A DNA stretch of 64,000 nt, from the NCBI GenBank assembly GCA_040755995.1, contig JBFMAF010000049.1, positions 128,001 to 192,000 on the forward strand, in the 5' to 3' direction. The stretch is from Acidobacteriota bacterium (GTDB lineage Bacteria; Acidobacteriota; CAIWXX01). The notes under the pieces were generated by a model that was given only the letters and a program-made list of their open reading frames with translations, did not search any database and was not told where the DNA came from. A program made the position numbers and the translations under genes. This document shows, piece by piece, positions 1-64,000 of the stretch (positions are counted from its first letter, which is position 1; the number at the start of each line of letters is the position of its first letter).

Positions 1-2015
1 CGCAGCGTCGCACGCTCTGCCTCCGAGAGCCGCTCGAAGATCTTGTCCGACGGGTCGAAGTGTACTTTGGATAGCGAGATATTCCCGAGTATCGCGGTCA
101 GGATGTTGTTGAAGTCGTGGGCGATTCCCCCGGCCAGGATGCTGATCGACTCCAGCTTTCGGGCCTCCAGAAGCTCGTCTTCGATTTTCCGCTGCAGGCT
201 GATGTCGCGGAAAACGAGCACGGTCCCTATGATCCGGCTGTCTCGGTCGAATATCGGCGAGGCGCTGTCCGCGACCAATCTCTCCTGCCCGTCGCGAGAC
301 ACGAGGACAACCTGGCTCGGCAGGTGCGTGGCGCCTCCGCCCATCAGTATCTGTTCGACAGGATTGCCCAGAGGCTCGCGCGTCTTCCGATCGATGACGC
401 AAAAGACCTCTTCCAGTTGCTTTCCCTTCGCCTCTCGCTGGGTCCATCCCGTCAACGCCTCGGCGACCTTGTTGATCAGCGCGACGCGGCCGCGCGTGTC
501 GGTGGTGATCACGCCGTCGCCGATGCTGCGGAGCGTGACGGCCAGGTGCTCCTTCTCGGCGGCCAGGGCATCGATCGCGCGCTTGCGATCGATGGCCACC
601 GCCGTCTGCTCGGAGATGAACACCAGAACGTCCTTCTCCGTCTCCGTGTACCGCAGCCCCTCCACGTAAGTCTGCACCGCCATCACGCCTATCACCTTGT
701 CGTGTGCCTTGAGTGGCACGCCGAGCCAGTCGACTGACGGTTCGCCTATGCTCTCGCATTCGCCCTGTCTGGCCAGCTCCTCGAACACCTCCGGCAATGC
801 CAACAGCGGCTGGCGCGTCCTCAGGACATACTCGGTCAGCCCCTTTCCGGGCTTTCGCGGGGGCGGTGCCGGCTCGTGCTCCGAGAACCAGTACGGGAAC
901 GTGATAAGGTCGTTCTCCGAATCGTACAGCGCAATGTAGAAATCCTTGGCCGACATGAGCCCGTCGACGATCTGGTGGATCTCCCTGAACAGCTCCTCAA
1001 GATTGGATGCCGATAGAGCCGTTTCGGAGATTCGGTGAATCGAGCTTTCCATCCGCTCGGCCCTTTGCTTCTCGGTGATATCGCGCACGATGGATAGGAC
1101 CGAGCCCTCGTCCAACGCGACGATGCGGTCTTCGAAGTATCGATACCCGATCGGGGTCTTGAGCGCGTATTCGAATGTCTCGATGGTGCCACCGGTGATC
1201 GCCCGCTCGATGCTGGAGAAAGCGGCATCGAGATACTGAGGCGCAAGGCCGATGTCACGGATGTTCGTCCCGATCACCGCATCTCGGGGCACGGCGAGCA
1301 TCGCATCGTTGCTGGCGCTGAACGACCGCACCGTCCCATCACGGGCGATCACGAACATCAGATCGGGAATAGCCTCGAGCAGCGCCTTGTACCTCCTCTC
1401 GCTTCCTCCCAGCGCAGCCTCCGCCCTTTCACGCTTGATGATGTCGAGGCGGAGCTGCTCGTTGGTTCTTTCGAGCTGCGCAGTGCGCTCCTTGACGAGC
1501 TCCTCGAGCCGGTCCCTGTACCTCCTCAGCTCCTCCTCCGCCCGTTTCCGTTCGGTGATGTCGCGCGCCGTGGTGATCACCGTGATCACTTCTCCAGTGG
1601 CCGAGACCTCGGGGAACAGCATCCAGTCGATCCAGATGTGGTTGGGCAGCTCGAACTCGACGCGGTTCGCCTGCCCTGACACGAACACCTTTTCCAGAGC
1701 TTCTTCCCACACGCGGACCAGGTGCGCTGGAAACCCGATCTCAGCGTGTGTCCGGCCGATGAAATCCTTCGGCGCGATCCCGGTCTGGGATTCCACAACC
1801 GGGTTGACGTACAGGTGCCGGTACTGGCGGTCGAATCGCATTATCACGTCGCACGAGTTCTCCGCCAGCGCCCGGAAGTGATCCGCAACCTGCGAAGGCT
1901 CGGCACCGCGATCCCCACCAGGCCCCGCCGCGCCTGTCGCCCGCAACCGGTCCAACTCGCTACGAAGCCGATCCAGCTCCGCCCTCATCTCCGCTGCAGT
2001 ATTCGTTTCATTCAT
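1..2015 (-). CDS. PAS/GAF-domain sensor histidine kinase, runs off the left edge (partial)
   Basis: Not in the ORF track because it has no stop in the window. Manual translation from ATG 2015: MNETNTAAEMRAELDRLR..., PAS-like FRALAENSCDVIMRFDRQYRHLYVN, a GAF-like segment (WLGVPLKAHDKVIGVMAVQ) and the H-box ILAGGIAHDFNNILTAILGN near nt 80-140. Confidence 0.9.
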   Translation of the reverse strand, partial: MNETNTAAEMRAELDRLRSELDRLRATGAAGPGGDRGAEPSQVADHFRALAENSCDVIMRFDRQYRHLYVNPVVESQTGIAPKDFIGRTHAEIGFPAHLVRVWEEALEKVFVSGQANRVEFELPNHIWIDWMLFPEVSATGEVITVITTARDITERKRAEEELRRYRDRLEELVKERTAQLERTNEQLRLDIIKRERAEAALGGSERRYKALLEAIPDLMFVIARDGTVRSFSASNDAMLAVPRDAVIGTNIRDIGLAPQYLDAAFSSIERAITGGTIETFEYALKTPIGYRYFEDRIVALDEGSVLSIVRDITEKQRAERMESSIHRISETALSASNLEELFREIHQIVDGLMSAKDFYIALYDSENDLITFPYWFSEHEPAPPPRKPGKGLTEYVLRTRQPLLALPEVFEELARQGECESIGEPSVDWLGVPLKAHDKVIGVMAVQTYVEGLRYTETEKDVLVFISEQTAVAIDRKRAIDALAAEKEHLAVTLRSIGDGVITTDTRGRVALINKVAEALTGWTQREAKGKQLEEVFCVIDRKTREPLGNPVEQILMGGGATHLPSQVVLVSRDGQERLVADSASPIFDRDSRIIGTVLVFRDISLQRKIEDELLEARKLESISILAGGIAHDFNNILTAILGNISLSKVHFDPSDKIFERLSEAERATL

Positions 2016-2257
2016 CACGGCCTCATCCCAAGGATCATAGATGAAGACCCGCACGAGGGCAAGAAACCGGACGTGAAGGCGCGGAAGCGAACGGCAGGCT
2101 GACAAGGATCCGTTCACGCTAACGTCGACGTACACGAACGGACGGCGAATGCCTCCGGATCGCCGATACAGCGCCTCATACACTGCGCCTACTCTTCGAA
2201 TCTGTTGTGGACTGATGACGCGCTGTATAGAATGGCACGGATTCGACGGAGGTAGAG

Positions 2258-2647
2258 ATGGTTGATGAGAAGAAGGTCCGCGAGATGCTCGCGGATGTCG
2301 TCAAATACATCGATGGCTACTCCATCGTGAGGCACCCGCGTGCGGAGCTCGCCGCGAACCGTTGCCTTCAGGATGTCGAGCTGTACGGTGTGACCAGCCA
2401 GCACAAGATCACAGAGCGGTTGTTCGCCTGCCGGGACGGAAGGGTCTCGGAGCTGACGCCGAAGGCGACCCGGGTCCGCAAGAAATCATACCAGCCGCAG
2501 GACGATAGGGAGGAAGAGGGCGAGCGCATCGCAGGGCTGCTCACCGGCGACGAGGAGTGGGTCGCCATCCTGCGCTCCGAGTTCACCACCCGCCCCAAAG
2601 GGCCTCACGCGGCGGAAAAGACGCTGGAGCTCTACTCGGCTGCCTGA
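2258..2647 (+). CDS. hypothetical protein (129 aa)
   Basis: Strong SD GGAGGT before the ATG, GC3-rich codons, no recognised motif. Confidence 0.7.
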   Translation: MVDEKKVREMLADVVKYIDGYSIVRHPRAELAANRCLQDVELYGVTSQHKITERLFACRDGRVSELTPKATRVRKKSYQPQDDREEEGERIAGLLTGDEEWVAILRSEFTTRPKGPHAAEKTLELYSAA

Positions 2648-2737
2648 GCCGAGACCCGGCTGGACGACGCCGGAGCGGCCCCGGTCGGGTACGGGTACGC
2701 GTACGTCAGGGACTGGCCGGTCTGAGGCCCTGCCTCG

Positions 2738-3658
2738 CTACACGGGAGTCAATTCAAAGAGACTGATTTCAGGGCGGCAGTTGAACCGCACCGGCGCAAG
2801 ATGCCCGATCCCCCTGTTCACATACAGCAGACCGTCTCCCACACTGTAGAGACCGGCGCGGCGCTCGCGGTTCTGCACCGGGAGCAGCGGCGCGCCGATC
2901 AAAGGAAGCACGACCTGCCCGCCGTGCGTGTGCCCCGAGACGATCAGGTCCGATCGGAACCGGGCCAGCAGATCCGCGCTGTCGGGGTTGTGAGAGAGCA
3001 CGAGCCGCGGCACCTGAGGCTCGATCCCATCAAAAGCGGCTTCAGGTGCGAACCCGCCGGACCATAAGTCATCCAGACCGACGACCGCTAACGAGGCGCC
3101 GTCCAGACGAACACGGATCGATTCGTTGACAAGGAGACGGATGCCCGACCTCTCGAAGTGCTCCGCGAAGCTCTCGGCCGCATGCGGATCGCGCTTCGAC
3201 ACGCGGAACCGGTAAACCCCGTAGTCGTGGTTCCCGAGGACTGCGCAGACCCCCAGACGGGCCCTCAGGCCATTCAGCGCCTCGATCACCGGCCGCGTGT
3301 ACTTCTTGCCGCTCGTCGTGATGTAGTCACCGGTCAGTACGACCAGATCCGGCTTCATGTCGTTCGCCGCATCAATGCAGCTCTCGATGTACGGCAGCGG
3401 CACGACCGAGCTGTGATGGATGTCGGTCAGCTGAACGATCCGAAACCCGCGAAATACGGCCGGCAGGCCGTCGATAGGAATCCTGAGCCGCGAGCAATCG
3501 AGCCACCGAGTCTCCAGGTATCGTACATAGATGGCCGTGGCCGCCGCCGACGCAACCGCGACGGCGCCGGCACGAATCAATCTCCGGCGGCCCAGCCGCG
3601 CGGCGAGCGCGGGAACACGGCCCATTCTGCCATAGGCTGGCCGAATCCTCCCCGTCAT
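2738..3658 (-). CDS. metallophosphoesterase (YkuE/YaeI-like, calcineurin-like fold)
   Basis: Motifs DIH, TGDY, LGNHD, SHNPD, SGHTHGGQ; N-terminal RRRLI plus hydrophobic segment. Confidence 0.9.
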   Translation of the reverse strand: MTGRIRPAYGRMGRVPALAARLGRRRLIRAGAVAVASAAATAIYVRYLETRWLDCSRLRIPIDGLPAVFRGFRIVQLTDIHHSSVVPLPYIESCIDAANDMKPDLVVLTGDYITTSGKKYTRPVIEALNGLRARLGVCAVLGNHDYGVYRFRVSKRDPHAAESFAEHFERSGIRLLVNESIRVRLDGASLAVVGLDDLWSGGFAPEAAFDGIEPQVPRLVLSHNPDSADLLARFRSDLIVSGHTHGGQVVLPLIGAPLLPVQNRERRAGLYSVGDGLLYVNRGIGHLAPVRFNCRPEISLFELTPV

Positions 3659-3757
3659 GAGGCAATCAGGATAGCCCGGTTCTCGGGAAATCTCAAGTCC
3701 TGCCCGTGGCGACGGCGACGTGGCGATCCCCGGAGATGCAGTGTCGAAAAGCGATGT

Positions 3758-4606
3758 TCAGCGATCGTTCGACGATCGTCGGGCCTGCCCGCGCGCCAGC
3801 TTGCCTACCATGCGCCTGATCACGCGTCGCTCCATCATCAGCGCCCGCAGCTCGGCCAGCTTCCGCTCCATCGCCGCCTCCCCTGCTCTGAGCATCTCAT
3901 CCGCCCTCGAGAGATCCTGCCATCCGATCTGGCCGATCTCCGGCGCGACGATCAAGTCCGCCGCTTCGATGTAGGGCGTGACGGCCTTCCGGGTGGTGAT
4001 GTAGATCGACTGCACGATCACCTCGAACAGGTTGGTCGGTCGGGCGAAGCGCGTCAGCCCCTGGTTGGCGTCCGAAACCATGATGATGTCGACGCCGCGA
4101 CGTCGCAGCACCTGAGTCGGCACGTTGGCCGAGACCCCTCCGTCGACCAGCAGACGATCGCTCCGGATCGACGGCGGCAGCAGCCCCGGCAGTGCGCAGC
4201 TGGCTCGAACCGCCGGCACGATCTCGCCACGGGAGATTACGGTCGCCTTACCCGTGCCCAGGTCCGTCGCCACGGCCAGCAGGGGAATCTTCAGATCTTC
4301 GAGGCGCTTGACGGGGAGGAGGCTGTCCAGCAGCCGTTCGAGGGGCGCTGAGCTGAGGAGGCCCATACGAGAGGGGGCGATTCTGAACAGGTCCTTCCAG
4401 CGCAGATCGCGGACGATACGCGCCATCTGTTCCATGGCGACTCCGGCCGCGAACGCAGCTCCGACGATACTCCCCGCGCTCGCCGCCGCTATAGCCTTGA
4501 CCGGGATGCCTTCCCGTTCCAGCACCCGCAGGCAACCGATGTGCACGACACAGTGCGCTGCCCCGCCGGAGAGCACGACACCGAGCGTTCGCCGGTAGCC
4601 CTGCAT
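3758..4606 (-). CDS. patatin-like phospholipase (RssA/NTE family)
   Basis: LSGGAA oxyanion-like segment, AASAG nucleophile elbow, RASCALPG, LVDGG. Start placed at ATG 4606 (MQGYRR), adjacent to the upstream thioesterase stop. Confidence 0.85.
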   Translation of the reverse strand: MQGYRRTLGVVLSGGAAHCVVHIGCLRVLEREGIPVKAIAAASAGSIVGAAFAAGVAMEQMARIVRDLRWKDLFRIAPSRMGLLSSAPLERLLDSLLPVKRLEDLKIPLLAVATDLGTGKATVISRGEIVPAVRASCALPGLLPPSIRSDRLLVDGGVSANVPTQVLRRRGVDIIMVSDANQGLTRFARPTNLFEVIVQSIYITTRKAVTPYIEAADLIVAPEIGQIGWQDLSRADEMLRAGEAAMERKLAELRALMMERRVIRRMVGKLARGQARRSSNDR

Positions 4607-4607
4607 C

Positions 4608-5039
4608 TCAGGCAGGATCAGGGTGCGGCTCGCTCGAATCAGCTCCAATGCGCCGCAGAGCTTCGACCCACCGATCGGGCATAGCTTTTCTTTGACCCGC
4701 GCGATCCAGCACGAGGTGGCGGCTTTGCCCCTCGGCAATGACTGTCGCTCCGTCGACGCTCACGAGCTCGTAGGAGAAGCGCGCTGCGCGCCGGTTTATC
4801 TCCTTCAACCACGTCCTCACCACGATCTCCTGGTCGTAGTAGGCGGGCTTGAGATACCTGCAGGAGACCTCGGTCACCACGAAGAAGAACCCCTCGCGTT
4901 CCATCTCCGAATATGGCACGCCGGCGGCCCGGCACAGGTCGCTGCGTCCGACTTCAAACCACACGATGTGGCTCGCGTGGTAGGCGATACCCATCCGGTC
5001 TGTCTCTGCGTATCGGACTCGAACACGAGACTCGATCAT
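4608..5039 (-). CDS. acyl-CoA thioesterase, YbgC/FadM family
   Basis: RVRYAETDRMGIAYHA...WFEVGR hot-dog thioesterase signature. Confidence 0.9.
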   Translation of the reverse strand: MIESRVRVRYAETDRMGIAYHASHIVWFEVGRSDLCRAAGVPYSEMEREGFFFVVTEVSCRYLKPAYYDQEIVVRTWLKEINRRAARFSYELVSVDGATVIAEGQSRHLVLDRAGQRKAMPDRWVEALRRIGADSSEPHPDPA

Positions 5040-5153
5040 CGCGCTTCAGGCATGCTCGGCATCAAGCGTTGTCGCGCATTGGACGGATGTCGCAGCAATG
5101 CGACTGTCCTGCGGCCGTGATGTCCACCGGCATATCGATGGCACCGCGAGCGC

Positions 5154-6164
5154 TCAGGACGGCTGCATGTCGCGCACGACCTGGTCGAATCGGCTGGTAG
5201 CGTTCCGGCCGTTGTTCTTGACCCACAGGAGTGCACGGTCGGCATTTTCGACGAGGGATTTTGCCCACGCGGCGGCGCTCTCAGCGGTGACGGCCACCTG
5301 CGGGTCGGCCTTCGCGTCCATGGGGAAGGAGCTGACGCCGATGCTGATGGTGATTCTCAATGGAATGTTGTTCACCCAGAACTCCATGTTCTGGGTCCCC
5401 TGTCGCAGGCGTTCCGCGATTCTGATCGCGCCGTCGAGATCGGTTTCGGGGAGGATAACCGCGAATTCCTCGCCGCCCCATCGAGCGGGGATGTCCTGGT
5501 GCCGGCACGTGTCGCGCACCAGCGAGGCGAACTTCTGCAGCACGAGATCGCCGGCGAGGTGGCCGTATTCATCGTTCATCTTCTTGAATCGGTCCATGTC
5601 GATCATCAGCAGGGAAAGCACGCGGCCGTTCCTGTGGGCGATCGAGATCTGCCTCTTCAGAGCCTCTTCGAAGTAGCTCTTGTTGAAGAGCCGGGTGAGG
5701 CTGTCTTTTGTGGCCATCTCGTAAAGCCTCTGGTGGTATCGCGTCTCACCCTCATCCCGGGCCTGTATCTTCAGGATGGTCTCGCCCATGCGAATCTTGT
5801 CGCCCTGTCTGAGGAGCGCCCGGCGCACCTCCGTGTTGTTGACGAACGTGCCGTTTGTCGACCCGAGATCCTGGACTTCGACGACGTAGTAGCCGACCTC
5901 GTTGGGTGCAGGCAGAACGCTCACCCTGCAGTGGCGACGGCTCACGCGCGCATCGCTCAACTGTATCTCAGAATCCTCGCCCCTCCCGACCAGCGAGACC
6001 TGCTTGGTCAGGTGGAACTCGCGTCCGAAATCTATGTCGGCACCAGCGATGACGGTCAGGAAAAGATTCTCGCTGCTCGGGAACATCTCCTCGCGGCGCA
6101 CGAAGACCGTCGACTTGGTGCTGTCGACATCCAGCGGTTCCGGGAGCACAGTCTTATCCATCAT
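5154..6164 (-). CDS. FHA-domain diguanylate cyclase
   Basis: FHA motifs VGR, VSRRH, DLGSTNGTFVN; GGDEF domain with DMDRFK, GHLAGD, RHQD I-site and GGEEF. Confidence 0.92.
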   Translation of the reverse strand: MMDKTVLPEPLDVDSTKSTVFVRREEMFPSSENLFLTVIAGADIDFGREFHLTKQVSLVGRGEDSEIQLSDARVSRRHCRVSVLPAPNEVGYYVVEVQDLGSTNGTFVNNTEVRRALLRQGDKIRMGETILKIQARDEGETRYHQRLYEMATKDSLTRLFNKSYFEEALKRQISIAHRNGRVLSLLMIDMDRFKKMNDEYGHLAGDLVLQKFASLVRDTCRHQDIPARWGGEEFAVILPETDLDGAIRIAERLRQGTQNMEFWVNNIPLRITISIGVSSFPMDAKADPQVAVTAESAAAWAKSLVENADRALLWVKNNGRNATSRFDQVVRDMQPS

Positions 6165-6379
6165 ACAACTTGCGCTGGTTCATATTATAGGAACGCGCTG
6201 TGAACGCTGTCAACATGTATCCGGCTGACGGCTGACAACACGTACCTGCGTGTCACCGAGCCGGGATCCGGCTGCGCACCCGTCCACTCTCAATACAGCG
6301 CGTCAGACAATCCCTCGACTCGTCGAGTCCGTTGTGGACCTCTGACGCGCTGTATGGTCGAGGCGGAGCCGCGCCGGCA

Positions 6380-6622
6380 TCAGCGCGCGCATTCCTGGTG
6401 TTTCCTCCGGCACTCCTCGCTGCAGAAATAGAGCGTCTGCGTTCCGACCTTCATCGAGATTGCTCTGCTCTGGGGGATGTAGGTATCGCAGACTGGGTCC
6501 CTGACGATCCACTCGCGCTTCTCCTCCGGAGGGCGAGCCGATGACTCCTTGAGCTGGGCGGCGACCTTGCGAAACGCCCAGTAGGCGAGCGCCATGCCCA
6601 GCAGCTTCAGAAGTGGACCCAT
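6380..6622 (-). CDS. YHS/TRASH-domain small membrane-anchored protein
   Basis: N-terminal hydrophobic helix followed by RDPVC...YFCSEEC. Confidence 0.8.
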   Translation of the reverse strand: MGPLLKLLGMALAYWAFRKVAAQLKESSARPPEEKREWIVRDPVCDTYIPQSRAISMKVGTQTLYFCSEECRRKHQECAR

Positions 6623-6659
6623 AGCCAGTTGGCGAGTCTAGGCCCGTCCGGAGGTTGTG

Positions 6660-7703
6660 TCAAACCGCGTGCGGTTCGATGATCACTTTCATCGACTCTG
6701 CGGCTTCTGCCACGAGTCTGAAGCCGAGGCCGATCTGATCCAGTGAAAGCTTGTGGGTGATCAGTCTGTCCAGCGGCATCCTTTTCGTGCGAATGAGATC
6801 GATGGCCACGACGGCATCCAGAGGAGCGCAGCCGTAGGACGGCAGCATACGGACCTCGTTTCGCCAGAACTCGTTCATTGGGACGGGGATTTCGACATCG
6901 GGCTCGGTCGTGGCGAAGCAGAGGACGGTGCCGCCGCGGTCAACTGCCCGCAGCGCCTGCTTGAATGCCGGCAGAGCGCCGGTGCAGACGATGGCGATGT
7001 CGACGCGTCGATTGTCGTTCTCGACCAGCACGCGGCCCGGAACGTCCTCGCTCGCGTGCATCACCACATCCGCTCCGAGCTCCTTCGCCATCCTCAGGCG
7101 GTACTCGTTGATATCCGTTGCGAAAATGCGGCCGGCCCCCATGGCGCGCGCCGCCAGAAGATGGAGCAGCCCGGATATGCCTGAGCCCAGGATCAGCACG
7201 GTGTCGCCGGGTTTGAGATGGGCCACCCGCTGTCCGCGGATTACGCAGCCCAGAGGCTCGACGAATGTCCCCTCGTCGTACGTGACATCATCCGGCAGCA
7301 CGAAGACGCCGCGGTCGACATTCAGCCGGGGGACACGCAGATACTCGGCGAAGCCGCCGGGGTCGTAGTTGGTAGTGTGGAGCGTCTCGCAGGCGGTGTG
7401 ATATCCCTTGAGGCAATACCGGCAGGTGTTGCATGGAATATGATGGGCGACGAAGACGCGGTCGCCCACCTTGTAGTTCCGGACGCCGTCTCCGACTTCG
7501 ACAATATCTCCTGCGATTTCGTGCCCCAGAACTCGAGGAGCCTTCTTGACCCTGTACCACTCCAGGACGTCGCTGCCGCAGATGCCGCTGGCCACCACCT
7601 TGACGAGCATCTCACCGGGGCCGATTCGCGGGACCGGCATCTCTTCGACCCGCACGTCGCGGTTGTTGTAGTACATCCCGACACGCATCTTACCCCCGCT
7701 CAT
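6660..7703 (-). CDS. Zn-dependent medium-chain dehydrogenase (polyol/iditol dehydrogenase-like)
   Basis: CGSD, GHE, structural-Zn motif CNTCRYC-x7-C, GSGISG Rossmann motif. Confidence 0.9.
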   Translation of the reverse strand: MSGGKMRVGMYYNNRDVRVEEMPVPRIGPGEMLVKVVASGICGSDVLEWYRVKKAPRVLGHEIAGDIVEVGDGVRNYKVGDRVFVAHHIPCNTCRYCLKGYHTACETLHTTNYDPGGFAEYLRVPRLNVDRGVFVLPDDVTYDEGTFVEPLGCVIRGQRVAHLKPGDTVLILGSGISGLLHLLAARAMGAGRIFATDINEYRLRMAKELGADVVMHASEDVPGRVLVENDNRRVDIAIVCTGALPAFKQALRAVDRGGTVLCFATTEPDVEIPVPMNEFWRNEVRMLPSYGCAPLDAVVAIDLIRTKRMPLDRLITHKLSLDQIGLGFRLVAEAAESMKVIIEPHAV

Positions 7704-7721
7704 CGACCGCTTCCGTGGAAC

Positions 7722-8510
7722 CTAGCGGGTCAGCTCGGCATAGAGCTCCGCGGCCTCCCTGGGTGTCGCCTTGCCGTGGATGACCGAGTGGAGCGCCCTG
7801 GCCATCGGCACCGGATGCGGGTCCTGCCAGATGTTCCTGCCGAGGTTGACGCCGATCGCACCTTTCTGAAGTCCATCGTACACGAAATCGAAAACCTCGC
7901 GTTGGGTATCGCACTTCGGCCCGCCTGCCATGACGACGGGCACCGGACAGCCCTCGACCACCTTGTCGAAATCCTTCTCGCACCAGTAGGTCTTCACGAC
8001 CTTGGCACCCATCTCCGCCGCGATCCTGCAGCTCAGCGCGAGATATCGCGCCTCCCGCTTCTCCGTCTCCTTGCCCACTGCAGTGACCGCCATCACCGGG
8101 ATCCCGTAGCTTTCGCAGCGGCTGACCATCTCGGCCAGGTTCATGATCGTCTGGGTTTCGTAGTCGGTGCCGACGAACACGGAGATGCCGACCGCGGCGG
8201 CATTCACCCGAATCACCTCATCTATCGGCGTAGTGAGGCGCTCGTCAGCGAGATCACGGCCGATCACACTCGGCCCGCCCGAGACCCGCAGAATGATCGG
8301 CACGTCCCATGAAGGATCGATGCAGGCGCGGACGACACCGCGTGTGCAGAAGAGGGCGTCGCTGTATGGGAGTAGCGGTTTCACGGTTTCACCGGGTCTC
8401 TCCAGGTTCGTGGTCGGGCCAAGGAAGTACCCGTGGTCTATCGGCATGAACATGCAACGACCATCCGCCTTTATGACTCGAGCCAGCCGGTTCTTCATTC
8501 CATAATCCAT
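7722..8510 (-). CDS. lsrF: LsrF-like thiolase/class I aldolase (3-hydroxy-5-phosphonooxypentane-2,4-dione thiolase family)
   Basis: MDYGMKNRL start, DHGYFLGPT, AVTAVGK, VVKTY Schiff-base Lys, MAGG, GRNIWQ. Confidence 0.85.
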   Translation of the reverse strand: MDYGMKNRLARVIKADGRCMFMPIDHGYFLGPTTNLERPGETVKPLLPYSDALFCTRGVVRACIDPSWDVPIILRVSGGPSVIGRDLADERLTTPIDEVIRVNAAAVGISVFVGTDYETQTIMNLAEMVSRCESYGIPVMAVTAVGKETEKREARYLALSCRIAAEMGAKVVKTYWCEKDFDKVVEGCPVPVVMAGGPKCDTQREVFDFVYDGLQKGAIGVNLGRNIWQDPHPVPMARALHSVIHGKATPREAAELYAELTR

Positions 8511-8570
8511 AGCAGTCGTCTCCTTATATCCGAAGAATCTCGATCCGACGTCCCGCCCAGGCCTGCGGCG

Positions 8571-8792
8571 TTACGCAGCGCCCTTGCCGGGGCGAAAGAT
8601 CAAGTAGCCCTTCTCGATCAACCAATGATGGAACTGATACGTGGTGCGACGGCAGTCGGTCTTGCAGATCTGCCTGACCCGCTCATACTCCGGCGAGCCC
8701 TCCACCTCCGTCTCCAGCTCCAACTGAATCTCGCAACGGACGTCTTTGCAGAACTCCCTCCGCTTGTACTCGATGTAGCCTTCCAACGGCAT
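8571..8792 (-). CDS. small Cys/His-containing hypothetical protein (73 aa)
   Basis: SD GGAGG before ATG 8792. Sequence MPLEGYIEYKRREFCKDVRC...ICKTDC...FHHWL; first gene of the lsrF-like operon. Confidence 0.75.
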   Translation of the reverse strand: MPLEGYIEYKRREFCKDVRCEIQLELETEVEGSPEYERVRQICKTDCRRTTYQFHHWLIEKGYLIFRPGKGAA

Positions 8793-8857
8793 TGCGCAGC
8801 TCCCTCCAACTGGCCCACCCCGGCGGCCCGCCCACATGCAGGCGCCAAGAACCCGTA

Positions 8858-8886
8858 CTTCTATTGCCCGCGTGCGAAAATGTCAA
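8858..8886 (-). promoter_or_regulatory. putative sigma70 promoter of the lsrF-like operon
   Basis: Minus strand TTGACA-17nt-TAGAAG, about 65 nt upstream of ATG 8792. Confidence 0.5.
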
Positions 8887-9171
8887 GCTGTGGCTGCGAC
8901 TTGCGGCCCACGATCAGATTCTTGACTTATGCGCAGGAGAATGTTACGGATAGTAAGAGTAGCGAATAGCTATCACGAGTCGGAGGGGATAGAGAGCACA
9001 GTCATGGACAGGGTTTGCGGGTGAGGGCGGTGAAAAGCCCGGACAGTGGCCGGCAGGTTCACGGACTGGGGATTCTCGATGTACCTGCGCAACGGCGTGC
9101 GTGAAGGGCCACGGGGAACACCGAGGCCCGGCGCGACAGCTGGGAAGTGACGAAGAAGGGGAGGCACCTGG

Positions 9172-9906
9172 ATGACTGGGAGAAGCGATCGATTCACCTC
9201 GAAGCACCAACCTGCCTCGGACGACGCCGGAGAGCTGGACATGACCTCCGGTGAGCTCCCGCCGATCAAGCACGACGACATCGAGATCAGTTTCGAGGAC
9301 ACGGGGATCATGCGACGGGAGGCCGCGCAGCTTGCGCTCACGAGAGAGCCCGAGCCCCCGAAGGAAGCACCACCACATCCACCCCAGCCCGCCCCCATCA
9401 AGCTCGAGGACACTCCGGAGTATCAGAAGCTGCTGCAAGAGAAGGCGGTCCTGGCCGACCAGCTCCTCCGGAAGATGGCCGACTTCGACAACTTCAGGAA
9501 GCGCCTGGATCGTGAAAAGGCAGAATTCATGGTCTACGCCAACACAGATCTTGTGCTGGACCTGCTGCCCTTCCTGGACAACCTGGAGCGGGCGCTCTCG
9601 CACACGAATCACGACAACATGAAGGGGTTCGTCGAGGGGGTCGAGCTGATCTACAGACAGGTGAAGGAGGTCCTCGCGAAGTACGGCGTGACGCCGATCG
9701 AGGCGCTCGGGACTCCATTCGACCCGACCTACCACCAGGCCATCGGGTTCGCCGAGACCAGCACAGTGCAGGACGGCCACGTCGCCGAAGAGGTGCTCAA
9801 GGGTTACATGATCCACGAGCGGCTCTTGCGACCGGCATGCGTACGCGTGGCGCGTGCACCGGAACCGCCGGCCGAGACCGCGCCGGCTGCGGAAACGGAA
9901 TCGTAG
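9172..9906 (+). CDS. grpE: nucleotide exchange factor GrpE with long N-terminal extension
   Basis: ADFDNFRKR, LLPFLDNLERAL, FDPTYHQA, KGYMIHERLLRPACVRV. Confidence 0.95.
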   Translation: MTGRSDRFTSKHQPASDDAGELDMTSGELPPIKHDDIEISFEDTGIMRREAAQLALTREPEPPKEAPPHPPQPAPIKLEDTPEYQKLLQEKAVLADQLLRKMADFDNFRKRLDREKAEFMVYANTDLVLDLLPFLDNLERALSHTNHDNMKGFVEGVELIYRQVKEVLAKYGVTPIEALGTPFDPTYHQAIGFAETSTVQDGHVAEEVLKGYMIHERLLRPACVRVARAPEPPAETAPAAETES

Positions 9907-9968
9907 GACGATCTGCCCGAGCAGATCGAGAGAGACAACAGAGAGCAAACAGCGGAGCGACATGAGGA

Positions 9969-11807
9969 ATGGCACACATTATTGGAATCGACCTGGGCAC
10001 TACCAATAGCTGCGTTGCGTATCTGGAGGGATCTGAAGCGCATGTCATCCCGAACCAGGAGGGCGCGCGCACGACGCCGTCCATCGTGGCGTTCACCGAC
10101 AAGGGCGAAAGACTTGTCGGGCAGCTCGCCAAGCGCCAGACAATCATCAACCCGAGGAACACTCTTTACGCCGTCAAGCGTCTGATCGGGCGCCGATTCG
10201 AATCGCCCGAGATCGAGCAGGCCAGGACGAGGCTGCCGTACGAGCTGGCCAGCGCCCCCAACGGAGACGTGCGGATCAAGGCGGGTGGGAAGGAGTGGGC
10301 TCCGCCGGAGATCTCCGCCATCGTCCTGCAAAAACTCCGTGACGCGGCCGAGGCGTTTCTGCACGAGAAGGTCGAAGAGGCCATCATAACCTGCCCGGCC
10401 TACTTCAACGACAGCCAGCGCTCGGCCACGCGCGACGCAGGCGTGATCGCCGGCCTGAACGTGCTGCGCATCATAAACGAGCCGACCGCGGCCTCACTGG
10501 CGTACGGCCAGAATCGGAAGCAGGCAGAGGTCATCGCGGTGTTCGACCTTGGCGGCGGCACCTTCGATATCTCAGTTCTCGAGATGCAGGACGGCGCCTT
10601 CAAGGTGCTCGCCACCGCCGGAGACACGTATCTGGGCGGGGAGGACTTCGACCAGCGCATAATGGACTTCCTCATCGAGGAGTTCAAACAGACCACCAAT
10701 ATCGACATCAAGAACGACAAGATGGCGCTGCAGAGGGTGAAGGAGGCCGCGGAGAAGGCGAAGTGCGAGCTCTCGACCTCGATCGAAACCGAGGTCAACC
10801 TGCCCTTCATCTCCGGCGACCGCACCGGCCCCAAGCATCTCGTCAGCAAGCTCAGCCGCTCCAAGATCGAGCAGCTCTGCGAAGGGCTGCTTGACAGGAC
10901 GCGCGGCCCGTGCGAGCAGGCTCTGACCGATGCAAAGATCGCCCGCGACCAGGTGAACGCCGTGCTGCTTGTCGGCGGCCAGACCCGCATGCCGCGCGTT
11001 CAGCATGTCGTCGAGAAGATCTTCGGCAAAATCCCGAACAGCTCCATCAACCCCGACGAGGTCGTCGCCATAGGCGCCGCCATACAGGGCAGCATCATCA
11101 AGGGAGACGTGAAGGACCTCATCCTGATGGACGTCACCCCACTGTCGCTCGGGATCGAGACCAAGGGAGGTACCTTCACCAAGATCATCGAACGCAACAC
11201 ATCGATCCCCACCAGCAAGACCATGACTTTCACCACCGTGCAGGACAATCAGAAGATGGTGCGGGTACACGTGCTGCAGGGCGAGCGGGATCTGGCCGAG
11301 CTGAACAAGTCCCTCGGCGTTTTCATGTTGACCGGAATCCCCGATGCCACCGCCGGGACGCCCCACATCGACGTAAGCTTCTCTATCGACGCTAACGGCA
11401 TCGTGGACGTCGGCGCCATCGACCGCGCATCGGGCAACAAGCAGGAGGTCCAGATCACGGCCAGCAGCGGTCTCACCGAGAGCGAGATCCAGCGCATGAT
11501 CGAGTCCGCGAAGCAGTACTCCGAAGAGGACAAGGCGCGCAAGGAGCAGATCAAGCACCAGACGCGCCTCGAGAGCCTGATCGCCTCGGTGCAGGCTTCC
11601 TTCAACGCAATCCAGGAGAAGCTCAAGTCCGAGGACAAGCAGACCTTCGAGGCTGCGATGGAGGAGGCGCGCAAGGCTCTGGAGAAGAGCGAGTTGGAAG
11701 ATCTCAAGATCGCATACGGCCACCTGGATCTGGCATCCAGGAGCGTCACGAAGACTCTGCTGGAGGCCTACGGCGCCACGCCGAAGTCGGAGGACAAGAA
11801 GGCCTAG
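9969..11807 (+). CDS. dnaK: molecular chaperone DnaK (Hsp70)
   Basis: IGIDLGTTNS, PAYFNDSQR, IINEPTAA, DLGGGTFD, DVTPLSLGIE. Confidence 0.97.
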   Translation: MAHIIGIDLGTTNSCVAYLEGSEAHVIPNQEGARTTPSIVAFTDKGERLVGQLAKRQTIINPRNTLYAVKRLIGRRFESPEIEQARTRLPYELASAPNGDVRIKAGGKEWAPPEISAIVLQKLRDAAEAFLHEKVEEAIITCPAYFNDSQRSATRDAGVIAGLNVLRIINEPTAASLAYGQNRKQAEVIAVFDLGGGTFDISVLEMQDGAFKVLATAGDTYLGGEDFDQRIMDFLIEEFKQTTNIDIKNDKMALQRVKEAAEKAKCELSTSIETEVNLPFISGDRTGPKHLVSKLSRSKIEQLCEGLLDRTRGPCEQALTDAKIARDQVNAVLLVGGQTRMPRVQHVVEKIFGKIPNSSINPDEVVAIGAAIQGSIIKGDVKDLILMDVTPLSLGIETKGGTFTKIIERNTSIPTSKTMTFTTVQDNQKMVRVHVLQGERDLAELNKSLGVFMLTGIPDATAGTPHIDVSFSIDANGIVDVGAIDRASGNKQEVQITASSGLTESEIQRMIESAKQYSEEDKARKEQIKHQTRLESLIASVQASFNAIQEKLKSEDKQTFEAAMEEARKALEKSELEDLKIAYGHLDLASRSVTKTLLEAYGATPKSEDKKA

Positions 11808-11935
11808 CGCAGCCATTCGATGCGGCGGGGCCCCATACCATCCGGCGCGCGGCCGAGCAGCGACATCTTGGGTGCCGGACTGACGGACCCTGATGAGCGC
11901 GGCCCGAAACCAGGAACGAGGGAGCAAAACAGCAG

Positions 11936-13048
11936 GTGAACAAACGAGACTACTACGAGGTCCTCGGCGTGGCGAGGAACGCCGGCGAACAGGATGTCAA
12001 GAGCGCTTATAGAAAGCTCGCGGTCAAGTACCATCCGGACAAGAACCCCGGCGACAAGGAGGCCGAGGAGCGGTTCAAGGAGGCAGCCGAGGCCTACAGC
12101 GTGCTCGGCGACCCGGAGAAGCGCAAGATGTACGACGCATACGGGCACCATGGCCCCATGGTCGGAGGCTTCAGCGGGTTCGATCCATCCGTGTTCACCG
12201 GCTTCGAAGACATCCTCGGAGACTTCTTCGGCTTCGGCTTCGGCGACGTCTTCGGCGGCAGGAAGCGGCGCCGAGCGTCGGCCCAGCGGGGACAGGACCT
12301 GCGGTACGACCTCGAGATCACCTTCGAGCAGGCTGCCTCCGGACTCGAGACCAAGGTCAAGATCCCCAGGCTGGAGACCTGCGAGGCGTGCCGGGGCAGC
12401 GGCGCCGCGAGCGGCAGCAGAGTGCAGTGCCCGACATGCCACGGTCACGGTCAACTCCGCATGCAGCAAGGCTTCTTCACCATCAGCCGCACATGCTCCC
12501 ACTGCAACGGCGAAGGGCGCATCGTGAAGGATCCGTGCAAGGAATGCAGAGGCCGGGGGAGAATCTCTCGCGAGAAGCCCCTCACACTCAAGATCCCAGC
12601 CGGTGTGGACAACGGCAGCCGCCTGAGACTGCTGGGCGAGGGTGAGGCTGGTCCGGATGGAGGGCCTCGCGGCGACCTCTACGTGTTTCTCCACGTGCGC
12701 GAGCACGAGTTCTTCAAGCGCGAAGACACCAACATCTACTGCAACATCCCCATCAGCTTCACCCAGGCGGCCCTCGGCGCCACCATCAACGTGCCAACCC
12801 TGCACGGAGATGAGGCGCTCAAGATCCCGGACGGGACGCAGAGCGGAACCGTGTTCCGTTTGGAGGGGAAAGGAGTGCCGAGCCTCGATGGATACGGCCG
12901 CGGCGATCAGTACGTGACCGTCAACGTGGTAGTGCCGCGAAGATTGACGAGGGAGCAGAAGAAGCTGCTCCAGGAATTCGCACGGCTCGCCGAGGAACAG
13001 GGGGATGAGAAGAACGTGTTCGAGAAGGTCAAAGATATCTTCGGATGA
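11936..13048 (+). CDS. dnaJ: molecular chaperone DnaJ
   Basis: J-domain HPD, G/F-rich region, four CxxCxGxG repeats; GTG start. Confidence 0.97.
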
Positions 13049-13057
13049 TCCCCGCGC

Positions 13058-14716
13058 TCACGGCACCAGCGACGCCTCCGGCGCGTCGAGTACCGGCGGC
13101 GTGAGACGGTAGAGCCTGAACTGATCGTCCAGCGCCTCGTGCAGCTCCGGCCGGTACCGCGCGAAAAAAGACCGCAGCTGCTCGGGAGGAACTCCGCTGC
13201 GCCCCCACAACTCCCGCATCAGGCCGTCATCCTCGAGAACGTCGGAGAACACGAACACGGCGCCGCCGGCCGCCCAACAACTGTCGAATCGCGCCGCCAG
13301 CCTGCGAAGCGCCTCCGCCGGCGCCACCGACTGATCGCGGAACGCGAAGTCCAGTATCAATCCGCGGCGCGCCGCGAAGTACGGGAGGTAGACCTTCTGC
13401 GCTATGTTGGCCCCTCCCCCCATCTGCACGACCAGATCCTCGGGATTCGTGTGGTCGCGCACAAACGCGGACTTACGGTAGTCCTCGTTCGTCTCGATCT
13501 TCGAATACGGACGTATCGCCGCCAGCAGGTTTGTGAACGCCAGCAGAATCGCGAGGAAGGCAACGGCCGCGGCGGAAACACGCTGACCGCCTAACGTAGA
13601 AAACGCCAGCGCACATAGAACGAGTAATGGCACCAGTTGAAATCCGATGAACTTCAGGTTGCCGACGTTCATCGACGAGAAGAAGATGAAGGACGACATG
13701 AGCCAACCGACGGCGATGAACACCGCCCATCGATGCCGCCTCCACATCGCGCGCGCCCGCGCAAGGGCCACGGCGATCATCGCAAGGAATGCGCTTCGGA
13801 TGGCCCACACAACCGCGACCATGCCCACGGATCTCTCCTCCGGATCTGCCGCCACGCCCCGCAGCAAACCCATCAGCTCGAGGTCCGGCCGAAATCCACT
13901 TCCCATGAACCACCGGTGGCCACCCCAGGCCTTCTGATAGACGGCCCGTTCGAGCAGTTCCGCAAGACCAGTGACGACCCCCGAACCGAAGACGCCATGA
14001 TAGAGCAGCACGTAGGGCGCAAGCGATACCACCGCGAAAACGGCGACGAAAACGCCGCAGTGCGCTGCGCACCGCGTCCATGGTTGTCGCGGCGCCCGGT
14101 CAAGAATCAGAGCCATCACGATGAATGGAACGATCAGTATGCTGGTCACATGGAAGCCGAAGGCGACGCCGGCGAAAACCGCGGCCATGACCGCCGCCCA
14201 ACTGCTGCCCGTGTGGAGCGCCCTGAGGGCCGAGCCGAAGGTCAACAACAAGAACAGGATCGCCGGCGGATAGACTTCGGGATCCGTGCTGTAGTACCAG
14301 ACTGCGAATGTGACGCCGAGAAACAGCATGAAGGCCACGGACACGCCGGTGTTCCTGGTCCTGTCCCTGAGCAGCCTCGCGAAGAGGCAGAGGTAGAGTG
14401 ACGTGGTGGCGGCGTTGAGCAGCTGCATAACCATAAGAGCGTCGGGGGTCCAGCCGAGGGCCTTCAGAATCCGCAGCACCCCGTACGCCAACGGCATATA
14501 GAGGATGTGGTACTCGTTCCATAGGCTCACGAAGTCGCCGTACACGGCATGATGGACCAGGCCGGCGAACGCTACCGCGTCGAACGAGTAGCGCGCCGTG
14601 ATCCAGGCCAGGTGCGCGGCGAGGACGGCTGCCACAGCCACCAGCATGAGCGATGCGTCCGAGAGCAGCGGAGCATGCCGAACCTGCCGGCCTGTTGCGT
14701 CCACAACGGTGCTCAT
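13058..14716 (-). CDS. multi-pass membrane protein, probable GT-C glycosyltransferase (DUF2723/PMT-like)
   Basis: About 10-12 hydrophobic helices; SFDAVAF, YHILY, WYYSTDPEVY resemble GT-C loops; soluble C-terminal domain. Confidence 0.65.
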   Translation of the reverse strand: MSTVVDATGRQVRHAPLLSDASLMLVAVAAVLAAHLAWITARYSFDAVAFAGLVHHAVYGDFVSLWNEYHILYMPLAYGVLRILKALGWTPDALMVMQLLNAATTSLYLCLFARLLRDRTRNTGVSVAFMLFLGVTFAVWYYSTDPEVYPPAILFLLLTFGSALRALHTGSSWAAVMAAVFAGVAFGFHVTSILIVPFIVMALILDRAPRQPWTRCAAHCGVFVAVFAVVSLAPYVLLYHGVFGSGVVTGLAELLERAVYQKAWGGHRWFMGSGFRPDLELMGLLRGVAADPEERSVGMVAVVWAIRSAFLAMIAVALARARAMWRRHRWAVFIAVGWLMSSFIFFSSMNVGNLKFIGFQLVPLLVLCALAFSTLGGQRVSAAAVAFLAILLAFTNLLAAIRPYSKIETNEDYRKSAFVRDHTNPEDLVVQMGGGANIAQKVYLPYFAARRGLILDFAFRDQSVAPAEALRRLAARFDSCWAAGGAVFVFSDVLEDDGLMRELWGRSGVPPEQLRSFFARYRPELHEALDDQFRLYRLTPPVLDAPEASLVP

Positions 14717-14971
14717 ACCCAGAGTGCGTCATGATGGCAGAAGTGGCTTTTCAAAAGCAAGGGAGGGTGAACGAACGAATTCACGCGGGAAGCGGAGACA
14801 CGGATGCACGGAGACGCGGAGGGGAGGCCCTGGTTGTGGCCTGCGAATCGTACCGGCACCGGTTCGCGATCCCTCCTTCTCGGGTACGCGAACGGGTACG
14901 AGTGCGGGCACGCGTTGGTGGGTTAGTGTCCTCGCCCCAAGTCCGTTCCGCGCCGGCATGTTTTTTTTGGA

Positions 14972-15000
14972 TTGACAACGATCCGCCGAGAAGCTAAATT
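14972..15000 (+). promoter_or_regulatory. putative sigma70 promoter
   Basis: TTGACA-17nt-TAAATT, 33 nt before ATG 15034. Confidence 0.6.
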
Positions 15001-15033
15001 CTCTCGTCATCTTTTTGCTGAGGAGTCGGGCAT

Positions 15034-15816
15034 ATGAGGAACATCGCAAGTTCGCTGATGGTGTTGTTGGTCGCTGTTCTCTGCGCGCAACCGATGAGCG
15101 CGATGGAGATCAGCGCGGAAGAGGCGTCGTTGTATCAGCAGGCGGGGGCCGAGCAGGATCCGGCCAAGAAGGTGGCGCTGATAGAGTCCTACATCCAGAA
15201 GTTCCCGGAAGGGAAGTGGAGGACTGAGCTGGTCTACAGCGCGGCGCTGGCATGCGATCAGCTCAAGCAGCCGGACAAGGTGATTAGTTTCGGCGAAGAG
15301 GTGCTGAAGGCGGACCCCAGCAATATCAACATCCTGCTGATCCTGGCGAACACCTACTCGGCCAGGCCGGATGGGAAGGACAAGTCGCTCGCGTATTCCG
15401 CTCGATGCGTAGCGGCCATAGACAAGAAGGCTCTCGACCCGCCGCCGGCGGATGTTCCGGAAGATCAGTACAAGGCCGAGCTGGACAAGCTCAAGAAGAG
15501 CGCCCAGTTCACGCATGACTACGTGGCCGGGTGGCGCGCAATGGAGTTGAAGGACTACGCAGCCGCGGAGCAGCCGCTCAAGTCCGCGTACTCGATCAAG
15601 AGGAACGCCAAACTCGCCCTGTGGCTGGGGGTCGCTTACGAGAAGAACGGCAAGATCGACGACGCGATCTCCACACTTGCCGAGGCGCTGGTGCTGCTGA
15701 ACGGCGCGCAGAAGGACCAGGTGCAGAAGAAGCTGGAGCAGCTCTACCAGCAGAAGCACGGGTCGCTCGACGGCCTCCAGAAGATCATCGATGACGCGCG
15801 CGGGCGGATCGGTTGA
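15034..15816 (+). CDS. exported TPR-repeat protein
   Basis: Sec-type signal peptide; helical repeats such as LWLGVAYEKNGKIDDAISTLAEAL. Confidence 0.8.
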   Translation: MRNIASSLMVLLVAVLCAQPMSAMEISAEEASLYQQAGAEQDPAKKVALIESYIQKFPEGKWRTELVYSAALACDQLKQPDKVISFGEEVLKADPSNINILLILANTYSARPDGKDKSLAYSARCVAAIDKKALDPPPADVPEDQYKAELDKLKKSAQFTHDYVAGWRAMELKDYAAAEQPLKSAYSIKRNAKLALWLGVAYEKNGKIDDAISTLAEALVLLNGAQKDQVQKKLEQLYQQKHGSLDGLQKIIDDARGRIG

Positions 15817-15890
15817 GGCGTAGGACAGCACTCGGCCCGGACGCAGTAGTCATTCGACCTCACGGGCGGGCGCGCGCATTACGCAAGACC

Positions 15891-16053
15891 GCTTGAGGCG
15901 AAAGAGCGTGGTGCGATTGGGTCAGGTCCTGGGAGCGGTGCGTCATCGTCATACGGGAGCTGCCTACTCTCCACTCTCTACTCTCCACTCTCCACGCGAC
16001 ACGCGGCCGAAGCAGCCTCGCATGCTTCATCGGTCCGAGGCCGCGCCTCGCTA
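15891..16053. repeat. dispersed intergenic element, copy A (5' module + ACTCTCC heptamers + GC hairpin)
   Basis: Aligns by eye with 41939-42085 over its whole length, and partly with 16834-16906 and 36371-36417. Confidence 0.8.
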
Positions 16054-16055
16054 GG

Positions 16056-16823
16056 GTGTCCGTGGCCGTCCTGGAGGCGAAGGATCTCGTCAAGATCTAC
16101 GGCCGCCGGGCCGTGGTGGATCGAGTCAGCGTTTCGGTCACAACCGGCGAGATCGTGGGGATTCTCGGGCGCAACGGCGCCGGGAAGACCACCACCTTCT
16201 CGATCATAGCCGGCCAGCTCAAGCCCGACGCGGGCTCGGTCGTCCTCGACGGTGTCGATCTCACTGATCTGCCGTCCCACCGGCGCGCCCTGATGGGCAT
16301 CTCCTATCTACCGCAGGAGCGATCCACCTTCCGCAAGCTCACGGTCGAACAGAATCTGCTGATAGTGCTGGAGGAGCGCGGGCTGAGCCGCGCCGATCGA
16401 GGGAAGCGTGTGGATGAGCTGCTCGATGAGCTCGGAATGCGGCACCTGCGCAAGGCCCGCGCGTACACGCTGTCAGGGGGCGAGAGCCGCAAGCTCGAGG
16501 TGCTCCGGGCGATGGTGCTGGAGCCCAAGTTCCTGATGTTGGACGAGCCGTTCGCTGGCATCGAGCCGATCACGATCGCCGAGATCCAGCAGATCGCGGT
16601 TCATCTGCGAGCGAAGGGCATCGGCGTCATTATCTCGGATCACAACGTACACGACCTCTTCGAGGTGTGCGACCGGGCGTATATCGTGGCTGAGGGCAAG
16701 ATCCTGATCGTCGGAAAGCCGCTCGACGTCGCCTCGAATCCTCTCGCGCGAACGGCCTTTCTGGGCGAGGAATTCCAGCTCCCGGAGAAGATCATCCGCG
16801 AGCTGCGCGGCAAAGGCGCGTAA
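16056..16823 (+). CDS. lptB: LPS export ABC transporter ATP-binding protein
   Basis: GRNGAGKTT, YLPQE, LSGGE, LDEPFAG, SDHNV and C-terminal FLGEEF, all typical of LptB. Confidence 0.88.
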   Translation: MSVAVLEAKDLVKIYGRRAVVDRVSVSVTTGEIVGILGRNGAGKTTTFSIIAGQLKPDAGSVVLDGVDLTDLPSHRRALMGISYLPQERSTFRKLTVEQNLLIVLEERGLSRADRGKRVDELLDELGMRHLRKARAYTLSGGESRKLEVLRAMVLEPKFLMLDEPFAGIEPITIAEIQQIAVHLRAKGIGVIISDHNVHDLFEVCDRAYIVAEGKILIVGKPLDVASNPLARTAFLGEEFQLPEKIIRELRGKGA

Positions 16824-16833
16824 CGTGCACGCC

Positions 16834-16906
16834 CACACTCCGCTCTCTGCGTGAGGCGCGGTCGGAGCGGTATCGCATGCTTCGTCGGCCCGAGGCCGCG
16901 CTTCGC
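16834..16906. repeat. dispersed intergenic element, copy B (3' hairpin module)
   Basis: GAGGCGCGGTC...TCGCATGCTTCGTCGGCCCGAGGCCGCGCTTCGC matches the 3' end of copies A and C. Confidence 0.75.
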
Positions 16907-16941
16907 CATCGCCAAGGGGTGCCAAGGTGCCAAGGGGTGGC

Positions 16942-16971
16942 TTGACTCGGCGCCTGCCTTCCACATAGAGT
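16942..16971 (+). promoter_or_regulatory. putative sigma70 promoter, possibly leaderless
   Basis: TTGACT-18nt-TAGAGT ending 6 nt before ATG 16978; no SD visible. Confidence 0.45.
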
Positions 16972-16977
16972 GTCCGC

Positions 16978-18369
16978 ATGTCAAAGAAAAGAGTCCATTG
17001 GGGAGGGTTTCTCTGCGCGGCGATCGTAGGTGCCGCGCTGATCAGCATTCCGTTGAATGAACGCGCGGGCGAAAGCGGAAAGGACAAGCGGGTCTGGAGT
17101 GGCCGGTCGTACGCTGACCGGACGCTGGTGGAATCGAGTCCCTCTGCTTCGTTGGCAGCTGCGGGATTCGACTCGGAGAGGGTCTGGAGCGGCTATGACG
17201 ACTGGGAGCCGGCGGTGGCTGCCGATCCGAGCTCCTCCTACGTCTATCAGCTTACCACGCGCTACGATGGCCCTGCGCCGTGCTCTGGCTGTCCGCTTCC
17301 GGTCATCGTTTTCCGGAGATCGAGCGACTCGGGTGCCACCTGGAACGCGGACCAGTTCCTCGTGCGAAGCAAGAAGAAGCAGAATGACCCGGAAATCGAA
17401 GTCGCTACGGACGGGACGATCTATGCCGCCTGGCTTGACGACTACACGCCCGGCGTGAAATTCCTCAAGTCGGCCAATCGCGGTGCTACGTGGACTACGC
17501 CGATCGCGTTTACTGGGAAGGGAAAGAAGCCCAACTGGTCCGACAGACCCATCCTCGCAATCTCCCCGAATGGACAGCATGTCTATGTTGCCTTCAACGC
17601 GAGCAACAGTTACGTGGTGGCTTCACACGACTATGGGCAGACCTTTTCCTCGCCCGTCAAGACCAACAACGACGCCCGATACTGGTTCCACACGGGCGGT
17701 GCAGTCACGGCCAGCGGCGTCGCCTATTTTGCCGCCGTGGATTTCAGCCAGGACTACACGGCAGATGCCTACATCAATGTCCTGAAGACAACCAATGGCG
17801 GGACATCGTGGACTACCACCAGGGTCGACACATCCCGAGAGATGCCGGGATGCGACTGGTCGCCTGGCTGCGGGCTCGGATTCTTTGGCCCGTCGGCGGC
17901 CCTGGCTGTCGATACGGCGGGGAAGATAGTGCTTGCTTACAACGCAGGTGAAACGGCCGGTTCTCCGCAGAAGATGTTCGTGCGAAGTTCCACGAATGGA
18001 ACCGCCTGGACAGCGCGGCAGGAAGTGTCGAACGGCTCGTTCACCGTGAACAATGCTTTTCCGGCTCTCGCGAGGGGCCCCGTTGCCGGCGACTTCCGAT
18101 TGGCCTGGCAGGATGACCGCAACGATCCGACCAGGGCGTGGAACACCTGGTACCGTCGCAGCACTGATGGAGGCGCGACCTGGAGCGCTGAGGTGCGCCT
18201 TTCGGATCTGGGATCGGGCGCGCCATACAAGGCTGCTCTCGGCTACTCCTTCCCGTACGGAGACTACTTCGACATGGCCGTGGATGCGAGCGGCAGAAAC
18301 CACATGGCATGGGGCGAAGGGGAGAGCTACACGGGACCAGGCGGAACATGGTACACGAGAGGCCAGTGA
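16978..18369 (+). CDS. exported BNR/Asp-box (sialidase-like beta-propeller) protein
   Basis: Signal peptide and six Asp-box-like repeats: SSDSGATW, SANRGATW, SHDYGQTF, TTNGGTSW, SSTNGTAW, STDGGATW. Confidence 0.85.
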   Translation: MSKKRVHWGGFLCAAIVGAALISIPLNERAGESGKDKRVWSGRSYADRTLVESSPSASLAAAGFDSERVWSGYDDWEPAVAADPSSSYVYQLTTRYDGPAPCSGCPLPVIVFRRSSDSGATWNADQFLVRSKKKQNDPEIEVATDGTIYAAWLDDYTPGVKFLKSANRGATWTTPIAFTGKGKKPNWSDRPILAISPNGQHVYVAFNASNSYVVASHDYGQTFSSPVKTNNDARYWFHTGGAVTASGVAYFAAVDFSQDYTADAYINVLKTTNGGTSWTTTRVDTSREMPGCDWSPGCGLGFFGPSAALAVDTAGKIVLAYNAGETAGSPQKMFVRSSTNGTAWTARQEVSNGSFTVNNAFPALARGPVAGDFRLAWQDDRNDPTRAWNTWYRRSTDGGATWSAEVRLSDLGSGAPYKAALGYSFPYGDYFDMAVDASGRNHMAWGEGESYTGPGGTWYTRGQ

Positions 18370-18398
18370 TCGCCTGAGACGCTGTGCCTTCGCCGGAA

Positions 18399-19565
18399 AT
18401 GGCCTACAAGTACGTCGTAGTCGGAGCAGGCCGGCAGGGCACTGCCGCGGCCTACGACATGGGCCGATGGGGCGAGGCTTCGCGGATTCTCCTTGCCGAC
18501 TGCGACATCGAGACGGCACGCCGTGCCGCCGATCGCGTCAATGCGCAGCTCGGCCTGGCCGTCGCCGAGCCGGCTCAGGTCGACGTCACCGACCTCCAGT
18601 CAGTCGAGCGATTGTTGGAAGGCGCGAACACACTTCTCAGCGCGGTGCCGTACTACTACAACCTGGAGCTCACGCGTGCGGCCATACGCGCCAGAGCCCA
18701 CATGTGCGATCTCGGCGGCAACACCGAGATCGTTCGCCGGCAGCACGCGTCGGATGCCGAGGCGCGCAGCGCCGGGCTAAGCATCATTCCTGACTGCGGG
18801 CAGATCCCGGGCATGGGCACCACCTTGATGGTATATGCCATCGACCTGCTGGATGAAGCCACTGACGTGTACATGTGGGATGGAGGACTCCCCCAAGTCC
18901 CTCGGTCTCCTTTCAACTACCTGGCCACATTCCATATCGCGGGACTTACCAACGAATACGCCGAACCGGCCGTCTTCATCCGAGACGGCAGGGTGATGCG
19001 AGTGGAGCCGATGACGGAACTGGAGACTGTCGAGTTCCCCCCGCCGATCGGCACTTTGGAGGCCTTCGTCACGGGCGGCGGCACGAGCACGATGCCATGG
19101 ACCTTCGAGGGCCGCCTGCGCACGCTGCAGAATCTGACCCTGCGCTATCCGGGTCACTTCGCGCAACTGCGCGCCTTCTATGATCTGGGCCTGTGGGACC
19201 TGAAGCCGGTCCGGGTCGACGATCATGATGTGATTCCGCGGCACGTGTTCCACACGCTGTACGAGCCCAAGGTGACCTTCCCAGACGACGAAGATCTGGT
19301 CATCGTGCGCGTGAAGGCCGTGGGAAAGCAGAACGGCCGCCCGGCCGAGGCGATGGTCGAGTTGATAGACCGTTTCGATGAAGAGACCGGCTTCACGGCC
19401 ATGGAACGCACGACTGGCTGGAGCGCCGCGATCGTGGCCGAGATGATGTCCCGCGGCCAGACACCACGCGGCGCTGGCGGCGTCGAGAGCTTCGTCCCTG
19501 CGAAGGCGTTCGTAGAAGAACTGCGCCGTCGCGGTTTCAACCTGAGCGAACGAGTGATTTCCTAG
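18399..19565 (+). CDS. saccharopine dehydrogenase family / lysine 6-dehydrogenase-like oxidoreductase
   Basis: VVGAGRQG, DLGG, PDCGQIPG, GLTNEY, LEAFVTGGG, TLRYPGH, AMERTTG. Confidence 0.88.
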   Translation: MAYKYVVVGAGRQGTAAAYDMGRWGEASRILLADCDIETARRAADRVNAQLGLAVAEPAQVDVTDLQSVERLLEGANTLLSAVPYYYNLELTRAAIRARAHMCDLGGNTEIVRRQHASDAEARSAGLSIIPDCGQIPGMGTTLMVYAIDLLDEATDVYMWDGGLPQVPRSPFNYLATFHIAGLTNEYAEPAVFIRDGRVMRVEPMTELETVEFPPPIGTLEAFVTGGGTSTMPWTFEGRLRTLQNLTLRYPGHFAQLRAFYDLGLWDLKPVRVDDHDVIPRHVFHTLYEPKVTFPDDEDLVIVRVKAVGKQNGRPAEAMVELIDRFDEETGFTAMERTTGWSAAIVAEMMSRGQTPRGAGGVESFVPAKAFVEELRRRGFNLSERVIS

Positions 19566-19791
19566 CGAGGCGGCCGCCGTTCCTGCGGCAGGCAGCGGAC
19601 CGTCACCTCAGGCCGAAGGCCGCGCTATACAGCGCGACATGAGTCGTGCCGTATGGCGTATCTGAACGCCACACGGGAGGGTGCCGCTCCTGCGGCGCCT
19701 ACGCCAACGACAGGCCACCAACGTCGTCGAGGAGGCATCAGTACTACCAACGGGGTTCGCGATAGCCGCCGAATCGGAATCGCCGTCGCGT

Positions 19792-19820
19792 TTGACATTA
19801 TCATAGTCGGCTGGTATGGT
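19792..19820 (+). promoter_or_regulatory. putative sigma70 promoter of the N2O-respiration operon
   Basis: TTGACA-17nt-TATGGT with an extended TG motif. Confidence 0.6.
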
Positions 19821-19863
19821 ACGCGCGGCAATGGGGACCAAGACCAGAATCCTCTCCCGTTGA

Positions 19864-19880
19864 TTGGTACGGCATTTGCC
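19864..19880 (+). promoter_or_regulatory. putative sigma54 (-24/-12) promoter of the N2O-respiration operon
   Basis: TTGGTACGGCATTTGCC has exact GG-N10-GC spacing and closely matches YTGGCACGRNNNTTGCW. Confidence 0.65.
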
Positions 19881-19939
19881 TGTTGTCGGATCGCGATCGG
19901 CTGTGCGTCATCACCACGGTCTCGTCGCTGAGATCGATC

Positions 19940-21862
19940 ATGCGCCTCTATAGAGCTGAGATTCCTGACTGCAAGTACTGGCAGAAGCGCGTGCTCTGCC
20001 AGGTGGGCTGCCCCGTGTCGACCGATGCCGGCCGATACGTACAGCTCATCGCCGAAGGCCGCATCAAGGATGCGTATCTGACGGCGCGCTCGCCGAATCC
20101 GCTGGCCTCAGTCTGCGGCCGCGTGTGCGCCGCACCGTGCGAAGACCGCTGCCGGCGGGGATTCATCGACGCGCCGATCTCGATCCGCGCCCTCAAACGA
20201 TTCCTGTGCGAGCGCTACGGGGCGGAGAGCAGCCGGCCGGACACCGTGAACGAGCTGTTCGGAAACGCTTACGAGCCTGGCAACAAGTATCCCTGGCACA
20301 TACCGCTGATGACTCGATCCGGCAGCGGCCGCCGCGTAGCCGTCATCGGCGCAGGGCCGGCCGGCCTGGCCTGCGCCCACGATCTTGCGCTGATGGGCTA
20401 CAAGGTCACGCTCTTCGAATCGGCCGAGACGCTCGGCGGCATGCTCCGTCTCGGCATCCCCGAGTACCGGCTGCCGCGATCCGTCATCGAGATGGAGATC
20501 GCCGAGATCGTGGCGCTCGGCGTCGAGCTCAAGACGTCTCACCCGGTCGGCCCGGACTTCGGCCTGGCCGCCCTCCGCCGCGCCGGACATGAGGCGGTTT
20601 TCATCGGAGTCGGTGTCCAGCGCGGGCGCGGTTTGAGCGTCCCGGGTGTCGAGCTCGACGGCGTCGTCAAGGCCATCGACTTCCTTCTCAATGTCAATCG
20701 CGGCTATCGGATGAGGTTGGGATCGAAGGTCCTGGTGATCGGCGGCGGCTTCGTCGCATTCGATGCGGCCCGCATGGCGCTGCGCGAGATCTCGCTCGAA
20801 GACGCCGGCCAGGGCCTCTCGGGCGGCGGCGACCTCGCCGCAGCTCTCGACTCCGCCCGCGTAGCGCTCCGCACCGGCGCCGGCGAAGTGCACATGGCCT
20901 CGCTCGAGGCCTTTGACGAAATGCCCGTCATGAAAACCTTCCAGGGGAAGGACGAATTCGAACAGGCGACTCGCGAGGGTATAACATTCCACCCGAGACG
21001 GGGCCCGCTGCGTTTCGAGGGCGATCGCGTGATCCGGCGCGCCGTGCTGCAACGCGTCACACGCGTGTTCGACGAGACCGGGAGATTCAGCCCCGAATAC
21101 GACCCGCGCGAGACCGAGACCTTCGAGGTCGACGCCGTCATTCTGGCGATTGGACAGATGGCCGACCTCTCGTTCATCCGTCCGGAGGACGGCATCGCGC
21201 TGACGGCCGGCGGCACCATTAAGGTCGATGCCGGCAGCATGGCCACCTCGGCTCCGGGGATCTACGCCGGGGGCGACGTGGCCTTCGGTCCGAGGATCCT
21301 CATCGACGCGGTCGCCAACGGCAAGCGGGCCGCACAGTCGATCAGGGAATACCTGGATCCGGGCGCGCCGAGAATCGACGTGATGTTCAGGATCGAGCAG
21401 CTCCAGACGAGCACCTACAGGATGCCCGAGGAGTATGAGATCGCGGAGCGATCGGCTCCGCCGTCGCTCCCACTCGACCGCCGCACCGGGATCTCCGAGG
21501 TGGAGCTCGGCTATGGCGAGGCCGAGGCGAAGCGGCAGGCTGAGCGATGCCTGACATGCCACGTGAACACGATCTACGACGCCGAGAAGTGCGTCCTCTG
21601 CAACCGCTGCGTCGACATCTGTCCGGAGGACTGCTTGAAGCTGGTCCCGCTCTCGAAGGTGGAGCTCCAGTCTGAGCTCGAGCCGGAGATTCTGGAGAGC
21701 TATGCGCTGGCCGAGGGCGAGACGGCCAGCGTGATGCTGAAGGACGATACCAGGTGCATCCGCTGCGGGCTGTGCGCGATACGGTGCCCGACGAGTGCCT
21801 GGACAATGGAGAGGATGTACTTCGAGGAGAAGGCCCGTCCGGTGACGGCGAAGGAGGCTTAG
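19940..21862 (+). CDS. cytoplasmic FAD/NAD(P)-dependent iron-sulfur oxidoreductase (GltD/NfnB/DsrL-like) with C-terminal 2x[4Fe-4S] ferredoxin
   Basis: CQVGCP, CGRVCAAPCEDRC, GAGPAG, GIPEYRL, GGGFVAFD, AGGDV, ERCLTC, CVLCNRCVDICP, CIRCGLCAIRCP; no signal peptide. Confidence 0.9.
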   Translation: MRLYRAEIPDCKYWQKRVLCQVGCPVSTDAGRYVQLIAEGRIKDAYLTARSPNPLASVCGRVCAAPCEDRCRRGFIDAPISIRALKRFLCERYGAESSRPDTVNELFGNAYEPGNKYPWHIPLMTRSGSGRRVAVIGAGPAGLACAHDLALMGYKVTLFESAETLGGMLRLGIPEYRLPRSVIEMEIAEIVALGVELKTSHPVGPDFGLAALRRAGHEAVFIGVGVQRGRGLSVPGVELDGVVKAIDFLLNVNRGYRMRLGSKVLVIGGGFVAFDAARMALREISLEDAGQGLSGGGDLAAALDSARVALRTGAGEVHMASLEAFDEMPVMKTFQGKDEFEQATREGITFHPRRGPLRFEGDRVIRRAVLQRVTRVFDETGRFSPEYDPRETETFEVDAVILAIGQMADLSFIRPEDGIALTAGGTIKVDAGSMATSAPGIYAGGDVAFGPRILIDAVANGKRAAQSIREYLDPGAPRIDVMFRIEQLQTSTYRMPEEYEIAERSAPPSLPLDRRTGISEVELGYGEAEAKRQAERCLTCHVNTIYDAEKCVLCNRCVDICPEDCLKLVPLSKVELQSELEPEILESYALAEGETASVMLKDDTRCIRCGLCAIRCPTSAWTMERMYFEEKARPVTAKEA

Positions 21863-21864
21863 AG

Positions 21865-22380
21865 GTGGGGACAGGAGGAACTGAAACGGTCAGCCGCCGG
21901 GGTTTCCTCGGGAAAGCGGCGGTGGCGGCGGTTGCCGGAGGAATTCTGGCCCAGGGCATGTACTACCTGCGCGCGCTTGTGCCGAACGTGCTCTACGAGC
22001 GCCCACTGCGGTCCAAGGTCGGCCCTCCCGATCAGTTCGCAGATGGGACGACGTTTGTCGAGGAGCAGCAGGTGTTCGTGGTGAAGGAGGGCCGCTCGTT
22101 CTACGCGATGTCCGCCGTCTGCACGCACCTCGGATGCACCGTCAAGGCGGTGACACTGAACCAGCCGAAATTCATCGACGAGGCGGGTAAGCGAGTAGAG
22201 ATCAGGAGTGAATTCCACTGCCCGTGCCACGGCTCCAGATTCTACGGCGACGGGCGGAACTACGCCGGCCCGGCCCCCCGCCCGCTCGACCGCTTCAAGA
22301 TCACGCGTTCCCCGGACGATGGACAGCTGATCGTGGACCAGGGCGAGCGTGTCGGTGCCGACTACCGGTTGACGGTGTGA
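21865..22380 (+). CDS. Rieske [2Fe-2S] subunit of a Rieske/cytochrome b complex
   Basis: GTG 21865 after SD AAGGAGG; Tat motif SRRGFLG plus TM helix; CTHLGC and CPCHGS; GPAPRPL. Confidence 0.92.
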   Translation: MGTGGTETVSRRGFLGKAAVAAVAGGILAQGMYYLRALVPNVLYERPLRSKVGPPDQFADGTTFVEEQQVFVVKEGRSFYAMSAVCTHLGCTVKAVTLNQPKFIDEAGKRVEIRSEFHCPCHGSRFYGDGRNYAGPAPRPLDRFKITRSPDDGQLIVDQGERVGADYRLTV

Positions 22381-22458
22381 GCGTGAGGACCAGGGTGCGA
22401 AAGCGGCCGTAATCCGGCGGGTCACAAACGACCGGCGATCCACCTGCAAAGGAACGAT

Positions 22459-23781
22459 ATGGCAAGAAGCATTGCGGAGCGTTTCAAGGCGATGTGGCGG
22501 CAATCCACGTGGACGTGGCAGCCGCGGAGCGAGCGCGAGGCGGGAGACGCCGTCGTCCGAAATCTTCTCCTTCATTGGTTCCCGTCCAAGGTCCATCGCA
22601 TGTCGATCGCGTGGAGCACCTCGATGTACCTGGGCGTCATCTCGGCCTACCTCTTCCTTATCCTCATTCTGACCGGGCTGGGTCTCATGTTTCTGTACGT
22701 CCCCTCGGTCGAACGGGCCTACGCGTCGGTCAAGGACATCGAATTCGCGGTCTCGTTCGGGACAGTCCTGAGGGGACAGCACCGCATGGCGGCGCATCTC
22801 ATGGTGGCCGTCGTGTTCGTTCACATGGCGCGGGTCTTCTTCACAGGAGCGTACCGGTCGGCCACGGCGGCCAACGGCAATCGGGAGCTCAACTGGATCG
22901 TCGGCGTGTTCATGCTGCTGACCACACTGTTTCTTTCCTTCACCGGCTACCTGCTTCCATGGGACCAGCTGGCGTACTGGGCGATCACCGTCGGCACCAA
23001 CATCGCGCGGGCCGCGCCGCTGCTGGGCGAGCAGATGCGCTACCTGCTGCTCGGCGGAAACACAATCGACCAGAACGCGCTGCTTCGTTTCTACGTCCTG
23101 CACTGCATCTTTCTGCCGGCCGCACTCCTGCTGATGTTCTCGTACCACATGTGGCGGATCCGCAAGGACGGCGGCATGGCCGTCGTGGACCGCCTGGCCG
23201 TGCTCGAGCAGGCGGCGCCTGTGAAGACCAAGTCCTACACGCTGATGGGCATAGCGAAGGGGACGACCGTGCAGGTGGAGACCTCGGTCGTCGACGAGGA
23301 GAAAGACTGCCTGAGCTCCTCGCCGCACCTGTTGAGGAGGCTCGTGGCGGTGTTCGCCGCGACGCTGGCCGTGGTCACGGCCCTGGCGATCTTCGTTCCG
23401 GCGCCGCTCGAGACGCCCGCCGATCCCGGGTTGACGCCGAACCCGGCCAAGGCGCCGTGGTATTTCCTGTGGCTCCAGGAACTGGTCGCCGACACGACGT
23501 TCAAGGTGGGCGGCTTCACCGTCGACGGCGCGCTCGTCGGCGGAATCGTCCTCCCGGGGCTGCTGGTCGCGTTGTTGCTCGTCTGGCCGTACCTCGACCG
23601 CTCGCCCAAGGAGGCAGTGGGCTGTTGGTTCCATTCGACACGTAGTGTGCAGAACATCGTCTTCGCCGTCTCGGTCATCCTGCTTCTTGTCTTCCTGATC
23701 ATCGGCACGTTCATGCGCGGCCCATACTGGAACTTCTACTGGCCCTGGGAGAGCTGGCCCGGGATCCCGGCGAAGATATAG
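22459..23781 (+). CDS. cytochrome b (fused b6-like + subunit IV-like)
   Basis: Heme His pairs QHRMAAHLMVAVVFVH and LHCIFLPAALLLMFSYH; RELNWIVG, FTGYLLPWDQ, PNPAKAPWYF. Confidence 0.92.
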   Translation: MARSIAERFKAMWRQSTWTWQPRSEREAGDAVVRNLLLHWFPSKVHRMSIAWSTSMYLGVISAYLFLILILTGLGLMFLYVPSVERAYASVKDIEFAVSFGTVLRGQHRMAAHLMVAVVFVHMARVFFTGAYRSATAANGNRELNWIVGVFMLLTTLFLSFTGYLLPWDQLAYWAITVGTNIARAAPLLGEQMRYLLLGGNTIDQNALLRFYVLHCIFLPAALLLMFSYHMWRIRKDGGMAVVDRLAVLEQAAPVKTKSYTLMGIAKGTTVQVETSVVDEEKDCLSSSPHLLRRLVAVFAATLAVVTALAIFVPAPLETPADPGLTPNPAKAPWYFLWLQELVADTTFKVGGFTVDGALVGGIVLPGLLVALLLVWPYLDRSPKEAVGCWFHSTRSVQNIVFAVSVILLLVFLIIGTFMRGPYWNFYWPWESWPGIPAKI

Positions 23782-23796
23782 GCAGCGAGGACAGGC

Positions 23797-25020
23797 ATGT
23801 TGGACAAGACAGAACTCGAGAAGCTGCGCAGGCGAGATCAGCTGCTGGTGCTCGCAACGGCGCTGGTGTTGTTGGCGCTGACCGTGTTGCCGTATGGGGA
23901 GATCGCAACGGAAGAGTGGCGCCTGGATCAGTCGGATTTCCGCGACGTGGTGCTGGAGAAGTTCGGCCCGGAGCGCGCGGAGGAGGTGCCGAGCGGGATC
24001 CAGCAGATCTGGGTCAAGGAGCTGGGGCGCACAGACCGCTGCGTGACATGCCACTTGGGAGTGGAGTGGAAAGGGCTCGAGACTGCCGACGAACCCTTCC
24101 GCACGCATTCGCAGCGCGTGCTGGCGAAGCACCCGGTGGCCAGGTATGGGTGCACGGTCTGCCACGGAGGGCAGGGATGGGCTACCGGCGCGGACGAGGC
24201 GCACGGCTACACTGAATTCTGGGAAGAACAGTTGTTGTCTGCCTCGACGGCGGAAATGCATCTGATCAAGCAGAAGAGCGCGCTCATCGAGATGCGCTGC
24301 AACATCTGCCACCGCTACGACCGGCAGACCGAAGGGATGCCGTACGTCAACAAGGCCAGGGCGCTGGTCGTCGAAAAGGGCTGCCGCGCGTGCCATCTGA
24401 TCAACGGGCGGGGAGGCGTGCTGGGGCCCGACCTCGCGCACGAAGGCGACAAGCCGGCCGAGCAGTTCGACTATTCACGCCTCGGCGGCACTCCGTCGGT
24501 GTTCGAGTGGCACGTGGCGCACTTCAAGCAGCCGAAGTCCATGTCACCGGACACGATCATGCCCGATTTCCACTTCGGCAGCGAGGAGGCCCAGGCCCTG
24601 ACCATACTGGTCATGAGCTGGCAGCGGACGGATATCCCACTCTCGTTCATGCCCGGCGCGGTGAAGCGAGACGAGCCCACTGCGGAGGAGATCGAGACCG
24701 AGAGGGCGATGACAAGCGGGCCCGGGGCCTGGTTCGTGAAGAACAAGTGCTTTGTCTGCCACGCCGTCACCGTGTTCGGCATTCCGCAGACCACGGGTAT
24801 CGGTCCTGATCTCTCCAACGCCTGGGAGGACGCGCAGAAGCGATTCGGGCGGACGCTCGAAGATTTCCTCATGAAACCATCCGGCACGATGGACGTCGTC
24901 CTTTCGAGGCAGATCATCCTGACCGAGGCACAGAAGAAAGAGGCCATCGCTCTACTCAAGCAGGCATACGATCAGTACCTTCTCAACAAGGCGACGCAGG
25001 AAGGCACTGTCAGCAAGTAG
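23797..25020 (+). CDS. membrane-anchored pentaheme c-type cytochrome
   Basis: N-terminal TM helix; five CxxCH motifs (CVTCH, CTVCH, CNICH, CRACH, CFVCH). Confidence 0.9.
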   Translation: MLDKTELEKLRRRDQLLVLATALVLLALTVLPYGEIATEEWRLDQSDFRDVVLEKFGPERAEEVPSGIQQIWVKELGRTDRCVTCHLGVEWKGLETADEPFRTHSQRVLAKHPVARYGCTVCHGGQGWATGADEAHGYTEFWEEQLLSASTAEMHLIKQKSALIEMRCNICHRYDRQTEGMPYVNKARALVVEKGCRACHLINGRGGVLGPDLAHEGDKPAEQFDYSRLGGTPSVFEWHVAHFKQPKSMSPDTIMPDFHFGSEEAQALTILVMSWQRTDIPLSFMPGAVKRDEPTAEEIETERAMTSGPGAWFVKNKCFVCHAVTVFGIPQTTGIGPDLSNAWEDAQKRFGRTLEDFLMKPSGTMDVVLSRQIILTEAQKKEAIALLKQAYDQYLLNKATQEGTVSK

Positions 25021-25055
25021 CAAACGAAAGAAAACATCATCAGCAAGGAGGTACG

Positions 25056-26909
25056 ATGATCAGAAGACGCACAGGTCTCCTCTGGGGGGCCGTGATTCTC
25101 GGGCTGGCCGCTCTCGTGAGCATTTCGTCATGCGGGAGACCGGAGAGGCGCAAGCCGGCCGCCGCGCGATCCGACGTGGAAGAGGCGGCCCTGAAGACCT
25201 ACGTTCCACCCGGAGACCTCGACGAGTACTACATCTTCTACTCCGGCGGGCACTCGGGCAACGTATACATCGGAGGCCTCCCGTCGATGCGCCACATCTC
25301 GACCATTCCGGTCTTCGCGCCGTATCCGGCGACCGGCTACGGCTTCGACGAGGAGTCCAAGGCGATGCTCGGAAGCTTCACCTGGGGAGATGCGCACCAC
25401 CCGGCCTTGAGCGAGACCAACGGCGACTACGACGGCCGCTGGCTCTTCATCAACGACAACGCCAACAACCGCATCGCGCGGATCGACCTGCGCGACTTCA
25501 AGACCAGGCAGATTTTCGGGCCCATCCCCAACGTGTCCGGTAATCACGGGTCCTCCTTTGTGACGCCGAACACCGAGTACGCGCTCTACGCATCGCGATT
25601 CTCCGTGCCGATACCGAAAGGCACCTACGCGTCGATCAACGACTACGGGACGAAATTCAGCGGTGTGGTCGGCGCTCTGGCCATCGATCCGCAGACCGGT
25701 GCCATGAGCAATGGATGGCAGATCAAAATGCCGCCCTTCGACTTCGACCTGGGCGATGCCGGCAAGGGCGCAAGCGATGGATACGCGTTCTGGACATGCT
25801 ACAACACCGAGCGAGCCACGGGGAAACTCGAGGTGACGGCCTCCCAGCGCGAGCGCGACTACATCGCGATGGTCGACTGGAAGGCCGCCGCCCAGGCGGT
25901 CAAGGACGGGAAGACGAAGGATATCGGCGGAGTCCCGGTGATCGATCCGGCCGAGACCAAGGGGCTCGTGTGGCTGCTGCCTTGCGGCAAGAGCCCGCAC
26001 GGCGTAGATGTGAGCCCCGACGGCAAGTACATCGTCGGAAGCGGCAAGCTGCAGGCGGCCGTGACGGTCTTCAATATCGACAAGATCAAGGTTGCGATCC
26101 AGAACAAGGACTTCGAGGGCGAGGAAGACGGCATCCCGGTGCTCAAGTTCGACGCGATCAAGGACGCCGAGGTAGCAGTCGGCCTGGGACCGCTTCACAC
26201 CCAGTTCGACGACAAGGGCTATGCCTACACCAGCCTCTTCCTCGACAGCGCCGTCAGCAAGTGGAAGCTAGGCACGTGGGAGCCACTCGACAAGGTCAAC
26301 GTCCAGATCAATATCGGTCACCTGCTGGTTGTCGAAGGCGATACGGCCCACCCCGTGGGCAAGTTCTGTATCGCGATGAACAAGCTCTCCCACGGGCAGC
26401 ACCTGAATGTGGGCCCGTCGCAGCCCGAGACCTCGCAGCTCATCGACATCGAAGGCGACAAGATGCGACTGATCTACACCGCGTTCACCGAGCCCGAGCC
26501 CCACTACGCGCAGGCCATCACCGCGACAAGGCTCAAGCCGATCGAGGTCTATCTGAAAGAAGAGTCCAAGAATCCAAACGCGATCTGGGACACCAAGGAC
26601 GCGTCGGTCACGAGGTCCGGGAACAACGTGACGGTGAAGATGGTGGCGGTGCGGAGCAGCTTCGAGCCCACGGCCATCGAGGTCAACCGCGGCGACACAG
26701 TCACGATCTACCTGACCAACATCGAGCAGACCACCGACGAGCTTCACGGGTTCGGTCTCTGCGAGTACAACATCAACGTGGTCATAGATCCCGGCGAGAC
26801 GAAGACCATCAAGTTCGTGGCGAACAAGCCCGGCGTCTACCCGTACTACTGCACCAACTTCTGTTCGGCGTTGCACCAGGAGATGCAGGGGTACTTGCTC
26901 GTCAAGTAG
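25056..26909 (+). CDS. nosZ: nitrous-oxide reductase, clade II (Sec/lipoprotein type)
   Basis: SGGHSG; CuZ His motifs DAHH, GNHG, SPHG, GPLH, NIGH, EPH; CuA DELHGF...YCTNFCSALHQEM; lipobox-like VSISSC; no C-terminal heme domain. Confidence 0.96.
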   Translation: MIRRRTGLLWGAVILGLAALVSISSCGRPERRKPAAARSDVEEAALKTYVPPGDLDEYYIFYSGGHSGNVYIGGLPSMRHISTIPVFAPYPATGYGFDEESKAMLGSFTWGDAHHPALSETNGDYDGRWLFINDNANNRIARIDLRDFKTRQIFGPIPNVSGNHGSSFVTPNTEYALYASRFSVPIPKGTYASINDYGTKFSGVVGALAIDPQTGAMSNGWQIKMPPFDFDLGDAGKGASDGYAFWTCYNTERATGKLEVTASQRERDYIAMVDWKAAAQAVKDGKTKDIGGVPVIDPAETKGLVWLLPCGKSPHGVDVSPDGKYIVGSGKLQAAVTVFNIDKIKVAIQNKDFEGEEDGIPVLKFDAIKDAEVAVGLGPLHTQFDDKGYAYTSLFLDSAVSKWKLGTWEPLDKVNVQINIGHLLVVEGDTAHPVGKFCIAMNKLSHGQHLNVGPSQPETSQLIDIEGDKMRLIYTAFTEPEPHYAQAITATRLKPIEVYLKEESKNPNAIWDTKDASVTRSGNNVTVKMVAVRSSFEPTAIEVNRGDTVTIYLTNIEQTTDELHGFGLCEYNINVVIDPGETKTIKFVANKPGVYPYYCTNFCSALHQEMQGYLLVK

Positions 26910-26984
26910 AGCCGTCCCTGACGGCGCTCGCGCCCGGAGAGACCCGGGCGCGGGTGCCGGACGGGCACGGCGAAGGAGGACCAG

Positions 26985-27629
26985 ATGCGGCGATTGTTGA
27001 ACCGGGCGAATGCCTTCTTTGACTCGCCGATCGACCTGAGAAGCAGGCTCGTCGTTCTTCTCTCGACGTCGGCGCTGCTCCTGCCTACGTTTCTCTTCCC
27101 GCTGTGGCAGCTGGAGATGTATGCGAACCAATATCCGGACGGACTGCGGTTGTCCATTTACTCATACAAGCTTGCAGCCGGCAATAATGGCAACGACCTG
27201 CGCGAGATCAATACACTCAATCACTACATCGGGATGAGGGCTCTGGAGCCCCAGGACTTTTTCGAGCTCAAGTGGCTGCCCTTTGCGGTAGGGCTGTTTT
27301 TCTTCCTGGGACTGCGCGTCGTGGTGCTCGGCAAGGTTTCCAAGCTGGTGGACCTGTGCGTGCTGTTCGTCTATTTCGGGCTGTTCTCGCTCTGGAGCTT
27401 CGGCTACCGGATGTACGCCTACGGGCACACGCTGGACCCGATGGCGGCGGTCAAGATCCAGCCGTTCACGCCCCCGCTCTTCGGCCACGAGACGCTCGCG
27501 AACTTCGAGGTCTACAGCTTCCCGGGCGTGGCCGCCTACCTGCTCCTCGCTTACCCATTCTGCCTCGGGTTGGCGCTCTTCCTCTCATACCGGACCTTCC
27601 GTTCGGCCGAACGGACAGTCACAATTTGA
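26985..27629 (+). CDS. nosB: NosB-like membrane protein of clade II nos clusters
   Basis: PLW...ANQYPDGL...INTLNHYIGM and YGHTLDP motifs; directly after nosZ. Confidence 0.85.
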   Translation: MRRLLNRANAFFDSPIDLRSRLVVLLSTSALLLPTFLFPLWQLEMYANQYPDGLRLSIYSYKLAAGNNGNDLREINTLNHYIGMRALEPQDFFELKWLPFAVGLFFFLGLRVVVLGKVSKLVDLCVLFVYFGLFSLWSFGYRMYAYGHTLDPMAAVKIQPFTPPLFGHETLANFEVYSFPGVAAYLLLAYPFCLGLALFLSYRTFRSAERTVTI

Positions 27630-27703
27630 GGAAGGGGCAACCGAGCAGGCGGAATGTGAGCGCGGTCGAAGCGTCCCGCGGTTGTCGGCGTGGAAGGGTC
27701 GAC

Positions 27704-29074
27704 ATGAGAAGTGGAGAGGTGGTAGCCGGGATCGTGCTGCTTTACTACATATGTAGTAGTCCTGCGCAGCCGGGCGAGATCCGAGTACCGCAGCAGGCGC
27801 CGACGATTCGGCAGGCCCTGGCCATCGCGCAGCCCGGCGACTGCATCCGCGTCCACGGCGGTACTTACGCCGGCAATCTGATCCTGAGCAAGCCGGTCAT
27901 GCTGCATGGCGAGCACCAGCCGGTCATACGCGGCGATGGCGCGGGCTCGGTCGTCACGGTGGATGCGGATGGGTGCACCCTGCGCGGCTTCCTGATCGAA
28001 CGCTCGGGGACGGGGATGGCCCTGAGCGACGCAGGCATCTGCCTCCGGTCCTCGGGCAACACGATTCAGGGCAACCGCATCGAGAACTGCCTCTTCGGGA
28101 TGTATCTCGACCGGGCCGGCTCCAACCGCATCCAGGACAACGATATCCAGGGGATGCGTGAGAGGGAGATCGGCGAGCGAGGCAGCGGGATACACCTCTA
28201 CGACAGCCATAACAACTCGATCGAGGGCAACACAGTGGCCGACGCGCGCGACGGGATCTACTTCGATCACGCCAACTGGAACTGCGTCCGCTGGTGTTCC
28301 TTCACCGCCTCGCGCTACGGCGTCCATTACATGTCATCCGACGACAATACCTTCACAGGAAACCGATTCGCCGGGTGCATGGCCGGAGCCACCATCATGT
28401 TCTCACGGCGGCTGCTCTTCGACGGCAACTGGTTCGTTCAGAACCGCGGTTTCTCTTCGGTTGGGGCGCTGCTCAAGGATTGTTACGACACCACCGCAGT
28501 CAACAATCTCTTCGCAGACAACAGCACCGGCATGCTGCTCGACAACTCCATGAACAACTCCTTCCGCCGCAACGAGATCCTCCGCAACGACGTCGCGCTC
28601 TACCTCTTCAGTGGATCCGACGCCAACGTCTTCGCCGAAAACAATTTCCGAGAAAACCTGAGCCCGATCAGGCTCCTCGGCAAACGGTCCACGACGCGCT
28701 GGTCGGCAGACGGGCGCGGGAACTACTGGAGCGACTACGAGGGGTATGACATGGACGGCGACGGCATCGGAGACGTGCCGCACAAGATTCAGAACGTCTT
28801 CGAATTTCTGGAAAGCGAGCATCCGCCACTGCGGTTCTTCCTGGTCTCCCCGGTGGCCGCCGCGATGAAAGCCGGCGAAGACGCGTTTCCGATGTTCGAG
28901 TTCAGTCGCGAAGTCGACACGGCACCGCTCATGCACCCCGTCGACATCTCCTACGGATCGCGATGGCGGATAGCCGCGGACACGACGCTGCGGCTGCCCG
29001 TGACCGCGGGCCTTGCCGGAATGAGCGTGTGCCTCGCCTTCGCGGCCGGCAGCCGCCGGATTCGACGGCGTTGA
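27704..29074 (+). CDS. nosD: nitrous-oxide reductase maturation protein (CASH beta-helix)
   Basis: RDGIY, RYGVHYM, GNYWSDY.GYD.DGDGIGDVP; start ATG 27704. Confidence 0.92.
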   Translation: MRSGEVVAGIVLLYYICSSPAQPGEIRVPQQAPTIRQALAIAQPGDCIRVHGGTYAGNLILSKPVMLHGEHQPVIRGDGAGSVVTVDADGCTLRGFLIERSGTGMALSDAGICLRSSGNTIQGNRIENCLFGMYLDRAGSNRIQDNDIQGMREREIGERGSGIHLYDSHNNSIEGNTVADARDGIYFDHANWNCVRWCSFTASRYGVHYMSSDDNTFTGNRFAGCMAGATIMFSRRLLFDGNWFVQNRGFSSVGALLKDCYDTTAVNNLFADNSTGMLLDNSMNNSFRRNEILRNDVALYLFSGSDANVFAENNFRENLSPIRLLGKRSTTRWSADGRGNYWSDYEGYDMDGDGIGDVPHKIQNVFEFLESEHPPLRFFLVSPVAAAMKAGEDAFPMFEFSREVDTAPLMHPVDISYGSRWRIAADTTLRLPVTAGLAGMSVCLAFAAGSRRIRRR

Positions 29075-29099
29075 TCCCACGATCGGGAGCCGCAGGAGC

Positions 29100-30008
29100 A
29101 TGATCAAGATCGAGCGTTTCTCTAAGGCGTATGGCGACGTCCGCGCAGTCGACGGCCTGACGCTCGCGGTCGAGAAGGGGAGGATCACCGCGCTCCTCGG
29201 CCCCAACGGAAGCGGGAAGTCGACAACGCTCAAGGCAGCCGTGGGACTGGTCAAGCCGTCCTCGGGCCGCATAGTCGTCGACGGGTTCGATGTCGTGACC
29301 GAACGCCAGGCGGCTCTGTCGCGCATCAGCTTCCTGCCGCAGCGCATTCGCTTCCCCGAGTCGCTGAGCGGGCGGGAGGTTCTGCGATTCTACGCGCGCC
29401 TGCGCGGGCTGCCCGGGGACTCCGCGGCGGCAGCCGCCGCTACGACAGGGCTCGACGGCGCCCTCGATCGTCCCGTCGGCGAGTACTCCGGCGGAATGCT
29501 CCAGCGCCTGGGACTGGCGGTTCTCTCGCTGCCGAACGCCCCCGTCCTCCTCCTCGACGAACCGACGGCGGGGCTGGACCCGGCCGGCAGCCGCGCCTTC
29601 CGTGACTGGCTGCAGACCCAGCGCGACGAGGGCAAGACGGTCCTCCTCACCACGCACCGGCTGGAGGACGCCGAGGACCTCGCCGACCAGGTGGCCATCT
29701 TGGTCCGCGGGAAACTCGTTGCAGACATGACACCGGCCGAGGTACGACGGCGCGAGGCCGTCGAGGTGTGGCTCAGGATCATCAACTGGAACGTGCGGTA
29801 CCAGCAGCTTGCGCAGGCGCTCGGCGCCGAGACGCTCTGCGCAGATCCCGGAGGAGACTACGTGTTCGCCGCGCCGGCCGCGCGGGCGGTCGAAATCATG
29901 AACGTGCTGCGTGACGAGGGGGCCGAGATTCTCAGATTCACATCGCGATCCTCCCTCGAGACCTTCTACCACCACATCACGAACGAGGAGCGGTATGAGA
30001 GCAGTTGA
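29100..30008 (+). CDS. nosF: ABC transporter ATP-binding protein NosF
   Basis: GPNGSGKST, YSGGMLQR, LDEPTAGLD; located between nosD and nosL/nosY. Confidence 0.88.
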   Translation: MIKIERFSKAYGDVRAVDGLTLAVEKGRITALLGPNGSGKSTTLKAAVGLVKPSSGRIVVDGFDVVTERQAALSRISFLPQRIRFPESLSGREVLRFYARLRGLPGDSAAAAAATTGLDGALDRPVGEYSGGMLQRLGLAVLSLPNAPVLLLDEPTAGLDPAGSRAFRDWLQTQRDEGKTVLLTTHRLEDAEDLADQVAILVRGKLVADMTPAEVRRREAVEVWLRIINWNVRYQQLAQALGAETLCADPGGDYVFAAPAARAVEIMNVLRDEGAEILRFTSRSSLETFYHHITNEERYESS

Positions 30009-30498
30009 CAGTTGCCAGTTGTCGGTTGTCAGTTGTCAGTTGGCAGTTGTGAGCCGGCGCCTCGCCGGGGCAAGACGCCTGGTATTCGGCATCGTGCTCG
30101 CCGTATGTGCCTTCGCCGGGGCCTGCGGCGGGAGTGCGCCGCAACCGGATCCCATACGTCCCGCAGAGGACTCCTGTGCGTCGTGCCGGATGCAAATATC
30201 TCAGCCGAAATACGCAGCCGAGATACTGGCGCCGGACGGGCAGTACCTGAAGTTCGACGACATCGGCTGCTTCCGCTTCTACCTGCAGGCCAATTCGAAT
30301 CTACAGAACGCGCCGTGCTGGGTGATGGACTTCGAGAACGGACAATGGGTCGAGGCACGCAAGGCCTACTATGCGATCGACACCAAGGAAGTCACTCCGA
30401 TGGGCTCCAACATCCTAGCCTCCTCCACCTCCGACCGCGCCCGAGCGCAGGCCGCCCGCGTCGTCACGTACGAGGAGATGATGGCCGCGGGCAAGTGA
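29995..30498 (+). CDS. nosL: copper chaperone lipoprotein NosL
   Basis: Lipobox AFAGAC, CASCRM, FDDIGC, TPMG. Start is either ATG 29995 or GTG near 30049. Confidence 0.88.
   Translation: MRAVDSCQLSVVSCQLAVVSRRLAGARRLVFGIVLAVCAFAGACGGSAPQPDPIRPAEDSCASCRMQISQPKYAAEILAPDGQYLKFDDIGCFRFYLQANSNLQNAPCWVMDFENGQWVEARKAYYAIDTKEVTPMGSNILASSTSDRARAQAARVVTYEEMMAAGK
30001..30051. repeat. heptamer tandem array (CAGTTGN)x7
   Basis: gcagttgacagttgccagttgtcggttgtcagttgtcagttggcagttgtg. Confidence 0.85.
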
Positions 30499-30671
30499 GA
30501 ATCGGAGAATCGGAGAATCGGAGAAACGGAGAAGCGGGGAATCGGGGAAACGGAGACACGGAGACGGGGAGAGACGGAGACGGGGAGACGTGGACGGGGA
30601 GATCGGGGAGAAGATGAGCACGGAGCATCGAGCAACCGAAACCGGGAACCGGGAACCGGGAACCGAGAACC
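30497..30671. repeat. octamer (GAATCGGA/GAGACGGG-like) and heptamer (GAACCGG) tandem arrays between nosL and nosY
   Basis: gagaatcggagaatcggagaatcggagaaacggaga... followed by aaccgaaaccgggaaccgggaaccgggaaccgagaacc. Confidence 0.85.
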
Positions 30672-30675
30672 ATTC

Positions 30676-31506
30676 ATGATGGCACGCGCTGTTTACGTGG
30701 TTGCGGCGCAGGAGTTCGTCGTGCTGCTCCGCACGCGATGGGTCGGTGGGTTCAGTGTGCTGTTTCTCGTTCTGGTGAGCGGCTTCGCCTGGTTCGGCAC
30801 GGCCAACCTAGGCATTGCCGGCATCCAGGACTTCTCGCGCACGACCGTGAGCCTGGTCAATCTCGTTTGCGCTCTGGCGCCGCTGATGGCGCTCCTGATG
30901 GGTGTCTATGGGTTCACGATCGAGCCGGGGTCCGAGGAGCTGTTGTTCAGCCAGCCGGTCAGTCGAGTAGCCATCCTTGTGGGGAAAGCCTTGGGCCTGT
31001 GCGCAACCCTGTGCCTGTCGACGCTGATCGGCTTCTGCGCAGCCGGGGCCGTCGTTTCATATCGAGTGGGGACGGCTGGGTTGGGACGGTACCTGCTGTT
31101 CATCGGATTGACGCTGCTGCTCCAGGCGGCCTTCGTCTCAGTGGCCCTCCTGATATCGAGCTTCTTCCAGCACCGGCTGCGCGCAATCGCCGCCGGGCTC
31201 GGGACTTGGTTCTTCTTTGTCTTCCTCTACGATCTGCTGGTCATCGGCTCGACTCTGGGGCTGAAGGGGCGCCTATTCCAGCAGGCGCTGTTCATTTCCG
31301 TCTTCTTCAATCCCGTCGACCTTGTTCGCGTGAGTCAACTGGTGGCGCTCAACGGGGCGTCCTTCTTCGGGCCCGCAGGCGCCGCCTGGGTCCGCTTCTG
31401 CGGCGGCGATCTGAGCCTGGTGCTTCTGATCGGCGGAGCCGTTCTGCTCTGGACCATCCTCCCGGCCTGGGCCGGCCTGATCGCATATGACCGGCGCGAC
31501 ATGTGA
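30676..31506 (+). CDS. nosY: ABC transporter permease NosY
   Basis: Six TM segments; RTTVSLVNL, ELLFSQPVSR..GK, FNPVDLVR. Confidence 0.88.
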   Translation: MMARAVYVVAAQEFVVLLRTRWVGGFSVLFLVLVSGFAWFGTANLGIAGIQDFSRTTVSLVNLVCALAPLMALLMGVYGFTIEPGSEELLFSQPVSRVAILVGKALGLCATLCLSTLIGFCAAGAVVSYRVGTAGLGRYLLFIGLTLLLQAAFVSVALLISSFFQHRLRAIAAGLGTWFFFVFLYDLLVIGSTLGLKGRLFQQALFISVFFNPVDLVRVSQLVALNGASFFGPAGAAWVRFCGGDLSLVLLIGGAVLLWTILPAWAGLIAYDRRDM

Positions 31507-31518
31507 CCCAGGTCACAT
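31501..31518. promoter_or_regulatory. CRP/FNR-family-type palindrome ATGTGACC-CA-GGTCACAT
   Basis: Perfect TGTGA-N6-TCACA overlapping the nosY stop, centred about -60.5 from the predicted purC transcription start. Confidence 0.55.
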
Positions 31519-31534
31519 CTGCCCGCGAAGTCGG

Positions 31535-31563
31535 TTGACTCGCTTTGGGTTTTTTCCTACACT
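31535..31563 (+). promoter_or_regulatory. sigma70 promoter of purC
   Basis: TTGACT-17nt-TACACT. Confidence 0.65.
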
Positions 31564-31614
31564 GTCGCAGGAGAGTTGGGACCATCCCGCGACGCGGGGT
31601 GGTTATTTGCTTTT

Positions 31615-32517
31615 GTGAGTGCTACTACAGTCGTAGAAACGAATCTGGCCGGCGTGCGTCTGTTCCGTCGCGGCAAGGTGCGCGACGTTTACGAGCTGCC
31701 GCCGGACCGGCTGCTCATCGTGGCGACCGACCGCATCTCGGCCTTCGACGCCATTCTTCCCGCGCCGATACCCGACAAGGGCGTCGTGCTGAACCAGCTC
31801 TCGCTGTTCTGGTTCGAGTTGATGCGGGCGATCGTTCCGAATCACGTGGTCGAGAGCGACGCAGACCGTTTCCCGCCGCAACTCGCGCCGTATCGCGAGA
31901 TTCTCCGCGGGCGATCGGTGATCGTGCGCAAGGCCGAGGTCGTGCCGTTCGAGTGCGTGGTGCGCGGTTACCTGAGCGGGTCGGGCTGGAAGGAGTACCG
32001 CGCCGGCGGGACCATCGGTGGGGTCCGCATGCCTCCGGGGCTCGTGGAGTCGAGCCGATTGCCGGAGCCCTTCTTCTCGCCCGCGACCAAGGCGGACGTG
32101 GGCCACGACATGAACGTTGATGAGGTGTACATGGACCGCTCGATAGGCGCGGCTCTCACGCGGAGGCTCAGGGAGATCTCGATCGCCATCTATTCCAAGG
32201 CGGCGGCGTACGCTCTTGATCGAGGCATCATCATCGCCGACACCAAGTTCGAATTCGGGCTCGACGTGAATGGGGAGCTGCTGCTGGTCGACGAGGTCTT
32301 AACCCCCGACAGCTCGCGGTTCTGGCCGTCGGCCGAGTATGCTCCTGGCCGTGCTCAGGCCAGCTTCGACAAGCAGCCGGTCCGCGACTACCTGGAAGCA
32401 TCAGGGTGGAACAAGCAGCCGCCGGCGCCTCCGCTGCCCCCTGCTGTCGTCTCCAGCACCCAGGCGCGCTATCGAGAGGCCTACCGCCTGCTGGTCGGGC
32501 GGGAGCTGGGTCCGTAA
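31615..32517 (+). CDS. purC: phosphoribosylaminoimidazolesuccinocarboxamide synthase
   Basis: RGKVRDVY, TDRISAFD, ECVVRGY, IADTKFEFG, DEVLTPDSSRFW, SFDKQ; GTG start inferred. Confidence 0.96.
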   Translation: MSATTVVETNLAGVRLFRRGKVRDVYELPPDRLLIVATDRISAFDAILPAPIPDKGVVLNQLSLFWFELMRAIVPNHVVESDADRFPPQLAPYREILRGRSVIVRKAEVVPFECVVRGYLSGSGWKEYRAGGTIGGVRMPPGLVESSRLPEPFFSPATKADVGHDMNVDEVYMDRSIGAALTRRLREISIAIYSKAAAYALDRGIIIADTKFEFGLDVNGELLLVDEVLTPDSSRFWPSAEYAPGRAQASFDKQPVRDYLEASGWNKQPPAPPLPPAVVSSTQARYREAYRLLVGRELGP

Positions 32518-32540
32518 CTCCAACGGAGGTTCAGTCGATC

Positions 32541-33086
32541 ATGGCCACTGTCGATATTGTCCTCGCCGCCATCGTTCTCGTCACGCTCGTCCTGGGATTC
32601 CTCCGAGGGGTCGCGAAAGAGATCATCTCCCTGGCCATCCTGCTCGTGTCGTTCATCGCGGCGTTCTTCCTCTATCCGAGTGTCGCGTCCCTTGCGGGCG
32701 GGTTCTTCGCATATCCGGAGGCGGCCTCGTTCTTCGCGTTCATGGCCGCCTTCACGGGCCCGGTCTTCATCGGAGGGCTCACCATTTTCATCGTGTCCCG
32801 GCTGACCGGTCCCAGGCAGCTCGCGTTCAGCCACAGGGCGCTCGGCGGGGCGCTCGGAGTCCTGCGCGGATGCGCGGCCGGCATGGTGCTGATCATCGCC
32901 CTGCTGGCGTTCCCCCTTCGAAGCCACCCCCTCGATCGCAGCAGCGTCTTCCCCGCGGTTCTGCGCATGGCGCGCGTCGCCAAGAACATCTTCCCCGAGA
33001 AGATGGCGATCTCGATCGAACATGAGAGCGAACGGATCGGAAAAGCGCAGTCTGAGGAGCCTCCAGATGGACGAAAGCCGAAGTGA
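32541..33086 (+). CDS. cvpA: CvpA (colicin V production) family membrane protein
   Basis: DIVLAAI...LGFLRG..KE and RALGGALG.LRG; purine-gene neighbourhood typical of the family. Confidence 0.82.
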   Translation: MATVDIVLAAIVLVTLVLGFLRGVAKEIISLAILLVSFIAAFFLYPSVASLAGGFFAYPEAASFFAFMAAFTGPVFIGGLTIFIVSRLTGPRQLAFSHRALGGALGVLRGCAAGMVLIIALLAFPLRSHPLDRSSVFPAVLRMARVAKNIFPEKMAISIEHESERIGKAQSEEPPDGRKPK

Positions 33087-33312
33087 GACACGGCGCGTGA
33101 CATTGAAGCACCGGACCGAGAGTCTGGTGCGTGAGATGTTGGAGCGGGGCATCTTCTTCGACGAGGCAAAGAGGGAATTCGAAAAGACGTTCGTGGCCGT
33201 GGCCCTTGACCACGCCCGTCACAACCAGTGCAAGGCGGCCAAGATCCTGGGCATTCATCGAAACACGTTGATCTCGAAGATCCGCCAGCTCGGCCTCAAC
33301 CACAAGAAGTAG
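33067..33312 (+). CDS. Fis-like HTH_8 DNA-binding protein
   Basis: FEKTFVAVAL...NQCKAAKILGIHRNTL; SD GAGGAG before ATG 33067. Confidence 0.85.
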   Translation: MDESRSETRRVTLKHRTESLVREMLERGIFFDEAKREFEKTFVAVALDHARHNQCKAAKILGIHRNTLISKIRQLGLNHKK

Positions 33313-33638
33313 GCACACTGGTGCCGCCGAGGCTCCGGTCATCCGGACGGCGCCGGCATGTCGTCGGGACCGCCTTTGGTTTTGTCCCTTCGTTTCGTTC
33401 CTCGGCACTTGTAAAAAACTATCGACTCAAGTAAAAACGTCTGTGGCTTACCGGGAAGGTGTTCCAGCAGCGCGCCAGAGGCGGGTGAGTTGACGAGTCA
33501 AGATCTTGGGGCGATACGCAGGCGGCAATCATACGGATCGGCATTGACGGAAGCCGGCGGCGGTTGTCCGTTCGCGTCCATGTCGACCTCTACGTTCACG
33601 AACGCGGCCGCATCAGGGGATAGGCCGGTAGCTTGAAT

Positions 33639-35105
33639 ATGTTGGAGACGGGATTCCCGCACCGCGACCTCATGACGAGGCTTTTCGGAGACAACGCCCA
33701 CCTGGTAGGTGGTGTGGTGCGCGATGCCCTGCGAGGCAAACCCACCACCGACTGGGATCTCCTGGTCACCGGCGTGCCGCTCGATGAGATCGTGGAGCGC
33801 CTTCGGCCGCATGGACGCGTCGACTGCGTCGGCAGGAGCTTCGGGGTGATCAAGTTCACGACGGAGCAGGGTGTCGCCGCGCCGGTGACATACGACGTGG
33901 CGCTGCCGCGCAGCGACTTCCTCCTGGACCCCATGACGAGGAATCACAAGAACTTCCGCATCCAATGCGATCCGATGCTCCCGGTCGAGGTGGATCTCGA
34001 ACGGCGTGACTTCCGTATGAACAGCATGGCCGTGCGGCTCTCCGACGGCGTGCTGATCGACCCGTTCGATGGTCGACGTGATATCGAAGAGCGATTGATA
34101 CGCGTGACCAATCCTTCGAGGTTCGCGGACGATCCGCTGAGGGTTATCCGGCTCGCCCGCTTCGCCGCTACTCTCGAGTTCGCCGTGGATGCGTCGCTTT
34201 ACGAGCTGTGCAACGAAGTTCCGCTTGAAGGGCTGAGCGTCGAGCGGATCCGGGACGAGATGCTGAAAATGATGCTCGACGCCAGGAGTCCCGGCACAGG
34301 ATTCCACGAGATGCTGAAGCTTGGAGCGCTCAGGGCGCTCTTCCGCGAGATCTACGCCATGACGCTCTGCATCCAGGACGCGCTGTTCCACCCCGAGGCA
34401 GATGAGTACGGGCACCATACCGTCTTCCACCACACCCTGCTGGTGATGAACCACGCGCAACGGTTGTGCGACCGGGCCGGGTTGGACCGCGGCCGCCGTC
34501 TCGTCATGCTTCTGGCCGCGTTGCTTCACGACGTGGCCAAGCCACAGACGACCGCCTGGGAGTACCGCCATGGACGTTTGTGCCTGACCTCGGTCCGGCA
34601 CGATTCGCTCGGTGCCGACATGGCGGCCCAGTTTCTGAAGCGTTTCCGCATCTTCTCGTATGAAGGGTTGGATCTGCAACGTGCAGTGTGCGGGTTGGTG
34701 CGGACGCATTTGAGGCCGCTGGAGCTGTGGGTCCATCGTCATCAGGTGACGAAGAAGGCGTTTGCCAGACTCGCGGCCGACGTTGACGGCGAGACCGACC
34801 TGCTGGTGCTTCTCGATCAGGCCGACCGCGCGGGCAGGAGCGAATCGCCGGTCGACCAGCTTGACGACCGCGCGCTGTGGCTGAAGGCGCAGTTCGAGGG
34901 TTACCGGATAACGCGCGAGACCCTGAGACCGATGGTGATGGGCCGCGACCTGCTCGAGATCGGGTTCGAGCCGGGAAAGGCCATGGGGCAGGTGCTGAAG
35001 GTGCTGCATGGGATGCAGATCGACGGGCTGTTCGAGACGAGGGAAGAGGGAGTGGCGCTGGCGCCCGAGGTGGCGATGAAACTGTTCGGAAAGGACAGAT
35101 GCTAG
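33639..35105 (+). CDS. cca: tRNA nucleotidyltransferase (CCA-adding enzyme) with HD domain
   Basis: VGGVVRD..DWD, DLERRDF, DPFDG, DDPLR, ERIRDE, HPE, LLHDVAK, MGRDL. Confidence 0.88.
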   Translation: MLETGFPHRDLMTRLFGDNAHLVGGVVRDALRGKPTTDWDLLVTGVPLDEIVERLRPHGRVDCVGRSFGVIKFTTEQGVAAPVTYDVALPRSDFLLDPMTRNHKNFRIQCDPMLPVEVDLERRDFRMNSMAVRLSDGVLIDPFDGRRDIEERLIRVTNPSRFADDPLRVIRLARFAATLEFAVDASLYELCNEVPLEGLSVERIRDEMLKMMLDARSPGTGFHEMLKLGALRALFREIYAMTLCIQDALFHPEADEYGHHTVFHHTLLVMNHAQRLCDRAGLDRGRRLVMLLAALLHDVAKPQTTAWEYRHGRLCLTSVRHDSLGADMAAQFLKRFRIFSYEGLDLQRAVCGLVRTHLRPLELWVHRHQVTKKAFARLAADVDGETDLLVLLDQADRAGRSESPVDQLDDRALWLKAQFEGYRITRETLRPMVMGRDLLEIGFEPGKAMGQVLKVLHGMQIDGLFETREEGVALAPEVAMKLFGKDRC

Positions 35106-35138
35106 TCAGATGACAAGAAGCCCGGGAGCCGCGGCACG

Positions 35139-35822
35139 ATGAACGACATCGTCTCATTGGTCGCGGCCCACCGGTTCAAGATCATCATCGCCGTTCTTCT
35201 GTTGTTCTGCCTTTACCGCGGCCTCAGGCGGATTGTACTATTCGGCCGAGCCGGTTGGAGGAAAGTGGCCCATCGGCCGGGCTATGCAAGCGAACCCCCG
35301 GGGGGTCACTTCTTCTGGGCCTGCATCTGGTTTGCACTGGTCGCCGCGGCCGGCTTCTTGATTGTTTTCGCTCTTGTGCTGGATACTCAGTACGAGCCCG
35401 TTGGTGGAGCAAGCAGGGTGGGAACCCTGACATGCGACGGCAGGTCGGTGCATCTGAAGCCGGCAGAGGCAGGTCGGAAGCCGGCATCGCGCGTCTCCCT
35501 GACGGCCAGGCAGTGGGCGGTCCGCGGCACTTTCCTGACTTTCGGGCAGGCCCTCCAGTATGCCGGTCTGCGTGACTCGCACCGCGTCCAGGAAGTCGTG
35601 GGCAGGGATCGTCCGGCCATCCCGGACGAGGCGCGAGTCCTGGGACGGCTTGCACCGGTCGAGCCCATCTTCTCCTTTATACATCGCTTCGACCGTTACA
35701 TACCCCTCTTGGAAACCAGGGTCGTCACCTCCCCCTATCTCGACCGCGCTCCAGGAACGTGGACCCTGTTCGCCTTCGGAGGAGGCTACTCCTTCGCCTC
35801 CCCCGCCGGTCCACGGAAGTGA
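35139..35822 (+). CDS. hypothetical membrane protein (2 TM)
   Basis: Two hydrophobic helices; its TGA overlaps the ATG of the sigma gene (TGATG). Confidence 0.65.
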   Translation: MNDIVSLVAAHRFKIIIAVLLLFCLYRGLRRIVLFGRAGWRKVAHRPGYASEPPGGHFFWACIWFALVAAAGFLIVFALVLDTQYEPVGGASRVGTLTCDGRSVHLKPAEAGRKPASRVSLTARQWAVRGTFLTFGQALQYAGLRDSHRVQEVVGRDRPAIPDEARVLGRLAPVEPIFSFIHRFDRYIPLLETRVVTSPYLDRAPGTWTLFAFGGGYSFASPAGPRK

Positions 35823-36376
35823 TGATGGACTTCGCCAAAGAAGAACTGTTCGAGAGGATCTTCAAGGAACAGAGCCAGAAGATATTCCGATGGATCTACC
35901 AGCGATGCCGCGACAAAGGGGTCAGCGAGGACATCACTTCCGAGTGCTTCATCCGCACCTTCGAACGCTACTCAGGGTCCGAGACCGATCTGATCCGGAT
36001 TCTCTATCGCGTAGCCGACAACCTGCTCACCGACTTCTTCCGCGACAGGATCCGCCGGGAGCGGCTGACCGGGCGGCTGACGAAGGAGACGAGCGGAGCG
36101 GGTGCGTCATCGCCGGAGCGGGAGGTGGTGGAGCGGGAGGAGGAACACGCGGCGGGCAAGACTGTGCAGCAAGTCAGGCTCATCCTCCAGGATTCCACCC
36201 GGCTCAACGATATGCACAAGCGCTACCTATTCATGCGCCTCTTCGAGAACAAAATGCCGAAGGAGATAGCCGCGGAGCTCTCGACAGACTACATCCAGGT
36301 GAAAAACTACCTGCAGTACGGGCTCAAGATCCTGAAGGAGGAGTTGCAGCGTGCCAGCCGGGCTGGAATGGCTTGA
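35822..36376 (+). CDS. ECF-type RNA polymerase sigma factor
   Basis: Region 2-like SEDITSECFIR...LYRVADNLLTDFFR; region 4-like MPKEIAAELSTDYIQVKNYLQYGLKILK. Confidence 0.8.
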   Translation: MMDFAKEELFERIFKEQSQKIFRWIYQRCRDKGVSEDITSECFIRTFERYSGSETDLIRILYRVADNLLTDFFRDRIRRERLTGRLTKETSGAGASSPEREVVEREEEHAAGKTVQQVRLILQDSTRLNDMHKRYLFMRLFENKMPKEIAAELSTDYIQVKNYLQYGLKILKEELQRASRAGMA

Positions 36377-36510
36377 GGGGAGAATCACGTTGCGGTTGAG
36401 TCAAGTCTTGGGATCGCCATCGCCACAGCCAACGGCGGCGCGTGCCGGTTCGCGATCCCGATCGGCTACGCGTACGGCTACGGGTGCCGTGGCCTCCGGC
36501 CTGGGTACGG
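36371..36510. repeat. mosaic intergenic repeat (5' module of element A/C + CCGGTTCGCGATCCC-hexamer module)
   Basis: GCTTGAGG...GCGGTTGAGTCAAGTCTTGGGA matches 15891/41939; 36445-36487 matches 14859-14905. Confidence 0.7.
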
Positions 36511-36767
36511 CGAAGTGGGTCAACCTTCATTCGCCCGATGCCGCGCCTCGCCCACGGATGAACCGGGTGCCGGGAGCCCGTCAGCCCGCGACTGAGCAGA
36601 TGGACCGGGGTCTCCCCCCTTTATTTTCAATCACTTAGCACGTACGGGCCTTGATGGTGAGATCGGTCACTTGCTTTTTTTCATGCTCTTGTGGCAGGAT
36701 TCCGTTATTAGAAATGGAGTGGTGAGAAGACCTTGTACAGAAGTGGAAATCGAATAGGAGAAGCTCA

Positions 36768-37496
36768 ATGGGTCAGTACTTAGGCCGGTTGGAGAGGGAA
36801 GTCGTATCTGCCAGCCCGGCGGAGTTCGTGTCATCCCGCAGGCTCGGGTGCCCGACGGAAACGGAGCTGCGGGCTTATTCTTTCGGGTATCTGCCATTAT
36901 TCGATCGCATTCGTATGTCCCGTCACGTTCATCGTTGTGTGTCCTGCTACGCGACCACGGTCGAGGTTCGGAATTCGGAGGCCGCGGATCAGATCGAAGA
37001 CATCCCGACAGCGACGATCCGGGCACGCGTTCTCATGGGGCTTGGCGAGCGCGCCCGCGTGGTTCCTTCGTGGTGGAAACGACCCGCAATGGCCCTGGCC
37101 GCCTCGCTGGCAGTGGTCGCCCTGTCCCTCGGCATCTTCTTGCGGCAATCGCCCCAGCACGAGCCTGTGTTCCGCGGCAAGGAGTTCCGAATCCAGGCAG
37201 AGATCTCTCAGAGCCCCGGGAGCGGGATAGAGATCCGGTGGAAGAGCGATCAACAGGCGCAGTACTACAACCTCGACATCTACCGGGCAGATCTCGAGGA
37301 GGTCATCTTCAAGACGCGGTTGGAGGCCACGAAATATCGGCTGTCCGATGCGGAGAGGGCGCTCCTGCGAGCAGGTGAGCGGTACTACTGCCGCGTCGTC
37401 GGGTTCAACGAGTTCAACGAGAAGGTCGCGAGCTCCGAGAGTTTGTCCTTCGCCGTGGATCAGAAGAGCTCGGGCATCCTCGCCGCCACCGAGTAG
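36768..37496 (+). CDS. zf-HC2 anti-sigma factor with TM helix and extracytoplasmic domain
   Basis: HVHRCVSC (HxxxCxxC), TM segment ALAASLAVVALSLGIFL, beta-rich C-terminus. Confidence 0.78.
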   Translation: MGQYLGRLEREVVSASPAEFVSSRRLGCPTETELRAYSFGYLPLFDRIRMSRHVHRCVSCYATTVEVRNSEAADQIEDIPTATIRARVLMGLGERARVVPSWWKRPAMALAASLAVVALSLGIFLRQSPQHEPVFRGKEFRIQAEISQSPGSGIEIRWKSDQQAQYYNLDIYRADLEEVIFKTRLEATKYRLSDAERALLRAGERYYCRVVGFNEFNEKVASSESLSFAVDQKSSGILAATE

Positions 37497-37757
37497 GACC
37501 CCGCCGCCCCCGCGCCCCGGCGCGCACGGAGGCTGGTGGTGTCCTCGCCGGCACAAAGCGCGGCTATACGCTCTCTTCGTAGAGGCATACGCCGGAGTGT
37601 ATCCGCGGCTTGCGAGGGAGCAGTGTGAGCCTGGACTCACCGGCGGCAAGCGATCACGCCCGGCACGTCGAATGTGCTTGCCGCGCATTCCGGTTCTGAG
37701 CTAAGATCCGGCTCTGGTCGGTATGATTTTCCGCTGTTCATCAAAGGAGTCGTCGAC

Positions 37758-38798
37758 GTGGCCAGAACCATGAAAGCAATCATCAAGGAGAAAGCTGGTC
37801 CGGGGCTGAAGCTCGTGGAGCGGCCGGTGCCGTCGTGCGGTCCGGGCGATGTACTGATCAAGATCACCGCGACGGCGATCTGCGGGACCGACGTTCACAT
37901 CTACAAGTGGGATCGTTGGAGCGCCGAGCGTTTGAGGCCGCCTCTCATCATCGGACACGAGTTCTCCGGCTGCATCGAGGAGGTCGGCCCGGGAGTCAAA
38001 GGGCTGGCGGTCGGAGACAGAGTCACCGCGGAGATGCACATCAGCTGCGGGATCTGCTATCAGTGCCGCACCGGCAAGGCGCACATCTGCAAGGATGTCG
38101 TCATACGCGGAGTCGACGGCGACGGCATCTTCGCGGACTACGCCGCTCTGCCCGCAGGCAACGTCTGGAAGCTCCATCCGTCCATCCCCGACGAGATCGC
38201 GTCCATTCACGACCCCATCGGAAACGCGGTACATACCGTGTTCGAGGCGGACGTCGCGGGCCATCCCGTGCTGATACTGGGCTGCGGGCCGATCGGCTGC
38301 GCCGCGGTGGACGTAGCCCGAGCCTGCGGCGCGACATTCGTGGTGGCCTCCGACATCAACCCGTACCGGCTGGACCTGGCGAAGAAGATGGGCGCCGATC
38401 GGATCGTCAACACCACGGAGGAACGCGTCGAAGACGTCGTGATGGAGATGACGGGCGGATTGGGCGTCAACGTAGTTCTGGAAATGTCGGGCAGCCCGGA
38501 CGCCATACAGAGCGGTTTGGCTGTGCTCAGGGCGGGGGGACGTATGGCACTACTGGGACTGCCGAGCAAACCGATCGAGCTTCATCTGTCCCGGGACGTG
38601 ATCTTCAAGGGAGCCACGCTACTCGGCATCAACGGACGCAGGATGTTCGACACGTGGTACCAGATGGAGGCGCTGATCACGGGGCGCCGGGTCGACTTCA
38701 GCCGGCTCGTCACACACCGCTTCCCCATGTGCGAGTTCGACAAGGGAATGGAGCTCATGAGCTCTGGCAACAGCGGCAAGGTGATCCTGCTGCCATGA
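37758..38798 (+). CDS. tdh: L-threonine 3-dehydrogenase
   Basis: ICGTDVHIY.WD.W, GHEF, DPIGNAVHT, LEMSG, GINGRRMFDTWY, SGKVIL; SD AAGGAG before GTG 37758. Confidence 0.92.
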   Translation: MARTMKAIIKEKAGPGLKLVERPVPSCGPGDVLIKITATAICGTDVHIYKWDRWSAERLRPPLIIGHEFSGCIEEVGPGVKGLAVGDRVTAEMHISCGICYQCRTGKAHICKDVVIRGVDGDGIFADYAALPAGNVWKLHPSIPDEIASIHDPIGNAVHTVFEADVAGHPVLILGCGPIGCAAVDVARACGATFVVASDINPYRLDLAKKMGADRIVNTTEERVEDVVMEMTGGLGVNVVLEMSGSPDAIQSGLAVLRAGGRMALLGLPSKPIELHLSRDVIFKGATLLGINGRRMFDTWYQMEALITGRRVDFSRLVTHRFPMCEFDKGMELMSSGNSGKVILLP

Positions 38799-38968
38799 GA
38801 GCAGTTGTCAGTTGCCGGTTGCCAGCACGCCCAGGACGGTCGCTGATTACTGCCGGATGTCGCCGGCGCATGATGCAAGCGCCTTCGACTGCCCGGCAGT
38901 GCAACACGCTGTTCCGTTCAGGAGATCCGCCGGCCCGGCGCGAATTCAGGCCCCGATAAGGAGGACCT

Positions 38969-39139
38969 ATGGCGATTGATCCCGAATTGCTGGAAATACT
39001 TGCGTGCCCTCTGTGCAAGACCGAGCTGGAGCTGAAACCCGACCAGTCCGGCTTGAAGTGCAAGAAGTGCAAGCGCGTCTACCCGATCAAGGAGGACATC
39101 CCGATCATGTTGATCGACGAGGCTGTCATAGAGGAGTGA
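38969..39139 (+). CDS. Trm112/YcaR family protein (56 aa)
   Basis: Below the ORF-track size cut-off. SD AAGGAGG; manual translation MAIDPELLEILACPLCKTELELKPDQSGLKCKKCKRVYPIKEDIPIMLIDEAVIEE. Confidence 0.9.
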   Translation: MAIDPELLEILACPLCKTELELKPDQSGLKCKKCKRVYPIKEDIPIMLIDEAVIEE

Positions 39140-39149
39140 CCGGGTAGAG

Positions 39150-40247
39150 GTGCATCGTTTCCTGCTCCTGCGTTTCCGCCTCCTCGGCGACGTCATCCTG
39201 ACCACACCCGCCTGCCGCATGCTCAGAGCGAAGTACCCGGACGCACAGATCGACTATGTGGTGGAACCGCCACACCGCGAGGTCGTCGACGGGCTCCCGT
39301 GCCTCGACCGGGTGCACCTCTACGACCGGGTGCAGATCAAGCGCTCGTTCACCGGCATCGAAGGACTCCGCTTCGTCCGGCGCATGCGCCGCGAACACTA
39401 CGACGCGTCGATCGATTTCCACGGCGGCCCGCGCAGCGGGCTCGTCACGCGCGCAATCGCCTCGCGCGTTCGCGTGGGCTACACGGGCCCCCACGGCCGG
39501 CTTTTCTACAATCGTAGAATATCACGCCGGGTCCCCGGTGCGCGCATTCACAGCGTCCTGCAGCAGATGCGCCTGCTGGAGCCCTTCGGCATCGGGATCC
39601 CGGCGATGGTGCCGCGCCTCGAGATGGCTCCACCGCCGCCCGCGGCGTTGGAACGCGCCCGCGCGCTGGTGGAATCGGCCGGAGCGGCCGGCTTTGACGG
39701 CCTGGCGTCGGTTCACGTTCCGCCGGCGAGCCCCTTCCGGTGTTGGGGCACCGAGAAGATCGTGCGCGTTGCGTCTCATGTGGCGGCGCGAGGCCTGCGT
39801 CCGGTGCTTCTTGGCGGGCGCGACAGTCTCGATGTTGGCTCGACCGTTATCGCAGCGCTCGGTGGATCGGCGGACAGCCTTTTCGGCGAGACGACCCTGA
39901 GCGAGCTCCACGCGGTGATTGCGGCCAGCCGCGTGTTCGTGGGTGTGGACAGCGGGCCGATGCATGTAGCCGCGACGACGGCGACGCCGATTGTGGCGGT
40001 TTTCGGCCCGAATGTTCCCGAAGTCAGCGGCCCGTGGACGGACCGGGCGACGATCGTGGAGGAATCGCTGGACTGCCGTCCATGCAATCAACGTCGCTGC
40101 CGCCATGGGGATTTCCGCTGCTTCGGCCGGGTGGATGCCGCGCGTGTAGTCGACGCGGTGGATCGGTGGCTGGCGGATCCGCCGCCCCCTCCGAGCTCGG
40201 GCATTCCCCGCGACCTTTATGCTCGTGGAGCTCCGGGTGTAGAATAG
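39150..40247 (+). CDS. glycosyltransferase family 9 (LPS heptosyltransferase-like)
   Basis: LGDVILTTP, GVDSGPMHVA, VAVFGP, CRPC...C...C. Confidence 0.9.
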   Translation: MHRFLLLRFRLLGDVILTTPACRMLRAKYPDAQIDYVVEPPHREVVDGLPCLDRVHLYDRVQIKRSFTGIEGLRFVRRMRREHYDASIDFHGGPRSGLVTRAIASRVRVGYTGPHGRLFYNRRISRRVPGARIHSVLQQMRLLEPFGIGIPAMVPRLEMAPPPPAALERARALVESAGAAGFDGLASVHVPPASPFRCWGTEKIVRVASHVAARGLRPVLLGGRDSLDVGSTVIAALGGSADSLFGETTLSELHAVIAASRVFVGVDSGPMHVAATTATPIVAVFGPNVPEVSGPWTDRATIVEESLDCRPCNQRRCRHGDFRCFGRVDAARVVDAVDRWLADPPPPPSSGIPRDLYARGAPGVE

Positions 40248-40257
40248 CGGCGGAGCG

Positions 40258-41442
40258 ATGCCCATGATTCAGATACGTGACAATCCTTTCCTGCTGAAGA
40301 AGTGCGCGCCGGCCTTCATCCTGCTCTTCGTCCTGTCGCTGCCGGTTTCGATTGCGGCGGCTGAAATCTGCCTGACGGTTCTCTTCGCCCTGATCGTGAT
40401 CACGTTTCGGGGGCACCGCCTGTCGGATGCCGGTGTGATCACGGTGCCGATCATCCTGTACTCGGGGTTCTCGATGATCTCGGCGATCTTCTCGTTGAAT
40501 CTCGAGCACAGCCTGGAGGACATCAAGAGCCTGGTGCTGTTTGCGACGCCGTTCCTGATCACGTACTTCAAGGACTCAGTGCCGCGCCTGAAGACGATCG
40601 TGGCCGCGCTGTACGTAGGGGCTGTGCCGAGCGCCCTCTACGCGCTATACCAGTATTGGACTACCGAGGGCGAAAGGGCCACCGGCTTCATGAGCCATTG
40701 GATGACGTTTGCCGAGCAGATGATGCTGATCGGTGGTGTAGCGTTCGCATTCGTGCTTTTCGACAAGGGACGATGGCGGTGGATCTCCGCGCTCGTCATG
40801 ATCGTGCTCGCGGCCGGCTGCGTCGCTTCGCTGACGCGCTCCTCTTGGCTCGCGGTGCTCGCAGGTGTGGCGGTGCTGGTGGCGATCCGCAAGCCGATCT
40901 TGACCCTCGCCATCCCCGTGGGCATCGTGGTATTCCTGGCCCTGGCACCCTCGGAGATCCGCGGCCGTGCGTTGAGCGTCGTGAATCCGTACGACACCAG
41001 CAATCGAAACCGGTTGCTGATGGTCAAGAGCGGTCTGTACATGGTACGAGACCATCCGCTGCTGGGTGTCGGACCGGACGTGGTGGGTCTCGTCTATCCG
41101 CAGTACATGGACCCGCGCGCCACACCCGGTGCGGTTCACCTGCACAACAACATCATCCAGATCGCCGCCGAGCGTGGGCTGCCCACCCTGGCCGCCTGGC
41201 TGTGGCTGATGGTCGCAGCCGCGGTCGCCAGCTTCCGCCTGCTTCGCCGGTCGCCCGCGGCATCCGCATTCGCAGCCGCCGCATTGTTCGCGGTCGTCGG
41301 TATGTTCGTCTCGGGACTTTTCGAGTTCAACTTCGAGGACTCCGAGGTGAAGCTGCTCTTCCTGTTCATACTCACTGTCATGTTCCTGGCACGCGATGGG
41401 CACGGCATGCCGCGAGAGAAAGAACCGGAGCCGTCATCGTAG
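40258..41442 (+). CDS. O-antigen ligase (WaaL) family protein
   Basis: RATGF, SLTRSSWLA, HPLLGVG, HLHNNIIQIAAERGL; multiple TM segments. Confidence 0.88.
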   Translation: MPMIQIRDNPFLLKKCAPAFILLFVLSLPVSIAAAEICLTVLFALIVITFRGHRLSDAGVITVPIILYSGFSMISAIFSLNLEHSLEDIKSLVLFATPFLITYFKDSVPRLKTIVAALYVGAVPSALYALYQYWTTEGERATGFMSHWMTFAEQMMLIGGVAFAFVLFDKGRWRWISALVMIVLAAGCVASLTRSSWLAVLAGVAVLVAIRKPILTLAIPVGIVVFLALAPSEIRGRALSVVNPYDTSNRNRLLMVKSGLYMVRDHPLLGVGPDVVGLVYPQYMDPRATPGAVHLHNNIIQIAAERGLPTLAAWLWLMVAAAVASFRLLRRSPAASAFAAAALFAVVGMFVSGLFEFNFEDSEVKLLFLFILTVMFLARDGHGMPREKEPEPSS

Positions 41443-41499
41443 GTCACCAGCCTGCTGAGCGCACCTGAGGAGTCGGCCGGATCAGGATCTCACCCTGAC

Positions 41500-41528
41500 T
41501 TGACCTGCTCACGCCGCGCGACTATAGT
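41500..41528 (+). promoter_or_regulatory. sigma70 promoter embedded in a dyad-symmetric sequence
   Basis: TTGACC-17nt-TATAGT; inverted repeat CTTGACCTG/CAGGTCAAG and palindrome GACTATAGTC. Confidence 0.6.
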
Positions 41529-41567
41529 CACATCACGTCCAGGTCAAGCGACACGGAGGTGCATAGC

Positions 41568-41786
41568 ATGCCCGACCCAAACGTCCCGACGGTCCAAGCC
41601 GAGGCCGAGTACCTTCTGGAAAACCCGTTGAAGTGCCCTCGCTGTGAACAGGAGATTTCCTCGCTGCAGGTGGTACGGCTGATCAGAGCGAAGGTGAACT
41701 TCGTCTCTACACTTCCCCGCCGCGGCTACGTGATCATCTGCCCCGCCTGCAAAGGGATCATCACCGCTGAGCTGGCGATGGCCTGA
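41568..41786 (+). CDS. small zinc-ribbon protein (72 aa)
   Basis: SD GGAGGT; CPRC...CPAC; has its own promoter motif. Confidence 0.75.
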   Translation: MPDPNVPTVQAEAEYLLENPLKCPRCEQEISSLQVVRLIRAKVNFVSTLPRRGYVIICPACKGIITAELAMA

Positions 41787-41938
41787 GGCCTGAGCTCTGC
41801 CTGCCGTGGGCCAGCCCGGGGGCTGAGGGCGCCCGGCGTCATGCCGCCGGTCGCGCGCTCTTGGGCGCGCGTGGCGCTTTGTGACACTTCCGTGACATAC
41901 CACCTCCGCGCTCGGGCCTATAATGAGCCGGTTTTGCG

Positions 41939-42085
41939 GCTTGAGGCCAAGAGGATGTCGCGGTTGAGTCAGGTTCTCGCAGCGGTGCGTCACTGCTACT
42001 CTCCACTCTCCACTCTCTGCTCTCTGCACGAGGCGCGGCCGGCGCAGCCTCGCAAGGTTCATCGGCCCGAGGCCGCGCCTCGCTA
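41939..42085. repeat. dispersed intergenic element, copy C
   Basis: Homologous to 15891-16053; perfect 12-bp stem CGAGGCGCGGCC/GGCCGCGCCTCG. Confidence 0.8.
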
Positions 42086-42094
42086 AATGGTGCC

Positions 42095-43450
42095 ATGTAC
42101 GACGCCGCGGTGATCGGTGCCGGGATATCCGGGCTTTCGGCCGCATGCCGAATCCTCTCCGCCGGCCTGTCTGTGGCGGTGTTCGAGTCGGAGAGCTCCC
42201 CCGGCGGCAACATGCGTACGGCACGCGAGAGTGGCTATCTGCTCGAACGCGGTCCGCACAGCTTCCTGGGATCGAGCCGGGCCATCTGGAAGTTGCTTGC
42301 AGACGTCTCGTTTCTGGACGCCGTGCAGCCAGCCACCCCGGCCGCGCGATACCGGTATATCTATCGCGACGGGCGCCTGCATGCGCTTCCTATGAGCCCG
42401 ATGCAGTTCATCACGACGCGGCTGCTCGGCACGCGCGCCAAGCTGAGGCTCCTGGCGGAGCCCCTCGTGCCCGGCAAGGCATCACCGGAGGACACCGTCG
42501 AGACGTTTTTCGCACGGCGGTTCGGAAGAGAGGCCGCCACCTACATCACCGGACCCTTCGTCTCCGGCATATACGCAGGCGATCCGTCGCAACTCGGCGC
42601 GGCCGACAGCTTCCCGGTCTTCTGGGAGCTCGAGTCGACCTCCGGCAGCCTTGTGCTCGGCGGCCTCCGCCTGATGATCGGCCGCCGCAAGAACGGCGAC
42701 GGGCCCCGCCGACACGGCCTGTTCAGCTTCGGAGGCGGATTGGGCGACCTCATGCATCATCTCGCATCGCGCCTCGGACCGGCTCTCCACCTGAACACAC
42801 CGGTCCAATCGCTCGCGCAGGACGGCCGGTCCTGGCGCGTGATCTGCGAGCAAGACGTCCGCGCCCGCGCGGTCGTCGTGACGGCACCGCCTTACGAGGC
42901 TGCCAGGATGATCCCGGGCGATCTCGCAGTGCTGCTAGGCAGCATGCCGTTCGTTCCGGTCGCGGTCGTGCATCTCGGATCCCCGAGGCCGGTCGAAGGT
43001 GTGCCCAGGGGATTCGGTTTCCTGATCCCTCGCCACTACGGTATCCGCACGCTCGGCACCGTCCTTGTCTCGCAGCTGTTCCACGGCCGAGCCCCGGGTG
43101 ACGGCACTCTGCTCACCTCCTTCCTCGGCGGTGCATTCGACCGCACTGTCCTGGACCTCTCCGATGACGAGCTTGTCTCGATTGCGCGTGAAGACTTCAG
43201 GCGAATCACGGGCGTGAGTTTTCCTGAGGACTTCGCGCGGGTCGTGCGGCATCCGCGCGCGATCCCACAGCTCGAGGTTGGCCACAGGAAGAAGGTCACC
43301 GAGATCCACAGACTGGCAGCCGGGACCCCAGGCCTCTTCTTCGCGGGCAACTACCTGCGGGGCGTCGGCATGAACGATGCGGCGGCCAGCGGGTACGCCG
43401 CCGCGGAGTCCGCCGTCCGATACCTGTCGGAATCGCAAGATCATGGTTAG
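42095..43450 (+). CDS. hemY: protoporphyrinogen/coproporphyrinogen oxidase, HemY family
   Basis: IGAGISGL, ERGPHS, SGIYAGD, GFGFLIP, AIPQ..VGH, AGNY..GVG. Confidence 0.92.
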   Translation: MYDAAVIGAGISGLSAACRILSAGLSVAVFESESSPGGNMRTARESGYLLERGPHSFLGSSRAIWKLLADVSFLDAVQPATPAARYRYIYRDGRLHALPMSPMQFITTRLLGTRAKLRLLAEPLVPGKASPEDTVETFFARRFGREAATYITGPFVSGIYAGDPSQLGAADSFPVFWELESTSGSLVLGGLRLMIGRRKNGDGPRRHGLFSFGGGLGDLMHHLASRLGPALHLNTPVQSLAQDGRSWRVICEQDVRARAVVVTAPPYEAARMIPGDLAVLLGSMPFVPVAVVHLGSPRPVEGVPRGFGFLIPRHYGIRTLGTVLVSQLFHGRAPGDGTLLTSFLGGAFDRTVLDLSDDELVSIAREDFRRITGVSFPEDFARVVRHPRAIPQLEVGHRKKVTEIHRLAAGTPGLFFAGNYLRGVGMNDAAASGYAAAESAVRYLSESQDHG

Positions 43451-44657
43451 GAAGCGGGCCACAACGCCGCCTGCGGAGGTTCCAATCGGGCTGGTGGGGT
43501 GCGATTTCAGGGTGGCTTCAAGCCGCTGGCGGTCGGCCCTCGTGATGTCGAAAGAGGAACGCATCAAGATGGCCGCTGATCTCGTGAAGAGCGGCATGGT
43601 GATGGGCATGGCGTTCCTGGATACGTGCAATCGCAACGAGATTCTGTACGCCGCGGAGAAGCCCGCCTGGACTGGAGAGATCATCAAGGCGCAGATGATG
43701 AAGCGCTGGCACGGCATGAACGGCCAGCCGCCCAGGCCCTACGTGATGGTGGGCAATGACGCTACGCGTCATGTCCTCCGGGTAGCCGCCGGCCTCGAAT
43801 CGTTCGTGGTGGGCGAGAGGCAGATCACAACGCAGCTCAATCGCGCGCTCGAACGGTCGCGAAAGGAGGGGATGTCGAGCGTACATCTCAACGGCCTGGG
43901 GGCGATCGCGGCGCGCGTGGCGAGGGACGTCCGCCGGCGCGCGCCGCTGGGGAACGTTGTGCGGGGAGTCCACGAGGTGGCGGCTCGCTACATCCTGCGG
44001 CACGTGAAACCGCCGGCCACGGTGGTGGTCATTGGCACCGGAGAGATCGGCAGGCGCGTCGTCGGCGCGATCAGGCCGATGCCCAGGTTCAAGGTGTATT
44101 CCATGAACCGGACGGTGCTGCGGGGCGGAGGCCGCGTGCTGCCGCTCACGGAGCTCCCGCATACGAGGGCCGACGTGATCGTAGCATGCACCGCGGCCCT
44201 GAACCCGGTCGTCACCAAAGCCAACCTGCCGCCGGGTCGCCGAGCTCCTGCGCAGCCGCTCCTTCTGATCGACCTCGGCATTCCCGCGCAGATAGACAGT
44301 CGAGTGGCGGGCATGCCGGCCGTGGTCCGCGTGGATCTGGACAACCTGCTCGCCGAGGAACGTCTCGACCCGATCGCCGCCGAGAGACTCGGTGCAGCGT
44401 CGAGCATCACGGAGGATGGGCTGTACGAGTATGCCCAGTTCTGCCAGCGCAGGCGCTTCGTCACCCTGCTGGATGCGACTCGCAAGAGGCACGAAGAGTT
44501 CATTTCGAAACGCGTCCCGGATATGCTCGACCAGGTGCTTCCCGATGCGGACCGCGAAACGAGGGGCCAGATCGAGTATCAGCTCCGCGGCCTCATCCGC
44601 CAGTACACCAACTCCATCTTCCGCTCGATCAACGAGTCGTTGGCGGAGGAGCAATGA
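43443..44657 (+). CDS. hemA: glutamyl-tRNA reductase (divergent)
   Basis: DTCNRNE catalytic Cys, GLESFVVGERQI, IGTGEIG, NRT, IDLGIP; ATG 43443 overlaps the end of hemY. Confidence 0.85.
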   Translation: MVRKRATTPPAEVPIGLVGCDFRVASSRWRSALVMSKEERIKMAADLVKSGMVMGMAFLDTCNRNEILYAAEKPAWTGEIIKAQMMKRWHGMNGQPPRPYVMVGNDATRHVLRVAAGLESFVVGERQITTQLNRALERSRKEGMSSVHLNGLGAIAARVARDVRRRAPLGNVVRGVHEVAARYILRHVKPPATVVVIGTGEIGRRVVGAIRPMPRFKVYSMNRTVLRGGGRVLPLTELPHTRADVIVACTAALNPVVTKANLPPGRRAPAQPLLLIDLGIPAQIDSRVAGMPAVVRVDLDNLLAEERLDPIAAERLGAASSITEDGLYEYAQFCQRRRFVTLLDATRKRHEEFISKRVPDMLDQVLPDADRETRGQIEYQLRGLIRQYTNSIFRSINESLAEEQ

Positions 44658-44680
44658 GGGCCGGACGCGCGGCGGCGTAG

Positions 44681-45631
44681 ATGGTGGACCCGCAACGACG
44701 AGTGCTGAGGATCGGGACGCGCGGGAGCGCCCTGGCTCTGTGGCAGGCCCGTCACGTGGCAGACTTGATCGCGGCCCCAACCGAGCTCAAGATCATCACC
44801 ACCTCGGGCGATCGCTTCATCGACGCCTCGCCCACGGGGCGGCTGGAAGAGGGGTTCTTCACGAAGGAGATCGAGGACAAACTGCTGGCCGGTGAAATCG
44901 ACCTCGCTGTGCACTCGCTCAAGGACCTGCCCACGAGACTCTCCGACGGACTGGCGCTCGGCGCCGTGAGCGCTCGAGCCGCAGTGAGCGACATGCTGCT
45001 GGTACACCCGGAGTGGGTGGACGGAGCCGCCCGATTGCCGGTGAGAGCGGGAGGCCGTGTCGGAGCGTCTTCGTTGAGACGGCAGTCCATGGTTCGCACA
45101 TTCGGCGAAGGCCTGGAACCGGCGCAGCTCCGCGGCAACGTTCCCACTCGCGTTGAGAAGTGCCGCCGCGGCGAATACGCAGCCGTGATCGTGGCCTCGG
45201 CTGGAATCAAGCGGCTGGATCTGGACCTTTCGGGCCTGGCGACATTCGAGCTACTTCCGCAAGTGTGGATCCCGGCCCCAGGTCAAGCCGTGCTGGGTGT
45301 CGAGATCCGCGAGGACGACCAGGAAGCTCGCGGCGCAGTGGCCGCCGTGGATCACGCGGAAAGCCGGCAGTGCGCGCGGATCGAACGTGAGCTGCTCCAC
45401 CGTTTCGAAGGAGGCTGCCACGAGGCATTCGGTGCCTGGGCCTCGCGAGAAGGGCCACGGTTGGTAGTCAGGCTGGGCCATGAGGATTCTCTCGGACGGT
45501 GGCGATCGGTGGTCGTGGCAGGCGAGGACGAGGCACGGCTCACCGAGGCCGCCTTTGCAGAGTTGCGCCGCGAGATGTCGTCGGAGCCGCGCCGGAGCGA
45601 AGCCGAGGCGATCTGCCGAAGACTATTCTGA
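44681..45631 (+). CDS. hemC: hydroxymethylbilane synthase
   Basis: IGTRGSALALWQA, FTKEIE, AVHSLKDLP, SSLRR, LRGNVPTR, EGGC. Confidence 0.95.
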   Translation: MVDPQRRVLRIGTRGSALALWQARHVADLIAAPTELKIITTSGDRFIDASPTGRLEEGFFTKEIEDKLLAGEIDLAVHSLKDLPTRLSDGLALGAVSARAAVSDMLLVHPEWVDGAARLPVRAGGRVGASSLRRQSMVRTFGEGLEPAQLRGNVPTRVEKCRRGEYAAVIVASAGIKRLDLDLSGLATFELLPQVWIPAPGQAVLGVEIREDDQEARGAVAAVDHAESRQCARIERELLHRFEGGCHEAFGAWASREGPRLVVRLGHEDSLGRWRSVVVAGEDEARLTEAAFAELRREMSSEPRRSEAEAICRRLF

Positions 45632-45633
45632 GG

Positions 45634-46335
45634 TTGGATCGCTTGCCGCCCGTCGTGCTCACCCGTTCGCCGGATGACAACCAGGAGCTGGCCGCGACGC
45701 TGCGCAGCTACGGTCTGGAGGTACTCGAGTACCCCTGCGTCGAGATCCGTGTCGTGGATGTGGAGGCGGTATCGCGCCAGGTCGCCTGTGTTGCATTCAC
45801 GAGTCGGCCGGCGGTCAGAGGTTTCTTTGCGAACGGTCTTGACCGCGGCCTGAGGCCGCACGTTGTCGGGGCCGTGGGCGCTTCGACTTCGGCGGAGCTG
45901 CTGAAGAACGGCTGGGAGGCGACTCACGTTCCGGCGGTGTCGAACGCCGAGGAGCTTGCCGCAGTGCTCTGCAGCGCGTTACATCCCGGCGACGTCGTGC
46001 TCTGGCCGCGCGGGGAGATGGCCACTGAGAGCTTCGGGGCGATCCTTCGGGAAGCGGGTCTGGATGTGATCGAGCGTGTGGTGTATGTGAACGTGGAGCC
46101 GCAGCTCCGTCCCATTGCAGGCCCCTGCTCGGCGGTTGTCTTCGCGAGCCCGTCGGCGGCGCGCCGCTTCTTTGCCGCCAACCCGGGGCTGGCTGTGGCG
46201 CCGGTCGTGGCCATTGGCAACCGCACGGCGGGCGCTGCCCGCGATGCCGGCGCAAAGAACGTCATCGAATCGGAGCGCCCGTCCAACGACGAGATCGCGC
46301 GAGCGCTGCTGCGCGCGTTCCAGACGACTTGGTAG
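45634..46335 (+). CDS. hemD: uroporphyrinogen-III synthase
   Basis: VVLTR, FTSRPAV, AVGAST, FASPSAA, AIGNRTA; TTG start inferred. Confidence 0.85.
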   Translation: MDRLPPVVLTRSPDDNQELAATLRSYGLEVLEYPCVEIRVVDVEAVSRQVACVAFTSRPAVRGFFANGLDRGLRPHVVGAVGASTSAELLKNGWEATHVPAVSNAEELAAVLCSALHPGDVVLWPRGEMATESFGAILREAGLDVIERVVYVNVEPQLRPIAGPCSAVVFASPSAARRFFAANPGLAVAPVVAIGNRTAGAARDAGAKNVIESERPSNDEIARALLRAFQTTW

Positions 46336-46461
46336 TGACGTTCAGCAGCCGAAGCCGAATGGAACGGCGTTGGATTCCGCATCCATCAGGACCGGTTCCT
46401 GGGTAGGCGCCCGCGGGCCGGTCAACCGACCGGGCGGCGGTCGAGATCGCGATCGCCGCGT

Positions 46462-48564
46462 CTATGCGGATTCTCCGCTCAGGACCGAGCTGACCTTCCT
46501 GAGGAACCCATCCCTCGTGAAGGGTTTCTGAAGGAAGGCGCTGCCTGCTTCGAGCATACCGTGTCGCAGGATGGCATCATCCGGGTATCCGGACATGTAG
46601 AGCACCTTCAGTTGCTGGTGTACCTTCGACAAGCGCGAAGCCAGTTCCTGTCCACCCATGCCTGGAAGCACGACGTCGGTTATGAGCAGGTCGATTGGTC
46701 CCTGGTGCTGGGCCGCCAGGGTGAGCGCGACCTGGGGAGTGGATGCCTCGAATACCCTGTGGCCGTGGGACACCAGGAGCATCCTTACCATGCCCCGAAT
46801 CACATCGTCGTCTTCAACCACAAGGATCGTCTCGGTGCCGGATAGATCAATCGATCCATTCACCCGGGTTGGCCGCGACATCCCGGCCACTTGCTGGAGC
46901 CGCGGGAGATATATCTCGAAGGTCGTCCCCTTTCCCGGTTCCGAATGGATCGATATGTGACCGCCGCTCTGCTTCACTATGCCGTAGACGGTCGAAAGCC
47001 CGAGTCCGGTTCCTCTCCCGCCCGGTTTGGTAGTGAAAAAGGGCTCGAAGAGGTGGGACATCGTATCTGCATTCATTCCGATCCCGGTGTCGGTGACGGC
47101 GAGCATCACATATGATCCTGGCAGAATTTCCCCGTGTTCCACGGCGAGCGTCTCGTCCAGCTCGGCGTTGTGTGTTTCGATCGTGAGCTTTCCTCCAGTA
47201 GGCATCGCGTCTCTGGAGTTGACGCACAGGTTCATGATCACCTGTTCGACCTGGGTTGGGTCAATCATGACCTGGCCCAGCTTGGGATCGAGCGCCAAAC
47301 GCAGCTCGATATCCTCGCCGATGACCCGCCGCAACATCTTGTCGATTTCTGAAACCACCTTATTCAGATCGAGAGGCTCAGGGACCAGGACCTGCTTTCG
47401 GCTGAAGGCGAGAAGCTGGCGGGTCAAAGAGGCCGCGCGCTCGCCCGCCTTGCGGATCTGTTCGAGATCCTCCCTCATGGAGTCGTCTGGTCCCAGCTGA
47501 TCTGCCACCACCTGGGTGTATCCCAGGATCGCTGTCAGGAGATTGTTGAAGTCGTGCGCGACTCCGCCGGCCAGGCGCCCGATGGCTTCCATCTTCTGTG
47601 ATTGTCTCAGCTTCTCCTCCAGCTCACGCTGCTGCGTGATGTCCCTGAAAATCGCGAAGCGGAGTGCCTGACCCCCGAGCTCCACCGACGAAATCGAGAC
47701 ATCCACATGGACCTTTCGCGCGTCGGACCTCTGAAGAACCAGGGCGTCGCTCCGCATGCTGCCTTCCACGCGCAGTCTCTCGCGGAGCTGTGTGACGAGA
47801 TCGATCTGCGCGGGGACGACGAAGTCATAGATGCGCCGCCCGCAGATCTCGGCCGCGGCACGGCGGAGCATCAGTTCCATCTGGTGGTTCACCTCGATGA
47901 TCGTTCCATCTTCATCTGTGACCCAAATGGCGTCGTTAGCCGTCTCCATGAGTGTTCGATACCGCTCCTCCGATTCCAGCGCCTTGGTCTCCATCTGACT
48001 CGCGTAGCGCTCGATCTTGGCGTTGGCCGAAGCGAGCTGCGCCTCTCGCTCCCGCAGCTGCCGGTTCGTCCGCACGATGTCCTCGAACGTGGAAATGAGC
48101 AGGTCCAGGATTTGGTGCTTCTCGGACGTGATCATGAACTTGGTGCCGAGAAACATGACCTCGACGCCCACCTTGAGCTTCCCGTCCGCGCGCAGACGCT
48201 TGGTTTCGAGTACGTTCCTGATGCGTTCTACCAGCATGCCCGGCTCATACGGTTTCGTAATGAAGTTGTCGGCTCCACATTCGAGTCCCCGGATGATGTC
48301 CATCGCGTCGCTCAAGGTCGTCAAGAGGATCACGGGGATATCCCTCTTCATCGGGTCTGCCTTCAGAGTGCGACAGACGTCGTATCCGGAGATGCCTGGC
48401 ATCAGAATGTCGGAGACGATGAGGTCGAAGGATGAGGTGCCGGCGAGCCGGAGCCCCTCTTCGCCGTCGAAGGCGACATCGACCTCGAATCCTTCCGATT
48501 CGAGGATCAGCCGCAGCTGCTCGGCCTGGGTCCTGCTGTCTTCAATGATTAGTGCTCGATTCAT
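46462..48564 (-). CDS. hybrid sensor kinase (REC-PAS-HisKA-HATPase-REC), output of the chemosensory operon
   Basis: N-terminal REC (IEDS, SDILMP, KP), PAS, AHDFNNLL, N box NSRDAM, G boxes GTGLGL, C-terminal REC. Confidence 0.93.
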   Translation of the reverse strand: MNRALIIEDSRTQAEQLRLILESEGFEVDVAFDGEEGLRLAGTSSFDLIVSDILMPGISGYDVCRTLKADPMKRDIPVILLTTLSDAMDIIRGLECGADNFITKPYEPGMLVERIRNVLETKRLRADGKLKVGVEVMFLGTKFMITSEKHQILDLLISTFEDIVRTNRQLREREAQLASANAKIERYASQMETKALESEERYRTLMETANDAIWVTDEDGTIIEVNHQMELMLRRAAAEICGRRIYDFVVPAQIDLVTQLRERLRVEGSMRSDALVLQRSDARKVHVDVSISSVELGGQALRFAIFRDITQQRELEEKLRQSQKMEAIGRLAGGVAHDFNNLLTAILGYTQVVADQLGPDDSMREDLEQIRKAGERAASLTRQLLAFSRKQVLVPEPLDLNKVVSEIDKMLRRVIGEDIELRLALDPKLGQVMIDPTQVEQVIMNLCVNSRDAMPTGGKLTIETHNAELDETLAVEHGEILPGSYVMLAVTDTGIGMNADTMSHLFEPFFTTKPGGRGTGLGLSTVYGIVKQSGGHISIHSEPGKGTTFEIYLPRLQQVAGMSRPTRVNGSIDLSGTETILVVEDDDVIRGMVRMLLVSHGHRVFEASTPQVALTLAAQHQGPIDLLITDVVLPGMGGQELASRLSKVHQQLKVLYMSGYPDDAILRHGMLEAGSAFLQKPFTRDGFLRKVSSVLSGESA

Positions 48565-49618
48565 TCGAGTTCCCTCTTTCTCCCATTCGGATCACGTCAG
48601 TGAGTCGCAGGGCGATGGTGCCGACCGGGAGGACCGAGTCGGCGTATCCCGCGGCGATTGCGGCACTGGGCATGCCAAAGACCACGGAGCTGCCTTCATC
48701 CTGTACGATGACCATCCCACCCGCGGAGCGAACGGCCGTGAGTCCCTCGAGCCCATCCTGCCCCATCCCGGTCAAGACGACTGCGATCGCGCCGCGGCCG
48801 AAGGCCCTGGCTACGGATTGGAAGAGGAATGTAGCAGACGGTCGAAAGCCGCCGATGGGAGGCGCGCCGGAGAGCTCGATGGTGCGTCCCCCCGCGGACA
48901 GACCCAGATGCCGGTCGTCGGGTGCGATGTAGACGGTGGACGGGTTAAGCGATTCCCCGTTCTCCGCCACCCTCACCCTGAGCGGGGAGGCGTCGTTCAA
49001 CCACCGTGCCAGTCCTTCCACGAAACCGATCGAAATGTGCTGGACCACGAGAATCGGTGCACCGAAGTTGCCTGGGAGGGCGGTGAGGATCTGGTTCAGG
49101 GCCACCGGCCCACCCGTGGATGCGGCCACCGCCACGATACCCGCTCGCACGCTCTGCTCGGTGATCCGCGCGGGGAACGGAGATCGCGGCAGGGTCCGGT
49201 CCGGCCACCGGCGCACGACCTTCACCTGCGACATCGCCTTCACGGTCTGGACGAATCGGCGCGCTGTCTCCTCGAAGCCAGGTGAGTCGACTCCGGAGGG
49301 CTTCGCGAGGACAGTCAAGGCCCCCGCGCGCAGCGCATGCATTGACACTTCGACTTCACGGGCCCGGGTGCTCCCCGAGACGATGACAATGGGGACCGGC
49401 GACTCCACCATGATCCGCTTCGTGGCCTCCAATCCGTCCATCACCGGCATCTGGATGTCCATGGTGATCACCGTGGGCTTGAGCGCCCTTGCCATCTCGA
49501 CCGCCTCGGCTCCGTTCTTGGCTTCGCCGACGACCTCAATCTCGCGGTCCGATCGCAGGACTTCGGCCAGCAGCTCACGAGTGGTGCTGGAGTCCTCGGC
49601 TATCAGCACACGAATCAT
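48542..49618 (-). CDS. cheB: chemotaxis methylesterase CheB (REC + methylesterase)
   Basis: MIRVLIAEDS start; ASTGGP, VQH, TGMGQDG, VFGMP. Confidence 0.93.
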   Translation of the reverse strand: MIRVLIAEDSSTTRELLAEVLRSDREIEVVGEAKNGAEAVEMARALKPTVITMDIQMPVMDGLEATKRIMVESPVPIVIVSGSTRAREVEVSMHALRAGALTVLAKPSGVDSPGFEETARRFVQTVKAMSQVKVVRRWPDRTLPRSPFPARITEQSVRAGIVAVAASTGGPVALNQILTALPGNFGAPILVVQHISIGFVEGLARWLNDASPLRVRVAENGESLNPSTVYIAPDDRHLGLSAGGRTIELSGAPPIGGFRPSATFLFQSVARAFGRGAIAVVLTGMGQDGLEGLTAVRSAGGMVIVQDEGSSVVFGMPSAAIAAGYADSVLPVGTIALRLTDVIRMGERGNSNESSTNH

Positions 49619-49718
49619 AAGCGGTCCCCTCAGCTCCTTAGAGGGAGCCTTGTACCTGGTCGTGACCCGGTAGCGATGCGGCTTCGCGTATTCCAATCAC
49701 GCCGGTCCTCCTCAGCAT

Positions 49719-51956
49719 CTACAAGAGTTGTGCGATCGTCCGAAGAAGATCGCGTTGGTCGAACGCGCTCTTCAACAGATAGGCATCGGCCCCCACTTCG
49801 ATTCCGCGGGCCTTGTCCTTGTCGCTTTCGAGCGCTGTCACCAGAACTACCGGGAGATCGCGGAATCGCTTGGAGCCCCTGATCGCTTCGGTCAGGGCAA
49901 ACCCGTCCATCCGCGGCATCTCGATGTCCGCGACGACCAGGTCCGCTCCCTTTTCCTGAAGTATCTGCCAGGCCTCCGCTCCGTCGGCCGCTACGAGCAC
50001 ATCGTACCCGGACGCTTCCAGTATGCTCTTTTCCAGACTCCGAGTCGTCACAGAGTCTTCCACAACCAACAGCTGCTTGCGCGCCGCCAGCGTCGACTCC
50101 GCGAGTCGCTCGGTCACACTTTGGGCCGGGGTCCTGAGAAGCGCGCTCCGCACGAGGTCGGCGGCGTTGAGGATGAGGGCTGCCCGGCCGCTCGGGAGGA
50201 TCGTCGCTCCAGCTACGTTCCTCACGCGAATGAGACGCGCCCCCAGACTCATGACCACGATCTCCTGCTCCGCCAGCAGCTCATCCACGACGAACGCAGC
50301 CCGGCTGGTTCCCGAAGCCACCATGACGACAGGTATTCTTCCTCCGACCCGATCAGGCGCTCCGCCCGGCAGACCGAGGGTTTCGGCCAGCGAAACAAGC
50401 GGAACCGGAATGTCTCCCGAGAGCACGACGTCCCGGCCTTCGACCGAGTGGATTTCGCCGGGACGGGTCCGCAAGAGAGCAGCGATGTTCGTGTCGATAA
50501 ACGCGAAGGTCTGGCCGCCGGCCCTGACGAGGAGAGCCCGCAGAGTCGAGAGAGTGAGCGGAACGTTCAGGATCAATCGGGTTCTTAGACCGGCCTCGAA
50601 TTCCAGGTCCACCGTGCCGTGCACGGATTCTACATTACACTTGACGACGTCGAGGCCGATGCCGCGTCCGGAGACCTTTGTGATGATCTGCGACGTTGAC
50701 ACACCCGGAAGAAAGACGGCGCGCGCCAGATCGCGGTCACTCGCCGGCTCAGCGAGCCTCTTCTTCCGAACCTGCTCGTGAATAGCCGCGAGGTCGATGC
50801 CCCGCCCGTCATCGGCGACGACGATCTCGACTCTGGCACCCTTCAGTGCCGCCGAAACGACGATTCGCCCGCGTGGACTTTTGCTGGCGCCCCGCCGTTC
50901 GCCCGATGGTTCGATGCCGTGATCCACGGCGTTCCGGACGAGGTGGAGGAGGGGGTCCTTGAGCCGCTCGATGATCGCGCGGTCAAGCTCGACCGCTCCT
51001 CCCTCGATAGTCAGGTCGACTTCTTTCCCAGCAGCTTTCGACAGGTCTCGAACCACCCGAGGAAGACCCTCACATGCATCGGCAAACGGAATCATTCGGA
51101 GATGTCGCACGTCCTCTTCGATCGGGCCGGCCGCCTGATCGAGCACATGACGGTTCCCCGCCGCCAGATCGCCCAACCGCTCCAGCTCCCGCCGCATTTT
51201 CCGAAAATTCTCACCGGCACGGGAGACAGATTGCCTGGCACGGTGGGGCATTCCCTCAGCAGAGCCTCCGTTGCCTCCCTGCGGAAGGTACTCACGTAGG
51301 TCGCCCCCTCGTTTCATGGCTCGTCTGAAGTATCGATCGACGTGGCGCCATTCCCCTTCCCAGTGTTCCACAAAGTCACGAAGCGCGGAGAGCTCATCAG
51401 ACCAGAGTTGCAATCGCCGGCGCGCCACGAGGAGCTCACTGGTTCGCATGAGCAGAGCTTCCAGCCTCTCGGCGGGAATTCGAATGGATTCCGCCCCCGT
51501 GACGAGGCGCGCGGCGGGAGCGGCCACAGGGTGCTCGGGTGGCGTGGCGCCGGGACCACAGACGGCACCGTCGAGCCGGTCGAGGAGAGCGCCGAGCGGA
51601 GCACCGGACAGTTCCTTCCCAGCGCGGAGACGCGCGGCGGCGTCCCCTATCCCATCCGCCGCAGCGAACAGAAGTTGAATCAGATCTGGTCTAGGCTCCA
51701 GCCGCCGATCACGAAGACCCGCGAGAATCTCCTCGAGCCGGTGGCAGGCCGACTCGATGAGCGTGATGCTAACCGAGTGAGAAGCACCTTTCAGACTATG
51801 CGCAGTACGGAAGAGAGTAGTGAGAAGCGCCGTGCGCGCCTCCTGCGATTCTTCTCTTTCCAAGGCGAGCAGGTCACGATTGAGCGCCTGCACGTGCTCC
51901 TCGACCTCGGCGATGTAGGTCGCCATGAGGCGCTGGATCAGCTTCTCTTTGTCCAT
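49719..51956 (-). CDS. cheA: CheA-REC hybrid kinase (WspE-like)
   Basis: Hpt AHSLKG, HLVRNAVDHGIE, DDGRG, SGRGIGLDVV, CheW domain, C-terminal REC. Confidence 0.94.
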   Translation of the reverse strand: MDKEKLIQRLMATYIAEVEEHVQALNRDLLALEREESQEARTALLTTLFRTAHSLKGASHSVSITLIESACHRLEEILAGLRDRRLEPRPDLIQLLFAAADGIGDAAARLRAGKELSGAPLGALLDRLDGAVCGPGATPPEHPVAAPAARLVTGAESIRIPAERLEALLMRTSELLVARRRLQLWSDELSALRDFVEHWEGEWRHVDRYFRRAMKRGGDLREYLPQGGNGGSAEGMPHRARQSVSRAGENFRKMRRELERLGDLAAGNRHVLDQAAGPIEEDVRHLRMIPFADACEGLPRVVRDLSKAAGKEVDLTIEGGAVELDRAIIERLKDPLLHLVRNAVDHGIEPSGERRGASKSPRGRIVVSAALKGARVEIVVADDGRGIDLAAIHEQVRKKRLAEPASDRDLARAVFLPGVSTSQIITKVSGRGIGLDVVKCNVESVHGTVDLEFEAGLRTRLILNVPLTLSTLRALLVRAGGQTFAFIDTNIAALLRTRPGEIHSVEGRDVVLSGDIPVPLVSLAETLGLPGGAPDRVGGRIPVVMVASGTSRAAFVVDELLAEQEIVVMSLGARLIRVRNVAGATILPSGRAALILNAADLVRSALLRTPAQSVTERLAESTLAARKQLLVVEDSVTTRSLEKSILEASGYDVLVAADGAEAWQILQEKGADLVVADIEMPRMDGFALTEAIRGSKRFRDLPVVLVTALESDKDKARGIEVGADAYLLKSAFDQRDLLRTIAQLL

Positions 51957-52003
51957 AGCTCGCGGGACTCAGGCCGCCGTCGGGACTTGGATCATCTCCG
52001 CCC

Positions 52004-53647
52004 TCACCCTGCGTACCCCGTCAGAAGCTCCTTGAGCCTCCCGGCCAGGACATTGAGATCTTGGGCGGCGCGTTCGGTCTGACGTGTCGAGGCGAGACTC
52101 TGGTTCGTCACCTGGTCTATGTTCTTCATCGCCTGATGGATCTGGCTCATGCCTATGGCCTGTTGACCGGCTGAGGCGGCTATTTGTGCGGACGCCTGCG
52201 CAGCCTCCGCTACGGTCTCGGCCAGGGCTCGAATTGTCTCGCCCGCCTGATTCACCACCTTGATTGCCGCGTTAACGCCCTTCGTTCCTTCCTCGGTCGC
52301 CATGACGGCGCTGTTTGTCCCCTTCTGAATCTCTCCGAGAATCTGCCGGATCTGGGCCGTGGCCTTCTTGGATTGGTCGGCGAGCGCCTTCACTTCCACT
52401 GCCACCACTGAGAAGCCCTTTCCGGCCTCTCCCGCGCGCGACGCTTCGATCGCGGCGTTGAGTGCAAGGAGGTTGACCTGTTCGGAGATGTCGTTAACGG
52501 TCGTGATGATCTCACCAATGGACTGAGACTGCTCCGCGAGTGTCAGTATCGTCTCGGCAATAGACTCTGTCTGCGCCTTGACCGTTCCCATGGCCGCCAC
52601 CGAGCTATCGACGGCCTTTCTTCCTGCCGCGCCGATCTCGACCGCACGCTGGGACGACTCCGAGACCGCCTTGGCGCGCTGGGCGGCCTGATCCGAGGTC
52701 TGCGCCACCTCGTCCACGGTGCTCACCGTTTCCGTCACCGCCGCAGCCTGTTCCTGCCCACCGGAGGCCTGCTGGGTCGTGGCCGCCAGGATCTCCGCCG
52801 CAGCCGAGGTCACTCTGGCCGACGCCTCGGCAATTGCACCCAAGAGGTCCTCCAGCTTGGCGCGTCCTTCGCGCTCCGTCTGAAGCGATGTCCGAAGCTC
52901 GCCCGCCATCCGATTGAACGCCGCCCCAAGGTCCCCGATCTCGTCCTTGCTCCGGATCTCGATCTGATGCTCGAGTTTTCCAGCGCCAAGGAGCTTCGCC
53001 CCATCCGTCAGCCGGCGAACGGGAATCGTGATGCTCCTTGATATGAAGAAGCCCACCGTCCCCAGCAACGCGAGGGCCATGAGTGTGCCGTAGGTTATTG
53101 TCCTGAACGTGAGTCGGGCCGCGGCCGCTGCCTCGGCCTCCAGTCCTTTCAGCACAGCCTCCTGCCCGCTGAGCAGCTCCTCAATCAAGCTCCGGGTCTG
53201 GTCCTTGAGCCGTTCGCCCTCCTCCGGATGGACATACTGCAGGGAGGCCTCCAGGCCCTTCTCCCTCCGCATATCGGTGCCTCGCTGCAGCCTGTCCAAT
53301 CGCGATTTCACCAGCGATCTGAGGGATCGGACTCGGATTTGCCCCTCCGGGTCATCCGCCATGAGTGATGCAAGCTCATCGAGATTCGTCTCAATCGTCT
53401 CGGAGATGGTACCGAACGACGAAATGAAATGTTCCTCCCCGGTGAGAAGGTAGGCGCGTTGGGTCGTTTCGGCAGTGAGGAGGTTGATGTAGATGTTGCG
53501 AAGTGCCTTGCGGGTCTGGATCGAATGCGCCAGCCGTTCGGCACTGTCCACGACTTCGGTCATGTTGGAGTACACGATCCAACTCATGATGATCACGATG
53601 ACCACTGCCGACCCGAAGCCCACTGCGAGCTTTCTCCCGACTGTCAT
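52004..53647 (-). CDS. methyl-accepting chemoreceptor with CHASE3 and HAMP domains
   Basis: TM-CHASE3 ([12 protein letters not shown])-TM-HAMP (DEIGDL)-signalling hairpin [25 protein letters not shown]. Confidence 0.93.
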
Positions 53648-54276
53648 TCAGCACCTCCTTCGGCCTGGTTCACGAAGACGCGCGCGTCCTTGAGCAGGAC
53701 GGCGCCGTCCAGAATGATGAGAGCGTTCGCGGTTACACCCCGCACGTAGTCCCGGCCGATGCCGGCCACCGAATCAGGTGGCTCAAGTACGTCTGTCACG
53801 CGGAGTGTAGCGACGGACAGAGCTTCGTCTACCAGCACGCCGAACTCCGCACGCGTGGACCCGAGCACCACCACCCGCGACAGATCGGTCAGTCCCCTCA
53901 CGGCGACGCCGAAGAATCTGCGGAGATCCATGATCGCCACGATCTCACCCCGCAGGTTCATTATCCCAATCACGAAAGCAGGTGTCCCGGGCACCGGCGT
54001 GAAATCGACCAGCCGGGCGATTTCGCGAACGTATCGTGTCTCGATGGCATAGCTCTCGGCACCGAGCGCCATCGTGACGAGCTCCATGACCTCCTCCGCA
54101 GGCCGTGCAGGTTCCGGGATTCCGGCCAGCAGTCGCGCGCGCTCGTCCATCACCCTTCGGCTTCTCTCCACCGATTCCTCGATCGTCCCTTCAAGAGCCG
54201 CCCTGACCCGGCTCAGACGACCACGGATAGTGTCCCAGTCGAGCTCCTGGGGCCGATCGGGATCCCTGCGCGTCAT
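53644..54276 (-). CDS. cheW: CheW-like scaffold (WspD-like)
   Basis: [26 protein letters not shown] overlaps with its neighbours. Confidence 0.9.
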
Positions 54277-55736
54277 GACCCTGCCTCCAGGAGATCGATC
54301 TGGACCCGACATGCCTCGGCGACCCGTCCGGCGCATTCACCGTCGGAGAGCGGCACGGGTGCCTGCGCTGGCAGAGCCGAGCAGAGATCGAGGGCGTTGC
54401 GGTAGGACCGGCGCGCGCCGGCTGGATCGCCCAGGCGGCGAAGGACGGCGCCCAGCGCGAAGTGCGCGACCGCCAGTGATCGATCGATGTAGATGGCGTT
54501 CCTCAGCGATCGGGCGGCTTCAGAGTCGTCACCGAGGCTCAGGCGGAGCACCCCGCGCAAGAAATGCAGCTCCGCCGCGAGCGGACGCAGCGACAGTGCC
54601 TCCTCCACCTCAGACGCGGCCTGGGCCGTGCGTCCCATGTCGGCCAGAGCCCGCACGCGAATCTCTGCGGCTCCGGGCTCGGGATCGCCCGCGTGTGTCA
54701 GCTCCAGGGCCCGATCGTAGTGCCCCCGGTCAAATGCATCGCGGCGTCGTTCGAACATGTCCGCGACCGTAATGGGCGCCGGTGGTTGCAGCGGGGACGC
54801 CGGATGCGCCTCAGCGGCCACGGGCGGCAAGGAGGGAGCAAGGGCGGGAGCAGGAGTGGGCGACTGGGCCGCGTCCGATCCTGGAACTGGACGTTCCTGC
54901 AGCTGAGTCCCGTGACGACGCCGGTAGAAGGTGCCGGCGGGGGTTGTTACAGTTTCGCATGGCACGATCTCTGAGAGCCACGGATCGGACGGCCCTGTGA
55001 CCAGCAGCCCCCCGTCGGCGAGACACTCGAGCAGCCGGGCCGCCACCGTCTCGATCGTCCGTCGATCGAGGTAGATCATCACATTTCGACAGAGAATCAG
55101 GTCCATGCCCCAGGTGTTCGTGGCCATCGATGGGTATGAGTCCACGGCCAGATTCAGATACTCGAAGGTTACCCGCTCCCGAATGTGGGTCCTCAACGTC
55201 CATCGATCGCGGGCCCGCTCGAAATAGCGCTCCACGAATGCCGGGTCGCAGGCGCGCAGGGACCACTGCCCATAAGCTGCGGCCTGGGCTTTGGCGAGCG
55301 CCGTTCTGGAGATGTCGGTAGCGAGGATGTGAGCGCGAATTGCAGGACGCCTCTCTTCGATCAGAATGGCGAGCGAGTAGGCTTCCTCGCCCGAAGCGCA
55401 TCCGGCACTCCACAGGCGAACCGGCCGAGAAGTCCCAATCCTCGCAGTGATCTCGGGCAGGACGCGCTCGCGGATGTGCTCGAAGAGCGCCGGATCGCGG
55501 AAAAAGTAAGTCTCTCCGACGGTTGCATCCGCGATGAGGTCATCCAAGGCGATCGCTCCGGTCTCCATGAGTCGCAGATACTCGGCCGTACAGCCCGCCG
55601 AAGATCGTGCGACGGCCCGTCGCACGGCGGCTTCGATGTGTCCGGTGCGATTGGGAGGGAAGGTGAGACCGGTACGGGTGCTCAACAGTTGGGCAATGGC
55701 CTCGCACGCCGGGTCAGTCCAGGCGGTCGAGATCAT
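54273..55736 (-). CDS. cheR: CheR methyltransferase with C-terminal TPR domain (WspC-like)
   Basis: GETYFFRD, WSAGCASGEEAYS, ILCRNVMIY; Pro/Ala linker; TPR helices. Confidence 0.93.
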   Translation of the reverse strand: MISTAWTDPACEAIAQLLSTRTGLTFPPNRTGHIEAAVRRAVARSSAGCTAEYLRLMETGAIALDDLIADATVGETYFFRDPALFEHIRERVLPEITARIGTSRPVRLWSAGCASGEEAYSLAILIEERRPAIRAHILATDISRTALAKAQAAAYGQWSLRACDPAFVERYFERARDRWTLRTHIRERVTFEYLNLAVDSYPSMATNTWGMDLILCRNVMIYLDRRTIETVAARLLECLADGGLLVTGPSDPWLSEIVPCETVTTPAGTFYRRRHGTQLQERPVPGSDAAQSPTPAPALAPSLPPVAAEAHPASPLQPPAPITVADMFERRRDAFDRGHYDRALELTHAGDPEPGAAEIRVRALADMGRTAQAASEVEEALSLRPLAAELHFLRGVLRLSLGDDSEAARSLRNAIYIDRSLAVAHFALGAVLRRLGDPAGARRSYRNALDLCSALPAQAPVPLSDGECAGRVAEACRVQIDLLEAGS

Positions 55737-56260
55737 TGCTTCTCCGTCTCCGCCGGCACCTCGGACAGCGCCTGGGAGAGCTGCTCTGACTCGGCCTGTG
55801 AGAGAAAACTGCGGAGGTCGTGGATCAGCACCAGACCGTCGGGTAGCTTCGCGATCCCGGCCACGTACTCGGCTCCGGGCACCGCCCTCGCCGGATCTTC
55901 GACTGCAGCAGGATTCACTTCCGTCAGGTCGAGAGCGCGGTCGACGGAGACGGCTACGGTCCGGCCGCCTGCTGAAGCCACCACGAAGTGATCGCTCTCC
56001 CTGATTTCCCGTGTGGGCAGCCGAAACCTCGTGCGGACATCCAGAACAGGGACCACAGAACCCCGAAGGTTGATCACGCCCAACACGATCCCGGGGGCTC
56101 TGGGGAGCGGCACTACGGTTACTGCCCGCAGCACCTCCCGCACATCCTCGGATGGCACGCCGTACCGATGCCCGGCGATGTCCAGCAGCAGGATCTTGCG
56201 ACGCTCGGGCACACTCCCCGCCTCGCTCTCCGCAGCCCGAGCCGCACCAACCGAGGTCAT
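55733..56260 (-). CDS. cheW: CheW-like scaffold (WspB-like)
   Basis: PLPRAP..VLGVINLRGSVVPVLDVR. Confidence 0.9.
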   Translation of the reverse strand: MTSVGAARAAESEAGSVPERRKILLLDIAGHRYGVPSEDVREVLRAVTVVPLPRAPGIVLGVINLRGSVVPVLDVRTRFRLPTREIRESDHFVVASAGGRTVAVSVDRALDLTEVNPAAVEDPARAVPGAEYVAGIAKLPDGLVLIHDLRSFLSQAESEQLSQALSEVPAETEKQ

Positions 56261-56522
56261 GTGGCCGAGCCCGCGACGGCGAACGCGCTGCTGCCTGGTG
56301 ACCCGAGCCAGTTCCCTACCCGGCCCCCACTCGCTGTTTCCACAGTATCCAAATTCGGGCCCTCACATAAGGTAGATTTGGTTAGACGCCCACATCTTGC
56401 GTGGCTATCGAAAAAAAGTTGCGATCCGGCGCGGAGCGGGCAGAGTGGAGGCCCCGGCGCGGCCCACGGCGATCGGCGATCGTAGTACGTCTGGAACACC
56501 GGCCCTCCTCCTCTTCGACGAA

Positions 56523-56539
56523 AGCAGGAAGCGTGCCAG
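56523..56539 (-). promoter_or_regulatory. putative sigma54 promoter of the chemosensory operon
   Basis: Minus strand CTGGCACGCTTCCTGCT with GG-N10-GC spacing. Confidence 0.65.
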
Positions 56540-57054
56540 TGGGCCAAACCAAGCACCAGCATAGCCAAACCCCGCGTACAGCCGCGGCTGCAGTATCAAC
56601 CGGTTCATAAACCATCAACCTTGAGTTGAGGGTCAGGGTGAGGGACTCCAAGACTCGGAGACTCTCGCTCCGAGGAGCCATCCACACTCGCGTCGATACA
56701 CGGACACGGGGAGAAGCGGGGCCGGGGTACACAGGACGCGCAGGAAGCGACGAGGACCGCCGCTGGCTCTCAGGCCAGCTTCCCGAGCGGGCGTCAGCGC
56801 CCGGTCGAGGATCCTCGGGACGGGGTTGTTCTGCGAATCGTCAGTTGCCGCGGCATCGAGCGGAATAGAACTCACACTCATGGTGCCAGAATCGCGTCCT
56901 CAGCGATTCTCTATCTTGCACCGCTGCCCCCCGATGCTCGGATCTCAAGACTATAGAGTAAGGCACTCCGAATGCGGCTGTCAACAATCGTTCGAGAAGA
57001 AGGACGCGAACGAGAGAACGAGGACGCGGAGCGGCTAGCGGCGAGGCCGCGGCT

Positions 57055-58611
57055 TCAGCGGATCGTGAAGTTGCCGTCGCTGGTGTCGCTCACCGAGGCC
57101 TCCCCCACCTTGCTGATACGGACTCGAGCACGCGTGGTCTTCTTCGCCGATACTTTCCAGCTGTGCGAGCCGTCATTGGGGGTGCTCGACGCGATGGTCT
57201 TCTTCCAGGTGGCGCCGCCGTCTGTAGAGAGCTCGATCTTGACGTTCCCCTGGAAACCATTGGACGTCCACCGGAGGGGCCGCTGCTTGTTGAGTCGCCA
57301 GGTTTCGCCGCCGTTAGGCTTGATGACCCGCAGCCAATCGGTCCCGGGCAGCGCTGAGAAGACCGCGGTCACTGCCCTGTTGTAGTCCATCGTGAACAGA
57401 CAAGTAAGGTTTGATCCGTTACATGATCCATCCCAGTGACCGAGCTTCCAACCTGTGGCGGGGCCCGCGGTGAGTGTGACGGGTGTCGTCACGGGAAAGT
57501 CCTCCGAGCAATCGCCCGGGCAGTCGATGCCCTGTGGGTCGCTGGTGACCGACCCGTTGCCGGTGACCGTGACGTCCAGGCGCCTGTCTGTGCCACCACC
57601 ACCGGTGCGCGCCTGCCCTGAGTTTGGGTCGATCATGAGCGACGACACGTCGACGGCTTCGAAGTCGTGGCCGTGCACGTTGCGCAGTTCGTTTACGAGC
57701 ATGTCGTCGTTCCAGCGGCTGTCGGGCGCCCCTGAGATGTACCAGGCCGCGCCGTTGTCTGCGAGCATCATCCCGTACTTCTTGAGCCCCTGGAGAATGA
57801 CCTGGACCTGCGGCGAGAAACCCGAGATGTCGAAGCTCGCCTTCAGGCGGAATCGCTGACCCATCGGCGGGAGCGCCGGATCGGTCGATGACGAGGCGAA
57901 GTGGCGGGCCGGCCACACGTAGGTGCGGCGCGTCTGCGGCGCGGTGAAGCGCACAGCGTGACGTACCTCGCCTGCGGCGACCTCGTCGTATCGCACGAGC
58001 CCGGGAAAGATCGGGAGGCCCGCGGCGTCGGCTGATGTCCATCCGGCAGGCCGCAGCGCGTGGGAGCTCAGGTTGTACTTGGCGCCCGATTCCGCATTCC
58101 AGCTCCCGTCCCCCTGCGGAAACGCGCGGTAGAGCTCGTAGAGCATGCAGTTGTCCTGGTCTACCACCAGCACGTGGCGATCGCCGTCACTCCCCGGCCC
58201 GCCCTCGATCGGCGCGTCCGACGGAATGGGAAACGGCCCCGGATCGCTCTCATCGCCGTACGCCGTGTAGTGGATTGTCACTTTGGGCTGCGTGCCCGGC
58301 ACGAGCACAAACGGGATCCCAATCGGCGCGCCCTCCCAGACCGTGCCGAAATCGGGGTGGACTCCGGTGCTGTAGCCGATGGAATTGACGTAGGCGTTGG
58401 AATTCGGATCGACGGGCAGCGTGTCGATCGCGACGTTCCAGATGTTGTCCGCGGGAAAAACGTTGCAGCCGCCGATCGCGGGAGGTGCGCTCGGGATCGA
58501 GTCCGCCTGCTGCGAGCCAGTCGGTGCCAGCGCGATCGCAACGCAGGCGATGAATGCCGCGACCGTCATCGTCAAGTGCGGCCGGCTGTTCTCAAGGTCC
58601 CAGTTACCCAT
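57055..58611 (-). CDS. secreted modular protein: uncharacterised N-terminal domain + InlB B-repeat-like + PNGGE Ig-like domain
   Basis: Signal-like N-terminus; GNGSVTS.P.GIDCPGDC...VTLTA...WDGSC repeat unit; PNGGETW...LSTDGGATW...SDTSDGNFTI. Confidence 0.8.
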   Translation of the reverse strand: MGNWDLENSRPHLTMTVAAFIACVAIALAPTGSQQADSIPSAPPAIGGCNVFPADNIWNVAIDTLPVDPNSNAYVNSIGYSTGVHPDFGTVWEGAPIGIPFVLVPGTQPKVTIHYTAYGDESDPGPFPIPSDAPIEGGPGSDGDRHVLVVDQDNCMLYELYRAFPQGDGSWNAESGAKYNLSSHALRPAGWTSADAAGLPIFPGLVRYDEVAAGEVRHAVRFTAPQTRRTYVWPARHFASSSTDPALPPMGQRFRLKASFDISGFSPQVQVILQGLKKYGMMLADNGAAWYISGAPDSRWNDDMLVNELRNVHGHDFEAVDVSSLMIDPNSGQARTGGGGTDRRLDVTVTGNGSVTSDPQGIDCPGDCSEDFPVTTPVTLTAGPATGWKLGHWDGSCNGSNLTCLFTMDYNRAVTAVFSALPGTDWLRVIKPNGGETWRLNKQRPLRWTSNGFQGNVKIELSTDGGATWKKTIASSTPNDGSHSWKVSAKKTTRARVRISKVGEASVSDTSDGNFTIR

Positions 58612-58658
58612 GTTCCCCTCCCTCTGGAGCCGACTCCAAAGATTCCAATTCTGCCTTG

Positions 58659-58701
58659 ATTATAGTCACCCGCATACGCCCTCGATGTGACATCGGTCAC
58701 A
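58659..58701 (-). promoter_or_regulatory. TATAAT -10 element with a perfect CRP-type box centred at -41.5
   Basis: TGTGA-CATCGG-TCACA at 58686-58701; minus-strand TATAAT at 58664-58659. Confidence 0.6.
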
Positions 58702-58781
58702 GAGCCGCACAAGGAAGCGACACCCCCGCCGTCCTCGGTCTCATATGCTATGCTGGACATCGCCAGGAGTGGTGTGCAGGA

Positions 58782-59513
58782 ATGAAGCTCCCATATGAAT
58801 TCGACGCAAGCGACCGGATAGGCAGGAAGCGATTTTCGGTCATCCTGGTGCGTCCCGAAAACCAGGAGAACATAGGCCTCGTGGCGCGCGCCATGAGGAA
58901 CACAGGCTTCGAGGATTTGAGGCTGGTAGGGCTCGACCACCTCGAACAGGGAGCCTTCCGAACAGCGATCCATTCGAAGGAGATCCTGGAGCATGCGCGG
59001 TTCTATCCCAATCTCGGCGATGCCACGGCCAGCCTGAATCTGGTTGCGGCCTCGACGGCCCGGCGCCGGACCAACTTCTTCATCCTGACGCTCTCGGACG
59101 CCGTCGAGTCTGTGCTGCGGCACCCGACCACGGCGCAGGTCGGGCTGCTTTTCGGGAACGAGCGCACCGGGTTGACCTCCGAAGAGCTCGGCTCGGCGAA
59201 TATCGTCTTCCACATCCCACAGGCGACGCGGCAGCCTTCGTACAACCTGGCTTCGGCCGTATTGCTGACGCTGTTCTCCTTCTTCGGCCGCTCGTGCGAC
59301 AGCTGCGTCTCGGCAACGCATCCACTCCTGTCCAGGATCGAGCAGGATGAATGCATCCGCCTCCTTGTGAAGAAGCTCGAAGCGAAGCGATTCATCCACG
59401 GGACGAACAGGGCTCACGTGGTGGAGAGCGTCCAGGATCTATTCGGACGGATCGCTCTGACGGAGAGAGACCGAGGGCTCCTCCTGTCGTTGTTCGGCAA
59501 AGTCGTCGAGTGA
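58782..59513 (+). CDS. trmJ: TrmJ/LasT family SPOUT RNA methyltransferase
   Basis: ILVRPE..ENIGLVARAM, LFGNERTGL, SYNLASAV. Confidence 0.87.
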   Translation: MKLPYEFDASDRIGRKRFSVILVRPENQENIGLVARAMRNTGFEDLRLVGLDHLEQGAFRTAIHSKEILEHARFYPNLGDATASLNLVAASTARRRTNFFILTLSDAVESVLRHPTTAQVGLLFGNERTGLTSEELGSANIVFHIPQATRQPSYNLASAVLLTLFSFFGRSCDSCVSATHPLLSRIEQDECIRLLVKKLEAKRFIHGTNRAHVVESVQDLFGRIALTERDRGLLLSLFGKVVE

Positions 59514-59567
59514 TGCCAGATCTCCCGGGCCGTGACGATTCGATGCTGTTCTGCTAGACTCGCTTCG

Positions 59568-60518
59568 ATGAAGACCATACGGTCGCGAGTGGCGGAGGAC
59601 CGGTGCGCCGGCGCGCTGGTCGGCCTGGCTGTCGGAAACGTTTTGGGCCTGGGCTTCGAGGGAATCCGGCGTAGCGAGCTCCGGCAGATCTGGCCTGGCG
59701 GCAGCCTGTCGGCTCCGCTAAGAGAACTCGTGCAGCCGTGGGACGATGATCTTGCGATGGCGATGGAGCTCGCGTGGCACCTGGACGGCACAGGAGGCGA
59801 CGTGGAGCCGGCCGAGCTGCTCCAGCGCTACGTTCGCTGGTACGCGGAGAACGGGCGAGGCATCGGGAACCTGACGCGCGAGGTGCTCGAGCTTGCGGTG
59901 GAGGGCAGCCGGGTTTCGCCGGCGGAGCGCGTCTGGAGACGCCGGGGCGGCTCCGCCTCAGACTCCAGTGCGGGCAACGGGGCCGTCATGCGTGTGGCAC
60001 CCGTCGGCGTCAGGTTCCGGCAGGACCCCGAACGCGTGGTGGGGAATGCACTAGCCGACGCGGCACTCACCCACTACGATCCTTTGTGCCAGTGGACCTC
60101 GGCGGCGGCCGCCGTCCTCGTCGCGGACATGATCGAAGAACGCGTGACCCCACTGGATCTGTTTCTCCCGGCCCAAGGCTGCCCGGACCCGACCTTGAAG
60201 CTCATTCTGGAGGAACCGCCGCTGGACATCGAGGGCGGGAACTTCGACGGCCACGACATGGGCTACACCCTGCACGCGTGGAAAGTCGCGTTGTGGGCGT
60301 CTCACGCGCCGGGCGACTACCAGAAGCTCCTCCAACGGGTGATCCGCTGCGGAGGCGATACCGACACGAACGGGGCGGTCGCCGGCGCGGTGCTGGGCGC
60401 GCGCTTCGGGCTCGGCTCGATTCCAGCGAAGTGGACCCAGGCAGTCCGTGACCTCAAACTCATCCACGACGTGGCCTTGAAGCTCCACCGTCTCGGCCTC
60501 CCCAGGGCGGGGGAGTAG
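59568..60518 (+). CDS. ADP-ribosylglycohydrolase (DraG/ARH family)
   Basis: GLAVGNVLG, WDDDLAMA, AGNGAVMR, THY, GGDTDTNGAVAGA..GA. Confidence 0.9.
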   Translation: MKTIRSRVAEDRCAGALVGLAVGNVLGLGFEGIRRSELRQIWPGGSLSAPLRELVQPWDDDLAMAMELAWHLDGTGGDVEPAELLQRYVRWYAENGRGIGNLTREVLELAVEGSRVSPAERVWRRRGGSASDSSAGNGAVMRVAPVGVRFRQDPERVVGNALADAALTHYDPLCQWTSAAAAVLVADMIEERVTPLDLFLPAQGCPDPTLKLILEEPPLDIEGGNFDGHDMGYTLHAWKVALWASHAPGDYQKLLQRVIRCGGDTDTNGAVAGAVLGARFGLGSIPAKWTQAVRDLKLIHDVALKLHRLGLPRAGE

Positions 60519-60557
60519 AGAGTGGAGAGTGGAGAGTGGAGAGTAGAGAGTGGGAGA
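60514..60557. repeat. heptamer tandem array (GAGAGTR)n
   Basis: gagtagagagtggagagtggagagtggagagtagagagtgggagag; reverse complement of the ACTCTCC array in elements A and C. Confidence 0.85.
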
Positions 60558-60583
60558 GACCGATCTGGTCTCCGACTGTCCGT

Positions 60584-62524
60584 CTAAGGATGGATGTTCG
60601 CGAGGGCTACGGCGTTCTCGGGATCCAGTTCTAGTGCCATGCGGAACGCACGATCCGCTTCCGGTTCCTGGCCGGTCGTCCGCCCGTAGAGCCCGAGGTT
60701 CGCGACTGCTGCAGCCGCAGTCTGCCGGATGGCCACCTCGAGTCGATCGGTCGAGCCGGGTCGTGAAGCGATGAAAGCATCCAGATCGATGCGGTCGAGC
60801 CCGAGCGGCGGCCTCTCTGGCGTACGCTCGACGCGCAGCGCCAGCCCCTCGGGCCTCTTGTAGTAGCTCGCCGCCAGCTCGGGCTCGGACGCCAGTACTT
60901 CCGAGGTCACATACACGGGGCGTTTCTCGATGTTCTTTTCGATTATCGCATTGATGAGGCCGATGTAGCGCGCTTGAAGAACGTCCGCGTCGTACGTCTG
61001 GTTGCGTTCGAACTTCGCCAGCTCGGTCAGGTAGCTATCGATATCGGCGCGGCAAGGTGACAGGGCCTCCGGGTACCATCTCAACAGCAGCTGCGGATAC
61101 CATGTTCTGCGCAGCAGCTCCTTCTCCACAAGCACGATGTCCGGCCGCACCCCTTCGACCTGCTGCTTGTACCAGAACGCCGAGCAAAAGAAGTCCCATT
61201 GCGCGCTGATGATGACGGCATGTGGTCTGGTGCTGTCCAGCAGGACCCTTGTGTACTCGGGCACCAACCTGTCTGTGGCGTGGTTGTTGACCGGGAAGTT
61301 GAGCCAGAACGAGACGACGGGAACGAGCGCGAGGAGCGCCAGGGTTCTGGGAGAGCGCGCAGCCCACGCGGCCGTTCCGACGCCGACAATCAGCATCAGG
61401 CCGCATACGGCCAGCAGAAAGTAAGGCTCGATGTCGTCCACCGAGTAGTTCAGGGCGTACAGAAAGCAGCCGGCGACCAACAGCAGGCAGAACCAGAGGA
61501 GGTCCCGGCCCGCGCGATACAGGTAGTAGATCCCATAGAACAACGGGAAAAGCCCCACGATGCCGACCTGAGACGGTAGAAGTCCGATGAACAGGGCCAG
61601 GTGCTTCTCCCAAAGCCCCGGCTCCGAGAACATCCAGTTCGAGTATTGCCTGCCGAGGAGGTGATAGTAGAAGGGTTGAAGACCGCGATGGACCATCCCC
61701 CAGTCAAACAGAGGATTCATCGAGCTGCGGATGGGCAGGTAGAGATAGAGTCCGAGCGGGACGGCGAATACGAGCGACAGGCGCGCCAGCATGCGCAGTT
61801 TCTCTCCGTCGAATACCAGCGGCCCGCCAGGGCGCTTGAAGAAGGAGAAGGCGAGGGCAGGGGCCATGAGCACGGTAGTCATGTGATTGGCGAATCCAAG
61901 GCCGAGCGCGGCCGCCGCCGGCGCATAGGCTCGAAACGACTGTGCTTCGGGGCCGTGGGCGCGAGCGAAGAGCAACAGGGTCGACGCCAGCAGGACGAGC
62001 TGCAACGAATGGACCTCGAATGACGTGGCCTGCGCCCAGACGGTGCAGGCGAACGCATAAGCCAGTGCCGCGATGGTGTATGCCCACGGCGATGCCGGCG
62101 GAGGCGCGGAGATGGCGCCCGCAGCGCCACTATGCTTCTTCTTCTGGCCCCTGGCGCGGCGGGGAGCGGGGAGCTGGACGCGACGCGACTGGACGTACAG
62201 GAGCCGGACCAGGTAGTAGAACAGGACGGCCGAACCCGAGGTCAAGAACGCCGAGAGCAGGTTGAGCGCACGGATCGGCGGCCAGGGCCACGGCAGGCGC
62301 GTCCAGAGAAATCCCAGGAGCGTCAGCAGCGGATACCCGGTCGGATGAGCCACACCGAGAGTCGCGCATACTGCGCCGAGCTCGCCGCAGTCGGTGAATG
62401 TGACATCCGGAGCCGCCGTGGCCGCGTAGGCGGCGAAGGAGCAAAGGAAGACGAGAGTGGGGTGGAGGGCCGCGTGACCGGCACCGAATAGGCCACGGAG
62501 CCAACCGGGAATCCTCACCGACAT
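60584..62524 (-). CDS. DUF2723/TMEM260-like membrane glycosyltransferase with C-terminal TPR
   Basis: DCGEL...LGVAHPTGYPL, W.QA...EVH, ANH, YLPIRS; C-terminal ALELDPEN; start ATG 62524. Confidence 0.85.
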   Translation of the reverse strand: MSVRIPGWLRGLFGAGHAALHPTLVFLCSFAAYAATAAPDVTFTDCGELGAVCATLGVAHPTGYPLLTLLGFLWTRLPWPWPPIRALNLLSAFLTSGSAVLFYYLVRLLYVQSRRVQLPAPRRARGQKKKHSGAAGAISAPPPASPWAYTIAALAYAFACTVWAQATSFEVHSLQLVLLASTLLLFARAHGPEAQSFRAYAPAAAALGLGFANHMTTVLMAPALAFSFFKRPGGPLVFDGEKLRMLARLSLVFAVPLGLYLYLPIRSSMNPLFDWGMVHRGLQPFYYHLLGRQYSNWMFSEPGLWEKHLALFIGLLPSQVGIVGLFPLFYGIYYLYRAGRDLLWFCLLLVAGCFLYALNYSVDDIEPYFLLAVCGLMLIVGVGTAAWAARSPRTLALLALVPVVSFWLNFPVNNHATDRLVPEYTRVLLDSTRPHAVIISAQWDFFCSAFWYKQQVEGVRPDIVLVEKELLRRTWYPQLLLRWYPEALSPCRADIDSYLTELAKFERNQTYDADVLQARYIGLINAIIEKNIEKRPVYVTSEVLASEPELAASYYKRPEGLALRVERTPERPPLGLDRIDLDAFIASRPGSTDRLEVAIRQTAAAAVANLGLYGRTTGQEPEADRAFRMALELDPENAVALANIHP

Positions 62525-62967
62525 GCCGCACCGCCCAGCGCCATCGCGTAATACTACTACGAAAGCAGAACCATGCGGCTGACGATCGTTCGTCCACGCT
62601 TCACGTCGACGCCGGCGTTCACGAACACAAGGGAACTGAAGGATGCGGCTCACAAGGATTCGTTCACGTTCACGTCGACCACTACGTTTACGTCCACGAA
62701 TGCAACTGGAGTGCCGCCGGACTACGAGATCTCGGCGTCGGCGTCGCTGGACGCAGGGGCACATATCTGGTACAACTTCAACTTGGAAGAAGGTGCCGAA
62801 ACTCTGTGGCGACATGCGAACATGGGATCGGACCAGCCGGCCCGGCGTTGTCGACGGATGAGCCTGTTGTCGTCGCGTAGAGCAGGGATTGCCTTCTCGG
62901 AGCGCCGACCTTCTAGTTCTCGGCTCTTGCCGATCGCGCCGGGTCAGAAGGCCGAGGCGGAGGTGAG

Positions 62968-64000
62968 ATGAGAGAGATCAGACTTGCCATCATGTGGCAC
63001 ATGCACCAGCCACTTTACGTGGACAGCTCCGACCGCAACTACATGCTCCCGTGGGTCCGCCTGCACGGGCTGAAGGACTACTACGGGATGGTGGCGATAC
63101 TCCGCGAGTTCCCGAAGGTCAAGATGACCTTCAATCTTGTACCTTCGCTGCTCGAGCAGCTTCTCGAATACTGTGCCGGAACAGCCGAGGAGCGGTTTCA
63201 GTCTCTGTCGATGAAGTCGGCATCGGAATTGACCGACGAGGACAAGATTTACATCCTCAAGAACTTCTTCATGGCCAACCGGCAGACCATGATCTCCATA
63301 TACCCACGCTATGACGCGCTCTTGATGAAGCGCGGGTCCGGTGTCGAAGATCAGCAGCTCAGGCGTATCGCCCGGATATACTCGACCCAGGACTTCCTGG
63401 ATCTTCAGGTGCTGCAGAAGCTCGCCTGGGTGGACGAGGAGTACCGGCGGCGCGACGCTCGAGTAGTAGATCTGATCGCTCGTGGGAAGAACTACTCCGA
63501 GGCGGACAAGAAAGTGCTGGCGGAGGTCGAGCAGGAGATTCTGGCAAAGATCGTGCCGGAGCACCGCGACGCCGCTGCGAGAGGGCAGATCGAGATTTCC
63601 ACATCGCCATATTACCACCCCATCCTCCCGCTCCTCTGCGACAGCAACGTTGCGCGGCTGGCCAATCCGCGGGCCAAGCTGCTGAAAGAGCCGTTCCGCC
63701 ACCCCGAGGACGCGGCGACTCAGCTGCGAGAGGGGCGCCGGTTGTTCAAAGAGGTATTCGGGTGGGAGCCTGTCGGGCTGTGGCCGAGCGAGGGCTCGGT
63801 CTCGATGGAGGCTCTCCAGCTCGCGGCCGCAGAAGGATTCCGTTGGGTGGCGACCGATGAGGAGATCCTGGAGCAGAGCGTGGGCATACAACTGGGACGC
63901 ACATTCGACGGCGGCCTGGCCAGGCCGGACATGTTGTTCCGGCCGTACCGTCTTGGGCTGGGTGACAAGGACATTGGTGTCCTCTTCCGAGATCACGTGC
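62968..64000 (+). CDS. glycoside hydrolase family 57 (amylopullulanase-like), runs off the right edge (partial)
   Basis: Not in the ORF track. Manual translation MREIRLAIMWHMHQPLY..., PWVRLH, TFNLVPSLL, STSPYYHPILPLL, GLWPSEGSVS, WVATDE; SD GGAGGT. Confidence 0.92.
   Translation, partial: MREIRLAIMWHMHQPLYVDSSDRNYMLPWVRLHGLKDYYGMVAILREFPKVKMTFNLVPSLLEQLLEYCAGTAEERFQSLSMKSASELTDEDKIYILKNFFMANRQTMISIYPRYDALLMKRGSGVEDQQLRRIARIYSTQDFLDLQVLQKLAWVDEEYRRRDARVVDLIARGKNYSEADKKVLAEVEQEILAKIVPEHRDAAARGQIEISTSPYYHPILPLLCDSNVARLANPRAKLLKEPFRHPEDAATQLREGRRLFKEVFGWEPVGLWPSEGSVSMEALQLAAAEGFRWVATDEEILEQSVGIQLGRTFDGGLARPDMLFRPYRLGLGDKDIGVLFRDHV

Follow-up and report, generated by a model that had tools for sequence, protein, structure and literature searches.

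The window, that is, the whole 64,000-nucleotide stretch of acidobacterial DNA analyzed here, contains ten open reading frames (ORFs), all on the + strand and spanning 19940-31506, in which the genes of an iron-sulfur flavoprotein, a Rieske protein, a cytochrome b, and a pentaheme cytochrome c precede a nitrous oxide reductase gene (nosZ) and its accessory genes. The best reading of these sequences, to which we give about even confidence, is that the first four genes encode one complex that would act as the electron donor of NosZ and would split the electrons of quinol, one going to NosZ and the other to NAD+. The module belongs, as a variant, to an already known type of enzyme, the APWY-type Rieske/cytochrome b complex with an NAD(P) oxidoreductase, as exemplified by Kustd1480-85 and Kuste4569-74 of anammox bacteria. 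The features are:

19792..19820, + strand: sigma70-like promoter match, TTGACA-17-TATGGT with a TG extension, 119 nt upstream of the first gene
19940..21862, + strand: predicted cytoplasmic FAD/NAD(H) iron-sulfur flavoprotein, 640 aa (Fer4_20, Pyr_redox_2, C-terminal 2x[4Fe-4S])
21851..21857, + strand: Shine-Dalgarno sequence AAGGAGG of the Rieske gene, within the flavoprotein gene, 7 nt ahead of the GTG
21865..22380, + strand: Rieske [2Fe-2S] protein, GTG start, Tat-like SRRGFL anchor, Ser124/Phe126 signature
22459..23781, + strand: cytochrome b, b6 and subunit IV fused, 7 hydrophobic segments
23797..25020, + strand: membrane-anchored pentaheme cytochrome c, 5 CxxCH
25056..26909, + strand: clade II (Sec-type) NosZ, TIGR04246, lipoprotein-like signal
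26985..27629, + strand: NosB-like membrane protein, four hydrophobic segments, position after nosZ
27704..29074, + strand: NosD, TIGR04247 (394, cut-off 300)
29100..30008, + strand: NosF ABC ATPase, generic ABC match, named by context
29995..30498, + strand: NosL copper chaperone, PF05573
30676..31506, + strand: NosY ABC permease, PF12679 generic ABC match, named by context

The layout is, thus, flavoprotein-Rieske-cyt b-pentaheme-nosZ-nosB-nosD-nosF-nosL-nosY, with intergene gaps of 2, 78, 15, 35, 75, 74, 25, -14, and 177 nt, and it is this spacing that suggests co-transcription of the ten genes. The promoter match is weak, because the scan returned 2 sites in 12.4 kb, where chance alone would give 1.5; no FNR/CRP-like site was found upstream at up to 2 mismatches. 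A sequence-only reading had named the ten co-oriented genes, and the ORFs and family matches bear these identities out, as they do the 2-nt flavoprotein-Rieske gap with its internal Shine-Dalgarno sequence.

NosZ reached 872.5 bits with TIGR04246 (cut-off 625) and 465 with the Tat model, under its own cut-off of 625; it contains no CxxCH and, therefore, no fused cytochrome c. The nosB-like ORF, which had no family match in the profile searches, lies 75 nt after nosZ and is kept in related loci. The absence of nosR and of nosG/nosH, also claimed earlier, was confirmed: the 99.8% complete genome yielded no FMN_bind domain of the NosR type (the control matched in 4/14), no NapH/NosH match exceeded the cut-off (13 weak matches, 0 on the contig of the nos cluster), and no nosG or nosH is found among the ten ORFs. 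A Sec-type NosZ over its cut-off, a nosB position directly after nosZ, and the lack of nosR assign the cluster to clade II. A search for NirS in the same genome gave no match, with a control that also matched nowhere. In Wolinella, the nos electron route reportedly described by Hein in 2017 runs through NosG-C1-C2-H and Qcr and draws on a Rieske/cytochrome bc complex, as the window system would; the window differs in having neither NosG nor NosH in the cluster, nor a cytochrome c fused to NosZ, and in having a cytoplasmic NAD(H) flavoprotein at the head of the cluster. With the clade II clusters described in the available passages of PMC11096178, the window shares a Sec-type nosZ that is succeeded by nosB, D, F, L, and Y.

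The linkage was surveyed in 80 related loci, counting those with sufficient downstream DNA. The order flavoprotein-Rieske-cyt b-pentaheme-nosZ was kept in 61/62 informative loci, which excludes a chance adjacency of module and nosZ; the earlier reading, for which non-conservation of the flavoprotein beside Rieske/cyt b/nos in other genomes was to count as a refutation, withstood this result. Rieske follows the flavoprotein in 71/72 loci whose downstream sequence is 600 nt or longer, and the four module genes are in order in 65/65. Viewed from the nosZ side, in genomes of two phylum samples with the same NosZ subtype, the flavoprotein lies about 5 kb upstream in 11/14 and 13/13. G364, G457, and G429, each a single contig of genome size, contain the same ten-gene block, which is, therefore, carried by closed genomes, probably those of isolates.

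In a flavoprotein tree built without the Kuenenia sequences, the nos-linked sequences group in a single clade (26 nos rows and the locus L085, SH-aLRT 100), while sister clades lie beside a periplasmic NXR/Nar-type enzyme or a cbb3 oxidase; the four-gene design also occurs where no partner is recognised. The flavoprotein clade, thus, tracks the partner enzyme. The flavoprotein is clustered with both Rieske and cytochrome b in 42/43 of the non-nos loci with enough sequence; in the cbb3 clade, the gene order is shuffled and this clustering persists in 7/7 extended loci. The flavoprotein, hence, follows the Rieske/cytochrome b genes, not the nos genes. The sister clades rule out a design reserved for N2O, so that the epithet 'dedicated', given to the system from sequence alone, suits the nos-linked clade and not the wider design. 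N2O, nitrate/nitrite, and O2 are high-potential acceptors, and all the recognised partner enzymes (NosZ, NXR/Nar-type, and cbb3) take electrons at high potential. It could be argued that the complex is a general respiratory one, whose adjacency to nosZ reflects co-regulation or co-transfer, NosZ being fed by other carriers, such as soluble cytochromes or an alternative complex III; an ACIII-like cluster that includes a heme-copper oxidase is indeed encoded in the genome, along with three further Rieske/cytochrome b loci, and L085 carries the module in a genome without nosZ. This is, nevertheless, very improbable, given the tracking of the partner by the flavoprotein clade, the distance of 35 nt between the pentaheme gene and nosZ, and the conservation of the order, at identities of about 55-70%, in both phylum samples.

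The Rieske protein is closest to anammox proteins: the two best of its 42 PDB matches are Kustd1480 and Kuste4569 (9rk3 and 9rk4), with E values of 1e-22 and 3e-22, the next being 1e-13, which upholds the kinship with anammox complexes suggested earlier. Ser124 is found in 68/72 orthologues and Tyr in 66/72; Phe126 of the window protein is as in Kustd1480, most orthologues having Tyr. These motifs point to a high potential. The Kuenenia Rieske proteins were measured at +335 and +303 mV (PMC12954380).

Cytochrome b has the heme histidines His108/122/215/230 and an additional His39. Alignment to subunit IV places APWY at the PEWY position, in a conserved PAKAPWY. Both of the usual marks of a quinone-reduction site are missing: Tyr57 aligns with Cys35 of b6, i.e., there is no heme cN cysteine, and CxGG is absent in 108 cytochrome b rows, while Arg235 occupies the position of the bc1 Qi histidine. 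His39 is found in 64/67 nos-linked rows. Its spacing to the Arg is 196 residues, compared with 204 in Kuenenia, where a His43/His62 pair binds the dimer-axis heme (PMC12954380). A second APWY cytochrome b of the same genome (locus L098, on contig C46) has the same His and Arg with no flavoprotein beside it; these residues, therefore, do not mark the flavoprotein link. Three additional His and two Met of the pentaheme cytochrome are invariant, pointing to three hemes with bis-His and two with His/Met ligation. A fold search with its model (pLDDT 81.8) returned nothing at E <=0.001, only weak class I cytochrome c matches.

These features could also suit an ordinary Q-cycle feeding NosZ, with a non-canonical quinone-reduction site and with the flavoprotein co-expressed but separate or loosely bound; for the latter, a role in redox balancing or as reductant for copper-site assembly or activation can be imagined. 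The L098 cytochrome b speaks for this, as do clade II nos clusters known to include genes for Rieske proteins and cytochromes (available passages of PMC11096178) and, in a weak search, the lack of any cyt b-flavoprotein fusion among longer cytochrome b proteins (3 matches, 0 with a flavoprotein domain). We consider it unlikely, in view of the linkage in non-nos loci given above, the common overlapping or abutting flavoprotein-Rieske junctions (a 4-nt overlap being the commonest), and the co-migration of the Kuenenia subunits cited in PMC12954380. Complex prediction for the cytochrome b dimer (15-316), four hemes, and the ferredoxin domain (541-635) gave 0.01 against a mark of 0.32, with controls that were themselves unfolded.

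The flavoprotein has a GltD/NfnB-like core with four FeS clusters predicted from Cys motifs, and its fold resembles NfnABC. At the FAD-proximal cluster, within a conserved Cys pattern, the fourth Cys is absent and Lys86 would approach instead (Lys in 78/80 rows, the other 2 being gaps). SLE replaces YRR in the window protein; YRR occurs in 0/120 family members and SLE or CLE in 106/120, a pattern like the NAD(H) one of DsrL-1 (PMC7596348). The motifs point to NAD(H), whose binding is, thus, predicted. The protein shares the N-terminal FeS domain and the FAD and NAD(P) Rossmann folds with DsrL, NfnB, GltD, and NfnA/StnC (Bfu family), at about 30-33% identity, and the C-terminal 2x[4Fe-4S] with DsrL, but has Lys for the Glu ligand and SLE for YRR. 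Unlike those systems, there is no adjacent dsr, nfnA, or gltB partner gene, and no dsr gene lies within the ten-gene cluster. DsrL, defined by a host dsrAB, a proximal-cluster Glu, and a domain order with an approximately 100-aa linker, and the glutamate synthase small subunit were, therefore, rejected on account of the missing partner genes, the wrong ligand, and the wrong motif.

The four-part design is common to the window and Kuenenia stuttgartiensis Kustd1480-1485/Kuste4569-4574 (PMC12954380), in which the genes of a Rieske protein, a cytochrome b, a multiheme cytochrome c, and an NAD(P) FeS flavoprotein are clustered. Also common to both are the Ser/Phe or Ser/Tyr Rieske signature, the NfnABC-like flavoprotein fold with four clusters, the FAD-proximal one having a Lys (reported for Kuste4570/Kustd1483), and a cytochrome b that has an additional His in its N-terminal part and two basic residues behind its fourth heme His. 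By contrast, subunit IV has three helices and is fused in the window but is split off with five helices in Kuenenia; heme cN lacks its cysteine in the window but is modelled as present and Glu-ligated in Kuenenia; and the window has five hemes and a NosZ partner, compared with six or eight hemes and an HAO-like octaheme. The APWY Qo motif, a mid-plus to high-potential Rieske signature, and a mixed taxonomy are shared with the APWY clade (Kao and Hunte 2014, PMC4122944) and subfamily G (Dibrova 2017, PMC5600118), the likeness to subfamily G/G' being by text description. In the accessible passages, an NAD(P)-binding FeS oxidoreductase is noted beside subfamily G 'in many other cases', beyond anammox, although with a short cytochrome b, whereas that of the window is long and without CxGG. 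These passages of both papers contain no link to N2O reduction. A literature search found no description of the flavoprotein-Rieske/cyt b-pentaheme-nosZ combination in the partial texts covered; subscription reviews, figures, and supplements may hold one.

In the preferred reading, the four gene products would form one membrane complex, composed of an APWY-type Rieske/cytochrome b, a periplasmic pentaheme, and a cytoplasmic FAD/FeS subunit, that donates electrons to the NosZ encoded alongside. Quinol would be oxidized at a periplasmic site; one electron would reach NosZ by way of the high-potential Rieske and the pentaheme. Its counterpart would cross the membrane via two b hemes, meeting no conventional quinone-reduction site, and reach the ferredoxin domain, possibly via a fifth-His heme at the dimer axis, then pass two further FeS clusters and FAD to reduce NAD+. 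The NADH would re-enter through complex I, the genes of which, with nuoF over the cut-off among them, are in the genome. We infer complex formation, the extra heme, the quinone identity, and the direction of flow. With midpoints of -74 mV for menaquinone and -320 mV for NAD, the balance of the split is +88 to +163 mV without proton-motive force and -92 to +13 mV against 150-180 mV; being near zero or negative in the latter case, the split would need a Rieske center held oxidised. MenB, MqnA/D, and MqnC were not over the cut-off in the genome searches.

The sequence-only reading had left open a bifurcating or an NADH:N2O module, and the quinol-to-NAD+ direction is now preferred. In the reverse, rather unlikely case, the same complex would pass electrons from NADH through the flavoprotein and the b hemes to quinone, bypassing complex I, much as FNR/ferredoxin feeds electrons at b6f. 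Such a flow is thermodynamically downhill and agrees with the NAD(H)-type motif and with the bifurcation balance of about zero under proton-motive force; menaquinone reduction was, moreover, proposed for the Kuenenia complexes by De Almeida et al., as cited in PMC5600118. What counts against NADH input is that it would require a quinone-reduction site on the cytoplasmic side, both known versions of which are missing here (no CxGG; Qi His replaced by Arg), and that the genome's complex I conserves more energy, an argument also made for anammox in PMC12954380. Two points from the literature qualify the forward split: Kao and Hunte tie APWY complexes to reverse operation (PMC4122944), which counts against it, and quinol-driven NAD(P)+ reduction in Kuenenia is itself only a proposal (PMC12954380).

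NosZ removes the greenhouse gas N2O and, to our knowledge, the electron supply of clade II NosZ has been worked out for few organisms. The module probably supplies the electrons of one large NosZ subtype, and few nosZ groups in soils are as abundant as acidobacterial nosZII (PMC13122619). The module also offers a route to the long-open question of whether the two electrons of quinol can be divided by a Rieske/cytochrome b complex, one going to NAD+ and one to a high-potential acceptor, as proposed for anammox bacteria, where quinone reduction near heme cN is the main obstacle to the scheme (PMC12954380); without the usual quinone-reducing site, the present design may, therefore, be easier to test than the anammox version. 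Possibly, though this is doubtful, the module is the N2O-linked branch of widespread respiratory complexes that have abandoned the second half of the Q-cycle, the low-potential electron going to NAD+, since there is neither heme cN nor a Qi histidine, and the other to NosZ, NXR/Nar, or cbb3. If so, NADH recycling via complex I would, by textbook stoichiometries, lift the number of charges translocated for each electron pair that passes from quinol to N2O from about 2 to about 6, which might partly account for the high growth yields on N2O that some clade II organisms are reported to reach.

The sequence-only reading had described ten co-oriented genes, and ORF calls and family profiles bear this out: all ten ORFs are present, share one orientation and were correctly named. 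The gaps between them are, in order, 2, 78, 15, 35, 75, 74, 25, -14 and 177 nt, and the Shine-Dalgarno sequence of the Rieske gene lies inside the flavoprotein gene, as had been claimed. A sigma70-like match is found 119 nt upstream of the block, the search giving two matches versus 1.5 expected by chance. NosZ is of the Sec type (872.5 bits with the family profile, versus a cut-off of 625) and carries no fused cytochrome. The claimed lack of a nosR-type donor and of nosH also stands, as neither an FMN_bind domain nor a NapH/NosH match over the cut-off was found in the source genome (99.8% complete). The features of the window are as follows:

19940-31506, + strand: flavoprotein, Rieske, cyt b, pentaheme cyt c (together, the module), nosZ, nosB-like, nosD, nosF, nosL, nosY
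30002-30050, + strand: first codons of nosL, tandem repeat CAGTTGT x7
30497-30671: nosL-nosY spacer, packed with 7-8 nt tandem repeats (units GAGAATCG, GGAGACGG and AACCGGG)
42095-45628: heme biosynthesis genes hemA and hemC, and a flavin oxidase; ordinary
46465-56260: chemosensory cluster (two CheW, CheR, MCP, CheA-like, CheB, hybrid kinase); ordinary

Of the 83 loci from a flavoprotein-first scan of species genomes, the best 80 were retained, almost all of them labelled Acidobacteriota; denominators count loci with sufficient downstream DNA, eight loci ending within 600 nt being excluded. Among these best 80 of 83, the flavoprotein is followed by Rieske in 71/72 loci and by Rieske and cyt b in 68/69, and all four module genes are present in 65/65. 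The proposed genome search for the module beside clade II nosZ did reveal co-occurrence, with nosZ after the module in 61/62 loci; nosZ, B, D, F and Y are all present in 42/43. These counts are not independent, because the loci are kin. The exceptions are L055, with no Rieske match, and L085, a module without nosZ. The latter, in a Terriglobia record, belongs to the nos-linked clade; no nosZ was found in its genome, and a monoheme cytochrome gene precedes the module.

Searching from nosZ instead, the gene was found in 27 of 300 other genomes of the same phylum. Fourteen of these NosZ are at least 62% identical, and in 11 of the 14 a same-strand flavoprotein gene lies some 5 kb upstream (intervening genes checked in the seven loci fetched). 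The module is absent from the other three, where an azurin-like gene (two genomes, below cut-off) or a similar ORF (the third) precedes nosZ, the layout of Luteitalea pratensis (PMC13122619). No module genes were seen in the 11 genomes fetched of 13 with more distant nosZ, three of whose contigs end within 3 kb upstream. A second-phylum sample of 251 genomes was built around a record with the title 'delta proteobacterium', and nosZ occurs in 48 of them; in all 13 with nosZ at least 66% identical (centre included) the flavoprotein lies about 5 kb upstream, and the ten-gene order is present in the seven loci fetched and in L026, a further locus. The 34 published genomes with distant nosZ (one unpublished genome excluded) gave no flavoprotein match at E 1e-110. 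Since module presence tracks nosZ similarity in both samples, the module belongs with one NosZ subtype rather than with all of clade II. That it is merely co-located with nosZ, without a dedicated link to NosZ, is very improbable.

Other partners emerge from the 83 flavoprotein matches listed (12 nos-linked, 71 others), 46 of the 71 others being examined. In 15 of the 46, flavoprotein, Rieske, cyt b and multiheme cytochrome are followed by a molybdoenzyme that begins with a twin-arginine-like sequence; for the one tested, the best PDB match is 7b04, an NXR alpha subunit (E 3e-252). L093, L097, L145, L148-L155, L157-L160 and L187 show this arrangement and also have a beta subunit and others. 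Should these NXR-like enzymes oxidise nitrite, the module there would suit reverse electron transport to NAD+. Another ten place the flavoprotein in a cbb3 oxidase cluster; in the seven extended (7/7), Rieske, cyt b and multiheme cytochrome are found 4-7 kb from the flavoprotein, on the upstream side of the ccoN-like and ccoO-like genes, and the cytochrome has seven CxxCH in the four loci listed gene by gene. The L161-L167 order (Rieske, cyt b, multiheme c, ccoN-like, ccoO-like, small genes, flavoprotein, ccoG-like, heavy-metal ATPase-like gene) is, by gene content, an oxygen-linked version of the module. Twenty loci have the four module genes and no recognised partner enzyme, and one (L137) flavoprotein and Rieske only. 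L122-L131 carry a split-cyt b version with octaheme and monoheme cytochromes and no recognised terminal enzyme, preceded by two conserved exported proteins, neither with an NCBIfam match at 1e-8. In a quick ML flavoprotein tree (77 rows, with roughly every third of the 80 close loci kept; SH-aLRT, no bootstrap), nos-linked proteins and L085 form one clade and cbb3-linked proteins another (SH-aLRT 100 each), and NXR/Nar-linked proteins fall in two places.

The cyt b has four heme His, and APWY replaces PEWY in the alignment. Tyr57 aligns opposite b6 Cys35, and Arg235 opposite the His next after the fourth heme ligand of a bc1 cyt b, which we take to be the Qi ligand. With no CxGG in 108 cyt b rows and Arg235 at the bc1 His position, neither of the known cytoplasmic quinone-reduction sites (b6f type, bc1 type) is thus conserved, as judged from the alignments. 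His39 is present in 64/67 nos-linked, 15/15 NXR/Nar-linked and 25/25 other rows, and may correspond to the His ligating a dimer-axis heme that Kuenenia models predict (PMC12954380, available part), but the residue also occurs in a source-genome paralog without adjacent flavoprotein. At this paralog locus, L098 (G000:C46:8000-25137), close to a contig end, NrfC/NrfD-like and multiheme genes accompany two Rieske/cyt b sets; one of the cyt b proteins is of the APWY type and carries the extra His, and no flavoprotein lies alongside. An ordinary Q-cycle to NosZ, with the flavoprotein separate, is unlikely: in 42/43 informative non-nos loci, the flavoprotein gene is clustered with those for Rieske and cyt b.

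The flavoprotein has no hydrophobic segment, and its relatives retain the six N-terminal Cys, C537/C540 and the 2x[4Fe-4S] domain; Lys86 occupies the position of the NfnB Glu ligand in the alignment. The best fold matches of its predicted model (pLDDT 79.9) are NfnABC and StnABC. The NADP-binding YRR motif is absent from 120/120 family members, and 106 of the 120 have SLE or CLE instead, a pattern that accompanies NAD(H) in DsrL (available part of PMC7596348). The top PDB matches of the Rieske protein are Kustd1480 and Kuste4569, which belong to Kuenenia stuttgartiensis, an anammox bacterium. Its signature is Ser/Phe in the source genome and Ser/Tyr in most orthologues, both interpreted, in the portion seen of PMC4122944, as near or above +260 mV. 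The pentaheme cytochrome has an N-terminal membrane helix, and His104, 112 and 136 and Met255 and 365 are invariant in 109 rows, which suggests that three hemes are bis-His ligated and that two His/Met class I domains lie toward NosZ.

We give an even chance to a predicted complex that divides quinol electrons between NosZ and NAD+. One electron would pass via Rieske and the pentaheme to NosZ, and the other via the b hemes, the FeS chain and FAD to NAD+, a scheme previously proposed for the Kuenenia complexes (PMC12954380, in part). Calculated from midpoint potentials, the energy balance comes to +88 to +163 mV if no proton-motive force is counted, and to -92 to +13 mV once a force of 150-180 mV is subtracted; the split is feasible only if N2O holds the Rieske branch oxidised. 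NADH input via the flavoprotein with quinone re-reduction is rather unlikely.

The source genome holds complex I genes (nuoF over cut-off), one heme-copper oxidase adjoining ACIII-like genes and three Rieske/cyt b loci besides the nos-linked module. NrfA, NirK and, by tblastn, a NarG-like match were not found in it, and the organism looks like a non-denitrifying N2O reducer, to judge from gene content. MenB, MqnA/D and MqnC gave no match over the cut-off in this genome (99.8% complete), which carries several quinone-dependent complexes.

The module would function in the manner of the anammox oxidoreductase-bearing complexes; most of their sequence features recur in it, but their split b6 with heme cN does not. 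The module belongs to the APWY group of cyt b, called uncharacterised in 2014 by Kao and Hunte (PMC4122944, part seen). Their supplement lists Anaeromyxobacter sp. K as having an APWY cyt b in one chain, lacking a heme ci motif, together with a Rieske protein whose S and Y are consecutive; this species is a lead towards a named N2O respirer in culture that may carry the block. As far as the available parts of the sources go, similar oxidoreductase genes lie near cyt b in many cases (Dibrova 2017, PMC5600118), and clade II nos clusters with Rieske and cytochrome genes are already known (PMC11096178). No published description of a flavoprotein-bearing complex as NosZ donor was found in a literature search outside subscription reviews and figures. 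The block is real and conserved, and would be a variant of a known, unproven kind of respiratory complex. What is new here is the restriction of the module to one NosZ subtype, the exchange of terminal partner enzymes between module clades and the predicted loss of both known quinone-reduction sites from cyt b.
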